Positions 1 through 58,744 of a stretch of 58,744 nt of DNA are shown piece by piece. Source of the stretch: Campylobacterota bacterium (lineage in GTDB: Bacteria > Campylobacterota > Campylobacteria > Campylobacterales > Sulfurimonadaceae). The stretch spans positions 8,949 through 67,692 of the forward strand of contig JAYEMF010000138.1 of the NCBI GenBank assembly GCA_034717975.1. The letters are read 5' to 3'. Under the pieces are notes generated by a model that was given only the letters and a program-made list of their open reading frames with translations, searched no databases and was not told the origin of the DNA. The position numbers were made by a program, and so were the translations under genes. Each line of letters starts with the position of its first letter. Position 1 is the first letter of the stretch.

Positions 1-576
<576 letters not shown>

Positions 577-597
577 ATAGTGCATAGGCGTAACATG

Positions 598-606
598 TGC
601 TATAAT
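598..606 (+). promoter_or_regulatory. extended -10 element TGCTATAAT upstream of the toxin-antitoxin pair
   Basis: Exact TGnTATAAT about 30 nt upstream of ATG 636, and AAGGA about 6 nt before the ATG. Sequence pattern only. Confidence 0.45.
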
Positions 607-635
607 ACTATCAAAAGTAAGTATAAGGAAGAGCG

Positions 636-959
636 ATGCAAACAGTTGGCATAAAAGAACTACAGGTAAATCCGGCAAAACTGACCCGTGCATTGGAGTC
701 TCACGAATACGCCATGATCACTAAACGAAGTAAACCGATCGGTGTAGCAGTGTCGTTTGATGATCAGATCCTAACTAATGGTTTGCAAAAAGCACTGCTG
801 ATTGATGCTTACAAAAATACAATCATAAGTTTGGGACAGCTCAGCACCGGATTGACTCTTTCAAAAGAAAAAACTTTAAAGATGCTATCTTTGATGGGGA
901 TTGATGTAATAGACTATGAATTTAAAGATGATGTCAAAAATCTGGATACTTTTCTATGA
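636..959 (+). CDS. type II antitoxin candidate (Phd-like N-terminus, UPF0175-like C-terminus)
   Basis: 107 aa. The N-terminus reads GIKELQVNPAKLTRALESHEYAMITKRSKPIGVAV. The C-terminus reads ISLGQLSTGLTLSKEKTLKMLSLMGIDVIDY (HTH-like). Its stop overlaps the next start (ATGA, 956-959). Confidence 0.6.
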   Translation: MQTVGIKELQVNPAKLTRALESHEYAMITKRSKPIGVAVSFDDQILTNGLQKALLIDAYKNTIISLGQLSTGLTLSKEKTLKMLSLMGIDVIDYEFKDDVKNLDTFL

Positions 960-1414
960 TCATCAGTGACAGTACAACACTGATCATCCTCTCTGACCTG
1001 GGAAGAATTGATTTGTTGGAAAATCTTTTCTCTAAACTCTATATGCCTCAAGCTGTACATGAAGAGATGACCGTAAAGAAGGGTGTCAGGCTTCCCGATT
1101 TTATGCAAGTAGTTACGGTAAAAAACAGTGAATTGCTGGAGTCACTGAAACTACTTTTAGATGATGGCGAAAGCGAGGCGATTGCTTTAGCTGTAGAAAA
1201 ATCGTTACCATTGATCATCGATGAGAAAAAAGGTCGTAAGATAGCACTTAATGCAGGTGTTAAGATTATTGGTCTGTTAGGTATTATTTACCTTAATATC
1301 AGAAGAGAGTTTATGACACAAGATGAAGCTGGAATATTTTTAAATGATGCCATAAAACATGGATACAGGATCAATGCTAAATTGATTGATGATATGTTTA
1401 AGAGTCTGCAATAG
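956..1414 (+). CDS. PIN-like nuclease toxin candidate (DUF3368/COG2405 pattern)
   Basis: 152 aa. MIISDSTTLIILSDLGRIDLLENLF...DDGESEAIALAVE...LIIDEKKGRKIA fits the acidic-residue spacing of PIN-like proteins that pair with UPF0175 antitoxins. The gene has a 4-nt overlap with the upstream ORF. Confidence 0.65.
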   Translation: MIISDSTTLIILSDLGRIDLLENLFSKLYMPQAVHEEMTVKKGVRLPDFMQVVTVKNSELLESLKLLLDDGESEAIALAVEKSLPLIIDEKKGRKIALNAGVKIIGLLGIIYLNIRREFMTQDEAGIFLNDAIKHGYRINAKLIDDMFKSLQ

Positions 1415-2131
1415 ATGATCAATTTACGCCTCGACCAGTACCTTGTAGAACATAATGGCATCTTTAGCCGTAACAAAGCGCAGGAACTGATCAAAGCTAA
1501 AAAAGTATCTGTTGATGGCAAGGTGATCGTGAAGCCTGCCTTTAAAGTGGCCGATGAATGTGTTGAAGTAGATCAGACCGATATCTATGTCAGCCGTGCA
1601 GCCTGGAAGCTGAAAGGGTTTTTGCCGGAGTTGCCTTTTGACGTGCAGGGCATGGAGGTGGTCGATATCGGTGCGAGCACAGGAGGGTTTACGCAGGTAC
1701 TTCTTGAAAAAGGTGCCGAACATGTCTATGCGGTAGATGTCGGATCGGATCAACTGCATCCGACACTGCGCAAAGACAGTCGCATAACATCGATTGAAAA
1801 CACGGATATTCGTGACTATGACCCTGAACGAACATTTGAGCTGCTCGTCAGTGATGTGTCGTTTATCTCCCTGCTCAATATCCTTGATGATGTCGATCGG
1901 CTGGCTGAAAAGTGGATCATCCTGCTGTTTAAACCGCAGTTTGAAGTCGGACGGGAAGTGAAGCGTGACAAACACGGTGTTGTTCAAGATAAAAAAGCGA
2001 TCGAAAAAGCCAAAATGCGTTTTGAAGATGCTGCATCACTGTTAAATTGGGAGCTTATTGCGATGGAGACATCAAAGTTATCGGGAAAAGAGGGAAATAG
2101 TGAATTCTGCTACTGCTTTAGAAAAGATTGA
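1415..2131 (+). CDS. tlyA: TlyA-family 16S/23S rRNA (cytidine-2'-O)-methyltransferase (hemolysin A-like)
   Basis: S4-like N-terminus (RLDQYLVEHNGIFSRNKAQELIKAKKVSVDGK) and an FtsJ-type SAM motif (VVDIGASTGGFTQVLLEKGAEHVYAVDVG). Confidence 0.85.
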   Translation: MINLRLDQYLVEHNGIFSRNKAQELIKAKKVSVDGKVIVKPAFKVADECVEVDQTDIYVSRAAWKLKGFLPELPFDVQGMEVVDIGASTGGFTQVLLEKGAEHVYAVDVGSDQLHPTLRKDSRITSIENTDIRDYDPERTFELLVSDVSFISLLNILDDVDRLAEKWIILLFKPQFEVGREVKRDKHGVVQDKKAIEKAKMRFEDAASLLNWELIAMETSKLSGKEGNSEFCYCFRKD

Positions 2132-2939
2132 TACCATCGCCATCGGTGGGTTTGACGGGATGCATATCGGGCATCAGCATCTCTTTGATGCATTGGGTGA
2201 CAATGGTGCGATATTGGTCATTGAAACAGGGTATGCCAACCTGACACCGGGACGCGAACGCGAACACTTTACGCATTTTCCCATTATCTACTATCCGCTC
2301 GATGCCATCCGCCATCTGGATGGTGAAGGGTTTGTTCAAAAACTGTATGAACAGTTTCCATCACTGCAAAAGATCGTGGTCGGGTATGATTTTCATTTTG
2401 GCAAGGACAGACGCTATTCCCATTCCGATCTTGGGAAGCTTTTCAGTGGTGAAGTCATGGTTATCGAAGAGGTGACGCTGCATGATGATTCGGTGCATTC
2501 ACATAAGATCCGGGCAAAACTGCAGTTGGGCGATATTAAAGGCGCCAATGCATTTTTGGGCCACAACTATACAATTCATGGTCAGGTGGTCAGTGGGCAG
2601 GGGATAGGCAAAAAAGAGCTGGTGCCTACTATCAACCTTAAGAGTGAAGGTTTTTTACTGCCGCAGGAGGGAGTTTATGCAACGGTGACACGCATCGATG
2701 ATGAAGAGCATTATCATCCATCGGTCTCTTTTATCGGGCATCGGGTGACGACTGACGGTTCGTTTGCTGTCGAGACACATATCCTTGATGCAGATGTAAT
2801 GTGCCAGGAAAATGCATCGATCAGCTTTGTTCACTTTTTGCGCGAGAACCGCCGTTATGAATCACTTGAAGCGCTTAAAACGGCTATTGCGGCAGATATT
2901 AAGAGGGCTAAAAACGAATTGGAACATCTGGCGCTATAA
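2100..2939 (+). CDS. ribF: bifunctional riboflavin kinase / FAD synthetase
   Basis: GGFDGMHIGHQHLF nucleotidyltransferase motif and a C-terminal riboflavin kinase part (GQGIGKKELVPTINL...ETHILD). I set the start at GTG 2100 (GAGGG about 6 nt upstream). The track ORF opens at 2058 and would overlap tlyA by 74 nt. Confidence 0.85.
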   Translation: MNSATALEKIDTIAIGGFDGMHIGHQHLFDALGDNGAILVIETGYANLTPGREREHFTHFPIIYYPLDAIRHLDGEGFVQKLYEQFPSLQKIVVGYDFHFGKDRRYSHSDLGKLFSGEVMVIEEVTLHDDSVHSHKIRAKLQLGDIKGANAFLGHNYTIHGQVVSGQGIGKKELVPTINLKSEGFLLPQEGVYATVTRIDDEEHYHPSVSFIGHRVTTDGSFAVETHILDADVMCQENASISFVHFLRENRRYESLEALKTAIAADIKRAKNELEHLAL

Positions 2940-3012
2940 AGGGAAGGGGAAAGAGAGAAGTGTGAAGAGAGAAGAACGCAATTCCAAAGCCATTTCCCTT
3001 TCCCCCTTTCCT
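2938..3012. repeat. purine tract (2938-2976, 37/39 R) followed by a complementary pyrimidine tract (2993-3012, 20/20 Y)
   Basis: AAAGGGAAGGGGAAAGAGAGAAGTGTGAAGAGAGAAGAA ... TTTCCCTTTCCCCCTTTCCT directly after the ribF stop. GGGAAGGGG can pair with CCCCTTTCC (about 9-12 bp, roughly 40-nt loop). No T-run follows. Confidence 0.5.
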
Positions 3013-3117
3013 GAGCAAAGCGCAAAACTTATAGAAAAAAGTAGCTGATATTATGTAGGTTTAATCCTTTCTTCGATAAAATCACGCTAATTTTATACTA
3101 GATGAGGGGCACTTCTT

Positions 3118-3795
3118 ATGGGTGAATTATTTACTTTCTTCGGATTGATCAGTCACGATCATGCATGGATCTTTCTTACACATATGCTGCTGAGTGCAGG
3201 GCTTGTACTGCTGCTTGCTAAAATGGCTACAAGTAAATTGAGCGTTGTACCGACAGGTGCGCAAAATGTTATGGAAGCTTACCTTGGCGGTGTATTGGCC
3301 ATGGGTGCTGACGTTATGGGTAAAGAGGAAGCACGTCGTTACCTTCCACTGGTCGCTACTATCGGTCTTTTCGTCGCTATTGCGAACCTTATCGGTATTG
3401 TTCCGGGTTTTGAGGCTCCAAGTGCGTTTCTTGACTTTACACTGGCACTTGCACTGGTTGTTTTCGTTTACTATAACTATGAAGGTATCCGCCGTAACGG
3501 TGTTATCGCTTACTTCAAGCACTTCCTTGGACCGGTCTGGTGGTTGTACTGGCTGATGTTCCCGATCGAGATCGTTTCTCATATCTCTCGTATTATCTCT
3601 CTTAGCTTCCGTCTTTTCGGTAATGTCAAGGGTGACGATATGTTCTTGATGGTTATCCTGATGCTGGCTCCTTGGCTGCTCCCGATGATCCCGTTTGCAC
3701 TGCTCTCATTTATGGCACTGCTTCAAGCATTTATCTTTATGATGCTGACGTATGTTTACCTTGGTGGCGCGATCGCAGTTCACGACGACCACTAG
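3118..3795 (+). CDS. atpB: F0F1 ATP synthase subunit a
   Basis: 225-aa polytopic protein with the a-subunit signature [16 protein letters not shown] (essential Arg) and [14 protein letters not shown]. It is not adjacent to other atp genes. Confidence 0.9.
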
Positions 3796-3817
3796 TAAAA
3801 ACCTACACTGACTCTGC

Positions 3818-4087
3818 ATGAAACGAAGTACGTTTGACAATATCATCGGCTTTCTGCAGGGCATCTTCTGGGCATTCCTTCTCATCGGTGCCTGGATCAC
3901 TTTCCACATTGTCTCTATTTTCGGTCTCCCTTTAGCTGTCTTTTTTACCTTTTTATTTATCTTTTTTGCTTTGATAGCACTCTTGCTGCTTGAAAGTATG
4001 CGGATCAATCGTCTGAAAGCCGATGAAGTTTTTAAACAGACGAAACTTCTGGAGTCCATAGAGCAATCGCTTAATACAGAATCATAA
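3818..4087 (+). CDS. small hypothetical membrane protein (2 predicted TM helices)
   Basis: 89 aa. It has hydrophobic stretches GFLQGIFWAFLLIGAWITFHIV and LAVFFTFLFIFFALIALLLL. It lies 22 nt after atpB on the same strand. No recognisable family. Confidence 0.4.
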   Translation: MKRSTFDNIIGFLQGIFWAFLLIGAWITFHIVSIFGLPLAVFFTFLFIFFALIALLLLESMRINRLKADEVFKQTKLLESIEQSLNTES

Positions 4088-4096
4088 TCAGCCGCC

Positions 4097-4112
4097 AGGG
4101 CACCTCTAAAAA
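4097..4112 (+). repeat. solo copy of the AGGGCACCTCTAAA(AA) motif
   Basis: 16 nt identical to the outer end of the 17887-17919 inverted repeat, starting 10 nt after the stop of ORF 3818..4087. Confidence 0.8.
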
Positions 4113-4239
4113 TTTCTTTCTTACTCACCAAGGGTTACAAATAGCTATATTTTGTTAAAAAGAAAGATATATACTATGAATTGTGGAATTATATCTATAT
4201 AATAAATAATAATTTTTTTCCATTAAGAGTGGTAGTTTT

Positions 4240-5091
4240 ATGTTTAAAAGCACCAAGGTTGATATCAGTAAGTATCATTTTAGCCGTTATATTGAAAGCG
4301 CTATGATAATTGAACCGTTAGACGCCGGCGATATTTTTGAGTTCATCCATCTGCCACAGATGAGTGAAGTCCTGCTGCTTAATTTTGGTAATCAAATCAG
4401 TTGCGAGAGTGTAGGGGAAAGCAGGGAATGTACATTTTTTACTGAAACTACTCCCTACTTATGCGGAAAAAGTGATCACACCAGGATAGTTCAAACAAAA
4501 CTTGAACATCCGATCTGTCTGATAAAATTCAAACCCTGTACCTTTTTCATCTTCTCCGGTGAGAGTGCCAAAAACTACTTTAATAAAATTGTTCCGCTTA
4601 CCTGCAATATCGATTTGAGCACAACTAATCCAACAGAAGAGATGCTCATGGGATTTTTAAGTGAGCATATGAAAGAAAACTATGCTGATGAGCTGGAGCA
4701 GGTGAACCTTTTTAATATTTTGGAATATATTCATGCAAATTTCACTTCCATTACCGTCAATGAACTGAGCAGACTCTTCAATAAATCAAAGGTGACGCTG
4801 TTCCGCTATTTTCAAAAATATATCGGTATCAATCTGAATACCTATATCCGTTATCAGAAGTTCAAAGCAATGATAGTGAAGCTCTATCGTGATCAGTATG
4901 ATGCGATCACGAGCATTGAACATGGCTTTTTCGACCAGTCTCACTTTATCAAAGCATTTAAAAAGAGTTATACCTATACGCCACTGCAGTTCATCAGGGA
5001 ACTCGAGTCAAGGTTTCAAGAGAATAAAGAGTCAAGAGAGCTCTTTGAAGAGTTTTATATATATGATCAAATTCAATATAGAGACGTGTAG
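4240..5091 (+). CDS. AraC-family transcriptional regulator
   Basis: C-terminal double HTH: LSRLFNKSKVTLFRYFQKYIGINLNTYIRYQKF ... GFFDQSHFIKAFKKSYTYTPLQF. Confidence 0.75.
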   Translation: MFKSTKVDISKYHFSRYIESAMIIEPLDAGDIFEFIHLPQMSEVLLLNFGNQISCESVGESRECTFFTETTPYLCGKSDHTRIVQTKLEHPICLIKFKPCTFFIFSGESAKNYFNKIVPLTCNIDLSTTNPTEEMLMGFLSEHMKENYADELEQVNLFNILEYIHANFTSITVNELSRLFNKSKVTLFRYFQKYIGINLNTYIRYQKFKAMIVKLYRDQYDAITSIEHGFFDQSHFIKAFKKSYTYTPLQFIRELESRFQENKESRELFEEFYIYDQIQYRDV

Positions 5092-6069
5092 ATGACGATG
5101 AATATCGCAATGATGAATGAACATTTGTCTCTGTTTATGCTTCTGATCGGGCTTGGAACCGTTGGCGTGATCCTATTGAAAAGGTCGAGTCTCAAAAAGA
5201 TATTTCTTTCATTTTCCAAAAGTCATAGCTCCTACTATCAGGAGCTTCTCGATCAGTCCATCCCGATTTCCAAAACAGATCTGAAGGGCAACATTACCGC
5301 TGTCAATCAGGCATTTACCGATATTACCGGTTATGAGAAGCATGAACTTCTTGGAAAAAACCACAATATACTCAGACATGAAGATGTTCCCGACAGCATC
5401 TATAAAGAGTTTTGGGGCACACTGACCTCTGACAAGATTTGGCATGGCGAGATGCAAAACCGCCGCAAAGACGGTTCGACCTTCTGGTTCAATGTACGTG
5501 TTCATCCGGAACTGAACAGACGCGGTAAAAAAATAGGTTACATTGCGGTACGTCAGGATATTACAGCCGGTAAAAAAATGGAGATACTCGCTTCACTCGA
5601 TCCATTGACCAAAGTCTACAATCGAAGTAAATTCAATCACTTCGTAGAACATGAGATCAGCATGTTCAAACGATACAATATTTCCAGCACACTCGTTTTA
5701 TGTGATATTGACCATTTCAAGCGAGTTAATGACCAATATGGGCACCTTGCGGGTGACGAGATACTGGTCAGTATTGTCAAGCTTATAAAGCAGGGTATTC
5801 GAGAATGTGACCTGCTGGCACGTTGGGGTGGTGAAGAGTTTGCACTCCTTCTACCAGCGACTTCAGGCAAAGAAGCCTTGATAGTGGTAGAGAAGATCAG
5901 AGAACGTATCTCTGATTCGGCTTTTCCTTCAGTCGGAAGAGTGACCGTCAGTTTTGGCGTGGCTGAGATCGAAGAAGCTGAAGATGAAATTTCCTGGTTT
6001 AAGCATGCCGATGATGCACTTTACCGGGCGAAGGAACATGGCCGAAACCGGGTTATGAGTAAAGTATAG
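5092..6069 (+). CDS. membrane-anchored PAS-GGDEF diguanylate cyclase
   Basis: N-terminal TM, a PAS domain (SKTDLKGNITAVNQAFTDITGYEKHELLGKNHNILRHEDVP), then GGDEF with I-site plus active site RECDLLARWGGEEF. The ATG follows the AraC-type stop directly (TAGATG). Confidence 0.85.
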   Translation: MTMNIAMMNEHLSLFMLLIGLGTVGVILLKRSSLKKIFLSFSKSHSSYYQELLDQSIPISKTDLKGNITAVNQAFTDITGYEKHELLGKNHNILRHEDVPDSIYKEFWGTLTSDKIWHGEMQNRRKDGSTFWFNVRVHPELNRRGKKIGYIAVRQDITAGKKMEILASLDPLTKVYNRSKFNHFVEHEISMFKRYNISSTLVLCDIDHFKRVNDQYGHLAGDEILVSIVKLIKQGIRECDLLARWGGEEFALLLPATSGKEALIVVEKIRERISDSAFPSVGRVTVSFGVAEIEEAEDEISWFKHADDALYRAKEHGRNRVMSKV

Positions 6070-6108
6070 ATTTGCAAGAAATCTCTGGCTTTAAAAAAGA
6101 CAGCTTTC

Positions 6109-6135
6109 ACTAGAAATCATTTAGTGATTTCTAGT
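6109..6135 (-). terminator. hairpin between convergent genes (possible terminator of 6212..8128)
   Basis: ACTAGAAATCA-tttag-TGATTTCTAGT (11-bp stem). On the minus strand a T6 run follows about 12 nt later. A second small hairpin GCACT-tt-AGTGC lies at 6139-6150. No T-run follows on the plus strand. Confidence 0.4.
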
Positions 6136-6211
6136 ATCGCACTTTAGTGCAGAAGTGCCACGTGTGTTCGGTGCCATTGGATAGCACTGAATGTAAATGG
6201 GCTTTGCTCAA

Positions 6212-8128
6212 TTAACGGCCTACCACCATGTTCCTGCCGCCATGTTTTGCTTCATACAGGGCTTCGTCAACCCGCTTGAGAAACGCATCGATACTTTCAT
6301 CTTCTTCAAATACGGTGACTCCAAAGCTTGCCGTAAATGGAGGCAGTCCCTCCTGGCTGAACGATTCGATCTCCTGACGTACCCGTTCGGCTTTCAAGGC
6401 TGCATTGGCTACATTGGTATGTGGCAGCAAGATCATAAACTCTTCACCGCCCCAGCGTCCAAAAAGATCATCTTCCCGAAGTACTGCTTTAACAGTTTTT
6501 GCCAACTGTATAAGTACGTCATCCCCAACATCATGGCCGTAGGTGTCGTTGATCGGTTTGAAATGGTCAATGTCAAACATGATGATTGAGAGAGGTCTTT
6601 TGCTTAGGCTGGCCTGTTGTGTTTCGCTGATAAGGAGTTCATTGAACTTCTGGCGGTTGAATATCCCGGTGAGATGGTCGTAGTAGGCCTTTATTTCAAA
6701 CTGTTTTTTCTCGATCATCAGGTCGGTAATGTCGTTGAAGCTGACGACATTGTGAGCATGATCGTCGTAAGTATTGAATGTCACCAGAAATGCTTTTGGA
6801 TTGTCATGGAGATCAAGTATGGAGACGATGCGTCCGTTTTCATCCAGGGTCTGCATGTAGTCGATCCAGTTGCTCTGTTCAGGTACCTCCCCAAGGTGAA
6901 AAAAGCCGGGAACTTCCAGAAAGAGATCGCAGATACACGGATGTTTGGCTTTAAATTGGGCAAGATCGCTATAACCGAAGAAGTCGTAGAACTTTCGGTT
7001 GACCTCAATGATCTGCAGACCGTCGGTAATAATGATGATATTGTTGATATTATCGATGACGGCACTAAGTTTTTTCTTTTCATTGTTCAGCGCATCCACC
7101 TGCAGACTCAAATCTTTTTGTAGGCGCTGCTGACGGCAGTATAAGAGGAGCAGCAGTGTAGTGAGGATCAGATAGAAGGCATAGGCAAGCCAAAAGAAAA
7201 TCTTCCCCCGGGTGATGAAGGGGCTTTCACTGATAAATTGGATATGGGCGACAGTGCCTTTTGTTACGGGGTTTTTGATCGGGATGAAAGTGTAAAGCCT
7301 TACGCCATTTTCGCCTTCGGCATAAACGGAAAAGGCCTTGTTGGTATGCATCGCTTCTGAGAGATGCGTATTTTGTTTCAGGTCTGCCAGATCGGAACCG
7401 TATCTCTCAACATCTTCGCTGCGGTTGAAGAGAAAATGTTCGTTGATGGAACTTGTAACATAGTGCTTCTTTAACGATTGCCACGCTTTCTGTTCGGCTC
7501 TTCTTTTGCTGAACAGCAGGTGGGTATAGTGCAGTGGTGTATTGAGCATATCGATAAAGATATATGAATTTCTGGAAACCTCGACACTCCCGAGATAGGT
7601 GTCGTCACTGTCAAAGAGGGGGTAGACAAAACGAAAACCGCTGGCCACACGGCCGAGTTCAAATCCGTCGATGGGACGGTGCTGTTGATTGACATAAGCA
7701 ATGGTTTCGCGGGCAGTGCTTAGATCATCGCCGTATTTGTCCGGCTTGTGCATCCGTAAAAAGCTGTGATTCTTCGGGGTGTGAAAGTGCAGCTGTTTGA
7801 GGTAGGAGCCTTTAAGGATGTCGTAATCCGGCTGAAGCAGGGCCTGGAGTTTCCGCCGGGCATTGTCGCGACCCTCCTGATCGGCATGAAGCGCTTCTCT
7901 TAGCAGTGCTTTGATTTTGGGTTTGTTGATCAGGGTGTTATAGACAATATCAGATTTGTTTTTAAATGCATTGTAGACGGTCTGATATTCGACCTCTATG
8001 CTATGGGTCGTATTTTCAAGGTGGTGGCTGATGCGTTTATGTTTGTCGATGCTTAAGAGAATGAAACCGAATAGTTGGATCAGCAGAAAAAGCAAAATAA
8101 CAGAGCTGTTGAGCAGTGCGTTTCGCAT
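6212..8128 (-). CDS. Cache-PAS-GGDEF sensor diguanylate cyclase
   Basis: N-terminal TM, a periplasmic Cache-like region (HFHTPKNHSFLRMHKPDKYGDDL...GFRFVYPLFDSDDTYLGSVEV), a second TM, a PAS domain, and GGDEF with REDDLFGRWGGEEF. Confidence 0.85.
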   Translation of the reverse strand: MRNALLNSSVILLFLLIQLFGFILLSIDKHKRISHHLENTTHSIEVEYQTVYNAFKNKSDIVYNTLINKPKIKALLREALHADQEGRDNARRKLQALLQPDYDILKGSYLKQLHFHTPKNHSFLRMHKPDKYGDDLSTARETIAYVNQQHRPIDGFELGRVASGFRFVYPLFDSDDTYLGSVEVSRNSYIFIDMLNTPLHYTHLLFSKRRAEQKAWQSLKKHYVTSSINEHFLFNRSEDVERYGSDLADLKQNTHLSEAMHTNKAFSVYAEGENGVRLYTFIPIKNPVTKGTVAHIQFISESPFITRGKIFFWLAYAFYLILTTLLLLLYCRQQRLQKDLSLQVDALNNEKKKLSAVIDNINNIIIITDGLQIIEVNRKFYDFFGYSDLAQFKAKHPCICDLFLEVPGFFHLGEVPEQSNWIDYMQTLDENGRIVSILDLHDNPKAFLVTFNTYDDHAHNVVSFNDITDLMIEKKQFEIKAYYDHLTGIFNRQKFNELLISETQQASLSKRPLSIIMFDIDHFKPINDTYGHDVGDDVLIQLAKTVKAVLREDDLFGRWGGEEFMILLPHTNVANAALKAERVRQEIESFSQEGLPPFTASFGVTVFEEDESIDAFLKRVDEALYEAKHGGRNMVVGR

Positions 8129-8216
8129 TCATACAGCCTTTTCGGGTAAGTGGTTATATGAGTATAGCATATGAAAATATCATGCGCTATAATCATGTTA
8201 TCAAAGAGGAAACAAC

Positions 8217-8786
8217 ATGTCTGACAAAGCAGTTGAGGCTTATCTTATCAGTGATCCTGAGTATTATGGAAAAACGGCTGAATCGGTAGCCAAGGCCACA
8301 GTAAATGCCATTGAGAAATTTCATCCGGAGTATGCCTGCTTCAGAGATAAAAGCAGCGGGGATTATGCTTCACTGGCTGCAGGATTTATCAAAGCAGCCA
8401 AAGCTGCCGGATGCGGCTGTGTGCTGCTGCATGGCGATGTGGTATTGGCGGAAAAACTTGGAGCCGACGGGGTGCATCTGACATCGATGCAGTTTGATGA
8501 GATCGAAAAAGCCAAAGCACTTGGCCTCTATACCGTCATCAGTACCCATACCCATGAAGAGGTTTTTAGAGCAGCCAAAATGGGTGCTGATGCGGTGACT
8601 TACAGCCCTATATTTACAACCCCAAACAAGGGTGAACCCAAGGGTTTAGAGGATTTAAATGAATTAGTGGGTAAAATCTCTCTCAATATCTTTGCTCTGG
8701 GCGGTATTACGACGCCCAGGCAGGTCCAAGAGATTGAAAGCACCGGTGTCTACGGTTTCGCTTCAATCCGTTATTTTTTAACCTAG
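8217..8786 (+). CDS. thiE: thiamine-phosphate synthase-like protein
   Basis: 189 aa, TIM-barrel ThiE pattern: [19 protein letters not shown] ... ISTHTHEE ... [17 protein letters not shown] ... IFALGGI. Confidence 0.7.
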
Positions 8787-8796
8787 GAATTTTTTT

Positions 8797-10221
8797 ATGT
8801 TTGAAGTCGTTATCGGCCTTGAAGTACACGTTCAGTTAAACACCAATACCAAACTCTTTTGTTCATGTCCAACCAGTTTTAATCATACACAAAACTCAAA
8901 TACCTGTCCAACCTGCCTGGCCCTTCCGGGTGCCTTGCCGGTGCTAAACAATGAAGTCCTTCGCAAATCAGTGATGTTCGGAACAGCCATCGATGCAACG
9001 ATCAACCGCACCTCGTATTTTGACCGTAAAAGCTACTTCTATCCGGACAGCCCGAGTGCCTACCAGATTACGCAGCTCTATACGCCGATCGTCGAGCATG
9101 GTCACCTTGAGATCGATTTTGAAGACGGGTCACATAAAACGATCCGTATCAACCGTGCACATATCGAAGCGGATGCCGGGAAAAATATCCATGAAGGCGA
9201 TCAATCAAAAGTAGACCTTAACCGTGCGGGTACACCTCTGCTGGAGATCGTTTCTGAACCTGATATGCGTTCAGATGAAGAAGTGATCTTGTACCTTAAA
9301 AAACTTCACTCCATTGTACGCTACCTCGATATCTCCGATGCCAACATGCAAGAGGGGTCGTTCCGTGTTGACGTCAATGTCTCCATCCGTCCAAAAGGGG
9401 ATGAGAAGCTCTACACCCGTGTCGAGATCAAAAATATCAACAGCTTCCGTTCTATCCAAAAAGCGATCGAGATCGAAGTGCAGCGACAGATCGAAGCGTG
9501 GGAAGATGGTCTCTATGATGAAGAGATCTCTCAGGAGACCCGTCTGTTTGACCAGGACAAACAGGAGACCCGCTCTATGCGCGGGAAAGAGGAAGCGGCA
9601 GATTACCGCTATTTCCCGGAACCTGACCTGCTCAAAGCCGTGGTAACCGATGAGATGTTTGCCGAGGCATCACAGATCCCGGAACTGCCGGACGAGAAGC
9701 GTGAGCGTTTTGTGAACGAATACGGTATGCGTGAATACGATGCCGGTGTGATTACGGCTGACCTTGGAATGGCACACTTCTTTGAGAAGATGGTTGAAGA
9801 GGGTGCATCACCAAAGAACAGTGTCACCTGGCTGACCGTTGAACTGCAGGGTCGTCTGAAAGGTGGTCTCTCACTTGCCGAATCTCCGGTTGGTGCGGTG
9901 AAACTTGCTGCAGTTGTCAAACGTATTGAAGACAAGACCATCAGCGGTAAAGCGGCCAAAGAGGTACTCGACTTCTTGATGGAAGAAGATGCAGATGTGG
10001 ATGCTGCTATCGATAAGCTCGGTCTGAAGCAGGTGAGTGATACGGGGGCCATTGAAAAGATGGTCGATGCGATCCTCGAAGCCAACCCGGATAAAGTTGA
10101 ACAGTACCGGGGTGGTAAAGATAAACTCTTCGGCTTCTTTGTCGGTCAGGTTATGAAGGCGAGTAAAGGAAGTGCCAACCCGCAGGCCGTCAATGAGATC
10201 CTAAAGTCAAAACTGGGTTGA
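8797..10221 (+). CDS. gatB: Asp-tRNA(Asn)/Glu-tRNA(Gln) amidotransferase subunit B
   Basis: [24 protein letters not shown]-terminus, a [16 protein letters not shown] segment and a GatB/YqeY-type C-terminal domain ([24 protein letters not shown]). Confidence 0.95.
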
Positions 10222-10222
10222 T

Positions 10223-11788
10223 GTGAATCCACTCTCCCGTCTGATCGTCGACAGTGCTTACGGCTTGCTGGCATCGGAAGGGTACCAGCGTAGAAAAGCC
10301 TTTTTCAGAAATCTTCTCGATAATAACGAATACTCCCTAAAACGCTATTTTGACTACATGATGATCACATTGATCTTCCTGAGTGTCGTGATCCTCATCC
10401 GTGAAGTCAAACACCCTGTTAATGATCTCTGGCTCTTTTTTAATAACTTTGTTATCTCATTCGTCTTTCTGACGGAGTATCTTCTGCGATTCTGGATTGC
10501 CAGTGAGAGTTCCAAAATTGTTGTAGCGCAGTATGAAAAAGATACGATGCTTCAGCGTAAGTTTCGTCTGAGCCATGCTCTTAAAAAAATAGTGAGAGCC
10601 AAATGGGAGTATGTACGCTCCGTTACGGCAATCATTGATCTGCTCGCGATCGTCCCGTTTTTCCATCAGATGCGTCTGCTTCGTATCTTCATTCTTTTTC
10701 GTGTCTTCAAGCTTTTCCGTTATGCCAGAAGCCTTCAGACATTCGGATCTGTCCTTGCCACCAAAAAGTTCGAGTTTTTGACACTCCTGATGTTCGCATC
10801 CATTGTGATCTTTATATCAGCCGTGCTGATCTATGTGATGGAAGCCAATAACCCTGATTCACCGATCGACACCCTCTATGAAGCCTTTTACTGGGCGATC
10901 GTAACCATTTCAACCGTTGGTTTTGGTGATATCACTCCGGTGACGGATGCCGGCCGTTTTGTGGCTATGGTGATTATCATTGCAGGGGTTGCCGTTCTGT
11001 CATTTACCACTTCTATCGTGGTATCGGCATTCACCGAAAAACTTGATGAGATCAAAGATGTCAAAACCATTGATGATGTCACAAAACTGAAGCGTTTTTA
11101 TCTTATCTGCGGCTATGAGGATGTCGCGCATCAGGTAGCAGCCAAACTTCGTCGCAGCGGTCGTCGAGTGATTGTGATGGACAGAGACCCGGAGCATATC
11201 AAACGGGCTAAAGCGCATGGACTTATTGCCCTTCCGTATGACCCTGGTGCACTTGAGAGCTATGGACACCTGAAGATCGATTTTAAGAAACAGGTGATCA
11301 GTGTTTTATGCCTTCGTGAAGATGATGTTCAAAATATTTATACGGCTTTGACCATCCGTTCGATGGATACAAAGGTCAAGATACTGGCCATACTGATGAA
11401 CCGGCAAAACCATAAAAAACTGCAGCTTGCCGGAGTCGATGATATCTTGTATACGCAGGAACTCATAGGTATGATCGCCAAGGAGTTCAGCGGCAAACCG
11501 GTGGCATTCGAAGCGATCCATGCACTGCGTTCGGAACAGACTTCTGTCAAGATTGAAGAGATCAGTGTGGATGAGCGTATGTGTAATAATTTTACGTTTA
11601 TCCGTGAGTTTGATTTTGATGCTTATCATCTTCTTCTTATGGGAGTCTATAAACAGGGTAAAAAAGAGTTTCTTTTCAATCCGATGGACGATACGATACT
11701 GGAGGAGGGCGACATTCTGCTGCTGATCGGTGAAAAAAGTTTTATTTCAGAGTTCAACCTCTCTATCCATACAAAGAGACAGCCATGA
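10223..11788 (+). CDS. voltage-sensor-type K+ channel fused to RCK (TrkA-N/TrkA-C-like) domains
   Basis: S4-like helix RLLRIFILFRVFKLFRYAR (basic residue every third position), a K+ selectivity filter TISTVGFGDITP, then about 250 aa of cytoplasmic RCK-like region. GTG start lies 1 nt after the gatB stop. Confidence 0.8.
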   Translation: MNPLSRLIVDSAYGLLASEGYQRRKAFFRNLLDNNEYSLKRYFDYMMITLIFLSVVILIREVKHPVNDLWLFFNNFVISFVFLTEYLLRFWIASESSKIVVAQYEKDTMLQRKFRLSHALKKIVRAKWEYVRSVTAIIDLLAIVPFFHQMRLLRIFILFRVFKLFRYARSLQTFGSVLATKKFEFLTLLMFASIVIFISAVLIYVMEANNPDSPIDTLYEAFYWAIVTISTVGFGDITPVTDAGRFVAMVIIIAGVAVLSFTTSIVVSAFTEKLDEIKDVKTIDDVTKLKRFYLICGYEDVAHQVAAKLRRSGRRVIVMDRDPEHIKRAKAHGLIALPYDPGALESYGHLKIDFKKQVISVLCLREDDVQNIYTALTIRSMDTKVKILAILMNRQNHKKLQLAGVDDILYTQELIGMIAKEFSGKPVAFEAIHALRSEQTSVKIEEISVDERMCNNFTFIREFDFDAYHLLLMGVYKQGKKEFLFNPMDDTILEEGDILLLIGEKSFISEFNLSIHTKRQP

Positions 11789-12486
11789 CTCAAAATGACG
11801 TTATCATTTTCGGCTACAATGAATACGCAATGCAGATTGCCAGTAAGATCAAAAACGAGTATCGAAGCCTGCATATCTATGTGCTTGAAGCTGAAGGTCT
11901 CGAGGCTGTTTCCAGTGCCGGTTTCCAGGGTTCACTCTTTGATCTGAGTGATAACTGGGATGATATCACCAAGAATCATAAAATTGATGAACTGGTCATC
12001 TTCAGTGCCCTTGAGGATGATGCCAACAATATCTTTGTGACGATTTCGCTGCGCGCTGCCTTTGAATCGGTCATGATCATTGCATTGGCCAGCAATGAAG
12101 AGAGTGCCAACAAACTGAAAATGGCCGGTGCCAATAAAGTCATTCCGGTCATCCAGACTACGGCAAACATCATTGTCGGCCAGCTTGAGGCACCGATTAC
12201 GACGGAGGTACTTCACCGGGTACTTTACGAAGAGAGTGATTTGAAGATCGCACAGATAACAGTGGCTGAAAATTCAGAGTTTGTCGGACGTTACCTGCAT
12301 GAAATTCGCTGGAATGAGCGTTTTGGTGTGATCGTTCTGGCTGTTGTTGATCATGAAGTAAGTACTTCGTTTATCTTCACCAACCGGGGACAGAAGCATA
12401 AACTGGATCCGGATGATCTGCTGATCGTCATCGGATACGAAAAAGATATTCAGGGCTTTGAACGTGCCATTGGAGGAAGAACATGA
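11785..12486 (+). CDS. soluble RCK/TrkA-like domain protein
   Basis: 233 aa with a Rossmann-like N-half (VIIFGYNEYAMQIASKI) and a TrkA-C-like C-half (KIAQITVAENSEFVGRYLHEI...GVIVLAV...DDLLIVIG). 4-nt overlaps with both neighbours. Confidence 0.65.
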   Translation: MTQNDVIIFGYNEYAMQIASKIKNEYRSLHIYVLEAEGLEAVSSAGFQGSLFDLSDNWDDITKNHKIDELVIFSALEDDANNIFVTISLRAAFESVMIIALASNEESANKLKMAGANKVIPVIQTTANIIVGQLEAPITTEVLHRVLYEESDLKIAQITVAENSEFVGRYLHEIRWNERFGVIVLAVVDHEVSTSFIFTNRGQKHKLDPDDLLIVIGYEKDIQGFERAIGGRT

Positions 12487-13373
12487 ATAAAATAGGTGTT
12501 ATCGGAGCAGGAAAATGGGGGTCGGCACTCGCCTTTGCACTCTCGGTCAATAATGATGTGGTGATCAACTCCCGCACACCCCGTGATCTTTCAAATTTTG
12601 TCTCTCTCGAAGAGGTATTGGCGTTAGAGTATATTGTCATTGCCATTCCGGCGCAGCAGGTCAGCCAGTGGCTGAAAGAGAAGTTCGTCTATCGCGGGCA
12701 GAAGGTTCTTGTCGCCGCAAAAGGGATAGAAGCCTCCACGGGACGCTTTTTGAATGAGATCTATGAAGAGTATGTGCCAAAAGAGAATCTGGCTTTCATC
12801 TCGGGCCCCTCTTTTGCGGTCGAAGTGATGCAGTCGCTTCCTACAGCAATTGTAATAAATTCAGTAGATGAACAGACAGCTATGGAGTTTTCGGAATTTT
12901 TTCCGGAGTTCATGCGCACTTATGTCAGTGATGATGTTCCCGGTGCAGAAGTGGCAGGTGCCTATAAAAATGTCATTGCCATCGCTGCAGGGATCTGTGA
13001 AGGCTTGAAGCTTGGCAATAATGCCTCTGCATCGCTGATCTCCCGCGGTCTGGTGGAGATGCATCGTTTTGCCAGGGCGTACGGAGCCAAGGATGAGAGT
13101 TTTATAGGCCTCAGCGGAGCCGGTGACCTTTTTCTGACAGCCAGTTCAACGATGTCCCGAAATTTCAGAGTTGGTCTTGGACTGGCAGAGGGGAAAAAGA
13201 TCGATACGATAATCGAAGAGCTCGGTGAAGTGGCTGAAGGTGTCGGAACAGCCTATGCTTTGCAGACCATCGCCCAACAGCGTGAGATCTACCTGCCGAT
13301 TGCCACTGAAGTCTATGAGATACTTGAAGGAAAAGAGCCGCTTGAGAGCCTGAAGGATCTATTGACAAAGTAA
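12483..13373 (+). CDS. gpsA: NAD(P)H-dependent glycerol-3-phosphate dehydrogenase
   Basis: IGVIGAGKWGSALA dinucleotide fold, GPSFAVEV, and YKNVIAIAAGI...GLSGAGDLFLT motifs. Confidence 0.9.
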   Translation: MNKIGVIGAGKWGSALAFALSVNNDVVINSRTPRDLSNFVSLEEVLALEYIVIAIPAQQVSQWLKEKFVYRGQKVLVAAKGIEASTGRFLNEIYEEYVPKENLAFISGPSFAVEVMQSLPTAIVINSVDEQTAMEFSEFFPEFMRTYVSDDVPGAEVAGAYKNVIAIAAGICEGLKLGNNASASLISRGLVEMHRFARAYGAKDESFIGLSGAGDLFLTASSTMSRNFRVGLGLAEGKKIDTIIEELGEVAEGVGTAYALQTIAQQREIYLPIATEVYEILEGKEPLESLKDLLTK

Positions 13374-13549
13374 AGGGAAGGGCGGGGATTGACTTAACAC
13401 TTGGTTCTATTCTATGCTTTGAAATGGCACAGAACACACGTCTTCAGCAGAGAGCTCTCAAACCCTTGGTTTTCATTGGGTTGACTTTGTCGAACAATAA
13501 AACTTTACATATTGATTCTCAGTCCTAACAATCTATAGTAAATTGCTTC

Positions 13550-14284
13550 TTATTCTATAGAAAATCTGGCGTAGATCGGATTATGATCTGAAAGCTTTCC
13601 GCTGTCGAGCGCCCTGGATTCTACCAGCTTCAGACCCCGATAGAAGATATGATCAAGGGGTTGGCGGAAAACCCGTTTGATATGGTGCGCATCGTAAAAA
13701 TCTGCTTTTATCAGCCCCAGTTCGCTGCAAAACTGTTCGAGAAGAGTGTTTCGTGTTTTACTCCAGCAGTTGAAATCACCCGCTACGATCATGGCGCCGG
13801 AATGTTCCTGTAGTAGTGTTTTGAGGGTATGCAGTTCTTTTAAAAACCATCGTGAAGGGACGAAGTTGATGGCATGGATATTGATCAGCAGCAACGTCGT
13901 ACCATCGGCAAGACGGTGGGTACTGATTAAAACGCTTTTGTGGGTGCTAAGGTGCACCTCCCGGCTCTGTGTCAGCAGGTTTTCAGCCGTTTCAAAAGAG
14001 GCATTTGCGGCGGTCAGGACTCCGTAGATGTAGCGGCGTGTCTGGATGTTGGCAGCCATGGCATACGAAAAACCCGGCAGTTTCAGCGGTCTGTGGAGGG
14101 AGGTTTTGGCTTCCTGGAGCAAGATCAGGTCGCTGGGGCAGGATTGGAGCAGATGGTGGAGATAGGGTTCAAAAGCACTGCCGAGTGTCTCTTTGTGGAC
14201 ATTCCAGCAGAGCAGGCCAAATAGCGGAGCCAGCGATTGATTGTGATGATGAAACATAGTTGGCGAGTGGGTCGGTTTTAGCAT
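13550..14284 (-). CDS. endonuclease/exonuclease/phosphatase (EEP) family protein, YbhP-like
   Basis: EEP pattern LLCWNVHKE...LILLQEA...INIHA...AGDFN...SDHNPI. I moved the start to ATG 14284 (GAGAG SD, 7 nt after the cls stop). Track ORF start 14380 would overlap cls by 89 nt. Confidence 0.7.
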   Translation of the reverse strand: MLKPTHSPTMFHHHNQSLAPLFGLLCWNVHKETLGSAFEPYLHHLLQSCPSDLILLQEAKTSLHRPLKLPGFSYAMAANIQTRRYIYGVLTAANASFETAENLLTQSREVHLSTHKSVLISTHRLADGTTLLLINIHAINFVPSRWFLKELHTLKTLLQEHSGAMIVAGDFNCWSKTRNTLLEQFCSELGLIKADFYDAHHIKRVFRQPLDHIFYRGLKLVESRALDSGKLSDHNPIYARFSIE

Positions 14285-14291
14285 GGGACTC

Positions 14292-15683
14292 TCATAGTAT
14301 CGGGGCGATGACCCGCATAAAGTTTTCTCCAAGTTTCCGGACTCTTCCTGCCGGTTCCATCTTGGTACCGGAGTGCTCAATCAGCTTTTGCATCCATTGT
14401 TCAACAGCATTGATGACCGGCTCCGAATAGGAGAAACTGACCACTTCATAGTTTAAAAAGAGGCTGCGGTTGTCAACATTTACCGAGCCGAGCATGGCGA
14501 TGGTATTGTCAAACAAAACTGCCTTGGCATGGAGCATACTTCCTTCGTAAAGTGCAACGTCTATACCGGCTTCGGTGAGTTCACGCATAAAACTGCTGCG
14601 GCCGATATCGGCAATGAGATGGTCTGATTCACGCGGTGTGATCAGCCTGACATCGACGCCTTTGTGTTTGGCAATAATCAGCGCCTGAATCAGCGAGGCG
14701 TCCGGTACAAAATAGGGGGTAACGAGCCAGATACGGGTTTTTGCATCGTGTATGGCGCTGGTAAGTGCTTCGAAAAGTGCATCGGAGTCAACATCGGGGC
14801 CGGAGGGAACCACCTGCATCGAGATAGTACCGAGGGGATCCGGGAGAAGCTTTGATTTTGGGAAATCACTGCTTTGTGCGGCATAAAGCCAGTCTGAAAT
14901 AAAGATTTCACAGTAGTGAAAGACGGCAGGTCCCTCTGCCAAAAAGAGCAGATCGTTCCAGCGTACCTTCTCAGATGATGGCCCCATGTATTCACAGGAG
15001 ATATTCATACCGCCGGTAAGAACGGTACGCTGATCGAAGAGGTAGATCTTGCGGTGGTTACGAAGATTGATATAGTTACGAAAGGGAGTGTGCATCACCG
15101 GCATGAAAAAGAGCACTTCCCCGCCGGCTTCACGAAGCGCCCTGAGGGAATACTGAAAAAAATAGAGCCGGTATGAACCCAGTGAATCGATCAGCACTTT
15201 AACCTGTACCCCCATTTTTGCTTTTTCTGTCAGGGCCGCAAGTACTGTTTTGCCAATAGCATCATTTTTGAAGATATAGGTGCTGATAAAGATGCTCTCT
15301 TTGGCATTTTCAATAGCCTCCAGTAGCAAATGGTAGGCGCTCACGCCATCTGTATAGAGTGCAAACCGGTTTCCTGTCGTTGTACCGGGAATACCGTTGC
15401 TGCGTAAAAGGGTGTCTATTGGAGCTGTTTTAGCGGGAGGAAGTTCATTGACCGCCTGCATGGAAAAGGCGGATTTATAGATCTTTTTCCTGTGTTTGCG
15501 CAGGCCGAGAATAAAATAAAAGGGTACTGCAACATAAGGGAGCAGAAAAATTGCCAGAAACCAGGCGATCATGCTTGTCGGAGAATGGCGCTGATAGATT
15601 AAATGAAGCAGTGCAGCAACAAAAAAAAGCTGCCCTGTCAGAATAAAAGCATAATAAACGATCCAATCTATTTCAGCGATCAC
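14292..15683 (-). CDS. cls: cardiolipin synthase (PLD superfamily, two HKD motifs)
   Basis: Two N-terminal TM helices and two HxK(x)4D motifs (NHRKIYLFDQRTVLTGGMN and LHAKAVLFDNTIAMLGSVN). GTG start with AGGA 8 nt upstream. Confidence 0.9.
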   Translation of the reverse strand: MIAEIDWIVYYAFILTGQLFFVAALLHLIYQRHSPTSMIAWFLAIFLLPYVAVPFYFILGLRKHRKKIYKSAFSMQAVNELPPAKTAPIDTLLRSNGIPGTTTGNRFALYTDGVSAYHLLLEAIENAKESIFISTYIFKNDAIGKTVLAALTEKAKMGVQVKVLIDSLGSYRLYFFQYSLRALREAGGEVLFFMPVMHTPFRNYINLRNHRKIYLFDQRTVLTGGMNISCEYMGPSSEKVRWNDLLFLAEGPAVFHYCEIFISDWLYAAQSSDFPKSKLLPDPLGTISMQVVPSGPDVDSDALFEALTSAIHDAKTRIWLVTPYFVPDASLIQALIIAKHKGVDVRLITPRESDHLIADIGRSSFMRELTEAGIDVALYEGSMLHAKAVLFDNTIAMLGSVNVDNRSLFLNYEVVSFSYSEPVINAVEQWMQKLIEHSGTKMEPAGRVRKLGENFMRVIAPIL

Positions 15684-15852
15684 GTCTTAATCCTATGAGA
15701 TCTTTGATAATCAGAGCAAGACAAAAGAGCCAGAGTATATTGAGTATCCAGTTATTATGCAAACCTTGCCAATAGAGCAGGGGCAGTCCTATTACGATAG
15801 GCCACTTTAGAAAATAGAAAAACAGGATAGCACTGCCGTAGAGCTCTTTCAT
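15673..15852 (-). CDS. possible 59-aa hydrophobic mini-protein overlapping the cls start
   Basis: Hand-translated: MKELYGSAILFFYFLKWPIVIGLPLLYWQGLHNNWILNILWLFCLALIIKDLIGLRRDR. Its stop TGA overlaps the cls GTG by 11 nt. It is below the ORF-track size cut-off and has no clear SD. Confidence 0.25.
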   Translation of the reverse strand: MKELYGSAILFFYFLKWPIVIGLPLLYWQGLHNNWILNILWLFCLALIIKDLIGLRRDR

Positions 15853-15907
15853 GGGACTATACTACCAAAGATTAGATAAAATGGCATAAAAATTCAGGGA
15901 GTTTTCC

Positions 15908-16198
15908 ATGGTCGTACATATTGTTATGTTTACATTCAAAGAGGAGAAGAGGTCAGAAAATATTGCCAAAACAAAGGTGATGCTTGAGGCCCTTGTCGAG
16001 AAGATCGAACCGCTTAAAAGCATGGAGGTGGGTATCGACTTTAACGGCTCGGAGCGTGCGATGGATCTTTCACTCTACTCGACATTCGAGACCAAAGAGG
16101 GTTTGAAAACCTATGCTACGCATCCTGCGCACCTTGAAGTGGTGGCTTTCATCAAAGAGGTGACAGAAGCGAGTAAAGTGGTTGATTACGAACGGTAG
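15908..16198 (+). CDS. Dabb (stress-responsive alpha+beta barrel) domain protein
   Basis: 96 aa. VVHIVMFTFKEE...MEVGIDFNGSERAMDLSLYSTFETKEGLKTYATHPAHLEV is the typical Dabb pattern. Confidence 0.7.
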   Translation: MVVHIVMFTFKEEKRSENIAKTKVMLEALVEKIEPLKSMEVGIDFNGSERAMDLSLYSTFETKEGLKTYATHPAHLEVVAFIKEVTEASKVVDYER

Positions 16199-16216
16199 CG
16201 GGTAAGTGATGGCGTC

Positions 16217-17383
16217 TTATACGCCATCTACTCGAAGAAGTTTGGTTTTTCCAACCATTAAATCGATAGTCATACCGATTCTCTTAAATACACTCTCCTG
16301 TCTATATTCCAGGTTGTGTTTTTTACAGATCTCTTTGACGATTGGTTGCATTTTTTGGTATTGACTATGCGGTATGCTCGGGAAAAGATGATGCTCTATT
16401 TGATAATTTAAGAAACCATGAGCAAAATCGATCAGGTCGGTGCCAGTGTTATAATTTACACTGCCCATGATCTGTCTCAGGTAAAACTCGCCCTGACTCT
16501 TATGCGGCTCGTTAAACATATAGATATCTTCAGCAGAGTGGTTTGGAACGATCACTAGAAATGAGTGAAGATTCGCATAGTATTCAGCCATCAGCGTGAT
16601 AATAAAAGCGTTAAAGACGGCTTCCATCCCAAGCGGTAAAAATAGAAGCGGGATCAAAATAAATTTCACACTGATATAAGGGAGCATATAGTTTTTCCAT
16701 AACTCTTTACCATTTTTTGTAAATGGACTCCACTCATACTCACTCGTCTCGGGCAGTTTTTTCTTTCTTCGCTCTTTATTTTCCAGGATCCTCAGTGTGT
16801 TTGGTGCATAATAGGTAAATTTCCAGGTCCCGGCAAATGCATATATGATTATGTATCTTAACCACATAGGTGTTTTTGACTGGATCAGCCACTGAAGATT
16901 CTTTTCAACGTTATCCGGATCATCGACTTCTCCCAAGTGGTAGTGGTGCATGATATTGTGCTCATACTCCCAGGCTTCAGGCTTGATCCAGTCCAGCCAG
17001 TGAAGATATCTGTTCTTGCCTCTTGCAAAACCGGCTTTTGTATATTTGAAAGGGATACCAGGAACTTTGTCATACGCGCCATGCAAAATAGGATGAGTGA
17101 CATCTGCCCATCTGGTTACATTCCCGACACCGATCAGTACAGCAGCAACTACAGCCATACTCCAAAAAAGAAGAGAACTGATTCCCGATGTGATCTCAAG
17201 CAGACTTACCAAAAATATGATGGCATAGCCCCAAAATGTTGAAGCTCTGCTCCATCTTTCCAACTTTAACAGATGTTCGAAATCTTCCTGATTTACTTCA
17301 CCCAATGTCTCTTTTATCTCATCGAGATCTTTTTGAAGCTGATCTTTGTCAACATCTTCATATCTTGTGTAGGTCGGTGCCAT
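16217..17383 (-). CDS. membrane fatty-acid desaturase family protein
   Basis: Three His boxes (HPILHGAY, HNIMHHYH, QIEHHLFP) separated by hydrophobic helices. Confidence 0.85.
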   Translation of the reverse strand: MAPTYTRYEDVDKDQLQKDLDEIKETLGEVNQEDFEHLLKLERWSRASTFWGYAIIFLVSLLEITSGISSLLFWSMAVVAAVLIGVGNVTRWADVTHPILHGAYDKVPGIPFKYTKAGFARGKNRYLHWLDWIKPEAWEYEHNIMHHYHLGEVDDPDNVEKNLQWLIQSKTPMWLRYIIIYAFAGTWKFTYYAPNTLRILENKERRKKKLPETSEYEWSPFTKNGKELWKNYMLPYISVKFILIPLLFLPLGMEAVFNAFIITLMAEYYANLHSFLVIVPNHSAEDIYMFNEPHKSQGEFYLRQIMGSVNYNTGTDLIDFAHGFLNYQIEHHLFPSIPHSQYQKMQPIVKEICKKHNLEYRQESVFKRIGMTIDLMVGKTKLLRVDGV

Positions 17384-17392
17384 AACACTCCT

Positions 17393-17887
17393 TTATAAGT
17401 ACATTATTTGCGAAAGCAGTATCATCACGACTACGAGTGCAAATGGAAAGAGATGGCTCTTGAAGAGCCATGGATTGATCTTGAAAAATTTCTGGTTAAA
17501 TCCGCGAAGTCCGAGCCAAAGTCCGAAAAACGCTTTGATGGATAGCATGAGCTGAAAACTGTTCATACCATCTTCGCTGATCTCACCGAACACCTGCGTA
17601 AACATATAGATACCCGTACCTACTGCTACCAAGAGTGCATTAGGAACGACCTTGCGCACATGCATCATGATCGCTTCTCTGGCCTTGGTATGCTCCTCTT
17701 CACTCAAAGTCTGTTTCATTTTAGCCAGAAAGAGGTTGTCGACAAACAGAAAACCACCGTAGATAAAGACGGAAAAGATATGAATGATATGGATGATCTC
17801 GTAAGTGATGGAAACAGCCTTGAATATTTTGACGTGATTATACTGGTATGTTGCTATAAAAAGGTTGATATGGGTCAATCGGCACAT
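17393..17887 (-). CDS. hypothetical integral membrane protein (4 TM), first gene of the desaturase operon
   Basis: 164 aa, 9 nt upstream of the desaturase on the same strand. No family recognised. ATG 17887 is preceded by AGAGGTG, which is supplied by the repeat element. The start is uncertain within a few codons (TTG at codon 3). Confidence 0.5.
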   Translation of the reverse strand: MCRLTHINLFIATYQYNHVKIFKAVSITYEIIHIIHIFSVFIYGGFLFVDNLFLAKMKQTLSEEEHTKAREAIMMHVRKVVPNALLVAVGTGIYMFTQVFGEISEDGMNSFQLMLSIKAFFGLWLGLRGFNQKFFKINPWLFKSHLFPFALVVVMILLSQIMYL

Positions 17888-18157
17888 AGGGCACCTCTAA
17901 AAACCCTGTATATCATCAGAGGGCAAAGAAGGTGTAAGATTTTGTTCTAAGGTTTCGTAGGACTACCAGTAGGTAATTCAAGAAACTTTAGGACGGAAGC
18001 TTGCGCCTTATTTGCCCTCCCAAAGGGCGTCACATACGACTTCGTGAGTCTGCGTTAGAACCTTGCCACCGTAGCCCTGCTACGCTGACAAGAACCTGCC
18101 TTGATCACAAAGTCGTATGCAACGCTGATGATACACAGGGCTTTTAGAGGTGCCCTA
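17887..18157. repeat. 271-bp nested-palindrome element with 33-bp terminal inverted repeats (MITE-like or structured leader RNA)
   Basis: Left arm TAGGGCACCTCTAAAAACCCTGTATATCATCAG (17887-17919). The reverse complement of 18125-18157 matches at 31/33. Internal arms are 17918-17934/18004-18020 (14/17) and 18028-18047/18105-18124 (17/20). TA dinucleotides flank GGGC...GCCC at both ends. Confidence 0.85.
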
Positions 18158-18230
18158 TATGTTTTTTTGAGGTTCTGCTATCGAAATAGTGCTTTCTTCT
18201 TGAGAGGTTATGGTGATGAACACTCTGCTC

Positions 18231-18244
18231 TAAGAGGTGACCTA
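18231..18244 (+). repeat. degenerate copy (12/14) of the TTAGAGGTGCCCTA motif
   Basis: TAAGAGGTGACCTA, same orientation as the right terminal repeat (18144-18157), 46 nt upstream of the proposed PAS start. Confidence 0.5.
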
Positions 18245-18289
18245 AAATATTTGTGGCATAATGCCCTTAACTATTTTAAAGGATATGAT

Positions 18290-18814
18290 GTGAACCGGCC
18301 CGAACCTCTAAATGAAGCGATAGAACTTGATCCAAAACGTTATTTAGTCAGTGAAACCGATGCAAAAGGTGTCATCACTTACTGCAACGGCTATTTTAGG
18401 GAGGTTGCAGGATACTCTGAAGAGGAGTTGATTGGTCAGCCGCACAATATTATCCGCCATCCTGATATGCCGAAACTTATTTTCAAGGTGCTATGGGACC
18501 GTATTCAGAACGGTCAAAACATCAATGCAGTGGTTAAGAACCTGGCAAAGGATGGACGTTACTATTGGGTCTTTACAGAGTTCAATATTAAAAAAGATGC
18601 CGACAGCGGTGAGGTTATTGGTTATATGGCCTCACGAAAAGCGGTCTCAAAACATGTTGTTGAGATCATCTCAGGACTTTATAAAAATATTTTAGCGATT
18701 GAAAACAGTGAAGGTATGGATGCCGCACAGGCATATCTAAACACTTTTCTGAAAGAGAAGGGTGATGATATCGTGATCGATAACCTTATGGAAAATATCC
18801 ATAAGTTTTATTAA
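18290..18814 (+). CDS. stand-alone Aer/CetB-like PAS domain protein
   Basis: VSETDAKGVITYCNGYFREVAGYSEEELIGQPHNIIRHPDMPKLIFKVLWDRIQNGQNINAVVKNLAKDGRYYWV is the Aer-type PAS pattern. I chose GTG 18290 as start (AAAGGA 6 nt upstream). TTG 18251 is an alternative. Track start 18101 lies inside the repeat element. Confidence 0.75.
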   Translation: MNRPEPLNEAIELDPKRYLVSETDAKGVITYCNGYFREVAGYSEEELIGQPHNIIRHPDMPKLIFKVLWDRIQNGQNINAVVKNLAKDGRYYWVFTEFNIKKDADSGEVIGYMASRKAVSKHVVEIISGLYKNILAIENSEGMDAAQAYLNTFLKEKGDDIVIDNLMENIHKFY

Positions 18815-18828
18815 AGGGCACCTCTAAA
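18815..18828 (+). repeat. solo copy of AGGGCACCTCTAAA directly after the PAS gene stop
   Basis: Perfect reverse complement of 18143-18156. It begins 1 nt after the TAA at 18812-18814. Confidence 0.8.
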
Positions 18829-18857
18829 GTTACACCAAGAGGTCTAATAAACAAGCT

Positions 18858-18890
18858 GGCGTATTTTGATTAATACGCCGATTTTGTATT
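18858..18890 (+). terminator. Rho-independent terminator, probably bidirectional (PAS gene / FKBP gene)
   Basis: GGCGTATT-ttgatt-AATACGCC (8-bp stem) followed by GATTTTGTATT. On the minus strand the same stem is followed by a T-rich stretch (AGCTTGTTTATT). Confidence 0.65.
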
Positions 18891-19584
18891 AGCCTTTTTT
18901 GATCTCCAGCAACTCCACATCAAAGAGCAACACGGAATCCGGACCAATTTTTGGAGGGACACCACGCTCGCCGTATGCCAGATCAGATGGGATAACGAGC
19001 TGCCACTTATCGCCGACTTTCATCTTCGTCAGGGCTTCAGTCCAGCCTTTGATAACCGCGTTAACCGGAAAGCTGACTGCTTCACCACGATCATATGAAC
19101 TGTCAAACACCGTACCATCGATCAACGTACCGTGATAATGGGTCACAACCGTATCGGTCGTTTTTGGAGAGAGGCCGCCTTTACCTGATTTGATCACTCT
19201 GTATTGCAAGCCGCTTGGAAGGGTCGTTACCCCTTTTTTCTTTTTGTTCGCGTTTAGGAAGGCAGTTCCCTTTTTTTTGTTTTGATCGCTATACTGCTGC
19301 ATCAACGCCAGCTGCTTTTTCTGCTTGTTTTCCTGGAATGCCTGCATTGCCGAGCGCATCTCTTCCTGGCTGAGTTTTGGCTTTGAACCGGCAAAGACAT
19401 CCTTCATACCAAGCATCATCGCATCGAGATCAAGATCCTCTTTGGAGATGACAAGCTGCTTGCCGATTTCGGCACCGAGAACATAGCTGGCTTTTTGATT
19501 CTGGCTTGTTAATGTGCTGTCCGCTATAGCACAAGCAGTAATAAGCCCTAAGCAGCCAATGACAGTAGATAGATGTTTTAACAT
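18889..19584 (-). CDS. FKBP-type peptidyl-prolyl cis-trans isomerase (FkpA/Mip-like, secreted)
   Basis: Signal/lipobox-like N-terminus (LGLITACA), a helical dimerisation part, and a C-terminal FKBP domain (VVTHYHGTLIDGTVFDSSYDRGEAVSFPVNAVIKGWTEAL...IPSDLAYGERG). Confidence 0.85.
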   Translation of the reverse strand: MLKHLSTVIGCLGLITACAIADSTLTSQNQKASYVLGAEIGKQLVISKEDLDLDAMMLGMKDVFAGSKPKLSQEEMRSAMQAFQENKQKKQLALMQQYSDQNKKKGTAFLNANKKKKGVTTLPSGLQYRVIKSGKGGLSPKTTDTVVTHYHGTLIDGTVFDSSYDRGEAVSFPVNAVIKGWTEALTKMKVGDKWQLVIPSDLAYGERGVPPKIGPDSVLLFDVELLEIKKG

Positions 19585-19619
19585 AGATGACCTTGTTGGT
19601 TTGATTTAAAGTGGCGGAA

Positions 19620-19628
19620 ATTATAACA
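19620..19628 (-). promoter_or_regulatory. extended -10 element (TGTTATAAT on minus strand) for the FKBP gene
   Basis: The reverse complement of ATTATAACA is TGTTATAAT, about 36 nt upstream of ATG 19584. AAGG SD is present. Confidence 0.45.
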
Positions 19629-19659
19629 GGGGATAGTTAAGGGCACTGTAAATAGTGCC

Positions 19660-20649
19660 TTATTTGCTCTCTTTTTGCTGCTCAAGCGATTTCTTGAATA
19701 TTCGTGGAGGGCGTTTTGATACAGGTTTTTTTGCATCAGGACGTTTACTTTTGGATGTACTGTCGTAAGACTTTTTAGGCTTGTTTGAATCGAATGATTT
19801 CGATTTGTCCCACGGTTTTTTTTCTCTTGAATCGTCTTGTTTTTTATTCTCAAAAGAGCGTGGTTTATCGCTACGCTTCTTATCTTGAGTGCCTGAATAT
19901 TTTGGTTTTCCGCTGCGGCGTTTGCTTGCTGCTTTTTCTTCATCACTTTTTGGCGTCCCGTCGTAACGGTGATTGCGCTCACGGGTCTTTCCGGAGAAGA
20001 TAGGCTTGCCATCTTCATCTTTTCCGATGTATTTTGAAGGCCCTCTCTCTTTCTTTGACCATTTTTCCGATTTTGGTTCATCTTTTGTATCAGAAGCGAA
20101 TGGTTTACGCGCTGGACGTTTATCATCCCGTGAGGGTCTCTCATCACGTTTACGATCGGATCGCTGATCATCCCTGCGCGGTTTATGATCGCGTTTCGGC
20201 TTTCTCTCTTGGAAGCTTTTCTCCTCTTTTTCTTTCGGAGTATCGGAGAGAAGTTCGAAGCCGCTGATGACTTCTTCCAAAAGGTTGCGTCCCAGGAGGG
20301 TCTCAATCGGGTAGAGCTTTTTTTGTTCGCCGGGATCGAGTAGGATCAATGCGTGTGTCTTGGCACGGGCCAGACGGATCATGTAGGCGATGGCAGTGTC
20401 AGGAAGATCATAGCTTATGAGAAGGTCATATTGCTTCTCGGGAGCATCTTTGAGGGCTGCATCACTTGTAACAGTAATGTTCTCATTGTCAACGATTTTC
20501 TTTATGGGTTCCGGATCATCTGCCGTAACGACAAGGATGCTTTGTTCTGCATGTTTGGCTATCAGGATAGTGAGAAGCTCATCTTTGCGTTCACGGCTGC
20601 ATGGGTGGACACGATGGTTATGGCGTTTGACAGATGGGGTGATTGACAT
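19660..20649 (-). CDS. degenerate DEAD-box helicase domain-2-like protein with a roughly 190-aa K/R/D/E-rich tail
   Basis: The N-terminal 140 aa align by eye with RecA-like domain 2 of the neighbouring RhlE. ILVVTADD aligns with [16 protein letters not shown] with TDIAARGID, and LISYDLPDTAIAYMIRLARAKT with [22 protein letters not shown]. There is no DEAD domain 1. The rest is low-complexity charged sequence. Confidence 0.6.
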   Translation of the reverse strand: MSITPSVKRHNHRVHPCSRERKDELLTILIAKHAEQSILVVTADDPEPIKKIVDNENITVTSDAALKDAPEKQYDLLISYDLPDTAIAYMIRLARAKTHALILLDPGEQKKLYPIETLLGRNLLEEVISGFELLSDTPKEKEEKSFQERKPKRDHKPRRDDQRSDRKRDERPSRDDKRPARKPFASDTKDEPKSEKWSKKERGPSKYIGKDEDGKPIFSGKTRERNHRYDGTPKSDEEKAASKRRSGKPKYSGTQDKKRSDKPRSFENKKQDDSREKKPWDKSKSFDSNKPKKSYDSTSKSKRPDAKKPVSKRPPRIFKKSLEQQKESK

Positions 20650-20719
20650 GAAAATCCTTGCGTTTGCTACTCCATTGGAGAACGAGTAATGAAATTATAG
20701 TACATATTAGCAAAAATTA

Positions 20720-20728
20720 TGGTAAAAT
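20720..20728 (+). promoter_or_regulatory. extended -10 element TGGTAAAAT for rhlE (implies a roughly 130-nt leader)
   Basis: TGnTAAAAT pattern about 140 nt upstream of the TTG start at 20869. No other -10-like element lies closer to the start. Confidence 0.35.
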
Positions 20729-20868
20729 GTCGTAATTTCAGCGTGCTTCGGTCCGCGACTGACTTCGTTTTTTTCATCTTTCGAGAATCTCATAACCAAC
20801 ATTAATTAGCCTAGACCGGCCCACGTTTATCCAACGCTTGGTAGGCTTGTCAAAACAAAAGGTACTAT

Positions 20869-22197
20869 TTGTCATTTACTACATTAGGCTTATCAAAGCC
20901 AATCTTACGTGCTATCGCCGAACAGGGCTATAGCAAACCAACTCCTATCCAGAAACAGGCGATCCCTGCTGTCTTGGAAAGAAAAGATATTTTGGCCGGT
21001 GCCCAGACAGGGACCGGCAAGACAGCCGGCTTTACACTGCCGCTTCTACAGCTGCTCAGTGAACGTCCTCCAGCCAAAGGCAAGCGACATCATGTTCGTG
21101 CGCTTATTTTAACTCCCACACGCGAACTGGCGGCTCAGGTCGCTGAAAGTGTTGAGACTTACGGAAAATATCTCCCCTTTAAATCTGCTGTTATTTTTGG
21201 CGGTGTGAGCAGTAACCCTCAGATCACGACGCTTCGTAAAGGGGTCGATATCGTGATCGCTACACCGGGACGGCTCCTGGATCTTGCCGGGCAGAAATTC
21301 ATTGACCTATCACGTGTTGAATGCCTGATCCTCGATGAAGCGGATCGTATGCTGGACATGGGTTTTATCCACGATATCAAAAAGATCCTGGCGATTTTGC
21401 CGCGTCACCGCCAGAACCTTCTCTTCTCGGCTACCTTTTCCAATGAGATAAAGCGACTGGCCGACGGCCTTCTCAACTCGCCGACCCTTATTGAAGTGGC
21501 CCGTCGCAATACGGCTTCAGAAAGTGTCACGCAGGTTGTTCACCCTGTAGACAGAGAGCGCAAGCGTGAGCTGCTTTCTCATCTGATCAGAACGGAGCAG
21601 TGGAAACAGGTGCTTGTCTTTACGCGGACCAAGCATGGAGCTAACCGTCTGACCAAACAGCTTGAATCCGATGGCATCAGTGCTGCGGCTATTCACGGCA
21701 ATAAAAGCCAGACAGCCAGAACGAAGGCACTGGCCAACTTCAAAGAGGGAACGGTACGGGTCCTTGTGGCTACCGATATCGCTGCACGGGGGATCGATAT
21801 CGATCAGCTGCCGCATGTGGTGAACTTTGAACTTCCAAATATCTCTGAGGACTATGTTCACCGTATCGGGCGAACCGGACGTGCCGGAAATGAAGGTGAA
21901 GCTATGTCACTGGTGTGTGTGGATGAACATGAGTATCTGCGTAACATTGAGAAGTTGATCAAACGTGACATACCAAAAGTCATCGTCGAAGGCTTCACTC
22001 CCGATCCATCCATCAAAGCCGAACCGATTCTGCAAGGAGGCAGGGGACGTTCCGGTAATCAAAAACGTTCAGCTAAGAGTGGAAGCAGATCCGCAGAGGC
22101 TAAAAGTGGGCATACCCCACGTAATAAACGCGTTAAGAATGCATCAGGCGCAGCGCCTCGCAAAGACAACAGAAATCAGCGTGGAGGTAACCGATAA
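20869..22197 (+). CDS. rhlE: DEAD-box ATP-dependent RNA helicase, RhlE-like
   Basis: Q motif (GYSKPTPIQ), motif I (AQTGTGKTA), DEAD (LILDEADRM), SAT, motif V (TDIAARGID), motif VI ([10 protein letters not shown]) and a basic G/R/S tail. TTG start. Confidence 0.9.
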
Positions 22198-22388
22198 TGG
22201 CACGTACTAACTACTCTTACGAAAAACGGGGTCGAGAACTCGAAAAACAGAAGAAAAAAGAGGAAAAGCGCCTCAAAAAGCTGGCGAAGAAAAATGGTGG
22301 AGAAGAGATTGCAGAAAGCGAAGAGGGAGAGACAACACCTTCTCCGGCTGAAGATGTGTCTTCTGAGCCATTTCAAAGCACAGAATAG
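22197..22388 (+). CDS. small highly charged protein (63 aa), translationally coupled to rhlE
   Basis: The ATG overlaps the rhlE stop (TAATG). [35 protein letters not shown] is followed by an acidic tail. No family assigned by eye. Confidence 0.4.
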   Translation: MARTNYSYEKRGRELEKQKKKEEKRLKKLAKKNGGEEIAESEEGETTPSPAEDVSSEPFQSTE

Positions 22389-22449
22389 GTCTTTTAGACC
22401 CTTCACCATGGGACTCCTTCCACATTTTCGATATAATTTAGGTACGAGA

Positions 22450-22490
22450 CGCTTATTCACGATTGAATAGGAATAAGCGGTTTTATTGTT
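22450..22490 (+). terminator. Rho-independent terminator-like hairpin plus T-run downstream of the rhlE operon
   Basis: CGCTTATTC-acgattgaatag-GAATAAGCG followed by GTTTTATTGTTTG. A TATAAT hexamer lies just upstream at 22432-22437. Confidence 0.6.
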
Positions 22491-22506
22491 TGTTAAAGGA
22501 TCTTAA

Positions 22507-23682
22507 ATGCATAATAGATTTTTGGTGTCTATCCTTCTGATAGCTCTTCTTGGTCTCTACGGTAATGCCGCAGAGAGTACTCTTTCCCTCAATCATCCGA
22601 CTCCTAGTGTTCAGAAACTGATCGATAAATATCAACTTAATGTTGTCGATTATAATTATGTCAATGACTTGGTCGGTAAAAAACAGTCGGCAGCCCTGAT
22701 CATCGATGCACGGCCGAAAAAAAAATATCTCATCAGCCATATTCCAACCGCCATACTGCTTCCTCTGTCAGAGTTTGAAAAGAACATCGGCAAACTTGAC
22801 GGTATTGACAAAAGCAGGGAGATTATCACCTACTGCGGCGGATATGGTTGTACGAAAAGTCCAGGGCTTGCCGGCAGACTCAAGGCAATGGGGTTTACCG
22901 ACACTAAAATATATCTGGGAGGAATGCCGGAGTGGTCAGGAAAAAACTATGTGGTTGCCGAGACGGCCGCCGTTCTCTCCGCATACAAGAAAAACAGTGC
23001 CTTGCTGATGGATGCAAGGCCATACAAGATGTATATTGCAGGAACGATTCCGGGAGCTCTTTCAATTCCGGATACACAGACGGACTCCCTTTCGGGCCGT
23101 TTTCCTATAGATAAAACCACAGCGATCATCACATTTTGCGGCGGATACAAGTGTGCCAAGTCATATAATTTGGCACAGATGCTGGTTGAAGAAGGCTACA
23201 AAAATGTCAAAGTGTATGCTGCAGGGATGCCGGGCTGGAAAAAAGCCGGATGCGAAACTACTAGCAGGAAAATTGTTGCACCTCCGAAAAAATCAGCAAA
23301 AAAAGTTGTTTTGAAGAGTGGAATCGTAGCGGGCGTAGATGAAGGCACAGTTGACGGTGAATGGTTCAAATCACAGCTGGATAAGCTGCCTGCAATCATC
23401 CAGATCGTGGATGTCCGGCCAAAATCAGATTATGATGTCGGTTATCTGAAAGGATCAATCAATATCTATGCGGAAGATATGACGGCTGCAGAGTTTTTTG
23501 CTCTCCTGCCAAAAGATAAGACGATTGTCTTCAGTTGCGCAAGTGGCGGCAGGGCGCTTGAAGCGTGGATGAAACTCAATGATGCCAAGCTGGATGTGTC
23601 GCGTATTTTCTATTTTGATGCAAATATCAATTACGAAGGTAGCGAGTGTATCGTTGAACCCAATGAACCTTTGGGTGCATGA
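22507..23682 (+). CDS. secreted triple-rhodanese-domain sulfurtransferase-like protein
   Basis: Signal peptide, then three rhodanese-type repeats with active-site loops YCGGYGCTKS, FCGGYKCAKS and SCASGGRALE. Confidence 0.8.
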   Translation: MHNRFLVSILLIALLGLYGNAAESTLSLNHPTPSVQKLIDKYQLNVVDYNYVNDLVGKKQSAALIIDARPKKKYLISHIPTAILLPLSEFEKNIGKLDGIDKSREIITYCGGYGCTKSPGLAGRLKAMGFTDTKIYLGGMPEWSGKNYVVAETAAVLSAYKKNSALLMDARPYKMYIAGTIPGALSIPDTQTDSLSGRFPIDKTTAIITFCGGYKCAKSYNLAQMLVEEGYKNVKVYAAGMPGWKKAGCETTSRKIVAPPKKSAKKVVLKSGIVAGVDEGTVDGEWFKSQLDKLPAIIQIVDVRPKSDYDVGYLKGSINIYAEDMTAAEFFALLPKDKTIVFSCASGGRALEAWMKLNDAKLDVSRIFYFDANINYEGSECIVEPNEPLGA

Positions 23683-23762
23683 TGTGAAAAAAAGTTCAGC
23701 TTCCAGAGATAAATTTCAGTTAAAAAACCAGTGAAATATGATGGGTCTTATAAGTTGCCACT

Positions 23763-25544
23763 TTAATTCATACCAGCTTGGTTGACATCATACCCTACCA
23801 GTTTACCAACTCTTACGATACTTTCATTCATAGTTACTGTTTGGGCGTTCAACTCCTCGCTTGATGCCGCCATCTCCTCAGAAACTGCAGCATTTGACTG
23901 AGTTCTGGTATCAATGCTATTGATGTTCTCTGTTATTTCAACCATTTTAGAAGACTGGCTGTTAATTGAGTCAACTATTTCATTGATGATGGCAGATGTT
24001 TTTTCAGCATTTTCCAAAATCTTATCAAAGGATGTTTTTGACTCAAATGCACTGCTGTTTCCATCTTTGATCAGTTTGATTGTACTTTCTATAATGGCAG
24101 TAGTTTCATGTGCGGCAGTAGCAGATCTTCGGGCAAGTGCTTTTACTTCGTCAGCAACAACGGCAAAACCAAGGCCATGTTCACCGGCCCTGGCGGCTTC
24201 TACTGCTGCATTCAAAGCCAATAGATTTGTCTGAGAAGCAATCTCATCTATTGTTTTTACAATTTTGTGAATCTCTTCGCTTGCCGCCGTTATTTTTTCC
24301 ATTGAATTCATCAAATTGTTTATTTTTTCATTACCTTCATGTGCAGAGGAATCTGTTTCGTTTGCCAGATTTGAAGCGATTGAGGCACTCTGCGAGTTTT
24401 GCTGGTTTTCCTTGGATGCAGATACGATGGTATGATTTATTTTCTCAACATTATTGGCTTGCCTGGTTGCGTCTTCTGCCAGTGATGAGGATGATGAGGC
24501 AATCTGGGCCGAGGCATCATTAATCTGACCACTGGCTCCCAATATCTCTTCAACAGAGTGGATAGTCGGTTTAACCATCATAAAATGGTTGGTTATAAAA
24601 ACGATTAAAACAATAAAAACTATTAAAAGTATTGTCAGCACTAAAAAGGCATATATCAGCGCTTTTGACTTCTCTATATGTGCATTGATGATTTGCAGCT
24701 CCTGTCCGACCAGATAGATACCAATGGTTTGATCTTTGTAATCCTTTACAGGAAATGAAGTGATAAAATAGTGATCATTTATAATATAACCGTTTTTTTC
24801 GAGAAGATTAAAATCTACTTTTTTGGCATTTTCCAGGAAGGTCTCATCATACGCTTTCAAATCTAAAAGATAATTTCCTACAGCTATCCTTTTTGAAAAA
24901 AGTTTGATGCCGCCAAGCTTGCTTTGGTCCATCATATAGAGAAACTCAATGTTGTCTTTTTTTAGAGATTTCTGTACGGAGTTCAGTCCCTGTATAAATT
25001 CCAATGAACCTGCATAACTGTTGGTACTGTCGTAAATAGGAACAACAGATTTAAGCGTCATGCCGGCTTTTCCTATTTCAAAGGCAGTAATCGGCTTTCC
25101 TGTTTTCTTTACATGCGTGATAGTATGTCGAAACCCTTTAAGGTCATCCCCATATTTTTTTGGTTTCCAGCCTCTGACAAATGATTTTATATCTTTTGTA
25201 TGAACTTGAATTTTCACGTTCTTAAAAGAGGTTTTTTCTTTGTAGTTTTTACCCGTTTCTATAATCGCATCAAGGGCCATCTGTCTGTTGTTTGCGACAA
25301 GAGCATCAACGATGGTTTTGTTACTTGCCAATCCTGTTGCATTGCTTATGGCAACACTCTTTTTTAAGTCAATCTCTTTTTTTAGCATAATATGTAATTT
25401 TGATTTGATATTTTGATATTCATCTTTTTCCATATTTGCCAGATAGACCTGCATACCTATAAAAGTAAAAACCAAAATTACAAAACCACTTAAAGCGATT
25501 AACAGAATACTTCTTTTCCCTACACTTAACTCTGAGAAAATCAT
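23763..25544 (-). CDS. methyl-accepting chemotaxis protein with periplasmic Cache-like sensor
   Basis: TM, a Cache-like region ([22 protein letters not shown]...[17 protein letters not shown]), a second TM, and the conserved MCP hairpin [43 protein letters not shown]. Confidence 0.9.
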
Positions 25545-25777
25545 TATATTACCCTCTCTTTTTTATAGAGTAGTTTTCTAACTCATTCTAACGCAAAGTG
25601 ATTAAGTTGTCTCTTTATCCGTAGTGATTTCAGATTGACATATTGAGTATAGTAATGTGTAAAGATATGATTGTCAAGAGAAATAAGGGTATACTCATTA
25701 TTATCGCTCTGCTAAGCAGTAAGAGTAAAAAAGAGCTTGGTTTTATGTGCGAAAGTTGAATAAAAAGGATCACAATT

Positions 25778-27109
25778 ATGAAAAAAACAGCATGGCTTTC
25801 AATAGCAACGGCAGTGGTGGTCACTACGGCTTATGCATCCGACAGTGAAGTGAATATTGATCAGGATCACGGAACGGTATCGGCAAAAGCCAAGGCGATG
25901 CACGTTATCCATGATAAGAATAACGGCTATACACCAAATGACGGGAGTGGTTACCTGTTTCAACTCAACTACAAGTCGCCAGATCTCTTGACAAAGAACC
26001 TGAAGATCGGTATTGGCATGTATGTCAACGGTGATACCGGCCTGACTGAGTGGGATAAACCGGGTGATAAGAAACCGGCCCGGGGCATGTTTGTCGCTCC
26101 TCGAGGGAAAGAGACCGCACAACTTGGAGAAGCCTACCTCTCATACAAACAAAAAGAGGGCGTTCGTCTGAAGCTGGGACGCCAGATCCTCAATACTCCG
26201 ATGACGAAGATCAAGTGGTCTTTGATGCCAACCTTCTATGAAGCCTACGGCATAGGCAGTGAAGCGGTCAAGGATCTGTCACTTGACCTGATGCAGATCA
26301 CCCGTATATCGTACGGTTCGCGTACAGTAGCCGACTGGAAGTTGATCGGAGAAAGTACTGGAACTGCCGGTGCCCCGAATGTTCTGGAGGAGAAAGGCGG
26401 TACCGGACAGGCGCGTTTTATTTCGATCAGGGATGTGGCCGGTGTGGATTCATCGGCGGGCTTTAGTGCACTGGGCGCAACCTACAAGGGAGTAAAAGGT
26501 CTTAAAGTTACTGCTTGGAACTACTATGGCGACAACATTGTCAACAACTTCTATGCCGACGCAGTTTATAAACTGCCGCTCAGTGAATCGATGAAGATGA
26601 AACTGAGTGCACAATAGCTGAACCAGCAGAGTCTCGATAATTTCAACAACCCTTACACTGGCAGTGAGATTGATTTCTGGCTGGTCGGGGCAAAAGCGGC
26701 TATAGAGACAAAAGTCTGGAATGTTTATGCTGCCTACAATCAATCTACGGATTCTGATCAGATGTACAACATCTTTGGCAGTGACCCGGCGTATACCAGC
26801 TCTCTCTTTTCACGCAACCAGTACCGACAGGATGTCAAGGCGTACAAAGTCGGGGGAACCTATACGATCATAAAAGGGCTTAAAGTGCTGGGAAGTTATG
26901 CCAACTACGGTAAGTCAAAAACAGTAAACTCTTCCGGATGGACGCCGACAACCGATGCCTATGAGGTTGACGTCTGCCTCAAGTACAAGCCTGATAATGC
27001 CTGGGATTTAAGGCTCTGTAATGCGATCAGGAGCAGTGAATATGACAGCTACGGTGATGCAGAACGAAAGATGAATCATATCCGGGTTATCGCAGCATAC
27101 ACTTTTTAG
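25778..27109 (+). pseudogene. OprD-family outer-membrane porin interrupted by one in-frame TAG (26615-26617)
   Basis: Track ORFs 25778..26617 and 26762..27109 share a frame. I translated 26618-26761 and it has no further stop (LNQQSLDNFNNPYTGSEIDFWLVGAKAAIETKVWNVYAAYNQSTDSDQ). There is a signal peptide, and the sequence ends in an aromatic residue (AAYTF). Confidence 0.7.
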
Positions 27110-27137
27110 TGATTTAGAAGCGCAGCTCTTCGGAGAT

Positions 27138-27689
27138 TTAATCCATCCAGTGGCTTGGATCATATCCGTCTGAGGGGCGTTTCACTTCCTGTTTGGGCAG
27201 TTTTTTTGTCATTGTAAAAAGATTGGAACTATCGATTGTACTTTTTTTCTCAGAGCCATCCAGTCGCACAAACCCAAAATGCTCAAAAAGTTTTACTGCT
27301 GAAGAATCTTCTATTACACTTACACTGATCTGCTCATAAAGCGCACCGGCTTCGAGAAGAAGCTGCTCAAGCATGGCAGAACCGATGCCTTTCCCCCTGA
27401 ACTCCGGCTTGACACCGATGGTAAGGATCGGTGTCATCTCATCAACATAGGCACTGGGGGCATCACTCTCTTTTAGCAGGCGTATCCACGCGGCACCGGC
27501 AACAGTGCTATCGGCCAGGGCATAGAGTCCAAGGTCCCTGTAGCTGAGGCCGTAATACTTCTCATAGATGGCCAGTTCCGGAAAATCTTCAAGCGTCTTG
27601 TTCACTTCATCAAGGCGCGCAGCGTAGTGAAGCATATCGGTTGCGATCTTCTGCTCGGAAGATCTAAGAAAGTATAGGGTCGGTGTCAT
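27138..27689 (-). CDS. GNAT-family N-acetyltransferase
   Basis: Acetyl-CoA motif A-like IGVKPEFRGKGIGSAMLEQLL. I moved the start to MTPTLYFL (27689). The track start 27764 would overlap the upstream ORF by about 100 nt. Confidence 0.75.
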   Translation of the reverse strand: MTPTLYFLRSSEQKIATDMLHYAARLDEVNKTLEDFPELAIYEKYYGLSYRDLGLYALADSTVAGAAWIRLLKESDAPSAYVDEMTPILTIGVKPEFRGKGIGSAMLEQLLLEAGALYEQISVSVIEDSSAVKLFEHFGFVRLDGSEKKSTIDSSNLFTMTKKLPKQEVKRPSDGYDPSHWMD

Positions 27690-28008
27690 CGGTATTGTCT
27701 TCTTCTTTCTCTTCTTCAGGTGTCTCTGTTCTGTTTTTCTGAACTGCTCTGGCCATGATCTCAATATAACATTGATTCCATCCGGAGTTATGCGCCTTAT
27801 CTAAAGCGGCCGTGATCTCCGATGCCAGTAAGCTCTCAGCCTCATCACTGTTTTCTCCAAAACGACAGTCAAAATCCCAGAAAGTAGCATCTTCGGGTAG
27901 TTTTTTCTTGCGTTCACGTTTCAGATACCTGCGAATATCATACTTTACAGACTCAATGACACGATCGGGGTGTTTGTTTTTCTGTTGTAAATGAAATATT
28001 TTTTTCAA
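27664..28008 (-). CDS. conserved hypothetical protein (basic N-half, acidic tail)
   Basis: 114 aa. KYDIRRYLKRERKKKLPEDATFWDFDCRFG... No function is inferable by eye. Confidence 0.5.
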   Translation of the reverse strand: MKKIFHLQQKNKHPDRVIESVKYDIRRYLKRERKKKLPEDATFWDFDCRFGENSDEAESLLASEITAALDKAHNSGWNQCYIEIMARAVQKNRTETPEEEKEEDNTDDTDPILS

Positions 28009-28018
28009 TTTCTGCCTT

Positions 28019-28804
28019 TTATTTTAAAGTTTTATTTTTAAATTGATACATCAAAATCGATGCCGCGACACCGACATTGAAACTTTTAACAGCGGGTGCC
28101 ATCTCAATCTGTACCGATGCATCGCACGCAGCAATGATTTCAGGTGAGAGCCCTTTGCCTTCATGTCCCATCAGCACTACCCACTTCTTTGGGATGATTA
28201 TATCCATTAATGGTATGGACTCCTTGGTCACTTCTGCGGCAAATATCTTATAACCGTCGGCTTTGAGTGCCTTGAATGTAGAAAAGATGTCGTTGTACAG
28301 ATGCGTTTTGAGTTTGCTCACATACCCCATAGAGACTCTCAACGATCGTCTACCGTAAGGGTGGGGACCCTGCTCTGGCAGAAGATAGGAGTCCACTCCA
28401 AGTGCTGCGGCACTTCTGGCAATAGAGCCGATGTTTTCAGTAGATGAGATCTCATCCAGCATAATGATATTGTCGCCAAGATCGTTTAAAGCAGTCTGGG
28501 CAGGACGGATGCCGTGCATCATGACGTTGTGGTGAACCCTGTGCCCGACAATGGACTCCATCACTTTTTTCTCTGTAACAAAGAGGTGCGGAATCTCTTT
28601 TTGTGCAATAAGATCTTTAAACTTCTCGTAATATTCCTGTGTCGCCAGAATGCTTTTGACCTCGATGGAAGTCTCTAAAAGCATATTGACCACCTTGGGA
28701 CTGTCAGCGATGAAACTGTTGTCTTCGCTAAAGGCGTTATCTCTTAACTGACGGTAGATAGTTAGAGAAGGAGAATCTAGATCATCTATACTTGTAAAGT
28801 TCAT
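28019..28804 (-). CDS. TrmH/SpoU-family RNA 2'-O-methyltransferase
   Basis: SpoU motifs: LDEISSTENIGSIARSAAALG, VLMGHEGKGLS, IEMAPAVKSFNVGVAASILMY. I moved the start to ATG 28804, 1 nt after the upstream stop. Confidence 0.8.
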   Translation of the reverse strand: MNFTSIDDLDSPSLTIYRQLRDNAFSEDNSFIADSPKVVNMLLETSIEVKSILATQEYYEKFKDLIAQKEIPHLFVTEKKVMESIVGHRVHHNVMMHGIRPAQTALNDLGDNIIMLDEISSTENIGSIARSAAALGVDSYLLPEQGPHPYGRRSLRVSMGYVSKLKTHLYNDIFSTFKALKADGYKIFAAEVTKESIPLMDIIIPKKWVVLMGHEGKGLSPEIIAACDASVQIEMAPAVKSFNVGVAASILMYQFKNKTLK

Positions 28805-28805
28805 A

Positions 28806-29141
28806 CTAATGTGAAGCACATTCGATGCAGTGTGATGCCTCTGGCAAGATGAGGAGGCGCTGAAACGGGATCTCATCTTCGCACTCTACACAGAGACCGT
28901 AGCTCGCTTCATCGACTTTTCGAAAGGCATACTCCAGCTTATTGTGTCTGATGGTGGCCTCTTGCAGGGCATGCTCATTGACCTGCTGCTCTCCAATCAT
29001 CTCCAAGCGTGTCAAACGTCCCAAAGAGCAGTCCGGTTCAATGGGCTTTGTCTTCTCCTGAAGCTCTTTAATCTCATGTGCAAGAGACTCAAGCTCTTCT
29101 AGAATCTTTTGTTTGATCTGTTTGCGTTGCTGTGGTGTCAT
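28806..29141 (-). CDS. DksA/TraR-family C4 zinc-finger protein
   Basis: Coiled-coil N-half and a C-terminal CVECEDEI...CIEC four-Cys finger. Confidence 0.75.
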   Translation of the reverse strand: MTPQQRKQIKQKILEELESLAHEIKELQEKTKPIEPDCSLGRLTRLEMIGEQQVNEHALQEATIRHNKLEYAFRKVDEASYGLCVECEDEIPFQRLLILPEASHCIECASH

Positions 29142-29168
29142 GGTTGGCCGTTGTTTTAAAAGTGCCCA

Positions 29169-29177
29169 ATTATAGCA
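29169..29177 (-). promoter_or_regulatory. extended -10 element (TGCTATAAT on minus strand) for the dksA-like operon
   Basis: The reverse complement of ATTATAGCA is TGCTATAAT, 28 nt upstream of ATG 29141. Confidence 0.4.
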
Positions 29178-29190
29178 GGATATCTCCCGT

Positions 29191-29217
29191 TAAAAAGATA
29201 TGTTGGGAACATATCTT
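29191..29217 (-). terminator. Rho-independent terminator of htpG
   Basis: Perfect 10-bp stem AAGATATGTT-ggg-AACATATCTT. On the minus strand it is followed by TTTTTAA. Confidence 0.65.
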
Positions 29218-29247
29218 CAGGGAGTAAAGTAATAGTAATGGTTGTAG

Positions 29248-29267
29248 ATTCCTGCCTTCGCAGGAAT
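29248..29267. repeat. REP-like palindrome ATTCCTGCCTTCGCAGGAAT (copy 1)
   Basis: 20-nt identity with 42559-42578. Both copies have GGTGAGTT downstream (+7 here, +24 in copy 2). Confidence 0.8.
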
Positions 29268-29311
29268 AACGGAAGGTGAGTTAAAATAAACCGGGTACAG
29301 GAAAAAGCGAT

Positions 29312-31204
29312 TTACAGCGCTTTAGCCATAATGCGGTTAAGGCGGGTAATAAAGTCGGCGGTATCGTCGATCTTCATACCGTCAAAGAGTTTGGCCTGAT
29401 CAAAGAGAACGTGCGCCGCATCGCTGATGAGGTTCTGGTCGGCTGACTCTTTCAGTTTCACAAGCAGTTCGTGGTTAGGGTTGATCTGAAGGATCGGGGT
29501 AATCGGTGTATCTTCTCCGCCTTGCCCCATCTGTTTCATCATCTGTGCCATCATGTAGCTTGGATCTTCTTTATCGATTTTCAGACAGACCGGAGACTCC
29601 GTCAGGTCGTTCGTGATCTCAACAGATTTGACACTCTCTCCAAGTGCATCTTTGAACTCTTTGGTGAGACCTTCGTAGGTTTTAGCAGTCTCTTCTTCTG
29701 CTTTCTTCTCCTCTTCTGTCTCTTCGAATTTAGCATCGGTGACGTTGACAAGTTTGTACTCTTTATAATCTGTTACCATTGGGAAGACGATGGTGTCGAT
29801 CTCTTCGTTCATTACGAGGACATCAATGCCTTTCGCTTTGAAACGCTCCAGTGATGGAGAGTTTTTCAGCATTGCCAGGCTCATCTGACCGGTGATGTAG
29901 TAGATCTCTTTCTTCTCTTCGTCAACATTGGCAACGAAATCCTCGATGTGTGTAGTCTCGGAACTGTTAAGGGTATTGAACTGGATCAGCTCAAGGATCT
30001 TCTCACGGTTGCCCATGTCACTGTAGAGGCCCTCTTTGATGACATTGCCGAATTCCGCATAGAATTTAGCGTATTTCTCACTATCTTTTTTCGCCATTTT
30101 GGCCAGTTCTGAAAGTACTTTTTTAACCGAAGCGTTCTTGATCTTGCTAAGGACCGGATTACTCTGAAGGATCTCACGGCTGACGTTAAGCGGCAGATCG
30201 GCAGAGTCGATAACACCGCGAAGGAAACGCAGGTATGTCGGCATAAGCTCTTTGTCATCATCGGTGATGAAAACACGGTTGATGTAGAGTTTTATCCCTG
30301 GCTGGTAATCAACACGGTAGAGGTCCATCGGCGCCTTGGAAGGGACGTAGAAGAGGGTAGTGTACTCGATGGCACCTTCGGCTTTGTTGTGCATCCAGAC
30401 AAGTGGCTCATCACTGTCGTGTGCGATACTCTGATAGAAGTCTTTGTACTCATCATCGTTGATCTCAGACTTGGCGATGGTCCAGAGGGCAGAGGCCTTG
30501 TTGATCTGCTCGTTTTTGATCTCGGTTGAAGCTTCTTTGGTCTCGTTACCCTCATCATCTTTTTCAGCAGCAATATAGTGCTCTTTATCCATAAAGATCG
30601 GGAACGGGATATGGTTGGAGTATTTGGTGATGATACTTTCGATACGGTGCGCTTCGAGGAACTCATCTTCATCATCTTTGAGGTGCATGACAATAGTCGT
30701 ACCGTGACCATCTTGCTCAGCCTCTTCAATCTCGTATTCGCCATCACCGGTGCTGACCCATTTGTAGGCTTTTTCTTCACCGGCTTTTTTCGAAGTAACT
30801 TCAACTCTGTCTGCAACCATAAAAGAGGCATAGAAACCGACACCGAACTGACCGATAAGTTGAGAATCTTTCTTCTCATCACCAGATAGGTTATCAAGGA
30901 ATGCTTTTGTGCCTGACTTGGCAATCGTACCAAGATTGGCGACAAGATCTTCGTCATTCATTCCGATACCACTATCTTTGACAGTCAGTGTCTTCGCCTC
31001 TTTGTCAGCGATAATGTCGACACGTGGTGCAAAATCAACACCTTTGTAGGCATCGTCGGTAAGAACGAGCATATTGAGTTTGTCCAGTGCATCAGATGCA
31101 TTGGAAACGAGTTCACGAATAAAAATTTCTTTATTTGAGTAGAGTGAGTGAATCATCAACTGGAGCAGTTGATTGACCTCAGTTTGAAACTGATGTTTTG
31201 CCAT
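29312..31204 (-). CDS. htpG: molecular chaperone HtpG (Hsp90)
   Basis: FQTEVNQLLQLMIHSLYSNKEIFIRELVSNASDALDK N-terminal GHKL signature, 630 aa. Confidence 0.95.
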   Translation of the reverse strand: MAKHQFQTEVNQLLQLMIHSLYSNKEIFIRELVSNASDALDKLNMLVLTDDAYKGVDFAPRVDIIADKEAKTLTVKDSGIGMNDEDLVANLGTIAKSGTKAFLDNLSGDEKKDSQLIGQFGVGFYASFMVADRVEVTSKKAGEEKAYKWVSTGDGEYEIEEAEQDGHGTTIVMHLKDDEDEFLEAHRIESIITKYSNHIPFPIFMDKEHYIAAEKDDEGNETKEASTEIKNEQINKASALWTIAKSEINDDEYKDFYQSIAHDSDEPLVWMHNKAEGAIEYTTLFYVPSKAPMDLYRVDYQPGIKLYINRVFITDDDKELMPTYLRFLRGVIDSADLPLNVSREILQSNPVLSKIKNASVKKVLSELAKMAKKDSEKYAKFYAEFGNVIKEGLYSDMGNREKILELIQFNTLNSSETTHIEDFVANVDEEKKEIYYITGQMSLAMLKNSPSLERFKAKGIDVLVMNEEIDTIVFPMVTDYKEYKLVNVTDAKFEETEEEKKAEEETAKTYEGLTKEFKDALGESVKSVEITNDLTESPVCLKIDKEDPSYMMAQMMKQMGQGGEDTPITPILQINPNHELLVKLKESADQNLISDAAHVLFDQAKLFDGMKIDDTADFITRLNRIMAKAL

Positions 31205-31232
31205 GAATAATCCTTCTGTAAAAATCGCGGAA

Positions 31233-31241
31233 ATTATAGCA
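31233..31241 (-). promoter_or_regulatory. extended -10 element (TGCTATAAT on minus strand) for htpG
   Basis: The reverse complement of ATTATAGCA lies 29 nt upstream of ATG 31204. AAGGA SD lies 6 nt before the ATG. Confidence 0.5.
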
Positions 31242-31275
31242 AATCAAAAGTCATAATGCAAGTATTATCAACTTA

Positions 31276-31296
31276 AATGAGTCTAATTGACTAAAG
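31276..31296. promoter_or_regulatory. HAIR-like (HspR operator-like) inverted repeat upstream of htpG
   Basis: AATGAGT-ctaattg-ACTAAAG compared with the HAIR consensus CTTGAGT-N7-ACTCAAG: 11/14 with exact N7 spacing, about 40-60 nt upstream of the -10. The match is weak statistically. Confidence 0.25.
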
Positions 31297-31305
31297 CTAT
31301 ATGAG

Positions 31306-32031
31306 TCAGTATTTGATTTTGGCAAGATAGAGGCCATTTTCAGGAGCCAGTCTGGTATGATGTTGCATCTTGGCACTAAGCTGTTCATGCAGCTGTTCCA
31401 GATTTGATTTACCGGTGTTGACAGCCAGTAAAAAGCCGACCATAAGGCGGATCTGGGAGCGCAGGTAGCCATTGGCCTCAAAATAGAGGATCACTTTCCC
31501 CCGGTATCGGTAGGCAAAGGCTTTATAGATGGTCCGTACAAAGTCAGTTGTGTCACTTCCGCTCTTTTTAAAGTAGACAAAGTCATGTGTCCCGATAAAT
31601 GCATGCATCGCCTGATTGATGAGATCCAGATCAATGGTGCCGGTAAAGGTAACGAAATCAGCTTCAAAAGGGTTTGGAGTGTGTTCACTCAATACATAGC
31701 GGTAGACACGGCGTTTGGCACTGTATCTGGCATGAAAATCATTTGCCGAGGGTTCAATCTTTTTCACACGGATGGAATTGGGGATATGGTAATGGATGGA
31801 TTGCTTCAGTTTTGTAAGGTCGCTCCAGTGTGCCGGAAGATCGCAGTGTAAAACCTGAGCCGTTGCATGCACTCCGCGATCGGTACGTCCCGAAGCGATC
31901 AGTTTACTATGGATACCAAGGCGTTTAAAAGCGCTTTGCAAGGTCCCTATGATGGTCCTGTCGGTAGTAGTCTGCGACTGGAGGCCAAAATAGGGTGCGC
32001 CGTTATAGGCGATAGTCAGTTTAACACGCAT
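31306..32031 (-). CDS. truA: tRNA pseudouridine(38-40) synthase
   Basis: MRVKLTIAYNGAPYFGLQSQ... and the catalytic-Asp segment SGRTDRGVHA. Confidence 0.9.
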   Translation of the reverse strand: MRVKLTIAYNGAPYFGLQSQTTTDRTIIGTLQSAFKRLGIHSKLIASGRTDRGVHATAQVLHCDLPAHWSDLTKLKQSIHYHIPNSIRVKKIEPSANDFHARYSAKRRVYRYVLSEHTPNPFEADFVTFTGTIDLDLINQAMHAFIGTHDFVYFKKSGSDTTDFVRTIYKAFAYRYRGKVILYFEANGYLRSQIRLMVGFLLAVNTGKSNLEQLHEQLSAKMQHHTRLAPENGLYLAKIKY

Positions 32032-32043
32032 CGCAAGCTCTCA

Positions 32044-33063
32044 TCAGTAACGTGAAGTCACCTTTTTTCTGTAGATAGGGATAGTGACCAGCAGCCATAC
32101 TCCAATAATTGCCGGAATGGCATAAAACCCAAGTGGCTTATGCAGGCCAAATATAGCACCGAAAAAGAGGATCATAGAGGCGGCAATGGCAAGGTAAACA
32201 TGCCCTTTTTGATGACGAACATGGATAATACCTATACTTAACACGGTAAAGAGTGAAAAGAGCGGAAAGAGTGAAATGAGCAGTTGCGTGATAAAGTTCT
32301 TGATCTTCTTCTCGCGCCAGTGAGGATGGAGCCAGTACTCAAGGGGATCGCGATAATCATAGTAATCATCAATCAGTAGATTGTTGATATTCATGCTCTC
32401 AAAATTGATCTGTGTGAGCGAGTCTTTTGAGTAACTGTAACCCTGACCCTCTTTGAGCTGGAGTTTAAAAATACCTTTGGATGTAAGGACTTCAGCCTTT
32501 TTCGCCCCGACCAGGATCTCCTCTTTTTTATCTTTTCGAAAAAGCAGAATATCTTTGTAGCCGCCTTTTTCATCTGTATCGCCGATATAGAGCAGCCAGT
32601 TGTTGAAGTTATGGCCAAACTCGGATGCGGAGAGGTTGAACTGGGCTTCCTGTTTTTTATAAAGGATAAAGTTTTTGGAGAGGATCTTTGTATGCGGGAT
32701 CAGAACCATAAAATTAAAGATCATGACAGCTGAGAGAAACATAGCCGGTTTGAAGAGGGTCTTTAAAATATAGCGTGGTTTGATCCCCAGTGCAAAAAGG
32801 ACGATCATCTCATTATCGGTTGAGAGTTTATAAAGGGAGAGTGCCGCGGAGACAAAAAAGGTGATCGGCAGGGTAAACAGAAGCAGCTCCGGCAAGACAA
32901 ATACATAGAGTTTGAGGAGCTCAAAAAAGCTCAGTTTTATGACAGCCGTATAGCTTGAGAGTTTGATCAGAAAGACAACCGATGCAATCGAAATCAGTGC
33001 TAAAAAAATAGAGAAGAAGAGCAAGGAAAAGTGTGAGATGATATAGCGTTTTAGCTTATCCAT
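32044..33063 (-). CDS. LptF/LptG (YjgP/YjgQ) family permease
   Basis: 339 aa. Topology is 3 TM, a roughly 120-aa periplasmic beta-jellyroll-like insert, then 3 TM. N-terminus is YIISHFSLLFFSIFLALISIASVVFLIKL. Confidence 0.7.
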   Translation of the reverse strand: MDKLKRYIISHFSLLFFSIFLALISIASVVFLIKLSSYTAVIKLSFFELLKLYVFVLPELLLFTLPITFFVSAALSLYKLSTDNEMIVLFALGIKPRYILKTLFKPAMFLSAVMIFNFMVLIPHTKILSKNFILYKKQEAQFNLSASEFGHNFNNWLLYIGDTDEKGGYKDILLFRKDKKEEILVGAKKAEVLTSKGIFKLQLKEGQGYSYSKDSLTQINFESMNINNLLIDDYYDYRDPLEYWLHPHWREKKIKNFITQLLISLFPLFSLFTVLSIGIIHVRHQKGHVYLAIAASMILFFGAIFGLHKPLGFYAIPAIIGVWLLVTIPIYRKKVTSRY

Positions 33064-33820
33064 AAAGGCTTCCCAGATATGCGCTTACTTGTGTATCGAA
33101 AATATAGACGATCCATGTCGCCATGGCCAGAAAGGGGATGAAAGGCACCTGGCGGCTCTCATCGGTCTCATCGCGAAGCAGCAGCATTGCAGGCAGCGCA
33201 AGTACGGCAGAGACAAAGATGGCCGCCAGTGTCAGTTCGATACCCAGCAGTGCCCCCATCGTCGCAGCGATCATAATGTCCGCTTCACCCATCGCCTCTT
33301 GCTTGATGGCATAGGAGATATAGAAACGCAAAAGGGAAAAAGCACCGGCGAAGATCAGGGCATTGACAAAGTTGTTCACGAGCATCGGCAGAGACCAGAC
33401 ACTGATAATGGCCAGTGTCAGCGCAGCCAGGTTAAGACTGTCCGGAACCATTTTGTAGTAGAAGTCGATGACTGAAAGGGTAAGCAGCAGTAAAAACACC
33501 AGAGCGATGCCAAGCGTTGCCCAGGCGATTCCCATTTTGATAAAAAGTGTGACAAAGATAATACCGCTCAGCAGTTCGACAATAGGGTACTGTATAGAGA
33601 TCGGTCCGCTGCAAAAACTGCACTTACCACGCAGAATGAGCCAGGAGATGAGTGGTATATTGTGCCAAGGCTTGAGCGGTGTATCACAGTGTACACAGTG
33701 CGACGCGGGGAAAGCGATACTCTCCTCTTTTGGTATTCGGACGATCAGAACGTTTAAAAATGAGCCGATGATCGTTCCTATAATGAAAATAAAAAGATAG
33801 GTAAGCAGAGTCAGTGTCAT
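33056..33820 (-). CDS. A24-family prepilin peptidase
   Basis: Cys-rich N-terminal loop (CVHCDTPL...CSFC) and polytopic membrane domains with GEADIMIAATMGALLG (Asp-containing GxGD-like motif). Confidence 0.8.
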   Translation of the reverse strand: MTLTLLTYLFIFIIGTIIGSFLNVLIVRIPKEESIAFPASHCVHCDTPLKPWHNIPLISWLILRGKCSFCSGPISIQYPIVELLSGIIFVTLFIKMGIAWATLGIALVFLLLLTLSVIDFYYKMVPDSLNLAALTLAIISVWSLPMLVNNFVNALIFAGAFSLLRFYISYAIKQEAMGEADIMIAATMGALLGIELTLAAIFVSAVLALPAMLLLRDETDESRQVPFIPFLAMATWIVYIFDTQVSAYLGSLYG

Positions 33821-34497
33821 TTAAGGCCTCCGAAACGGCGTTCAATCTTCATGAATTTTTTGAGAATGTTCTGAAGTTCATCGGTCGTGAAATTCGGCCA
33901 GAGCGTGTCAGTAAAGAAAAATTCTGCATAGGCACACTGCCAGAGCAGAAAATTGGAGAGGCGGTGATCGCCGCCGGTACGGATGAGAAGATCAATATCG
34001 CATTTACAGTCGAGGGCAGTGGCAAGTCTCTCTTCGGTAACTGTCTCACCGGAGTCAACCACTCTGTTGACTGCCCGTACTATCTCATCCCTGGCACCGT
34101 AGTTGAGGGCCAGGCTCTGTATGAGTCTCTCTCCATGAACTGTCTCTTTTTGGACCCGCTCGATCGTTTTACGAAGCGAGGATGAAAAGCGGCCAAGATC
34201 ACCGATAGGCTCAAAACGGATTCCGTTCTTCAGATAGGTAGGGAGCTCTTTTATGAGATAGCGATCGAGCAGTTTCATCAGGAACTCGACTTCCAGTTTC
34301 GGCCGTTTCCAGTTTTCTGTGCTGAAGGCGTAGAGGGTAAGGCGTTCAATCTGCTCATTATCTACACATGCCTGCGTGATGGTACGAACTGTTTCGGCCC
34401 CTTTTTCATGCCCTTTTGTACGTTTAAGACCATGCTCTTCGGCCCAGCGTCCGTTACCGTCCATGATGATGGCGATATGCTTGGCTATATTGCTCAT
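33817..34497 (-). CDS. uppS: di-trans,poly-cis-undecaprenyl-diphosphate synthase
   Basis: HIAIIMDGNGRWA, TLYAFSTENWKRP, DLLIRTGGDHRLSNFLLWQCAYAEFFF. I moved the start to MSNIAKH (34497). The track start 34674 overlaps coaBC. Confidence 0.9.
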   Translation of the reverse strand: MSNIAKHIAIIMDGNGRWAEEHGLKRTKGHEKGAETVRTITQACVDNEQIERLTLYAFSTENWKRPKLEVEFLMKLLDRYLIKELPTYLKNGIRFEPIGDLGRFSSSLRKTIERVQKETVHGERLIQSLALNYGARDEIVRAVNRVVDSGETVTEERLATALDCKCDIDLLIRTGGDHRLSNFLLWQCAYAEFFFTDTLWPNFTTDELQNILKKFMKIERRFGGLK

Positions 34498-34501
34498 CGC
34501 T

Positions 34502-35770
34502 TTAGAGTTCCTTGGCCAATGAGAGCATCTCAAGAGAGAGCGAGAGCTTGTCCGTTCTAGGCAGAGAGTGGACCTCTTTGGCTGTAATGAAATCGATCTG
34601 ATTGTCAGAGGTTCCAAAGCTGCCGCTGTCTTTGAGCAGGTTGAGACAGACAGCATCGACATCTTTTTTGTCAATCACACTGCTGGCATGTTTAAGTGCG
34701 GTTTCAGAGTCCATTTCGGCTTTGAAAGCAACGGTGTTGATACCGTTTTTATCGAGTGAAGCCAGAATATCGCTGTTCTCCCGGAGTTGAAGTGCCCATT
34801 TTTCACCGATCATCTCTTTTTTCAGTTTGCCTTCCTGGGTGAACTCCGGTACATAGTCACTTACTGCAGCAGCCATAAAGAGGTATGGCCGCTTCTGAAT
34901 AAGCTGCATCGGCTCATCCCGGATCAGTGAGGGTCTGGACATCTTCCCTTTTTTGGCAATACGGATCGAGTCCGTTAGATATTCCAGCATCTCGGCAGAT
35001 GATTCAACATCAATCGTATGCATGATCTGTGGCAGATCAGAGCTCTTACGGGTAGAGATCAGGTTGACATCAGCGCCTTTGAGAAAGAGTGCCGTAGCCA
35101 GAGCGGATGCCATCTTGCCGCTGGAGTAGTTGGAGAGATAGCGTACATCATCGATCTTCTCGATGGTACCTCCTCCGGTGACAATGACACGTCGCTCTTC
35201 CCAAAACTCCTCTTTGAGCAGGGCACGGGCACTATGCCAGAAGATCTCTAGCGGTTCGGCCATCGCACCATCACCCGTTGTCTGGCAGGCCAGCTCTTTG
35301 GTCTGGGTACCGATCAGTTCATAGTTGGCTATCTGCAGCATCTTTAGGGAGGCTTCGGTAATCGGGTTGTAGAGCATATTGGTATTGGCGGATGGTGCGA
35401 TCAGTTTTAGGCCAGGGTAGGCCAATGCAGTCTGCAACAGCATATTGTCGGCAATGGCATTGGAGAGTTTCGCGATGGTATTGGCCGTGCATGGGGCTAT
35501 GAGAAAAATATCGGCCCACTGTGCTGTCTGGATATGGTTGTGCTCGCCGGCCCATGATTCGCTCTGCTCATCCAGTACAAGGTTGCGGCTGAGTGTCTCA
35601 AAGCTAAGGGGCGTGACAAACTTTTTGGCGGCGTCACTCATGACAACTTTTACTTCTGCACCGGCTTTGACGAGCAGACGGACCAGCTCAAGGCTTTTAT
35701 AGGCAGCGATAGAACCGGTAACGCCCAGTAGAACGTGTTTGCCTTCGAGGAGGTTGGTCGGGATCTGCAT
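34502..35770 (-). CDS. coaBC: bifunctional phosphopantothenoylcysteine decarboxylase / phosphopantothenate-cysteine ligase
   Basis: Flavoprotein N-half (LLGVTGSIAAYKS...APCTANTIAKL) and CoaB C-half (VIVTGGGTIEKIDDVRYLSNYSSGKM...AAVSDY). Confidence 0.9.
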   Translation of the reverse strand: MQIPTNLLEGKHVLLGVTGSIAAYKSLELVRLLVKAGAEVKVVMSDAAKKFVTPLSFETLSRNLVLDEQSESWAGEHNHIQTAQWADIFLIAPCTANTIAKLSNAIADNMLLQTALAYPGLKLIAPSANTNMLYNPITEASLKMLQIANYELIGTQTKELACQTTGDGAMAEPLEIFWHSARALLKEEFWEERRVIVTGGGTIEKIDDVRYLSNYSSGKMASALATALFLKGADVNLISTRKSSDLPQIMHTIDVESSAEMLEYLTDSIRIAKKGKMSRPSLIRDEPMQLIQKRPYLFMAAAVSDYVPEFTQEGKLKKEMIGEKWALQLRENSDILASLDKNGINTVAFKAEMDSETALKHASSVIDKKDVDAVCLNLLKDSGSFGTSDNQIDFITAKEVHSLPRTDKLSLSLEMLSLAKEL

Positions 35771-35820
35771 TATGCTTCTTTTCCAAAAAATTTGCGTGTG
35801 AATTTTTTCATTGTGGACAT
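35770..35820 (-). CDS. 16-codon mini-ORF bridging glmU and coaBC (diverged duplicate of the glmU 3' end)
   Basis: Hand-translated MSTMKKFTRKFFGKEA. Its ATG overlaps the glmU stop (TAATG) and its stop overlaps the coaBC ATG (TAATG). The peptide tail KFFGKEA mirrors the glmU tail KFFGKDS. Confidence 0.3.
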   Translation of the reverse strand: MSTMKKFTRKFFGKEA

Positions 35821-37124
35821 TACGAATCCTTGCCGAAAAATTTATAGAAGAAGTTTTTGACCGTTTTCATCGGGGTACGGCTGAGTGCAAGTGAGCCTTT
35901 TTCTACCTTGGCGGTTGCTACCGTTGTGCCTGCCGCAATAATGACATCATCTTCGATGACTACCGGCGCGATCAGGTGTGAGTCGCTTCCGACAAAGACG
36001 TTTTTACCGATGATCGTCTTGTATTTTTTCTTGCCGTCATAGTTGCAGGTGATGAATCCGGCGCCCAGATTTGTTCCGGTGTCGATCTCTGCGTCGCCTA
36101 TATAGCTTAAATGGCCGGCCTTGACCCCGTTGAGTGTAGATTTTTTGACCTCCACATAGTTGCCGATATGCGTAGACTCAAGATGGGAGTGCGGACGGAT
36201 ATGTGCCAGCGGGCCGATATCGGATGTTTTGATAATGCTCTCTTCGATGATGGTGTGGGCTTTGATGTGCGAATCGCTCACAAGCGTCTCACCGCAGATC
36301 CGGCAGCCGTTTTCAACCAGGCATTCACCTTCAAAAGTGACACTCTCTTCAATATAGATCGTCTCAGGCAGCTGCATTGTAATACCCGCTTGCATCCACT
36401 TCGCACGGATACGGCGCTGCATGATCTCCTCGGATGCTGCAAGATCGGCTTTGGAGTTGACACCTTTAAAATACTCTTCACCGACAAGCAGCGGCTCAAT
36501 GGTGAGACCATCAGCTTTTGCCAGGGCAACGACGTCGGTGAGATAGTACTCTCCCTGGGCATTGTCGTTGGAGAGTTTGGGAAGATAACGCTCGAGTATA
36601 TTACGCTTGAAAGCGTAGACACCGGCATTGACATGCGTTATTTTTTTCTCGGCTTCACTGGCATCTTTCTCTTCGACAATGCGTTCGACACCGACATCGG
36701 AGATGACGACACGGCCATAGCCTGATGGATCTTCAAGATCGAAGATAGACATCGTAATATCGGCACTGCTCTTTAAAAAGCCGCCCATCGATTCGGTGGT
36801 AATAAGCGGCATGTCACCATTTAGGACAAGAACCTGCTCGTAGCGAGGTGAGATATTCATGACCGCACCGCCTGTACCAGGGAAGTTGTCGGCATCCTGG
36901 GTAACAAAACTGATATTGTTGAAATGGCTCTGCATCGCTTTCGTAACAGCCTCTTTTTGATGGGCTACAACAACGGTGATGTCATCGCTGAGTTCCTGAG
37001 AAGCTTTGATGATATGGTAAAGCATTGGACGGCCACTGATAGGGTGAAGAACCTTGGCGGTTGAAGATTTCATACGGCTGCCTTTGCCGGCGGCCAAAAT
37101 AATGATTGAGAGTGTTTTTGACAT
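35820..37124 (-). CDS. glmU: bifunctional UDP-N-acetylglucosamine diphosphorylase / glucosamine-1-phosphate N-acetyltransferase
   Basis: LSIIILAAGKGSRMKS N-terminus and left-handed beta-helix hexapeptide repeats in the C-half. Confidence 0.95.
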   Translation of the reverse strand: MSKTLSIIILAAGKGSRMKSSTAKVLHPISGRPMLYHIIKASQELSDDITVVVAHQKEAVTKAMQSHFNNISFVTQDADNFPGTGGAVMNISPRYEQVLVLNGDMPLITTESMGGFLKSSADITMSIFDLEDPSGYGRVVISDVGVERIVEEKDASEAEKKITHVNAGVYAFKRNILERYLPKLSNDNAQGEYYLTDVVALAKADGLTIEPLLVGEEYFKGVNSKADLAASEEIMQRRIRAKWMQAGITMQLPETIYIEESVTFEGECLVENGCRICGETLVSDSHIKAHTIIEESIIKTSDIGPLAHIRPHSHLESTHIGNYVEVKKSTLNGVKAGHLSYIGDAEIDTGTNLGAGFITCNYDGKKKYKTIIGKNVFVGSDSHLIAPVVIEDDVIIAAGTTVATAKVEKGSLALSRTPMKTVKNFFYKFFGKDS

Positions 37125-37325
37125 AGTGATCGTCTCTGTTTTTTTGTTGCTATTTTATCTAAAATGTCTTAGAAGAGAGAAAGTTACCAAAAAAGGAGGC
37201 TTTAAAATTCAAAATTCAAAATTAACAATTAAAAATTATACAGTTTAAGTCTATGCCTAACTACTTTTGTGTATCATAAGTCAATTTTACGCCTGGATTC
37301 TCTGCCGGGCGATCAAGGTTGGTGA

Positions 37326-38090
37326 ATGGATTTAGGAACGGTCATTGGATTGGTGCTGATCCTGTCGTTGCTTTTTGGTGCAATGGCAATGGGTGTTGGT
37401 ATCGGGGCTTACATCGATATCCCATCAGTCCTGATCGTTATCGGTGGTTCGATCGGATCACTGCTCGTTGCGTTCCGCATGGAGCAGATGAAGAACTTTG
37501 TGAAGATCTTCATGATCGCCATCAAGCCTCCTCAGGAAGATTCGATGGAGCTGATCAAAAAACTGGTTGATTTTGCCACCCAGGCACGACGTGACGGCAT
37601 CTTGTCCCTTGAAGCGGCTGCCAACAACGAAGAGAATGAGTTCCTGAAAAAAGGGCTCTCTATGGCGGTTGACGGGAATGAACCGGACACCATTCGCGAT
37701 CTGCTTGAGATCGAGATGGAACAGACCAGTACACGCCATAAGGGCAATGCATCTATCTTCAGTACATGGGCCGGACTTGCCGGGGCGATGGGGATGATCG
37801 GTACGCTCATCGGTCTGGTCGCGATGCTGCTGAACATGGCAGACCCCAGTGCGATCGGACCTTCGATGGCGGTTGCCTTGCTGACCACGATGTATGGGGC
37901 GATGATCGGTAATATCTTCGGCGCACCGATTGCAAATATCCTGCTGATCCGAAACAGTGAAGAAGAGTTGTTAAAAGGGATGATTATCGAAGGGATCATG
38001 TCGATTCAGGCCGGTGACAATCCGCGTACACTTGAAGGCAAGCTTCTGAGTTACCTGAGTCCTGCCGATCGCGTCAGCCAGTTTGACTAG
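37326..38090 (+). CDS. motA: flagellar motor stator protein MotA
   Basis: 254 aa, 4 TM. MotA/ExbB-type C-terminal membrane region (MGMIGTLIGLVAMLLNM...ALLTTMYGAMIGNIFGAPIA). Confidence 0.85.
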   Translation: MDLGTVIGLVLILSLLFGAMAMGVGIGAYIDIPSVLIVIGGSIGSLLVAFRMEQMKNFVKIFMIAIKPPQEDSMELIKKLVDFATQARRDGILSLEAAANNEENEFLKKGLSMAVDGNEPDTIRDLLEIEMEQTSTRHKGNASIFSTWAGLAGAMGMIGTLIGLVAMLLNMADPSAIGPSMAVALLTTMYGAMIGNIFGAPIANILLIRNSEEELLKGMIIEGIMSIQAGDNPRTLEGKLLSYLSPADRVSQFD

Positions 38091-38098
38091 GGATCACG

Positions 38099-38878
38099 AT
38101 GGCTAAGAAAAAGTGTCCTGATTGTGAAGAGTGTCTGCCGGCGTGGCTTGCCGCGTTTGGCGACCTGATGAGCCTGCTGCTCTGTTTCTTCGTTCTCCTT
38201 CTCTCGATGTCCAGTATGGATGCCAAAAAGATCTCTGAAGCGATCGGTTCACTTGCCGGTGCGATGAGTGTCCTCGAAGGGGGAACCAAGACAGAGATCT
38301 CCAAACAGCGCATCCAGGAGTCCACGCCGATCGAATCACAAGACGAGACATCCGAACAGGTAAATCGTGTCAAGCAGGCCATTGCCGATGCCAACGAGAT
38401 GATGGATAAAGGCAAAGGCGAAAACATCTCACTTGAGGAGGCTCAGGACGGTTTTGTCATTCAGCTTCCGGCGTCGCTGCTCTTTAAAGTCGGCAGTGCG
38501 AAGATCGAGAGTCAGGATGCCCTTCTGTTCCTGAAACGTATCGCCCTGATCATCGATCAGCTTCCAAACGATGTCGATGTCAGTGTTCAGGGACATACGG
38601 ATGACCAGGCCCCGGGTAAGAACAGTCCCTATAAAGATAACTGGGAGCTCTCTTCCGCACGCGGGATATCGGTACTTCAAGAGCTGATTCTCGATGGTGT
38701 CTCTCCCAAGAGGGTCTCCGCTTCGGGTTATGGGATGTACCGCCCTCTTGCCACCAATGCCACGAAGCAGGGACGTGCCAAAAACCGCCGTGTGGAGCTG
38801 CACTTCTTTTCTGCCAAAGATGATAAAAAAACGGAAGTAAAATCGTCTATCCTCGATAAGCCAGCCGAGAGCAAATAG
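38099..38878 (+). CDS. motB: flagellar motor protein MotB (OmpA-like C-terminus)
   Basis: N-terminal plug/TM (WLAAFGDLMSLLLCFFVLLLSMS, conserved Asp) and an OmpA-like domain (GHTDDQAP...NWELSSARGISV...ASGYGMYRPLA...NRRVEL). Confidence 0.85.
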   Translation: MAKKKCPDCEECLPAWLAAFGDLMSLLLCFFVLLLSMSSMDAKKISEAIGSLAGAMSVLEGGTKTEISKQRIQESTPIESQDETSEQVNRVKQAIADANEMMDKGKGENISLEEAQDGFVIQLPASLLFKVGSAKIESQDALLFLKRIALIIDQLPNDVDVSVQGHTDDQAPGKNSPYKDNWELSSARGISVLQELILDGVSPKRVSASGYGMYRPLATNATKQGRAKNRRVELHFFSAKDDKKTEVKSSILDKPAESK

Positions 38879-39612
38879 TGCGATTTATCTGGTTATTTCT
38901 ACTGTTGGCAGCTTCCCTCGCAGCTGCTGAAACAGCGACCATTCCTACAATGAATTTTAATCTGGCTGCACCGGATTCTCCACAGCAGCTTGTCAGTTCG
39001 ATGAATGTCATACTTGTTCTGACCCTGCTTTTCCTGGCACCTAGCATGGTACTGGTGATGACGACCTTTACCCGTTTTGTTATTGTCTTTGGTTTCTTGC
39101 GCCAGGCCCTTGGAACACAGCAGGTTCCACCGACACAGGTGCTGGTGATGCTTGCACTGATCTTGACTATCTTTGTGATGGAGCCGGTAGGTACAAAGGC
39201 CTATCACGCAGGGATCAAACCCTATGTCGAAGAGCAGATAGACTACGAAGAAGCCTTTATAAAGACAGCTGAACCGTTCAAAAATTTCATGATTCGCAAC
39301 ACCCGCGAAAAGGATCTGGCACTTTTCTTCCGTATCAGAAAGATGGAAAATCCGCAGTCTATCAGTGATGTACCGATATCAGTCATCATTCCGGCTTTTA
39401 TCATTAGTGAGTTAAAGACAGCCTTTGAGATAGGTTTTCTGCTCTTCCTGCCTTTTCTGGTCATCGATATGGTCGTTGCCTCCATCTTGATGTCCATGGG
39501 TATGATGATGCTCCCGCCAGTCATGATCTCTCTGCCGTTTAAAATTCTTGTCTTTGTGCTTGTTGATGGATGGAATCTGCTGATTGGCAATCTGATCGCC
39601 AGTATCAAGTAG
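38878..39612 (+). CDS. fliP: flagellar type III export apparatus protein FliP
   Basis: Signal-like N-terminus, then LLTLLFLAPSMVLVMTTFTRFVIVFGFLRQALGTQQVPP and FLLFLPFLVIDMVVASILMSMGMMMLPP. GTG start overlaps the motB stop. Confidence 0.9.
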   Translation: MRFIWLFLLLAASLAAAETATIPTMNFNLAAPDSPQQLVSSMNVILVLTLLFLAPSMVLVMTTFTRFVIVFGFLRQALGTQQVPPTQVLVMLALILTIFVMEPVGTKAYHAGIKPYVEEQIDYEEAFIKTAEPFKNFMIRNTREKDLALFFRIRKMENPQSISDVPISVIIPAFIISELKTAFEIGFLLFLPFLVIDMVVASILMSMGMMMLPPVMISLPFKILVFVLVDGWNLLIGNLIASIK

Positions 39613-39626
39613 TGCCAATAGCTGCT

Positions 39627-40691
39627 TCAGATATGGTCGATAACTCTGTTACGTCCCTCTTCTTTGGCGGTATAGAGGAGGTTGTCGGCCCGTTGAACAA
39701 ACATATCCAGGGATTCTCCCGTTTTATATTGGGTTACACCAAAACTTGCTGTGACGGGTTCATTTAGCCCGAAGTCGTTCTCATTGAGTTTCATTCGAAG
39801 TTTTTCAGCAATTACTTTGGTATCATTGATTTTTGTCTGAGGCAGAATAATCATAAACTCTTCACCGCCCCAGCGGCCTATGAGATCGATTTCTCTTACA
39901 CTCTCATGCAGTAGTTTACTGACACCTTTAAGAATAACGTCACCGGTTATATGGCCATATTGGTCATTAATCTTTTTAAAGTAGTCGATATCGATCATAA
40001 TCAGTGAAAGTGGCTCACTGTTGCGTTGTGTACGGGAATACTCATACTCCAGTTTCTCATTAAGAGACATTCTGTTGGCAATGTTGGTAAGATGATCGGT
40101 ACGACTGAGATGCTCGAGTTGTTCATTTTTCTCCTGAAGTTTTTCACGTACCATTTTCTTGACTTTTTCATTGTGGTAGGTAAGGTAAAGAAAGAGTAAA
40201 AAGACCACTGTGGTCTGACGCAGTAAAACAAAATCGTATTTGAGCTCATAAATATCGATAGTGCCTGCAGCTGTGATGAAAACAAGTCCCGCCACATAAG
40301 CGATAAGACTTCGGGTAGCATCTTTTTGTTCCAGCAGAAGCATCGTAAAGAGCGGGATAAAGAGGATCCAAAGATGGCCTGTTCCTCCCAGACCGCCGGT
40401 AATGAAGATCACATAGGTCATAAAGTAGACAGAGTAGAGCAAAATTTTGCTGCTGAGTATATAGTTTTGATGTTGTCTCATCAGATAAAGATTGACAATC
40501 TGCAGCAGGCCAAAAAATGTCTCTATAGTCCCTAAAAGCACTTCTCCCTTTAACAGGTAGATGACACCGAAGGTAAAAAAGATCAGGGATGTGGCAATAG
40601 AGAAGTGAAAAAGAAGTTTTTGCGTGGCAAGATCAGACATAATCAGAGTATCTGTATTGCCAATAGAAGTTTGCTGAGATTTATCACTCAT
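39627..40691 (-). CDS. polytopic-membrane GGDEF diguanylate cyclase
   Basis: About 170 aa of TM helices (5-6), a coiled linker, then GGDEF with REIDLIGRWGGEEF. Confidence 0.8.
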   Translation of the reverse strand: MSDKSQQTSIGNTDTLIMSDLATQKLLFHFSIATSLIFFTFGVIYLLKGEVLLGTIETFFGLLQIVNLYLMRQHQNYILSSKILLYSVYFMTYVIFITGGLGGTGHLWILFIPLFTMLLLEQKDATRSLIAYVAGLVFITAAGTIDIYELKYDFVLLRQTTVVFLLFLYLTYHNEKVKKMVREKLQEKNEQLEHLSRTDHLTNIANRMSLNEKLEYEYSRTQRNSEPLSLIMIDIDYFKKINDQYGHITGDVILKGVSKLLHESVREIDLIGRWGGEEFMIILPQTKINDTKVIAEKLRMKLNENDFGLNEPVTASFGVTQYKTGESLDMFVQRADNLLYTAKEEGRNRVIDHI

Positions 40692-40750
40692 AACACTGTC
40701 TTCCTAGATATAATAGAATAAATTCTTATACCATTATATCACACTTAGTG

Positions 40751-42415
40751 TTAGATTTTGGAAACCACCTTGTTCCGGCCTCCCTCTTTTGCCTCGTACA
40801 TTGCCCTGTCAACACGGTTAAGCAGATCTTCTGCTGATTCGTTTGTATGGAATTTTGTGACGCCTAAACTGATCGTGAAGTGTGGGATATCCTCTTGAGT
40901 ATATGCTTCAATGGATGAACGAAGCATTTCCGCTTTGACTTCAGCCTGTTCAATATCTGAGTGAGGGAGTAAAATGATAAACTCTTCGCCACCCCAGCGC
41001 ACGACAATATCCTGGTCACGGACATGTTCCTTGATATAGTCGGCCAGTGTTGTCAGTACCGCATCACCTACCGCATGTCCATGGGTGTCATTGATCTCTT
41101 TGAAGTGGTCGATGTCGAACATAATGGTGGACAAAGGATGGCTGTAACGGTTGGCACGGTCGATCTCCTGCTGAAGCAGCTGGGTGAATTTCCGCCGGTT
41201 GTAAAGGTGGGTAAGCGGATCATAGGCAGCCTGATCTTCAAACGCCTTGGACTCTTCGGCAAGAAGCGTGATGTCGCTCATGGAAATGACAAAGTAATCC
41301 TCATTAAGATCATAGGTGTTTATAGTGACATTAAAGGTGTGTTCCAGACCCTCCTGATCGGCAAGTGTAACTATTCTGTCAATTTCATCGAGCTCCATGA
41401 TCTGGAACGCCCAGAATACTTTCTGGTTGTTGACGGTCGGGGTAAATGAACCACATCTGTCTATGAAAGAGTCACATATGCAGGCTTTGCGTTCCAAAAC
41501 GGCATTGACTGTCTCTTTTGAGAAGAAACGTTCAAAGGCACTGTTAAAGCTTAGAAGATGATGCCCGTCGGTTACCATGATGATACTGCTTTGTGAGTTG
41601 AGCACGGCCCGAAGTTCATCCGTTTTCAGTTTAACCTCTTCTTCGAGCTGCTGGTTAAAGGTTTCAATTTTTGCCTGTTTTGCTTCAAGGTCTTTATTTA
41701 AGAGCGTGATAGATAATTTTTGTATTAACTGTTTTTGAAAGATCACGATCAAAATGAGGATAATGGCGGCAAAAAGAAGCATAATATAGATGGTACGCTG
41801 CCGGGCATCTATATATGCGGCATCAATCGTTTCTGTTGAGAGGGTAATGCTGATCGCACCGCGGATATCACCCAGTGTATACCCCTGCTGCTTATGACAT
41901 GCAAGACATGATTGTGCAGTCACCATTGCTCCGGCAAAACGAAGCTGCTGTTTATCCGGAAAACGTTTATAGTGATGCTTTGAATCCCTGTCTTTTTCAA
42001 AAAGAGTAAGGGCCTCTGTTTCAAAAGCATCTGGTACGTTAATCGGATTGGTGGGGTCCAGACTGGTCAGGCGAAAGGAGTACCCCTCTATGGAGGAGAT
42101 CTCAGAGAGCTGGCGGGTCATCCAGGCCGGATTGATCTTGATAAGGGTCAGGTTCTCATCGACTTTTAAGGTGTTGTTCGGGAGGTAAGGGTTGGGAGTT
42201 ATGCCATCTGCCGGCTTGACATAGACACCTCCGAAGTGTGCATTCCATTTACGGGTGTTGATGATATCGTCATAATGTAAAATAGCCTCTTGGATCAGGG
42301 CCGCTTCACTGTCTTTTTCTGTCTGTTTGAGGTTGTTCAATAAAATAGTTACAACAAAGCTGGTTAATATTAGGAGGAACAATAAAAAAAGCCAGAAAGA
42401 ACGCTCTTTAATCAC
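40751..42415 (-). CDS. periplasmic heme-c-motif sensor (DUF3365/Tll0287-like) - PAS - GGDEF diguanylate cyclase
   Basis: TM, a roughly 190-aa periplasmic region containing CLACH (CxxCH), a second TM, coiled coil, a PAS-like region, and GGDEF with RDQDIVVRWGGEEF. GTG start. Confidence 0.8.
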   Translation of the reverse strand: MIKERSFWLFLLFLLILTSFVVTILLNNLKQTEKDSEAALIQEAILHYDDIINTRKWNAHFGGVYVKPADGITPNPYLPNNTLKVDENLTLIKINPAWMTRQLSEISSIEGYSFRLTSLDPTNPINVPDAFETEALTLFEKDRDSKHHYKRFPDKQQLRFAGAMVTAQSCLACHKQQGYTLGDIRGAISITLSTETIDAAYIDARQRTIYIMLLFAAIILILIVIFQKQLIQKLSITLLNKDLEAKQAKIETFNQQLEEEVKLKTDELRAVLNSQSSIIMVTDGHHLLSFNSAFERFFSKETVNAVLERKACICDSFIDRCGSFTPTVNNQKVFWAFQIMELDEIDRIVTLADQEGLEHTFNVTINTYDLNEDYFVISMSDITLLAEESKAFEDQAAYDPLTHLYNRRKFTQLLQQEIDRANRYSHPLSTIMFDIDHFKEINDTHGHAVGDAVLTTLADYIKEHVRDQDIVVRWGGEEFIILLPHSDIEQAEVKAEMLRSSIEAYTQEDIPHFTISLGVTKFHTNESAEDLLNRVDRAMYEAKEGGRNKVVSKI

Positions 42416-42558
42416 TTTTCCTTACCTTTGCTTAATGGAATTTTATTTTTGATAATTTCTGATGAATTATATCATACCTCTCCGCTGAAAGGTGGCAGCC
42501 AAAGCTTTGCCTCATGCTAAATCAAAACTAAGATTTATATAAAATAGCGCATGCCGTC

Positions 42559-42578
42559 ATTCCTGCCTTCGCAGGAAT
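42559..42578. repeat. REP-like palindrome ATTCCTGCCTTCGCAGGAAT (copy 2), centre of a larger imperfect palindrome
   Basis: The extended stem is GTCATTCCTGC-cttc-GCAGGAATGAC (42556-42581). Flanking sequences AAATCAAAACT and GAGTTTTGAATT are also inverted. GCTTTGCCT occurs as a direct repeat on both sides. Confidence 0.8.
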
Positions 42579-42814
42579 GACTGAGCGTACACCTTAAACT
42601 GAGGTGAGTTTTGAATTACCATGGCTTTGCCTGCATCTAAACGTTGATGACAATATAAGAAAAAGTGTTTAAGTATAGGTCAATAATGCTGAATACCTTA
42701 AAAAAAACAGTAATTATTGAAACTTAAGAAAAAATTTAACCTTTATTGATGTAGAATATATTCAAGTATCGAATATCCGTGTCAGAAAGTGTAATACTTC
42801 AGGAGGCTGGGAAG

Positions 42815-44176
42815 ATGGTCAATATTCTGGTTATCGAAAATGCGGAAGAAAACAGATGCGCATTGCAAGAAGCGCTAGAGCATTTTGACAATCTGAAGAT
42901 TGTATCCGTAAATAGTTACGAAGAAGCAGTTGAACTGAGCAAAGAGCACTATTTCGAACTTGTCTTCTTCGATGTTTCCTGTATAGATAAGGTCTGTTTT
43001 GAAACTATCAGAACCCTTAAAGCACTTAATGTCGAGATGATAATCATCGCTTTTAACAGTGAACATGATCCTGAGACCGAGCAAACCATCCTCTCCCTGG
43101 GTGCAAAAGACTATATCAATAAATTTATCGATGTCGATCTCATGGCTCAGCGGCTTGAAAACTATCTTGAAATCATTCAGCTCAAAAAGCAGCAACTTTT
43201 TAATACCGAAGCGGTCAACCTCTTCAATAAAAATATTTTTCAGCGTATGACCACCTTCAATCTTGATTCTCATACCGGTATAGTCGAGTTTTGGGACTAT
43301 TTTATGGAAGACCACATTGAAACGTATGAATATTTGAAAGAATCCATAGGTATTTTGTATGCTTTTTCCAGCTGGCTTTTTAAAAGTCATCATGAGTGTC
43401 AGGTTATTCAAGAGCTGGATCACTCAGCTCTCTATCTGACAATGACGCCGATCGATACGCTTAGTGATAAAGTAATTGACGATATCTTCCGCAAATATGA
43501 CGGAAATGTGGCTTATCTGAAACAGGATAACAAACTCTCGTTAAAACTGAACAAGATCGGCGTTGAAGCAGCTATGGAAACGGCCGATGAAGCAGAGATT
43601 GAAACGGTTGTTGAAACGGTTAGTCCGGATATAAGTGAAAAGCCCTCCGAAGAGCTACTCGAAATCGATGATGAAACGCAAAAAATACTGGGAAAAACCC
43701 ATTTTAACAAGATCAGTGCTGCTGAATTTGTGGAGATGACGGCTATCTCCTACATGAGCAAGATCGACTCATTGATAGAGATAGAGGATCAGATCGATGA
43801 AGCGCTGATCAGCTTTGAAGATGAACCGAGTACTGAAAAGACGCATCTTATTTCCGAGGCGTTCATGCGTTATGTCGAAGTGATCAAACTGCTTGTTGAG
43901 TTTGACCATCTTGTCTTTGCCATCATGACCCTTGCCAGTGCGATCGACGGGATTACAGAAGAGAAGTTGACCCCGAAAGAGATTAAGAAGTTTACGACGC
44001 TGGCACTGCATCTTATAAACGACCTGAGCAGCTGGCGTGACAATATATTTATCAAGCAGGAGGCAAATGATATTCACTATCTTGACTCTTCGCTGCTGAG
44101 TTCATGCCTGCAGATCGAGAGCATTTTCGCAGACAAAAAAATTGAAGAGGAGGAAGACGATTTTGAACTCTTTTAA
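42815..44176 (+). CDS. acidic protein with N-terminal (partly degenerate) receiver domain and uncharacterised C-terminal 330 aa; ChePep-like architecture
   Basis: REC-like fold with EN in place of the DD pair (LVIENAE), the phospho-Asp position kept (LVFFDVS), and K kept (GAKDYINKF). The rest is E/D-rich with a helical C-terminus. I chose ATG 42815 as start (AGGAGG 8 nt upstream). The track start is GTG 42779. Confidence 0.6.
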   Translation: MVNILVIENAEENRCALQEALEHFDNLKIVSVNSYEEAVELSKEHYFELVFFDVSCIDKVCFETIRTLKALNVEMIIIAFNSEHDPETEQTILSLGAKDYINKFIDVDLMAQRLENYLEIIQLKKQQLFNTEAVNLFNKNIFQRMTTFNLDSHTGIVEFWDYFMEDHIETYEYLKESIGILYAFSSWLFKSHHECQVIQELDHSALYLTMTPIDTLSDKVIDDIFRKYDGNVAYLKQDNKLSLKLNKIGVEAAMETADEAEIETVVETVSPDISEKPSEELLEIDDETQKILGKTHFNKISAAEFVEMTAISYMSKIDSLIEIEDQIDEALISFEDEPSTEKTHLISEAFMRYVEVIKLLVEFDHLVFAIMTLASAIDGITEEKLTPKEIKKFTTLALHLINDLSSWRDNIFIKQEANDIHYLDSSLLSSCLQIESIFADKKIEEEEDDFELF

Positions 44177-44373
44177 GAAAAGTAGATATAGGATGTTTCC
44201 CGGATACCTGCACTTAATTTACATAGTTCCTCCATTTTATTTTTCTATAATCTCAAAAAGTTGTTCAAATATACCTATTAGAGTGTCAACGCTTCTGTCT
44301 GTGCTTAAAAAGAGGGTATTAACGTTGATTTTATTAGTAACAGATTTTAATTTCATGAAAAAGGAGAGGAGTT

Positions 44374-44760
44374 TTGGCTAAGAAAATAATTTTAGTGGAT
44401 GATTCGAAGACAATCCTGGCTACGGCCGAGATGGCATTGGAGGATCTTGTTGCTGATGGAACGATTACGTTGACAACGTATCTCAATCCGGCAGAGTTGC
44501 GTGATGCACTGATCGGCGGCAGTGAAGATTTTGATCTGCTGATCAGTGATATCAATATGCCACAGCTAAACGGCCTTGATCTTGCTACCGAACTGAAACA
44601 GAATGATGGATTTAAAAACAAACCTATCCTTATCCTGACGACGGAGAGTTCGGCGGAGATGAAAGCCAAAGGCAAAGAGATCGGGGTTACGGGATGGCTG
44701 GTCAAGCCCTTCAGTGACGAAAAACTGGTCAAAGCCATGAAGATGGTGTTAGGAATCTAA
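44374..44760 (+). CDS. cheY: chemotaxis response regulator CheY
   Basis: 128-aa single REC domain: LVDDS, LLISDINMP, ILILTTES, LVKPF. TTG start with AGGAGAGGAG SD. Confidence 0.85.
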   Translation: MAKKIILVDDSKTILATAEMALEDLVADGTITLTTYLNPAELRDALIGGSEDFDLLISDINMPQLNGLDLATELKQNDGFKNKPILILTTESSAEMKAKGKEIGVTGWLVKPFSDEKLVKAMKMVLGI

Positions 44761-44761
44761 G

Positions 44762-45274
44762 ATGGATGAGACAAAGAAAACAGAAGAGCTCACCACGGCA
44801 AACAGGTACTTGACCTTTTTTGTCGAAGATGAGCAGTATGGGATAGATATCTCTAAAATAAAAGAGATCATAGCTGCGATGCATATTACCCATATTCCAA
44901 AGACACCGGATTTCGTCAAAGGGGTGATCAACCTGCGCGGTTCGATTATCCCGGTGGTAGATATCCGGTTGAAATTCGGAATGCCTGAACGTGAGATCGA
45001 TATGAACACGGCGATCATCATCTATGAGGTGGACAAGGTCTCTATCGGTTTTATTGTCGATCAGGTCGAAGATGTGCTTTCGTTAGATAAAGAGCATATT
45101 TCTGAAGCCCCCCATTTTGGCAGCAGTATCGATACCTCCTTTATCGAGAATGTGGCGGAAGTAGATAATGACGTCATTATGCTTCTGAACCTGGAGAAGA
45201 TCTTTGAGGCGGAAGAGTTGCTGGATATCAGTAAATTGGAACGTGAAGAAAAACAGAAAGAAGAGGTGGACTAA
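44762..45274 (+). CDS. cheW: chemotaxis coupling protein CheW
   Basis: [21 protein letters not shown]...[21 protein letters not shown]...[11 protein letters not shown]. Begins 1 nt after the cheY stop. Confidence 0.9.
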
Positions 45275-45275
45275 G

Positions 45276-47264
45276 ATGAAAATGACAATCAAAAAACAGT
45301 TGATTATTGCACTGCTGTTAGTAGGGATTACACCGTTTGTGATCATGGGTATCAGTTCGTATACGAAAGCCAGCGGGGCGCTGGACCATGAAGCACATTC
45401 CAAGCTGGAGATGGCGCGCGACCTGAAAAAAGCGCAGCTGGAGAACTATGTCAAGTTTATCGACGGTTCTATCGGTATGCTGGGGCAGAGCGCCGATGTC
45501 AACAATATGTTTTCGGAACTGCTCCGTCTGCACAATAAACATCATGTAGGGGCGAATGAGCCGTTTCATATTACCGAAGAACCGGAAGTACAGGAACTCT
45601 ATAGACAATACGACAGTTATTTCAAGGCATTCCTGGACAAATACGGCCTTTATGATCTCTTCATGATCTGTAAACCGCACGGCCATGTCATGTATACGTC
45701 TGCCCGTGAGTCTGACCTCGGAGAAAACCTGAAGGTGGGTCAACTGCGTGACAGCGGTCTGGCTGAAATACATAGAGAGGTGGTTTCCCAGCGCAAGACG
45801 GTCTTTGTAGATATGCGCCCTTATGCGCCAAGCGGTGGAGCACCGGCTATGTTTATGGGTACGCCTATTACCGATAAAGACGGAAATATGAAGGGCGTAG
45901 TAGCCGTCCAGCTCAGCGAGAAGTCTGTTAACGAGATTATGCAGAACCGTGCGGGTATGGGAGAGACGGGTGAGACCTATCTGGTGGGATCTGACAAGCT
46001 GATGCGTTCGGACAGTTTCCTTGATCCGACGAACCACTCGATCGAAGCATCGTTTAAAAATCCTTCATCCGGATCGGTCAACACTGATGCAGTCAATGCG
46101 GCACTCTCAGGTAAATCAGGGACGGAAATCGTTACTGATTACAAGGGCCATCAGGTCCTCTCTTCTTACACGCAGATTGACTTTTTCGGTGTTCACTGGG
46201 CACTGCTCGCAGAGGAGGACGAGTCAGAAGTCTTTGGACCGGTCTATGAACTGCGTAACAATGCAGTGGTGATGGGACTGATATTTCTTGGGTTGATCAT
46301 CGCCATCGCGCTCTTTCTTGGGCGTTTCATCTCCAAGCCGATCATTACGGCTGTCGTCTCGATCATGGAGTCTAACGACCAGGTGGTCAGTGCATCGACA
46401 GAGATCGCTGACTCGGCTACGGGTCTGGCTGAGGGTGCAAGTGAACAGGCAAGCAGTGTGGAGCAGGTGAGTGCCACCGTTGAAGAGTCTACCGCCATCA
46501 ACACGCAGAATTCCAGCAACTCCCGTGAAGCGGATATTTTGGCCAAAGATGCGAAAGCCTCTGCCGAAGATGGCGCCGTCAAAGGTGATGAACTTATCAG
46601 TGCTATGGATGAGATCAACAGCTCAAGCGAGCGTATCTCTAAAATTATCAAGACGATCGACGAGATCGCTTCACAGACAAAACTGCTTGCCCTCAATGCG
46701 GCGGTCGAAGCAGCGCGTGCAGGTGAACATGGACTTGGTTTCGCGGTGGTCGCCGATGAAGTCAAAAGTCTGGCACAGCGTTCGTCTGATGCGTCTACCG
46801 AAACTGCCAGTATTATTGAGGAGTCGATCTCCCAGACCAAAAAAGGGTCTGAGATCGCTCAACTTACTTCACAGTCTTTCCAGGATATTCTGGAGCGCAT
46901 CAATAAAACTTCCAACCTCATTGGTGAGATCTCTATCTCTGCCAAAGAGCAGAGTGAAGGGATGAACCAGATCGCTACTGCCATGGGTGAGATCGATCAG
47001 GTCACTCAACAGAATGCGGCGACCAGTGAAGAGGCTGCTGCTGCAGCCGAAGAGCTTAATGCGCAGGCAGTCTCGATGAAAGAGACGGTAAATGTCATCG
47101 CTGCCATGGTTGGTGAGGCAACGAATGCGACAACGGCATCGAACCCGTCACAAAGCAGGGCACAGACACGACGTGCACCGCGTCCGGCAAGAGCTGCTGC
47201 TCCGGCACAGAAAAGTGCCGATGATGTCTTTCCTCTGGATGAAGAGGATCTCAAGGAGTTCTAG
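45276..47264 (+). CDS. methyl-accepting chemotaxis protein with double-Cache-like periplasmic sensor
   Basis: TM, a roughly 290-aa periplasmic region, a second TM, and the MCP hairpin [43 protein letters not shown]. It has an Ala/Pro/Arg-rich tail ending DEEDLKEF. I moved the start to ATG 45276 (1 nt after the cheW stop). Confidence 0.9.
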
Positions 47265-47528
47265 ATGACCATTGATGGCGATACCCTTGAAATCGAGCTC
47301 GATATGGACATCAAAGATGTCGTTGAGCTGAAAAACTTTGTAGCTGACAGGCTCGAGTATATCGAAGCTGTCACTATTACAGGAGAGATGGATGCCTTTA
47401 CCTCCTCTTCCCTGTTCCAACTGCTTCACAGTATCAAAAGATCAAAGCCGTCGATCACTATCAATGCGATCGATGCGGATTTAATGCTTGAGCAGTATGG
47501 CCTGATACATTGGGTGAAACATGACTAA
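47265..47528 (+). CDS. STAS (SpoIIAA / anti-sigma-antagonist-like) domain protein
   Basis: 87 aa. LEIELDMDIKDVVELKNFVADRL...VTITGEMDAFTSSSLFQLLHSIKRS...ITINAIDADLMLEQYGL follows the STAS beta-alpha pattern with a Ser-rich loop at the phospho-Ser position. The ATG abuts the MCP stop, and there is an 8-nt overlap with cheA. Confidence 0.6.
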   Translation: MTIDGDTLEIELDMDIKDVVELKNFVADRLEYIEAVTITGEMDAFTSSSLFQLLHSIKRSKPSITINAIDADLMLEQYGLIHWVKHD

Positions 47529-49653
47529 AGAGCAGATACGTGAGATTTTCATCGAAGAAGCGACAGAGATCATCGAAAAACTCGATGTCGATATCATCAA
47601 CTTCGAAGAGAATCCCGAAGACAAAGAACTCCTGCATGGACTCTTCCGTGGCGTCCATACCCTGAAAGGGAGTGCCAACTCCTTTGGCTTTACCCGTCTG
47701 GGTGAGTTTGTCCACCACTTTGAGGATGTGCTTGATCATTACCGTAATACCGATGATGAAGTGACACCGCAGAGTATAGATCTCTTTTTGACCGCGGTGG
47801 ACATTATTAAAGATGTGATGTGGCGTGAGGTCGATGGCAATGAAGGCGTGCCGGACACTTACAATGAGACACTGGCGGGGATCAAAGCGATCCTTGCCTA
47901 TAAAACAGGTGAAACGGCAGAGGAAGAAGCTCTTCCTGATCTTGCAGCCGAGTTTGCAGAAGTACCTGTGAATGCACCGGCAGAAGTGACAGCCGGAGGC
48001 CATTTCAATGAAGAGGATATCAAGCGCTTTAAGACGATGCTTGAAGATGGTGAAGAGCTCTATCATATCGCACTGACACTCGATGATGATATCTACTTTC
48101 GCGGCTTTGATCACGCCAAGATATTCAAACTTTTAAAGGATGAGGGACACCTCCTCGAATCATGGTGGGATATGGGTGATGTTCCGGAACTTGCAAAGCT
48201 CGATCCGGAACGATGTTTCATTAAACGGGTTGATCTTTTTCTGGCCAGCCGCAATATCGCTTCAGATATCGAGGAGATCTTTGAGTATATCGATGAGCAT
48301 GAGTTTACCTTTCAGCACATGGAAAAAGAGCCGCCTCCGCCGAAACCAGAGCCAAAGCCGCTTAGAGAGGAAGATATCAAGTTTGGCCGTCGGCAAGAAG
48401 ATAATGAGCCAGAACCATCAGGCAGACGCAAGTCAGATAGAAAAGAACCCGATGTCAGTCGCGGCCGCCGTAAAAATGATGCCCGTTCCTTTGTCAAGAT
48501 CGATACCAATAAACTTGATGAACTCTTTGACTCGGTAGGAGAGTTGGTCATCGCGCAGAACTATATCGCTGAGAGTGAAGATATTAAAAAGATCAAACAT
48601 GAGGGTGTGAACAAAACCATGAATCACCTTTCAAAGATCACCCGTCTTATTCAGAACCGGGTCATGTCTTTACGGATGGTCGCGGTCAGTGATACCTTTG
48701 AGAAGATGAAGCGGGTAGCACGCGATGCTTCCAAGAAAGTAAACAAAGAGATCTCACTGGAGATCGAAGGCGGCGATACCGAGATCGATAAGACTATGGT
48801 CGATGCGCTCTCTGATCCGCTCATTCACATTATGCGTAATGCGATCGATCACGGGATTGAAGATGATGTTTCAGACCGTATCGCGCTCAATAAAACGGAG
48901 ACCGGTGTTATTTCACTTCGGGCATTCCATCGTGGCGGCAACATTGCCATCGAGGTCTCCGATGATGGTCGCGGTATTAACCGTGATAAAGTCTTTGCCA
49001 AAGCGGTTGAGCGTGGACTGATCAATGAAGATGATGAGCTGAGTGATTCGCAGGTCTTCGCTCTGATTATGCAGGCCGGTTTTTCAACGGCTGATGTGAT
49101 CAGTGATATCTCCGGACGCGGGGTAGGGCTGGATGTGGTACGAAGTTCCATTGAGAAGCTTCATGGCCGGGTGGAAATTTCATCAGAAGTAGGTAAAGGC
49201 TCGACTTTTACCATTTTACTTCCGCTGACACTGGCCATTATAGACGGTATGGTCGTTAAAAGTGCCAACGATACCTTTATCATTCCGACACTTTCCGTAG
49301 TGGAGTCATTTATCCCTTCCAAAGAGATCGTACACTCCATCAAACAGCAGGGTGAGTTTGTCGACCTTCGGGGTGAGATGATCCCGATCGTCCGACTCAA
49401 TCATGTATTAGAGATCAGTGAAGATAAACCGGAGATCTGCGAGTCGACACTGATGTGTGTCGAGAGTGATAAGGGCAAGTATGCCGTGTTGGTCGATGAT
49501 CTTATCGGCCGCCAGCAGGTGGTCATCAAGTCACTTGGCCCGACACTTTCGAAGATCAAAGAACTCTCCGGCAGTGCCATCATGGGTAGCGGTGAGATCG
49601 CATTGATCCTGGATGTTGAACAGCTGTTGATTCAGGGGGAGGCAAAAGAGTGA
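47521..49653 (+). CDS. cheA: chemotaxis histidine kinase CheA (no fused receiver)
   Basis: P1 Hpt (LFRGVHTLKGSANSFGF), a PPPPKPEPKP linker, a dimerisation domain, the kinase core (DPLIHIMRNAIDHGIE, SDDGRGIN, GRGVGLDVV) and a P5 CheW-like end. Confidence 0.95.
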   Translation: MTKEQIREIFIEEATEIIEKLDVDIINFEENPEDKELLHGLFRGVHTLKGSANSFGFTRLGEFVHHFEDVLDHYRNTDDEVTPQSIDLFLTAVDIIKDVMWREVDGNEGVPDTYNETLAGIKAILAYKTGETAEEEALPDLAAEFAEVPVNAPAEVTAGGHFNEEDIKRFKTMLEDGEELYHIALTLDDDIYFRGFDHAKIFKLLKDEGHLLESWWDMGDVPELAKLDPERCFIKRVDLFLASRNIASDIEEIFEYIDEHEFTFQHMEKEPPPPKPEPKPLREEDIKFGRRQEDNEPEPSGRRKSDRKEPDVSRGRRKNDARSFVKIDTNKLDELFDSVGELVIAQNYIAESEDIKKIKHEGVNKTMNHLSKITRLIQNRVMSLRMVAVSDTFEKMKRVARDASKKVNKEISLEIEGGDTEIDKTMVDALSDPLIHIMRNAIDHGIEDDVSDRIALNKTETGVISLRAFHRGGNIAIEVSDDGRGINRDKVFAKAVERGLINEDDELSDSQVFALIMQAGFSTADVISDISGRGVGLDVVRSSIEKLHGRVEISSEVGKGSTFTILLPLTLAIIDGMVVKSANDTFIIPTLSVVESFIPSKEIVHSIKQQGEFVDLRGEMIPIVRLNHVLEISEDKPEICESTLMCVESDKGKYAVLVDDLIGRQQVVIKSLGPTLSKIKELSGSAIMGSGEIALILDVEQLLIQGEAKE

Positions 49654-50480
49654 GCCGGGAGCATGACCTTACCATAGCCGAGTTTAAGAAGTTTCAGCAG
49701 CTGATCTATGACGAGATCGGTATCTCGCTGGCTGATCATAAACGTACACTGGTCCAGTCACGTTTGAGAAAATGGCTGAGTGAATTTGACATGCCAAACT
49801 ACAAAGCGCTATATAAGAAGATAGCAGATGATAAAAGCGGCCAGATGTTAACGATGCTTGTCAATGCGATTACGACCAATGTGACCTCTTTCTTTCGGGA
49901 GGAGAACCAGTGGATCTATCTGCAGGAGCATATGGCTGAACTGTTTGATACAAAGAGCAAACGCATCCGTATCTGGTCGGCAGCCTGTTCCAGCGGACAG
50001 GAGCCCTACAGCATCATTATGTTTTTGAAAGAGCACCTGGCCAACTTTCATCAGTGGGACATCAAAATCCTGGCGACAGATATCTCCGAAGAGATCCTGC
50101 ATAAAGCCACAGAAGGTATTTATGCCCAAAAAGATGTGGAAAACCTGCCGCGTCATATAGTGCATAATTATTTTACGGTGGTAAAAGATAAAAAGGGTCT
50201 CAAGGCCTTTGCCATCAAAGAGGAGCTCAAGAAGTACATCACCTTTCGTGCCTTTAATCTTGTCACAGGTAACTTTGGACTCTTTAAAAACAACTTCGAC
50301 ATGATCTTCTGCCGTAATGTCATGATCTACTTTGACCGTCCAACGCAGAACACACTGCTTGAACAGTTCGCAAAACGGCTTGACAAGCATTCGAGACTCT
50401 TTATCGGGCACTCCGAGTCGATTCACAATAAAGAGGGAAGCTACAAGATGGTTGTCCCCTCGATCTATAGACTACAGTAA
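49650..50480 (+). CDS. cheR: chemotaxis protein methyltransferase CheR
   Basis: NVTSFFRE, IRIWSAACSSGQEPYSI, ILATDIS, FDMIFCRNVMIYFD. The GTG start overlaps the cheA stop (GTGA). Confidence 0.9.
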   Translation: MSREHDLTIAEFKKFQQLIYDEIGISLADHKRTLVQSRLRKWLSEFDMPNYKALYKKIADDKSGQMLTMLVNAITTNVTSFFREENQWIYLQEHMAELFDTKSKRIRIWSAACSSGQEPYSIIMFLKEHLANFHQWDIKILATDISEEILHKATEGIYAQKDVENLPRHIVHNYFTVVKDKKGLKAFAIKEELKKYITFRAFNLVTGNFGLFKNNFDMIFCRNVMIYFDRPTQNTLLEQFAKRLDKHSRLFIGHSESIHNKEGSYKMVVPSIYRLQ

Positions 50481-50489
50481 GGATAGAGT

Positions 50490-51380
50490 ATGGAAATTTC
50501 AGAAACTACTGACAACGAGCTGCTTCAGGAGATTAGCCGCCGTTTTGAAGAGAAGGCATCTTCGATCAAAGAGATGGAGTTTATGACCAAAAAACTTCTT
50601 GAACTCAATGAAAAGAACAAAGAGGCGCAGGAGGTCAAAAGCAAGTTTCTCTCACTGATCAAAAATGAGTTCAATAATCCGATGTCATCTTTGCTTAATC
50701 TTGTCAATATGATGGTTAAAAAGGCGGATGATGCCCGTATGGCGGACTTGTCCGGAATGATGAAAATGGAGCTGCTCAAACTTGATTTCAGCCTGAAAAA
50801 TATCTTCGCCGCGTCGGAGATCGAAGCCGGCGAGATCGCCAATGACTACTCCAAGGTTGAGATCAAAGATATTCTGGATGAAGTGATTGACTATTTCAGC
50901 TATCTCATTGCAGAAAAATCACTTGAGATCAACTATAGCTGCAACTGTGATGAACAGATCATCAGCGACTCCCAAAAACTCGATACGATCTTGCTCAATC
51001 TTGTCTCAAATGCCTGCGAATACTCCTTTGAAAACTCACATATCAATGTCATCGTAGATTGTGATGAGATGAACTACTCCATTACGGTCGAAGATGCAGG
51101 AGAAGGTGTATCGCATGACCATGCCAAAGATATCTACAACCGCTTTTCGCATTTCGAGTCTGGTAAAACACGCCGTACCGCCGGTCTTGGTCTGGGACTG
51201 AGCGTCACACGCGGGATGGTGGAAGCCCTGGAAGGCTCTATCGATAACATTACCAAAGAGGGGAAAACGATATTTATCGTCACAATCCCGAAAGTCAATG
51301 AAGAGCAGGTCGAACTTTCGCAAGGGATCGGCTCGAATGAGTTTATCTTTGATGATGGTGAAGGAATGGTGGAGTTCTAA
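50490..51380 (+). CDS. soluble histidine-kinase-like GHKL ATPase lacking the H-box histidine
   Basis: Coiled-coil N-terminus. The DHp-like helix reads KSKFLSLIKNEFNNPMSSLL, with Asn where SHELRTPL has His. The N box (LLNLVSNACEYS), G1 (VEDAGEGV), F (IYNRF) and G2 (GLGLGLSV) are intact. No TM or sensor domain. Confidence 0.75.
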   Translation: MEISETTDNELLQEISRRFEEKASSIKEMEFMTKKLLELNEKNKEAQEVKSKFLSLIKNEFNNPMSSLLNLVNMMVKKADDARMADLSGMMKMELLKLDFSLKNIFAASEIEAGEIANDYSKVEIKDILDEVIDYFSYLIAEKSLEINYSCNCDEQIISDSQKLDTILLNLVSNACEYSFENSHINVIVDCDEMNYSITVEDAGEGVSHDHAKDIYNRFSHFESGKTRRTAGLGLGLSVTRGMVEALEGSIDNITKEGKTIFIVTIPKVNEEQVELSQGIGSNEFIFDDGEGMVEF

Positions 51381-51490
51381 TGAGCCCTTCTATTCTGGAT
51401 AGAATTAGCTTTAGTGCCAGAGCGGTAAGTGTTCACTGTACGGGCTTAGCCCGTACAGTGACCAAAAAAATAGTTTTGGTGGAGTTCTAA
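51381..51490 (+). repeat. 110-bp insert between HK-like gene and cheD, bounded by a 14-bp direct repeat
   Basis: TGGTGGAGTTCTAA occurs at 51367-51380 and 51477-51490. Inside lie a perfect 12-bp-stem hairpin CACTGTACGGGC-tta-GCCCGTACAGTG (51434-51460) and a 6-bp hairpin TTCTAT-tctgg-ATAGAA. Frame 51380..51490 is open (36 codons). Confidence 0.8.
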
Positions 51491-51955
51491 ATGTACACCC
51501 GGAAGTTTATCCACGTTGGTGAGATCCATATCGGTGCCAGACCGACCGAGATCAGTACGATCCTGGGTTCATGTATCGCCGTGTGCCTCTATGACAATAT
51601 CCAGCGTGTCGGTGGTATGAACCACTATCTGGTTCCTTTATGGAATGAGAACGGCCTGCAGACGCCGAAATTTGGCAATATCTCCATCCCGAGACTGATC
51701 GAGAGTATGGTCAATGTCGGGTGTGATGTTCACAATATGGAAGCCAAAGTGTTCGGCGGCGGCAATGTGATCGATATAAAGCAGGAAGATATGATGATCG
51801 GACGAAAGAACATCCTGATCGCCAAAGAGATATTGCGGGAGTATGGTATTCCCATCACTGCACAGGATGTCGGTGGCGAGAAGGGCAGACGGATTATGAT
51901 GCGCAGTGACACAGGAAAGATTTTTTTGAAATATACACAGAAAAGTGAAGAGTAG
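51491..51955 (+). CDS. cheD: chemoreceptor glutamine deamidase CheD
   Basis: ILGSCIAVCLYD (catalytic Cys context), NHYLVP, AKVFGGGNV. Confidence 0.9.
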   Translation: MYTRKFIHVGEIHIGARPTEISTILGSCIAVCLYDNIQRVGGMNHYLVPLWNENGLQTPKFGNISIPRLIESMVNVGCDVHNMEAKVFGGGNVIDIKQEDMMIGRKNILIAKEILREYGIPITAQDVGGEKGRRIMMRSDTGKIFLKYTQKSEE

Positions 51956-51958
51956 AGT

Positions 51959-53002
51959 ATGGGAATAAATGTTCTTGTAGTCGATGACAGTGCCACGGCA
52001 CGGGCAATTCTGACTGAAATACTTCAAAGTGATTCTGAAATCGGCAGGATAGATACCGCTCCTGATGCCTACATCGCCCGTGATAAGATCGTAAAATCCC
52101 GTCCCGATGTTGTCTGCCTGGACGTCGAGATGCCTCGGATGGACGGGATCACTTTTTTAAGAAAGCTGATGCAGCATATGCCGATCCCGGTCGTGATGGT
52201 CTCATCGTTGACCCAAAAAGGGGCACAGACTACACTGGATGCGCTTGAAGCCGGAGCGGTTGATTTCATTCCCAAACCCCATTCAAACATCTACGAGAGT
52301 TCCGATGATATCCGTGAAGAGCTGCTCGAGAAGGTCAAAAATGCTGCGTATGCCCATGTGACCAAACACGTGAATACAGGGCCGGCTAAACACCTGAGTT
52401 ACCATAGTTCACTTTCGGAGACGACCCAGAAGCTGATCGCCATAGGAGCCTCCACCGGTGGTGTTGAAGCGCTTAAAGCTTTTTTGACCCAGTTTCCGCG
52501 TAATGCACCGGGTATGTTGATCGTTCAGCACATGCCGGCTGATTTTACCAAGCAGTTTGCCGAGCGTCTGGACGGTGTCTGTGAGATCGATGTCAAAGAG
52601 GCCAAAAACGGTGACACGGTCAATATAGGCGAGGCACTGCTGGCTCCAGGGGATATGCATATGGTCCTTCGGCGTTCCGGACACCGCTACTATGTCCAAC
52701 TGGGCGGTGGAGATAAAGTTTCAGGTCACCGCCCTTCGGTGGACGTCATGTTCAACTCTGTTGCCAAAACGGCCGGTGTCAATGCGCTTGGCGTAATTTT
52801 GACCGGAATGGGCTCTGATGGTGCCAAAGGATTGACCAATATGCGTAAATCCGGTGCCATGACCTTTGGACAGGATAAAAAAAGTTCTACCGTTTACGGT
52901 ATGCCAAAGGTGGCTTTCGAACTGGGTGGTGTGGCCAAGCAAAGCTCCCTTGAAGCACTGCCTGGAGATATGTTGCGTCATCTTGAGAAGATGGAGAGCT
53001 AA
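51959..53002 (+). CDS. cheB: protein-glutamate methylesterase CheB (REC + esterase)
   Basis: REC domain (VLVVDDSATAR, VVCLDVEMPRMDG) and esterase domain (IAIGASTGG, LIVQHMP, SGHRPSVD, GMGSDGA). Confidence 0.95.
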   Translation: MGINVLVVDDSATARAILTEILQSDSEIGRIDTAPDAYIARDKIVKSRPDVVCLDVEMPRMDGITFLRKLMQHMPIPVVMVSSLTQKGAQTTLDALEAGAVDFIPKPHSNIYESSDDIREELLEKVKNAAYAHVTKHVNTGPAKHLSYHSSLSETTQKLIAIGASTGGVEALKAFLTQFPRNAPGMLIVQHMPADFTKQFAERLDGVCEIDVKEAKNGDTVNIGEALLAPGDMHMVLRRSGHRYYVQLGGGDKVSGHRPSVDVMFNSVAKTAGVNALGVILTGMGSDGAKGLTNMRKSGAMTFGQDKKSSTVYGMPKVAFELGGVAKQSSLEALPGDMLRHLEKMES

Positions 53003-54267
53003 TGCAAAATGTACTGATCGTTGATGACAGCAAATTTATCCGCACTATTGCCGAAGAGGAGATTTTGCGTGTTGTCGATGCCAATATTGTCACGGCGGCA
53101 TCTTACAAAGAGACGCAAGCGATCATTAAAGAGCATGCGTTCCATGTAGCCGTACTGGATGTTCATCTTCCCGATGCGGAGAAGGGCGAGGTGATCGACC
53201 TGCTTGTGGAGAAAAATGTTCCCGTTGTCGTCTTGACCGGGGGAATGAATGCAACGACAAAAGAGATTATTCTTAATAAAGAGATCATCGAGTATGTCAC
53301 CAAAAGTGACCCTCAAACTATCAAATATATGGCTGCCATTGTTAAACGGGTCCTGAAAAATTATGATGAGCATGTCCTGATCGTGGATGACTCCAAGAGT
53401 TCCAGAATGTTGTCGAAGATGTACCTTGAAAAACTCAAAGTCAACGTATTGGAAGCGAGCAGTGCCAAAGAAGCTATGGAGATGATCAATGCAACTGAGC
53501 ATCACGTCTCTTTGGTCCTGACTGATTATGAGATGCCGGATATGAACGGTATGGAGCTGGCCATGCAGCTGCGTCAGAGTTATAGTAAAGACCAGCTCTC
53601 CATTATTGCTGTAAGCGGCACTGAAATGTCACATATAGCTACAGACTTTTTACGCCACGGGGCCAATGACTTTATTAAAAAACCGTTCACCTATGAAGAG
53701 TTCGCCGTACGGGTCAATGTCAACCTTGAACTGATCGACCTTTTTATCGAGAGTAAAGAGAGTGCCAACAAAGATTTTATGACCGGCCTCTATAACCGCC
53801 GTTTTTTCTTTGAGAGCGGTGAGCCCCTGTTAGCCAAAGCTCAGAGAAAGAAGAGACCGTTAGCTGTAGTGATGTTGGATATTGACTTCTTCAAGCGCGT
53901 CAACGATACTTATGGCCATGATGTGGGTGATATTGCCATTAAAGAGGTAGGAAAGGTTCTCCATAAAATGCTTCGCCAATCAGACCTGATCGCGAGGTTT
54001 GGCGGTGAGGAGTTCTGTCTCCTGCTTGAAGATGTGACGTTGGAAGATCTTGAGAAAAAGTTTGAAGCCATCCGTGCCGTATTTGAAAAAAATGTCATCA
54101 CAGTCGATGATGTCAGCTTCTCCTATACCATTTCCACAGGTATATGTTATGGTCTTGATGATTCGCTAGAGACTCTGATCAAGTACTCCGATGAAGCACT
54201 CTATGACGCGAAAGAGGGCGGGCGCAACAGGGTGGTCATTAAAAACCTGCATACCGGAGATGATTAG
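53002..54267 (+). CDS. REC-REC-GGDEF response regulator diguanylate cyclase (operon output)
   Basis: Two receivers (LIVDDSKF...VLDVHLPD and LIVDDSKS...VLTDYEMPDMNG...IKKPF), then GGDEF with I-site plus active site RQSDLIARFGGEEF. The ATG overlaps the cheB stop (TAATG). Confidence 0.9.
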   Translation: MQNVLIVDDSKFIRTIAEEEILRVVDANIVTAASYKETQAIIKEHAFHVAVLDVHLPDAEKGEVIDLLVEKNVPVVVLTGGMNATTKEIILNKEIIEYVTKSDPQTIKYMAAIVKRVLKNYDEHVLIVDDSKSSRMLSKMYLEKLKVNVLEASSAKEAMEMINATEHHVSLVLTDYEMPDMNGMELAMQLRQSYSKDQLSIIAVSGTEMSHIATDFLRHGANDFIKKPFTYEEFAVRVNVNLELIDLFIESKESANKDFMTGLYNRRFFFESGEPLLAKAQRKKRPLAVVMLDIDFFKRVNDTYGHDVGDIAIKEVGKVLHKMLRQSDLIARFGGEEFCLLLEDVTLEDLEKKFEAIRAVFEKNVITVDDVSFSYTISTGICYGLDDSLETLIKYSDEALYDAKEGGRNRVVIKNLHTGDD

Positions 54268-54363
54268 TCTCTAAGAGTTCTTCTCTTGACTCTGTTTGTA
54301 TCTTCAAGTTTTATAGGGCTTGAAAGTGATAAAATCACACTATAAAGAGACAGATGGGGCAGT

Positions 54364-55473
54364 ATGGATTGTAAACATTTTGGAGAGTGCGGCAGTTGCC
54401 GAAATTATGAAGGCGGTTATGAAACGCAGTTAACCTCTAAACGCACCAAAATAGAAATGATGTTTGCATCGCTTTACCGTGGTGAAATCACCCTGTTTGC
54501 ATCACCTGAGGAGCATTATCGTGCCCGTTCCGAATTCAAGGTATGGCATGTCGGTGATAAAAGTCACTATGCCATGAACGCTTTGGATCATAAGGGTGTC
54601 GTGCTGCTCGAAGAGTGTCCCAAAGTAATCAGGCCTATCAGCGACCTGATGTTTGATCTGCTTGAAGCCATCAAATCTGAATCGATAGATAAAAAGCTCT
54701 TTGGTATGGACTTTTTGAGCTCCAGTGAGGGTGAGATCGCCGTTTCCATGCTCTATCATAAAAAACTGGATGAGGCGTGGCAGGCCAAGGCAGAAAAACT
54801 ATCCAGGCAGTTTGGCATTCACATTATCGGCCGAAGCCGAAAGCAGAAAGTGGTTATCGGGCAGGATTATGTGACTGAAACCCTGCAGATCGCTGGAAAA
54901 AACTATGAGTTCCAACAGATCGAAAACAGCTTTACCCAGCCAAATCCGCGTGTCAATGAGAAGATGGTCGGCTGGGCAATGGAGCAGTTCGATGGCATCG
55001 GCGGGGATCTGCTTGAACTCTATTGCGGTGCCGGAAATTTCACTATTCCTTTTGCCTCGAAATTTGATAAAGTCCTTGCTACCGAGATCTCCAAATCTTC
55101 GATCAATGCAGCGAAGAAAAATATGCAGCTTAACGGGGTTACAAACATCGATTTTGTCCGTATGAGTGCCGAAGAGTTTGTGCAGGCGCTTGATGGTGTG
55201 CGTGAATTCAGGCGAATGGCCGAGATCGATCTCTCAAGTTATGTACTGAAAACACTCTTTGTCGATCCGCCGCGTGCAGGGATGGATGAAGCGAGTTGCG
55301 ATTTTGCGGCGAGGCATGAGAACCTTCTTTATATCTCCTGTAATCCTGAAACGCTTAAACGTGATCTAGAGCGTCTCTCCTCAACCCATACCATTCAATC
55401 AATGGCACTCTTCGATCAGTTTCCCTATACCGATCATCTGGAAATGGGTGTCATGTTAAAAAAGGAGTCATAA
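54364..55473 (+). CDS. trmA: tRNA (uracil(54)-C5)-methyltransferase
   Basis: CKHFGECGSC N-terminus and a SAM MTase domain (LLELYCGAGNFTIP, LFVDPPRAG, YISCNP). Confidence 0.85.
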   Translation: MDCKHFGECGSCRNYEGGYETQLTSKRTKIEMMFASLYRGEITLFASPEEHYRARSEFKVWHVGDKSHYAMNALDHKGVVLLEECPKVIRPISDLMFDLLEAIKSESIDKKLFGMDFLSSSEGEIAVSMLYHKKLDEAWQAKAEKLSRQFGIHIIGRSRKQKVVIGQDYVTETLQIAGKNYEFQQIENSFTQPNPRVNEKMVGWAMEQFDGIGGDLLELYCGAGNFTIPFASKFDKVLATEISKSSINAAKKNMQLNGVTNIDFVRMSAEEFVQALDGVREFRRMAEIDLSSYVLKTLFVDPPRAGMDEASCDFAARHENLLYISCNPETLKRDLERLSSTHTIQSMALFDQFPYTDHLEMGVMLKKES

Positions 55474-56217
55474 ATGAGAATACTTTTAGGTCTGTTTGTA
55501 ACGGCGCTGCTGCTTTTGGGAAATGAAGTCGAGCGTATTGAGAGTATTGTCAATGATGTGACCAAGCTTCGTCAGAACTATGAAGGGTGTAGAGCCCAAC
55601 TTGCTGCAGTGGAGCGCGGAGAGGGCGGGAACAGTGATGAAAAAATGCTTGCGCTTCAACGCGAGATCCAATCACAGCGAGATCTGTACGAACGTGAAAT
55701 AGAGCGGATGAAAAACGAGCTTATCGTAAGCGAAAAGAAACTCGTCTTGGTGACGCGTTCACTCAAGGATGCCAAGGAAAAAAAGGGTGAGTATAAACAG
55801 CATCTCAATGCTCAGCAGCAAGTGGCAGGTAAACAGAAAAGCACTCAGGTGAAAACAGTCTATGTCACGGCTGATGCTGCGTCCTGTCCCGATCCCAATC
55901 CCTTTCCAAAACTCCTGATGAAAAAGGAGTATACGGCGATGAAGAGCAATGGTACACTGAAAAGTTCCGCTGGAAAAGAAGCGGTGGAAAAACGGACCCA
56001 CTTTAAAGCCAGAGCTTTTAGAATGAAAAACAGGGCCAGGGTCTATGATGCACCCAAAGGTAAAGTGATAGCGACATGGGAGGCAAAAACATCGTTTACC
56101 TCCGGGGAGAAAGAGGGTGACTGGATCAGAATCACCGGTTATTTTATAGATAAAAAATGGCGCCCAAATCGGGATCGTGAGATGTGGGTCGAAAAGAAAA
56201 ATACGATCAGTCGGTAG
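55474..56217 (+). CDS. secreted coiled-coil protein with C-terminal SH3b-like domain
   Basis: Signal peptide MRILLGLFVTALLLLG, a coiled-coil middle part, and C-terminal ARVYDAPKGKVIATWEAKTSFTSGEKEGDWIRITGYF. Confidence 0.5.
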   Translation: MRILLGLFVTALLLLGNEVERIESIVNDVTKLRQNYEGCRAQLAAVERGEGGNSDEKMLALQREIQSQRDLYEREIERMKNELIVSEKKLVLVTRSLKDAKEKKGEYKQHLNAQQQVAGKQKSTQVKTVYVTADAASCPDPNPFPKLLMKKEYTAMKSNGTLKSSAGKEAVEKRTHFKARAFRMKNRARVYDAPKGKVIATWEAKTSFTSGEKEGDWIRITGYFIDKKWRPNRDREMWVEKKNTISR

Positions 56218-56225
56218 GTCAGAGT

Positions 56226-57239
56226 ATGAAAAAAATAGTCAAGCAAACCATTAATCAGGAGTTTCTGCCCGTTTCACCAAAAAAACTGGCTATAGATGAT
56301 GTACTTGATTTTGACTGTTTTATAAAACGTTTTAACGGTTATGCAATCATTCTCGAAGCAGGAACTCCGATCACCAGGGAACTCAAAGAGAAGATCGATG
56401 AACACCGCTTTCTCTATGTCCAGCAGAGGGAGGTCGATCAATATAGAGCCTATGTCGCTGAAAAAGCGGAGTTGGATGAGGAGTCGGAAGAGAAGAAGGG
56501 AGTGGATATTGACACCCTCTTTGAAAACCTGCTCGAATCCCTCAATGCGTGTAAAGATATTGATCAGCAGGTCGCACTGATCTATCAGACAGCATTGAGC
56601 CTGATGGAGGCCTACTTCTCAGCCGGGAATGAAGAGATCATGCTGAAATATATTGAGCTCTACAGTGATGCATTGATCGGGATATTTGATGGATCTGAGT
56701 ATAGACTCGGAGAATTCCTGGATGATATGCCAGATAGCTATGATGATGCATCGCATAATGTCAATGTCAGTTTTTTGGGTGTCTTGCTTGGCAGGGAACT
56801 GGGGTTGAGCAATCTTCAGCTTCATGAACTCTCTATTGCCGGAATTTTGCATGATATCGGCAAGGTCAGGATAGACCCGAAGATACTGAATAAAGACAGT
56901 TCGCTTGACAGTGATGAGTTTGAGGCTGTTCAGGAACATTCGGTATTTAGTGTTGAGATCGCAAAATATAACGGTGTGAGCAGTGCCAATGTACTCTCTG
57001 CCATACGGTATCATCATGAAAAGCTTGACGGAAGCGGTTACCCTGAAGGGCTGGAGGGGAATAAGATCCCGTTAATGGCCCAGATGATCGGAATCTGTGA
57101 TATCTTTGATGCATTGACCACCGATCATACTTTTCGGGCACGATACAGCAGTTTTGATGCGTTGAAGTTAATGAAGAGAGAGATGGCTCAGCAGCTCAAC
57201 GGCAGCTATGTCAATACGTTTATCAAGCTGTTGAAGTAA
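56226..57239 (+). CDS. HD-GYP domain c-di-GMP phosphodiesterase
   Basis: GILHDIGKV (HD) and HHEKLDGSGYPEGL (GYP). I moved the start to ATG 56226 (MKKIVKQ). The track start 56184 overlaps the upstream gene. Confidence 0.85.
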   Translation: MKKIVKQTINQEFLPVSPKKLAIDDVLDFDCFIKRFNGYAIILEAGTPITRELKEKIDEHRFLYVQQREVDQYRAYVAEKAELDEESEEKKGVDIDTLFENLLESLNACKDIDQQVALIYQTALSLMEAYFSAGNEEIMLKYIELYSDALIGIFDGSEYRLGEFLDDMPDSYDDASHNVNVSFLGVLLGRELGLSNLQLHELSIAGILHDIGKVRIDPKILNKDSSLDSDEFEAVQEHSVFSVEIAKYNGVSSANVLSAIRYHHEKLDGSGYPEGLEGNKIPLMAQMIGICDIFDALTTDHTFRARYSSFDALKLMKREMAQQLNGSYVNTFIKLLK

Positions 57240-57250
57240 GGAGATCATGA

Positions 57251-58498
57251 ATGCAAAGCCACTATATAGGTCGACAACCGATCATTGATAATCAAGGTAG
57301 TGTACTTGCATACGACCTGGTTTATGAAGATGGGGAAGCTGGAGCGACCTCAAATCGTGCTCTGGCATCGACATTGATCAGCACGGTTTTAAACACCGTC
57401 GGAGTCAAAAGCGTACTGGGTGAGCGTATGGGGTTTGTTCGTATCGATCACAAGTTTCTACTCAGTGATCTGATGCTCTCCGCACCAAAAGAGTTTTTTG
57501 TCTTCTCCCTTTTGGATACGACGATCATTGATGAGAAGTTGGTTGAACGGATGAAAGAGCTCCGTGGGCAGGGTTACTGGTTTGCACTGGATGACATTAC
57601 CCGTCATACCGGTCCGCTGCAGCGTTTTAGTCCGATCTTGCCCTATCTCAACTTTTTCAAGATCGATATCCGTTATTTTCCCGAACAGTATCTGGCAAAA
57701 CTGAAAAAGATTTTGAGTGAATTTCCGCTGGAGGTGGTCATCACCCATGTTGAAAACGATGATCAGTATGCGATTTGCAGATCGCTGCGTTTTCCTTACC
57801 TGGAAGGGTATTACTTTGCTGAGCCGAATATCATTGAAAACAAAAGCTTTGATCCTAAAACTTTTGTGGTTATCCAGCTCTACAACCAGCTGATGTCTGA
57901 TGAGAGCACTCTTGATCAGCTTGTTCAGACTTTTGAGACCAACCATGATCTGACTATTCAGCTACTGCAGTACATCAACTCAAAAGCCTTTAGCCTTGCG
58001 AACAATGTATCGAATGTCAAACAGGTGTTGGCACTGCTGGGACGTCAACCGTTGGCGCAGTGGCTGATGCTGCTGATCTACGGCAAGTCGATCAGCACTT
58101 CAAAATATCAAGAGCCTTTGCTGCTTATGGTCAAAAACCGGACAGAACTGATGTCCGGGCTTTTAAAGCTGGTTAGACCCGGAGCCGATAAAACGATGCA
58201 GGGAGAGGCCTATTTTATAGGAGTAATGTCCCTTTCGAGTGTCGTGCTGGGGATGCCGCTGCGGCTGATACTCAAAGAGATGCATATTTCAGATGAAGTG
58301 CGTGAGGCACTGTTGGAGAAAGCAGGATTGCTGGGCGAGATGTTGAGTGCCGTCAAGGCGATCGAGAAGTTTGATACTGAAGTCATTGATGCCTATGCCG
58401 CAGCACATCAACTCTCCCGTAATGCGATCCAGGAGCTGATGACACGTACTATGGAGATTGTCACCGGTTTTGAAGCAGGGATGCCAAAAAACTTTTGA
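57251..58498 (+). CDS. EAL-like plus HDOD domain signalling protein
   Basis: EAL-fold landmarks (IGRQPIIDNQGSVLAYDLVYE, WFALDDI, FFKIDI, THVENDDQY, LEGYYFAEP), then an HDOD-like helical region (LLQYINSKAFSLANNVSNVKQVLALLG). The EAL triplet reads DLV. Confidence 0.75.
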   Translation: MQSHYIGRQPIIDNQGSVLAYDLVYEDGEAGATSNRALASTLISTVLNTVGVKSVLGERMGFVRIDHKFLLSDLMLSAPKEFFVFSLLDTTIIDEKLVERMKELRGQGYWFALDDITRHTGPLQRFSPILPYLNFFKIDIRYFPEQYLAKLKKILSEFPLEVVITHVENDDQYAICRSLRFPYLEGYYFAEPNIIENKSFDPKTFVVIQLYNQLMSDESTLDQLVQTFETNHDLTIQLLQYINSKAFSLANNVSNVKQVLALLGRQPLAQWLMLLIYGKSISTSKYQEPLLLMVKNRTELMSGLLKLVRPGADKTMQGEAYFIGVMSLSSVVLGMPLRLILKEMHISDEVREALLEKAGLLGEMLSAVKAIEKFDTEVIDAYAAAHQLSRNAIQELMTRTMEIVTGFEAGMPKNF

Positions 58499-58572
58499 CT
58501 TTTTACTGTCCGCTCCATGGCATAGGCTCGGCAATCCAGTAATTATAACTGACTCAAATAATGTTCTTCTGA

Positions 58573-58601
58573 ATAAGTTATATAATATAGATATAACTTA
58601 T
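58573..58601. repeat. AT-rich perfect 11-bp-stem palindrome downstream of the EAL-HDOD gene
   Basis: ATAAGTTATAT-aatatag-ATATAACTTAT. No adjacent T-run. It lies about 50 nt upstream of the next ORF start, so it could be an operator or a weak terminator. Confidence 0.4.
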
Positions 58602-58651
58602 CTTGCTGCCTATTTACTCTATTTTTATCTGCTCGGTTCTATAATAGTTAT

Positions 58652-58744
58652 ATGTTAACGTTTAAAACCAAATTACTGCTTGCTTTTATAGGTTTTGGAT
58701 TACTGGTTGCCAGTGCGGCTCTTGTATCGGCCTATAAGATGGAA
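58652..58744 (+). CDS. 5' end of a membrane protein gene (runs off the window)
   Basis: ATG 58652 is preceded by a TATAAT hexamer at about 58640. It reads MLTFKTKLLLAFIGFGLLVASAALVSAYKME..., a TM helix typical of a sensor N-terminus. Only 31 codons are visible. Confidence 0.3.
   Translation, partial: MLTFKTKLLLAFIGFGLLVASAALVSAYKME

Follow-up and report, generated by a model that had tools for sequence, protein, structure and literature searches.

A class F7 chemosensory gene cluster of a Campylobacterota bacterium with a REC-REC-GGDEF cyclase gene at its end: a possible route from CheA to c-di-GMP

Introduction

Could a chemosensory operon of a Sulfurimonas-like Campylobacterota bacterium control the synthesis of c-di-GMP, and is its set of genes a new one? 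These questions are raised by ten genes found in a stretch of 58,744 nucleotides, called the window hereafter. An earlier note on this DNA had presented them as possibly a new chemosensory-to-c-di-GMP system with an unusual set of components, in which a receptor-controlled CheA would drive a response-regulator cyclase as in the Wsp system of Pseudomonas.

Results and Discussion

Organization of the cluster

The ORF check of the window confirmed the ten open reading frames, all located on the + strand, and Pfam supports nine of them, the exception being the 87-residue protein S. The genes follow each other in the order cheY-cheW-mcp-S-cheA-cheR-K-cheD-cheB-cyclase. The intervals are 1 nt for cheY/cheW, 1 nt for cheW/mcp, 0 nt for mcp/S, 9 nt for cheR/K, 110 nt for K/cheD and 3 nt for cheD/cheB, and genes overlap by 8 nt at S/cheA, by 4 nt at cheA/cheR (GTGA) and by 1 nt at cheB/cyclase (TAATG). 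The single strand, the junction lengths, the parts list and the operon-like packing described earlier are all borne out. A TATAAT hexamer read from the sequence (44246..44251, + strand), about 120 nt 5' of cheY and following a T-rich stretch, is a possible operon promoter; it was not listed by a sigma-70 scan in which a -35 match was required.

CheY (44374..44760) is a single receiver (Pfam Response_reg, E = 6e-20) that starts with TTG, 7 nt after AGGAG, and in which residues D9, D10, D59, T89 and K110 were located. It is followed by CheW (44762..45274; Pfam CheW, E = 2e-38) and by a transmembrane chemoreceptor with a dCache_1 domain (45276..47264; Pfam), whose likely start is the ATG at 45276 rather than the start of the open frame at 45204. 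This receptor has a flexible linker and no HAMP domain. It aligns without gaps with residues 270-515 of E. coli Tsr and was therefore assigned to the 36-heptad class (36H), which the spacing of its methylation sites also fits. Its conserved C-terminal tail of 13 letters, which includes DLKEF, is invariant in all cluster receptors, and the receptor tails of distant clusters are pentapeptide-like. A second chemoreceptor gene, unlinked to the cluster (23763..25544, - strand), encodes a dCache_3 protein (Pfam) without the C-terminal tail. The two receptors align without indels and have signalling domains of equal length (36H), so that the unlinked one could possibly be a second input to the array of the cluster.

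CheA (47521..49653; Pfam and NCBIfam CheA models) has the Hpt-dimerisation-HATPase-CheW architecture without a receiver, and His46 was located in its Hpt domain. The methyltransferase CheR (49650..50480; Pfam) is closest to Salmonella CheR (1bc5/1af7, E = 2e-45), as compared with 7e-37 for P. aeruginosa CheR1 and 6e-36 for B. subtilis CheR; the Salmonella protein is the enzyme that was solved with a pentapeptide. CheD (51491..51955; Pfam CheD, E = 6e-26, and NCBIfam CheD models) belongs to the chemoreceptor glutamine deamidase family, and CheB (51959..53002; Pfam) combines a receiver and a methylesterase domain.

The 110-bp gap between K and cheD had been described as an open frame. The gap is real (51381..51490, + strand), but it is made up of a 96-bp element and, at its end (51477-51490), a repeat in direct orientation of the 14-bp sequence TGGTGGAGTTCTAA, whose first copy lies at 51367-51380; the frame ends in the duplicated stop codon of K. 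A hairpin with a 12-bp stem lies inside it (51434-51460). The insertion is absent from the related locus L001, in which cheD begins 2 nt past the stop codon of K, and among the 49 K-cheD pairs scored the gap exceeds 18 nt only here. Judged from these comparisons, the spacer is a local, lineage-specific insertion and not a conserved feature.

Conservation of the cluster and class F7

A search for conserved neighbourhoods across Campylobacterota recovered the nine-gene core, from cheY to cheB, in one and the same order in about 50 loci, as well as in Sulfurospirillum multivorans (CP042966). In Mo et al. 2022 (PMC9321776, PMC9239204; PLoS Genet), a variant is catalogued as "F7_Sulfurospirillum"; the methods name the F7 gene order for Sulfurospirillum/Sulfuricurvum/Sulfurimonas, and the legend of Fig 1B of the mBio article designates S as a STAS-only gene and K as a histidine-kinase gene. 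The order of the accessions in the F7 rows is that of the core. By gene order and by the genes named there, the cluster is this F7 variant, which is uncharacterised. The idea of a novel system thus does not hold for the core: the identical order had already been described, though not characterised, and co-conservation of the cyclase is confined to one subclade. The sections of Mo et al. consulted mention neither the missing histidine, nor the conserved tails, nor any output of the F7 cluster. Our cluster shares with the catalogued variant the nine genes and their order, the 36H receptor, CheD and a CheA without receiver; it differs in that a cyclase gene overlaps the end of cheB and that a response regulator gene (RECup) lies upstream without its kinase. 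What is new here is a class F7 cluster to the end of which a c-di-GMP-making response regulator has been added.

The comparison with Wsp has to be read in this light. Wsp belongs to the ACF class and comprises a CheA-receiver hybrid, two CheW-like proteins and the single-receiver WspR, without CheY, CheD, STAS protein or K; it is cited in the literature as a Che pathway with a GGDEF regulator. Common to both would be a CheA-type kinase controlled by receptors, adaptation by CheR and CheB, and a response-regulator diguanylate cyclase as output. By analogy, the parallel is one of logic and not of membership. A separate CheY, CheD and a CheA without receiver, which had been taken as departures from Wsp, are normal for F7, and that contrast compared different classes.

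The cyclase as a candidate output

The last gene (53002..54267) encodes a CbrR/PleD-like REC-REC-GGDEF diguanylate cyclase (Pfam, NCBIfam). As had been claimed, it has two receivers and intact motifs, with the RQSD I-site at residue 325 and GGEEF at residue 334. The acidic pocket, the Asp, the Thr/Ser and the Lys are intact in each of the two receivers; D53 and D175 are the candidate phospho-sites. Its best full-length NCBIfam match is CbrR of C. jejuni (score 240 against an equivalog cut-off of 600); the PleD model scores 204 against an equivalog cut-off of 474, so that both values are far under the cut-offs. Its best solved relatives are PleD and DgcR. CbrR and Caulobacter PleD have the same three domains, with Asp53 and a second Asp at about 175. 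CbrR is an orphan regulator with a reported CheA interaction; it has degenerate KGRD/SAEKI motifs and binds c-di-GMP but does not make it, whereas the cluster cyclase keeps RQSD and GGEEF.

Orthologues of the cyclase gene follow cheB in loci L001 and L006-L010, with gaps of -4 to +4 nt, window included. This arrangement is restricted to a Sulfurimonadaceae subclade, in three related sub-lineages, and cyclase relatives at 41% identity or less do not adjoin che genes. That CheA drives the cyclase is therefore plausible, in view of the overlap with cheB, of orthologues lying at most 4 nt from cheB and of the reported interaction of CbrR with CheA; co-conservation with the core is not seen outside the one subclade.

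We lean, slightly beyond even chances, towards an accessory class F7 pathway in which CheA also feeds the REC-REC-GGDEF cyclase, with S and K as modulators, the connections being deduced from gene order and motifs. The dCache receptor, perhaps together with the unlinked 36H receptor, would form arrays with CheW and CheA. Phosphorylated CheA (on His46) would transfer its phosphate to CheY and CheB and, in the lineage of the window, to the cyclase as well. Ligand occupancy would then set c-di-GMP synthesis, and the product would inhibit the enzyme through the RxxD site. CheR, CheB and CheD would adapt the receptor, whose DLKEF tail could be the tether of CheR/CheB. RECup could be a second output or a partner, more widely conserved.

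One would also wonder whether the cluster is mainly a motility pathway, in which CheY would be the true output on the flagellar motor and the cyclase a co-transcribed passenger or a phosphate sink. CheY is indeed the best conserved protein of the cluster (63-92% identity across loci), motA, motB and fliP are located 5 kb upstream, most relatives of the cluster have no cyclase, and Mo et al. (PMC9321776/PMC9239204) describe F7 as the flagellar class of Arcobacter. The same authors, however, report the F7 variant beside a flagellar F3 system in Sulfurimonas, Sulfuricurvum and Sulfurospirillum, give flagellar control to F3 in these three genera, leave the extra classes with only one or two cognate receptors and describe an F7-type CheY without FliM-coupling residues. 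No F3 che cluster is found in the window, and its existence in this organism therefore rests on the literature. Moreover, in most upper-clade and RECup-clade lineages cheB is followed by a gene for a signalling protein, namely the cyclase, an OmpR-type regulator, RECup, a kinase or a GGDEF-EAL protein depending on the lineage, which suggests exchangeable non-motor outputs; in further lineages this place is taken by a gene for a 2-hydroxyacid dehydrogenase or a DnaJ-domain protein. A mainly motile function seems rather unlikely to us.

The S and K proteins

S (47265..47528) had been announced as a STAS protein. Its open frame stands, and the best compact Foldseek matches of its AlphaFold model (mean pLDDT 88) are SpoIIAA, RsbS and MlaB, all with E > 0.03. 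At the sequence level, no match was found in Pfam, NCBIfam or PDB, and four tests for a STAS signal detected none; S is thus STAS-like by predicted fold only. Its Ser48, at the N-terminus of helix 2 in alignment and model, is invariant. The 8-nt overlap with the start of cheA is also present in S. multivorans, and a distant cluster has a Pfam-positive STAS gene at the same position before cheA.

K (50490..51380) is composed of HisKA-type DHp and CA (HATPase_c) domains, according to Pfam and to PDB sequence matches that include DivL and RetS. It is soluble and devoid of sensor domain; its N-terminal helix is conserved, and its tail reads NEFIFDDGEGMVEF. As the earlier note had recognized, it is a kinase-like ATPase without phospho-histidine: the H-box reads KNEFNNP, with Asn59 on the phospho-His column of HisKA kinases, and the N, G1, F and G2 boxes and the E-x-x-N motif are kept. 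The Asn is found in K of all 53 loci. It recurs in a wider family of proteins of about 295 aa that are 33-37% identical to K and whose genes, in distant clusters, immediately precede cheD; of 149 representatives examined, 127 have it. The cheD gene comes directly after K in 49 of the 54 Campylobacterota cases and 6 of the 7 distant cases. That this unstudied histidine-less protein is widely paired with CheD is the most novel observation of our analysis.

S and K occur together in nearly all loci. They would be conserved modulators rather than decayed genes. S, made in step with CheA, most likely would bind it. A precedent could be CheS of Sinorhizobium meliloti, a STAS-only protein of a che operon that binds CheA and alters how CheA handles its CheY proteins; the likeness lies in the small STAS type of protein and in the operon, and S is shorter (87 aa) and directly precedes cheA. 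K, which goes with CheD, most likely would dock a receiver on its conserved DHp helix and remove or withhold phosphate. It would then resemble CheC beside CheD in Bacillus. In B. subtilis and Thermotoga, CheD is coupled to a partner, CheC, that acts on phosphorylated CheY, and K likewise is the constant upstream neighbour of cheD. K is nevertheless unrelated to CheC, and its role in phosphate removal or CheD binding is putative. Neither the cluster nor the ORFs scanned in the window include a gene for CheC, CheX or CheZ. A parallel can be drawn with DivL, which has Tyr for His, and RetS, two non-autophosphorylating proteins that keep the DHp and CA scaffold for partner binding; K differs from them in being soluble and devoid of a sensor domain, in its Asn at the place of the His and in its tie to cheD within chemosensory clusters. 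The full ATP site of K, superfluous for a pure phosphatase or scaffold, is an observation that goes against either role, and a Ser/Thr kinase role towards S is also possible.

This last idea can be extended to a partner switch, in which K would phosphorylate S on Ser48 and the state of S would control CheA or a regulator elsewhere. Ser48 is at the phospho-serine position of SpoIIAA-type proteins, the small proteins encoded in distant clusters have Ser or Thr at the equivalent position, and many K homologues give a weak HATPase_c_2 (RsbW-type) match; the ATP boxes kept by K in spite of the missing His and the joint occurrence of both genes also speak for it. On the other hand, K with its DHp is built like a HisKA kinase and not like RsbW/SpoIIAB (its HATPase_c_2 score is 17.6 for a cut-off of 27.4), and no PP2C phosphatase or sigma factor turned up in the ORFs scanned (those of 150 aa or more in 1-42.5 kb, together with the ORFs of the cluster and its downstream flank). 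Furthermore, the constant neighbour of K is cheD and not S, and K-cheD pairs without S exist. We regard such a switch as quite improbable.

RECup and the flanking genes

Returning to the preferred pathway from CheA to the cyclase, its possible second output RECup (42815..44176, + strand) is a response regulator with REC as sole Pfam domain; its frame opens at GTG 42779 and the database start is ATG 42815. The AlphaFold model (mean pLDDT 83) displays the receiver, an alpha/beta domain of no assigned family, a helical bundle and, with DDFELF as its last residues, an acidic tail; the effector part has no match in Pfam or PDB. The family counts 230 relatives. Linkage of RECup to the che cluster was seen in 30 of the 53 loci and also in S. 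multivorans; this regulator is more widely linked to the core than the cyclase is.

In Myxococcus xanthus, the Che proteins of the Che3/CrdS-CrdA system are reported to modulate a regulator that is driven by a conventional histidine kinase. That the cyclase and RECup would similarly obey such a kinase encoded elsewhere, the Che proteins only modulating, is very unlikely: the gene directly upstream of RECup in S. multivorans and in numerous further loci codes for a PAS histidine kinase with a length of about 500 aa and in some cases belongs to the che operon, and a 65%-identical cyclase copy follows a RECup-like gene in L060, but no conventional histidine kinase adjoins RECup or the cyclase in the window, and in the window as in related lineages the cyclase gene shares one base with cheB. 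As for S. multivorans itself, the PAS kinase that precedes RECup in the operon could serve extra regulators, an observation that goes against CheA as sole driver.

The surroundings of the cluster are as had been claimed, the Pfam scan confirming two GGDEF genes on the - strand in the upstream flank, the acidic REC protein before cheY, and an HD-GYP gene with a partial-EAL/HDOD gene in the downstream flank. Between the cluster and this last pair lie trmA and one unassigned ORF.

Composition of the cluster and its assignment to class F7

All ten plus-strand open reading frames described in the earlier note were found, and nine of them are confirmed by Pfam. They encode, in order, CheY (44374-44760, with a TTG start 7 nt after AGGAG), CheW (44762-45274), a dCache_1 receptor whose most likely start is the ATG at 45276, the 87-aa protein S (47265-47528, the gene without a Pfam match), a CheA with Hpt, dimerisation, HATPase and CheW-like domains (47521-49653), CheR (49650-50480), the 296-aa HATPase_c protein K (50490-51380), CheD (51491-51955), CheB (51959-53002) and a REC-REC-GGDEF cyclase (53002-54267). 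The junctions also agree with the earlier description: from 5' to 3' they are spacers of 1, 1 and 0 nt, overlaps of 8 and 4 nt, spacers of 9, 110 and 3 nt, and a final overlap of 1 nt.

Altogether, the interpretation given to these genes in the earlier note is partly supported. The part that did not hold is the proposal of a novel system with a non-standard list of components. A K profile was scanned against one genome per species, which gave 53 Campylobacterota loci; the window proteins were mapped onto these loci and the open reading frames of the loci were clustered. The suggested neighbourhood check across Campylobacterota came out in favor of the nine-gene core, since nearly all loci with a sufficiently long contig show the order cheY-cheW-(mcp)-S-cheA-cheR-K-cheD-cheB, and against the cyclase, which follows cheB in one clade only. 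The closest relatives of K, S and RECup (a REC protein with an acidic tail encoded upstream of the cluster) come from Sulfurimonas, Sulfurimonadaceae and unclassified Campylobacterota, and remoter ones from Sulfurospirillum, Sulfuricurvum and Wolinella-like and Helicobacteraceae metagenome-assembled genomes.

Moreover, an F7 variant of this kind has already been catalogued. Mo et al. 2022 (PMC9321776, PMC9239204) applied the Wuichet-Zhulin classification to the chemosensory genes of 82 Campylobacterota genomes, and their methods section gives an "F7_Sulfurospirillum" gene order that covers Sulfurospirillum, Sulfuricurvum and Sulfurimonas. In the F7 rows of their S3 Table, the accessions of S. 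denitrificans and S. deleyianum are consecutive with gaps exactly at the M, S and K places, and the accession order of the S. multivorans and S. denitrificans rows matches that of our cluster, again with gaps at M, S and K. The receptor is consistent with this class: its signalling domain aligns without gaps to residues 270-515 of E. coli Tsr (heptad class 36H) and over unequal lengths with a 44H receptor from Thermotoga, and the spacing of its methylation sites is that expected for 36H. Pfam assignments and coordinates further reveal the F7 traits of a receiver-less CheA, a separate CheY, a CheD, a receiver-bearing CheB and the order cheY...cheA...cheR-cheD-cheB. As judged by receptor class, gene content and synteny, the cluster is thus a member of this catalogued, uncharacterised F7 variant.

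Because the locus belongs to F7, its separate CheY, its CheD and its receiver-less CheA, which had been counted as departures from the Wsp system, are ordinary features. Wsp, of the ACF class, has a CheA-receiver hybrid and two CheW-like proteins and lacks CheY and CheD, whereas Pfam finds here no such hybrid, a single CheW, and both CheY and CheD; membership in Wsp/ACF was rejected on these grounds. The Wsp-like trait of the cluster is that it encodes a response-regulator diguanylate cyclase, whose gene overlaps cheB.

In Sulfurospirillum multivorans (CP042966), the core order is kept with a fragmented cheA; downstream of the core, in the same orientation, come a PAS histidine kinase gene and a RECup homologue. 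The cheA of this genome is broken into three open reading frames (locus L058, 3226-5245). Mo et al. 2022 give the S. multivorans F7 cheA by locus tag only, in agreement with the split gene, and the F7 pathway may be inactive in this isolate.

A His-less, kinase-like family adjacent to cheD

K can be aligned over its full length with HisKA kinases, including 7z8n and HK853, and DivL and RetS are found among its weaker matches. Judged as a HisKA sensor kinase, it has the DHp domain and a CA domain with N, G1, F and G2 boxes, and it lacks the phospho-histidine, as the earlier note had recognised: Asn59 occupies the position of the phospho-His in the SHE(I/L)RTP motif of solved kinases, and does so in all 53 loci, where the H-box FLS[LI][IV]KNEFNNP is identical throughout. 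The Glu and Asn beside the His position are kept. In HisKA kinases E/D-x-x-T/N is the phosphatase motif, and we take the two conserved residues of K to be its positions. The ATP-site boxes are also conserved (N174, G204-E-G206, a YNRF F-box with invariant Y216 and F219, and GLGLGLS), with the Asp of the G1 box replaced by Asn in some members, as are the N-terminal helix, which is strongly conserved, and the C-terminal tail. That K might be a pseudogene in decay was rejected, since its Asn59, N-terminal helix, ATP boxes and tail persist down to 33% identity.

An exhaustive profile search revealed a much wider family around K. Of the best 150 representatives at 50% identity, 149 were examined, and 127 of these carry Asn on the His column; almost all of the Asn-bearing relatives measure about 295 aa, contain FLSNIRNEINNPL and have a tail of the type (G)NEFxFDD...xF. 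The 18 that carry His are long multidomain kinases. We looked up the loci of seven informative distant members, 33-37% identical to K (L140 and L142-L147), and cheD directly follows K in six of them: three are clusters with the order cheR-K-cheD-cheB, two are contigs with a lone K-cheD pair, and on one contig an unassigned gene comes after K-cheD. The cluster of the seventh member has the order cheW-cheR-cheB-K-mcp-cheY-STAS-cheA. Within Campylobacterota, the ORF caller places cheD after K in 49 of the 54 cases, at distances of -32 to +18 nt. In four others the two genes seemed non-adjacent; for three of these tblastn puts cheD directly downstream, so that the non-adjacency there is an artefact of the caller; in the fifth exception K lies at a contig end. 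This adjacency, taken with that of the distant members, makes K and CheD the most constant pair in such clusters. We found no description of a K-CheD association in the searchable literature, whose coverage is incomplete, and what is new here, on the evidence of sequence and gene order, is that K belongs to a wide His-less family tied to cheD.

What could such a protein do? In Bacillus, CheC works beside CheD. By analogy, we prefer to see K as a receiver-docking partner of CheD, which would act as a phosphatase or as a sequestering protein in the manner of CheC. Alternatively, K may be a Ser/Thr kinase: its ATP site is preserved and a Ser of protein S is invariant. A module of the RsbW/SpoIIAB type is not borne out, with K scoring 17.6 bits against HATPase_c_2, below the cut-off of 27.4, and Pfam scans of the window turned up no PP2C phosphatase and no sigma factor. 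Returning to the docking partner of CheD, its fullest version, which we regard as rather unlikely when taken as a whole, is that K founds an unnamed and widespread His-to-Asn family of HisKA type working with CheD. K would then be a new auxiliary chemotaxis protein whose conserved DHp helix docks the receiver of CheY or CheB; it would use a receptor-like C-terminal tail, and dephosphorylate the regulator or gate CheD. In the present lineage, the same pathway would also provide regulators of the type of CbrR, a REC-REC-GGDEF protein of Campylobacter jejuni, with a kinase logic running from CheA to REC-REC-GGDEF. If this were true, K would take the position that CheC occupies next to CheD in Firmicutes and would explain the function of CheD in pathways devoid of CheC. 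Being conserved, with its ATP site kept, and located beside cheD in clusters that are only one-third identical, K may be a missing auxiliary part of many chemosensory pathways.

The 110-bp spacer between K and cheD had been described as an open frame. The frame does exist, but the spacer is an insertion, and the frame stops at a duplicated K stop codon. The 14-bp direct repeat TGGTGGAGTTCTAA forms the end of K including its stop (51367-51380) and has a second copy at 51477-51490, immediately ahead of the cheD ATG; a hairpin with a perfect 12-bp stem (51434-51460) lies in the 96 bp that separate the two copies. In the closest relative (L001) the insertion is absent and cheD begins 2 nt past the K stop, and in all the other K-cheD pairs that were scored the gap is at most 18 nt. 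The gap is thus an insertion with a target-site-like duplication. The hairpin has no other copy in the window or in 57 loci, so no repeat family can be defined.

Conserved C-terminal tails

Every cluster receptor ends, after a flexible linker, in D[VI]FPLxxxDLKEF, which is invariant across all loci, and the receptors of the distant clusters end in DITFF, DFEKF, EYQKF or GFREF. NWETF is the pentapeptide that tethers CheR and CheB in E. coli, and the tails observed here and in the distant clusters are presumably variants of it. CheR most resembles the Salmonella enzyme, whose structure was determined with the tethering pentapeptide, and does not have the 4-residue deletion of the beta-subdomain shown by P. 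aeruginosa CheR1. The tail of K ends in x-E-[FML] and that of the RECup family in D[LF]E[LF]F. Similar acidic-hydrophobic tails are seen on three proteins, the receptor (47226-47264), K (51339-51380, NEFIFDDGEGMVEF) and RECup (44147-44176, EEEEDDFELF).

The REC-REC-GGDEF cyclase, a lineage-specific addition

The cyclase, which was aligned with DgcR and PleD, has the two receivers and the intact motifs announced in the earlier note; GGEEF lies at 334 and RxxD (RQSD) at 325. With residues D8/D9/D53/T79/K101 in the first receiver and D129/D130/D175/S205/K227 in the second, both receivers look functional from their sequences. Orthologues 48-69% identical directly follow cheB only in L001 and L008-L010, and a longer REC-REC-PAS-PAS-GGDEF form takes this place in L006 and L007; the gap from cheB to the cyclase gene is always -4 to +4 nt. 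In a neighbour-joining tree of K, CheD and CheB, built without support values, the cyclase-bearing loci fall into three sub-branches within one clade rich in Sulfurimonadaceae. One 65%-identical copy comes after a RECup-like gene. In a metagenome scan with the cyclase, the relatives of at most 41% identity are not adjacent to che genes and, as they stand alone, do not help to tie the cyclase to them.

Among the full-length curated models of NCBIfam, the best match of the cyclase is C. jejuni CbrR, followed by DgcR and PleD, with scores below the equivalog cut-offs (240 bits against 600 for CbrR, 204.5 against 474 for PleD). Cox et al. 2021 described CbrR as an orphan regulator of REC-REC-GGDEF architecture in which D53 and D174 are present and the motifs are degenerate, and these authors cite an interaction with CheA. 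Unlike CbrR, the present cyclase keeps RQSD and GGEEF. Given these intact motifs, the tight linkage to cheB, the match to CbrR and the cited interaction of the latter with CheA, phosphotransfer from CheA to the cyclase would be the most economical reading of the sequences, and the protein, a lineage-specific, CbrR/PleD-like addition, is a likely target of CheA. We did not find a described Che-cyclase system of Sulfurimonas in the incompletely covered searchable literature; the cyclase add-on and its link to CbrR are new here. An intact CbrR homologue within a cheA operon offers a natural place to probe phosphotransfer from CheA to CbrR.

In other branches, the gene after cheB encodes an OmpR-type regulator, a RECup family member (with a 1-nt gap), a histidine kinase, a GGDEF-EAL protein, a DnaJ-domain protein or a 2-hydroxyacid dehydrogenase. 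Accessory F7 pathways such as Che2 of P. aeruginosa and cluster III of V. cholerae are not known to have an established output. The post-cheB gene, which changes with lineage and may encode a cyclase, a GGDEF-EAL protein, an OmpR-type regulator or a REC protein whose effector is new, points to candidate outputs. If none of the readings proposed for K and the cyclase were true, the locus would be one more copy of a catalogued cluster.

The dehydrogenase is an unexpected metabolic neighbor at a slot that holds a regulator in other lineages. Its gene, in the clade of loci L037-L053, overlaps the cheB end by 4 nt (for example L039, 12401-13363); BrkB-like, DnaJ-domain, dCache kinase and deaminase genes come next.

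The STAS-like protein S

The gene named STAS in the earlier note is a genuine open reading frame, and the name draws its support from predicted fold and gene position. Its identity by sequence was rejected: S has no match in Pfam (STAS, STAS_2), in NCBIfam or, by phmmer, in the PDB, a profile of 25 diverse members retrieved no STAS protein from the PDB, and hhalign against the Pfam-positive STAS protein of the distant cluster L140 was negative (probability 0.08). The AlphaFold model, built with 33 homologues (pLDDT 88), has the order beta-beta-alpha-beta-alpha-beta. Its best Foldseek matches among compact domains are SpoIIAA (probability 0.98, TM 0.54), RsbS, MlaB, RsfB and YchM STAS, with SpoIIAA second in the ranking and E never below 0.03 for any match. 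Ser48, at which helix 2 of the model begins, is invariant in the 25 diverse members; the 8-nt overlap with cheA is also kept in S. multivorans; and a Pfam-recognised STAS gene lies at the matching place in a distant cluster, overlapping cheA. These three points favor the STAS name. CheS of S. meliloti, the known STAS-only protein of a che operon, binds CheA and changes how this kinase deals with CheY1; by analogy, S would probably act likewise by binding CheA.

RECup, a frequent companion of the cluster

The REC protein with an acidic tail that was reported before the cluster is present (42779-44176). RECup, taken at 42815-44176, combines a receiver with an effector region, and an example of its family is found in S. 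multivorans (L058, 10001-11293). In 30 of the 53 loci a RECup gene is linked to the cluster; it may stand on either side, occurs in up to three copies and is twice placed between cheR and K. RECup is a better conserved companion than the cyclase. A PAS kinase of about 500 aa is often encoded before it and a DnaJ-domain protein sometimes after it. The model displays a receiver, an alpha/beta domain, a disordered linker, a helical bundle and a disordered acidic tail. Foldseek with the whole model returned receiver domains only, and a profile of the C-terminal 326 residues matched nothing in the PDB or Pfam. The helical bundle and acidic tail had prompted a guess that RECup is HPt-like or CheZ-like, which was dropped for want of any support. 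RECup may be a second output of the pathway.

Surroundings of the cluster

The remainder of the window is ordinary chromosome, with housekeeping genes, motA-motB-fliP, a second chemoreceptor and many c-di-GMP genes. An Rfam scan of the window gave no RNA family, and promoter and terminator scans stayed at background level. No F3-type cheV-cheA-cheW genes occur in the window. The genes motA, motB and fliP (37326-39612), some 5 kb upstream of cheY, make it likely that the organism is flagellated.

The density of c-di-GMP genes is high, with five GGDEF genes, one HD-GYP gene and one partial-EAL/HDOD gene in 58.7 kb; the inputs of the five GGDEF proteins are PAS, dCache_3, MASE6, Tll0287-like and REC-REC. 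Besides the cyclase gene at 53002-54267, GGDEF genes lie at 5092-6069 and, on the minus strand, at 6212-8128, and the flanks claimed for the cluster are present, namely two opposite-strand GGDEF genes upstream (39627-40691 and 40751-42415) and the HD-GYP (56184-57239) and partial-EAL/HDOD (57251-58498) genes downstream. The latter two are separated from the cluster by trmA and an open reading frame without assignment. This 247-aa frame (55474-56217), between trmA and the HD-GYP gene, has no match in Pfam or NCBIfam and overlaps the start of the listed HD-GYP frame by 34 nt.

The second chemoreceptor, of the dCache_3 type (23763-25544, minus strand), has no C-terminal tail. Its signalling domain aligns with that of the cluster receptor without any indel and is thus also of class 36H; this receptor may feed the same array.

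Follow-up and report, generated by a model that had tools for sequence, protein, structure and literature searches.

The 87-aa and 296-aa proteins of this chemotaxis-type operon, from a Sulfurimonas-like bacterium, are best explained as separate accessory parts of one widespread F7/F8-like chemosensory operon type. We tentatively favor, at somewhat less than even likelihood, a reading in which the STAS-like 87-aa protein is a CheS-like adaptor on CheA and the 296-aa protein, HKl, is a kinase-dead, phosphatase-competent co-worker of CheD, with no dedicated kinase–substrate pair. The window is the whole 58,744-nucleotide stretch that was analyzed. Pfam annotation, with CheB assigned by position and best match, gives the operon order REC-X, CheY, CheW, dCache-MCP, 87-aa protein, CheA, CheR, HKl, CheD, CheB and REC-REC-GGDEF, with the HKl gene located between cheR and cheD:

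42779–44176, + strand: 465-aa REC protein (Pfam)
44374–44760, + strand: single-domain CheY (Pfam)
44762–47264, + strand: CheW (44762–45274) and dCache MCP (likely start 45276)
47265–47528, + strand: predicted 87-aa minimal STAS-fold protein in CheS-like position (ORF, AlphaFold, Foldseek, hhalign)
47521–49653, + strand: CheA, with Hpt, dimerisation, HATPase_c and CheW-like domains (Pfam)
49650–50480, + strand: CheR methyltransferase, directly 5' of the HKl gene (Pfam)
50490–51380, + strand: HKl, 296-aa His-less HisKA-type protein (ORF, Pfam, profile, model)
50646–50681, + strand: HKl H-box equivalent, F53-L-S-L-I-K-N59-E60-F-N-N63-P64 (profile, alignments)
50847–51290, + strand: HKl CA (GHKL ATP-binding) domain (Pfam, alignments, model)
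51312–51377, + strand: family-conserved HKl C-terminal tail, ..SNEFIFDDGEGMVEF (alignments, model)
51381–51490, + strand: 110-nt spacer, HKl to cheD (sequence)
51491–51955, + strand: CheD, receptor glutamine deamidase family, near-invariant 3' partner of HKl (Pfam)
51959–53002, + strand: putative CheB (position; best match to CheB genes of related loci)
53002–54267, + strand: REC-REC-GGDEF response regulator (Pfam)

The gene corresponding to the putative CheB is a Response_reg plus CheB_methylest protein in loci L001, L061 and L063 (Pfam). CheY is the most likely receiver for the action of both CheA and HKl. The 465-aa REC protein, with an uncharacterised C-terminal region of ~330 aa and an ..EEEDDFELF tail, is a lineage-restricted accessory. 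An earlier note on this DNA had given the operon a c-di-GMP output; the REC-REC-GGDEF gene agrees with this in the window, but the output is lineage-specific and only some relatives have one.

The MCP stop runs straight into the ATG of the 87-aa ORF (TAGATG). cheA begins, with an ATG at 47521, before this ORF ends, so that the two share 8 nt, and the 87-aa gene is translationally coupled to cheA in the window. The STAS-like fold that the earlier note had proposed for it is borne out by structure prediction and profile comparison. The AlphaFold (AF2) model has a pLDDT of 90 and a beta-beta-alpha-beta-alpha topology, and for it Foldseek ranks SpoIIAA first among PDB structures (probability 0.98, TMq 0.54, E 0.03) and also lists RsbS, MlaB, YchM-STAS and RsfB. 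In hhalign profile–profile comparison, the family matches Pfam-verified STAS_2 proteins of sister che operons (E/P 3e-5), the genes of which adjoin cheY/cheA. The earlier note had looked to Pfam profiles for both proteins; HKl matches HATPase_c at 1.6e-19, but the 87-aa protein has no match in Pfam or in NCBIfam, and a PDB search with its family profile found no STAS protein. It is conserved in 70 clusters, two of which are named 'STAS domain-containing' in UniRef. The confident STAS-like model points to a minimal STAS-domain protein occupying the same slot as the STAS_2 genes beside cheY/cheA.

The loop and helix N-terminus of the 87-aa protein, F45-T46-S47-S48-S49-L50, are encoded at 47397–47414 (+). 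Ser48 (codon 47406–47408) is placed like SpoIIAA Ser58, at the helix 2 N-terminus, and is invariant in Campylobacterota, flanked by S/T at position 47 and S/A at position 49. The likeness to a phosphoserine loop drawn in the earlier note holds within that phylum, but in the wider STAS_2 set of sister operons the Ser58 equivalent is often Leu or Ile, or is absent. The STAS gene tracks cheA/cheY, in 38 of 40 loci, is always their neighbor and never occurs without cheA. CheS of Sinorhizobium meliloti is likewise a STAS-only protein whose gene adjoins cheY/cheA within a che operon, and STAS-only CheS of alpha-proteobacteria binds CheA and alters CheY handling with no kinase partner. The 87-aa protein, by contrast, is shorter and has diverged beyond recognition by Pfam, and the likeness is one of gene position, not of compared sequence. 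By this analogy, it would bind CheA and tune CheA–CheY traffic as S. meliloti CheS does.

HKl is a class I DHp+CA histidine-kinase homologue. It scores only 13.6 bits against the Pfam HisKA family and does not reach the cut-off of HATPase_c_2, the family to which SpoIIAB and RsbW belong. The HKl family profile matches HK853, GacS, DivL and RetS across DHp+CA with E-values of 1e-40 and better, and Foldseek returns the same set of proteins. The family motif FLSxIKNEFNNP is aligned with FIANISHELRTPL of HK853 (E 1e-40), with HK853 H260/E261/T264/P265 matched by HKl N59/E60/N63/P64. Asn59 (codon 50664–50666) therefore stands where the phospho-acceptor His260 would, as the earlier note had read from the sequence. 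The model shows a long helix (residues 8–78), a second helix (82–113), the CA domain (120–267) and a disordered tail; the N-terminal coiled coil plus DHp covers residues 8–113 and the acidic/aromatic disordered tail residues 279–296. A TM or sensor region was not found in the model, in agreement with the earlier note.

The Asn substitution is not strain-specific. Motif-independent searches gave Asn in 119/119, 116/116 and 108/110 relatives from several phyla, and His in none. Alignments of 60 sequences, some of them only 29–37% identical to the window protein, show no change at N59, E60 (H+1), N63 (H+4) or P64. The ATP-binding boxes, which the earlier note had called intact, are indeed so: N174 (N box), G204 of the G1 box D202xG204xG206, F219 (F box) and G232/G234/G236 of the G2 box G232xG234xG236 are invariant, with conservation of about 90–95% at D202 and G206. 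The family also keeps Glu112 of DHp helix 2 without exception and varies very little over its DHp surface. With Asn fixed in place of the phospho-acceptor His, HKl cannot autophosphorylate on His. HKl keeps the HisKA phosphatase determinant (Asn H+4, Glu H+1, Pro H+5) and the nucleotide pocket. The family is large and annotated simply as sensor kinases; a His-less, CheD-coupled family was not found in a limited search of the literature.

At least 112 of 118 loci have cheD directly 3' of HKl; these loci were retrieved with Asn-containing peptide patterns, so that the linkage counts describe Asn variants only. This near-constant placement of HKl directly 5' of cheD suggests that HKl acts as a phosphatase or in adaptation, not as a kinase in a STAS partner switch. 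HKl is found among cheR, cheD and cheB in most full operons, whereas 8 of 48 well-flanked loci have HKl–cheD with no cheA or STAS gene nearby. Stand-alone HKl–cheD pairs occur among housekeeping or HDOD/GGDEF genes, and some HKl–cheD loci carry a second cheD within cheR-cheD-cheB. The STAS and HKl genes co-occur in one chemosensory operon type, in Campylobacterota, Desulfurispirillum indicum and further loci, and are never adjacent. The five Pfam-annotated loci have no PP2C/SpoIIE gene; they also have no CheC/CheX/CheZ family gene, and the phosphatase role therefore looks vacant. The HKl–cheD spacer of the window is flanked by a 13-nt direct repeat, GGTGGAGTTCTAA, and contains a perfect hairpin of 12 bp. 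Since HKl and cheD abut or overlap in many related loci, the spacer probably represents a small insertion.

The earlier note had preferred a partner switch, in which HKl would be a HisKA-derived Ser/Thr kinase for STAS Ser48 (or Ser/Thr47) and the unphosphorylated STAS protein would bind and gate a target such as CheA. We consider this improbable. The window resembles SpoIIAA/SpoIIAB and RsbV/RsbW in having a small protein of STAS fold, with Ser at the start of helix 2, together with a GHKL protein that has conserved ATP-binding boxes and is unable to use a His acceptor. The STAS and HKl genes also share one operon type. However, HKl has the DHp+CA fold and falls below the HATPase_c_2 cut-off, whereas SpoIIAB and RsbW are single-domain anti-sigma kinases. 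The window genes are not adjacent, the locus has no PP2C phosphatase or sigma factor, and the Ser of the STAS protein varies among sister operons. The separate tracking of STAS with cheA and of HKl with cheD also argues against a pair, and a partner switch leaves the invariant DHp E-x-x-N-P without a role. The Ser48 invariance in Campylobacterota and one locus with a gene for a SiaC-like partner-switch protein directly after HKl–cheD speak for a partner switch and against the reading we favor.

Precedents inside che clusters also lend the partner switch some support, and they make the 'undescribed wiring' of the earlier note an overstatement, as c-di-GMP outputs are known as well. Published cases of partner-switch genes are Shewanella Che1 (CrsR/CrsA) and the ancestral ('stage 1') F7-class clusters, of which Vibrio cholerae is the representative. 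These share with the window STAS (anti-sigma antagonist) genes beside cheY-cheA and the cheR-cheD-cheB order, but include a Ser phosphatase of the PP2C type, which in CrsR comes with an anti-sigma kinase domain, and lack a His-less HisKA protein 5' of cheD. The che gene orders of Campylobacterota have also been drawn in a published figure with codes for 'STAS alone' and 'histidine kinase' genes.

Both alternatives that the earlier note had listed, a pseudokinase scaffold and a receiver phosphatase, fit the evidence better than its partner switch. As a repurposed, non-catalytic pseudokinase or sensor, HKl would bind CheY~P, or another histidine kinase or CheA, through its DHp and relay to CheD or the array as a scaffold. 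DivL and RetS, among its closest solved relatives, put a class I fold without a functional phospho-acceptor to regulatory use; RetS acts on GacS. The lack of a sensor domain, the conserved DHp surface, the seemingly obligatory CheD linkage and the tether-like tail are consistent with such a role. Yet the sensor RetS has several domains, DivL combines PAS sensor domains with a Tyr at the His position, and both lack CheD linkage and an HKl-type tail. We regard this role as unlikely, as the invariant phosphatase residue N63, E60 and the nucleotide pocket suggest catalysis or nucleotide-dependent switching.

The HKl tail, GNxFxF[DE]..E.F, is conserved and disordered, and its end (MVEF/MKEF) resembles the C-terminal tether, with its conserved tail DLKEF, of the MCP encoded in the same operon. 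An HKl dimer with a four-helix DHp bundle and such a tail could mimic a receptor, serving as a decoy or substrate of CheR, CheD or CheB that buffers or times receptor modification. The position of HKl among cheR, cheD and cheB and the invariant Glu112 accord with this. However, by eye, no methylation or deamidation consensus was found in the DHp helices, the tail has no aromatic at pentapeptide position 2, and the conserved ATP pocket and E-x-x-N go unexplained, so that receptor mimicry appears improbable. The tails of HKl and the MCP are alike only in part, which also counts against the favored reading.

A phosphatase role for HKl has parallels. CheC–CheD of Bacillus and Thermotoga and CheT beside CheD in rhizobia are likewise accessory genes tightly linked to cheD in systems otherwise without a phosphatase, and CheC/CheX share the acidic-plus-amide motif E-x-x-N with HKl, the ExxN motif being used by CheX (Willett & Kirby 2012). 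HKl differs from the CheC/CheX fold and the CheZ-like helix bundle in its DHp+CA fold with a retained ATP-binding domain, and its role is predicted. [quoted passage not shown] Like CrdS H371A and the EnvZ mutant cited in Willett & Kirby 2012, HKl is His-less and keeps the H+4 Thr/Asn on which phosphatase activity depends. Those are laboratory mutants of bifunctional sensors, whereas in the HKl family, which has no sensor, the lack of His is the wild-type condition and is conserved. NtrB H139N is a further kinase-negative, phosphatase-positive HisKA mutant. Glu at H+1 is needed for the kinase but not the phosphatase activity of CrdS (Willett & Kirby 2012), yet the equivalent Glu60 is invariant in HKl, which runs against a phosphatase. 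The N, G1, F and G2 boxes are likewise kept more strictly than seems necessary for a pure phosphatase, which leaves room for ATP-dependent activity on a non-His target.

The analysis shows the folds, the conserved Asn substitution, the tail motifs and how the genes are linked; the biochemical activities and physical contacts of both proteins are predictions. In the favored reading, HKl would be a nucleotide-dependent phosphatase of REC~P (CheY~P) or a CheY~P-binding regulator forming one unit with CheD, and its disordered, MCP-tether-like tail may recruit it to the adaptation enzymes. The HKl–CheD unit would be a functional analogue of CheC–CheD, or of CheT beside CheD in rhizobia, and would couple the level of CheY~P to receptor modification.

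The region reads as a single chemosensory operon on the + strand, as judged by ORF reading and Pfam, with the following genes:

42779–44176, + strand: REC-X, a 465-aa protein with an N-terminal receiver (Pfam)
44374–44760, + strand: CheY
44762–45274, + strand: CheW
about 45276–47264, + strand: dCache MCP
47265–47528, + strand: 87-aa ORF, starting at the base right after the MCP stop, its last 8 nt overlapping the start of cheA
47521–49653, + strand: CheA
49650–50480, + strand: CheR
50490–51380, + strand: HKl, the 296-aa ORF
51491–51955, + strand: CheD
51959–53002, + strand: CheB
53002–54267, + strand: REC-REC-GGDEF protein (Pfam-confirmed)

Homologues of the 87-aa ORF fall into 70 clusters, and those of HKl into 597 at E ≤ 1e-5, mostly Sulfurimonas and Sulfurospirillum by name; both ORFs are real genes. 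On these names, the window is assigned to a Sulfurimonas-like bacterium of the Campylobacterota. The arms of the MCP, at most about 131 residues long, lie between the 34H and 36H classes and fit F7 or F8 alike. Genes of c-di-GMP type flank the operon (39627–42415 on the − strand, 53002–54267 and 56184–58498); by eye, two proteins upstream of it carry GGEEF motifs and two ORFs downstream resemble an HD-GYP protein and an EAL/HDOD protein. The ~330-aa C-terminal region of REC-X has no match in Pfam, NCBIfam or PDB sequences, the PDB search matching the REC domain only. Relatives of REC-X passing a >36% identity filter come from about a dozen Sulfurimonas/Sulfurospirillum loci, some with two copies, and all have tails of the DDFELF or LEFF type.

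HKl is derived from a HisKA-type histidine kinase. It has a strong Pfam match to HATPase_c (1.6e-19) and a sub-threshold one to HisKA, while NCBIfam kinase models cover residues about 40–270 with every score far under cut-off. A 60-sequence HKl profile matches the solved class I kinases GacS, HK853, WalK, DivL and RetS, and Foldseek on the AlphaFold model returned the same kinases. The profile alignment places FLSNIKNEINNPL opposite FIANISHELRTPL of HK853; therefore Asn59, Glu60, Asn63 and Pro64 of HKl correspond to His260, Glu261, Thr264 and Pro265. The model consists of a long helix (8–78), a return helix (82–113), a CA domain (120–267) and a disordered tail (279–296), with neither a membrane nor a sensor region, as had been read from the sequence. 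Compared with HisKA kinases (PF00512 + PF02518), HKl keeps the acidic residue at H+1, Asn at H+4, Pro at H+5 and the CA boxes but lacks the phospho-acceptor His. E60 (H+1), N63 (H+4) and P64 (H+5) are invariant in both 60-sequence HKl alignments, A3 and A5. The N, G1, F and G2 boxes are likewise conserved: N174, G204, F219 and G232/234/236 are invariant in A5 (n = 60), G204 is found in 59 of 60 sequences in A3, and D202 and G206 are about 90–95% conserved. The Glu177 that stands in place of the N-box basic residue is only 67–75% conserved and was left out as evidence. The earlier note was thus correct in describing a His-to-Asn substitution beside intact ATP-binding boxes. An unlikely reading is that HKl acts as a non-catalytic sensor or scaffold like DivL or RetS.

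The substitution is a property of the family. Over three motif-independent searches, Asn occupies the His position in 343 of 345 HKl relatives, with no His, including all 119 informative close relatives. An exhaustive HMMER search against 1.8 billion representatives added about 110 clusters of ~295-aa proteins at 31–50% identity, which carry Asn in 108 cases, Thr in one (Desulfurispirillum indicum), Ser in one and His in none. A search from one distant HKl member found N-E-x-x-N-P in 116/116 sequences (one with Asp at H+4) from Bacteroidota, Nitrospirae, Magnetococcales, Desulfuromonas and Thiohalospira. A strain-specific mutation is ruled out, since practically every relative, even at about 30% identity, has Asn. 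Judged by sequence, His autophosphorylation of HKl is excluded. The only relative in which Thr replaces the His, the D. indicum protein (L062, 10001–10885; KTEFRTP), has an H-box that is otherwise more canonical.

The STAS domain proposed for the 87-aa protein is not recovered by family HMMs: Pfam gave no match to STAS or STAS_2 (PF01740/PF13466) for the protein itself at E ≤ 1 or for 41 homologues at E ≤ 10, and NCBIfam gave no STAS match for the protein. The family profile against PDB sequences returned noise only and no STAS protein, and hhalign of the family against a single SpoIIAA sequence (an approximate query) was not significant. Because the sequence libraries gave such weak results, a structure model and profile–profile comparison were used instead. 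The AlphaFold model, built from 41 homologues, has a pLDDT of 90 and a beta-beta-alpha-beta-alpha core. Its best Foldseek match in the PDB is SpoIIAA in the unphosphorylated state (probability 0.98, TMq 0.54, but an E-value of only 0.03), followed by RsbS, MlaB, YchM-STAS and RsfB, all with weak E-values of 0.03 or more. Distant related operons carry a gene for a 100–125-aa protein in the same place, beside cheY/cheA; six of seven such proteins exceed the Pfam gathering score of STAS_2 or STAS, and an eighth has a weak precomputed STAS_2 match. The profile of these eight proteins matches that of the 87-aa family in hhalign with a probability of 73% and an E/P of 3e-5. On the strength of the structure model and this profile–profile match, the 87-aa protein is accepted as a predicted minimal, divergent STAS domain.

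The loop likened to the phospho-serine loop of SpoIIAA is real. In the Campylobacterota family, F45, S48 and L50 are invariant, position 47 is S or T and position 49 is S or A; S48 caps helix 2 of the model, where Ser58 of SpoIIAA sits. In the STAS_2 proteins of the related operons the loop reads DTSG, DTTG, DLTG, DLSG, DLCF, DIAC or HLSI, and the residue equivalent to S48 varies (T, L, I, H). A phosphorylatable residue is therefore no general feature of the wider set.

Gene linkage was followed in 55 genome-derived Campylobacterota loci and in 84 loci from other organisms (80 from a metagenome scan and four single look-ups, D. indicum included); the sets were retrieved with Asn-containing patterns, and the linkage counts cover Asn variants only. 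The core order in Campylobacterota is CheY-CheW-(MCP)-STAS-CheA-CheR-HKl-CheD-CheB, the GGDEF regulator and REC-X being confined to some lineages, and full operons in other organisms read STAS_2-CheY-CheA-...-CheR-HKl-CheD-CheB or near variants. HKl is genetically coupled to CheD: among loci with enough downstream sequence, cheD lies directly 3′ of HKl in at least 112 of 118, a coupling to cheD shared with CheC. Of the six apparent exceptions, three are coordinate artefacts, and D. indicum (the Thr variant) truly has no cheD. Where at least 6 kb was available on either side (48 loci), cheA was found in 40 and a STAS-like gene in 38, never without cheA; the other eight hold HKl-cheD with neither. 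The 87-aa gene immediately precedes cheA in all listed Campylobacterota and D. indicum orders, a STAS_2 gene lies beside cheY/cheA in eight loci of other organisms, and a hint of a stoichiometric partnership comes from the 8 nt that the 87-aa ORF shares with cheA. In none of the roughly 95 loci with a listed gene order do the STAS and HKl genes adjoin, and here cheA and cheR lie between them. The stable units are therefore HKl with CheD and STAS with CheA, not HKl with STAS. Loci L118, L122 and L128 hold two cheD paralogues, one within cheR-cheD-cheB and the second right after HKl; the copy linked to HKl may accordingly represent a specialised CheD subfamily.

Among full operons, that of D. 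indicum is the only one without cheD after the HKl-type gene. Stand-alone HKl-cheD pairs occur outside che operons (L064, 957–1997; L094, 9968–13555; L132, 10007–11453). One such pair is followed by a SiaC-family (PF09345) gene, another by a conserved 112-aa ORF and HDOD and GGDEF genes, and a third lies amid housekeeping genes, with PNPase/M16 peptidase on one side and a UvrD-type helicase on the other. In the window, the 110-nt spacer that separates the stop codon of HKl from the ATG of cheD (51368–51490 including repeats) is bounded by an exact 13-nt direct repeat, GGTGGAGTTCTAA, whose first copy is the end of HKl and whose second lies just 5′ of cheD. A perfect 12-bp hairpin at 51434–51460, inside the gap, occurs once in the window. 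Since HKl and cheD abut or overlap in many related loci, the gap has the look of a short insertion that duplicated its target.

These results bear on the earlier proposal that HKl is an ATPase of SpoIIAB/RsbW type that phosphorylates the STAS serine. The invariant Ser48 and the conserved ATP pocket fit such a partner switch, and the SiaC gene that follows HKl-cheD at one locus is a single contextual hint. However, SpoIIAB and RsbW (PF13581) consist of a single GHKL domain, whereas HKl combines a complete DHp hairpin with a CA domain, and its HATPase_c_2 score of 17.6 bits is below the cut-off of 27.4. Their genes lie beside that of the STAS substrate and usually a sigma factor, which is not the case for HKl. 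Further points against the partner switch are the linkage statistics, the absence of PP2C genes from the five Pfam-annotated loci and the E-x-x-N-P motif, which such a switch leaves unexplained; we consider it very unlikely. A related arrangement, in which a HisKA-derived kinase would have moved the phosphoryl acceptor to a partner, either Ser48 of the STAS protein or CheD, is similarly improbable. If true, it would be an ATP-driven partner switch gating CheA or receptor modification within the chemosensory array, and a bacterial counterpart of the change from His to Ser/Thr kinase described for plant phytochromes and ethylene receptors.

The C-terminal tail of HKl is disordered, acidic/aromatic and conserved, with the wide-family form GNxFxF[DE]...E.F, and reads SNEFIFDDGEGMVEF in the window. 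Wherever the C-terminus of the cluster MCP was recovered in Campylobacterota, it has one conserved ending, and the HKl tails of those loci end in MVEF, MKEF or AVEM. Operons from other organisms have MCPs ending in the pentapeptide-like E[FY]EK[FY] and HKl tails ending in E-x-E-x-F. The operon thus encodes three similar acidic/aromatic C-termini, in the MCP (47223–47261), HKl (51312–51377, ..NEFIFDDGEGMVEF) and REC-X (44150–44173, ..EEEDDFELF), each conserved among its orthologues, and they may have a common docking partner such as CheR or CheB. CheR is tethered to receptors by a C-terminal pentapeptide, and CheB is likewise tethered through such pentapeptides. The HKl tail may thus serve to dock the protein on the adaptation enzymes, whose genes flank its own. 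That HKl is instead a receptor-mimic substrate of CheR, CheD or CheB seems highly improbable.

In Bacillus and Thermotoga, CheD partners the phosphatase CheC and activates it. The rhizobial operon begins with cheS, a STAS gene, and carries cheT, a phosphatase gene, after cheD. CheS, which binds CheA and speeds up the turnover of CheY1~P, shares with the 87-aa gene the character of a STAS-only gene beside cheY/cheA. The fold of HKl is that of a histidine kinase and not of CheC type, only the E60-x-x-N63 spacing, on the DHp helix, being common to HKl and CheC/CheX/FliY; the ExxN motif is used by CheX. In HisKA kinases, Thr or Asn at H+4 is specifically needed for phosphatase activity, and Glu at H+1 is needed for kinase activity. 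[quoted passage not shown] Given the loss of the His and these published roles of H+1 and H+4, HKl would be a natural kinase-off protein with every phosphatase determinant. No PP2C/SpoIIE, CheC, CheX or CheZ gene was found in five Pfam-annotated loci. The kinase-off and phosphatase residues, an operon with no other phosphatase and the fixed order with cheD lead us to propose that HKl-CheD may be a functional analogue of CheC-CheD, in which HKl would hydrolyse or sense CheY~P and the pair would feed back on receptor modification, while the 87-aa STAS protein would serve as a CheS-like adaptor on CheA. We hold this reading tentatively, as a serious possibility short of a probable one, because a role as phosphatase alone may not account for the full conservation of the ATP pocket and of Glu60.

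The observations of the earlier note are confirmed and its interpretation is partly supported. The wiring it took to be undescribed, a partner switch in a che operon with c-di-GMP output, has precedents: partner-switch genes are known within che clusters, in ancestral F7 clusters and as Shewanella CrsR/CrsA, and a P. aeruginosa Che system with a GGDEF-fused response regulator, which we take to be Wsp, is reported to control c-di-GMP. Campylobacterota F7, F8 and F9 gene orders have been listed with the codes 'STAS alone' and 'histidine kinase' (Mo et al. 2022). The HKl operon type may also include the 'type 2' clusters of Geobacter, in which 34H receptors and NWETF-like tails occur along with cheD and additional, unexplained genes. 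A partial literature search found no statement of the His loss in this 'kinase' or of a fixed module with cheD.

What is new is a His-less histidine-kinase derivative that is widespread and coupled to CheD, and with it a cryptic protein of STAS/CheS type. The HKl gene immediately precedes cheD both in Campylobacterota and in the retrieved loci of other organisms, and the family extends to Bacteroidota, Nitrospirae, Magnetococcales, Desulfuromonas and other groups. CheD is present in many chemosensory systems without CheC, where its role is unclear, and many systems outside E. coli have, to our knowledge, no known CheY~P phosphatase; HKl is a concrete candidate for both missing functions. The family would be a natural one fixed in a 'kinase-off, phosphatase-on' state otherwise known from point mutants. 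Database names of HKl relatives are plain '(HAMP domain-containing) sensor histidine kinase' or similar, and two-component censuses relying on such labels may therefore count these proteins as kinases. As a STAS/CheS-type component, the 87-aa protein would extend the CheS accessory family to Campylobacterota and Chrysiogenota.
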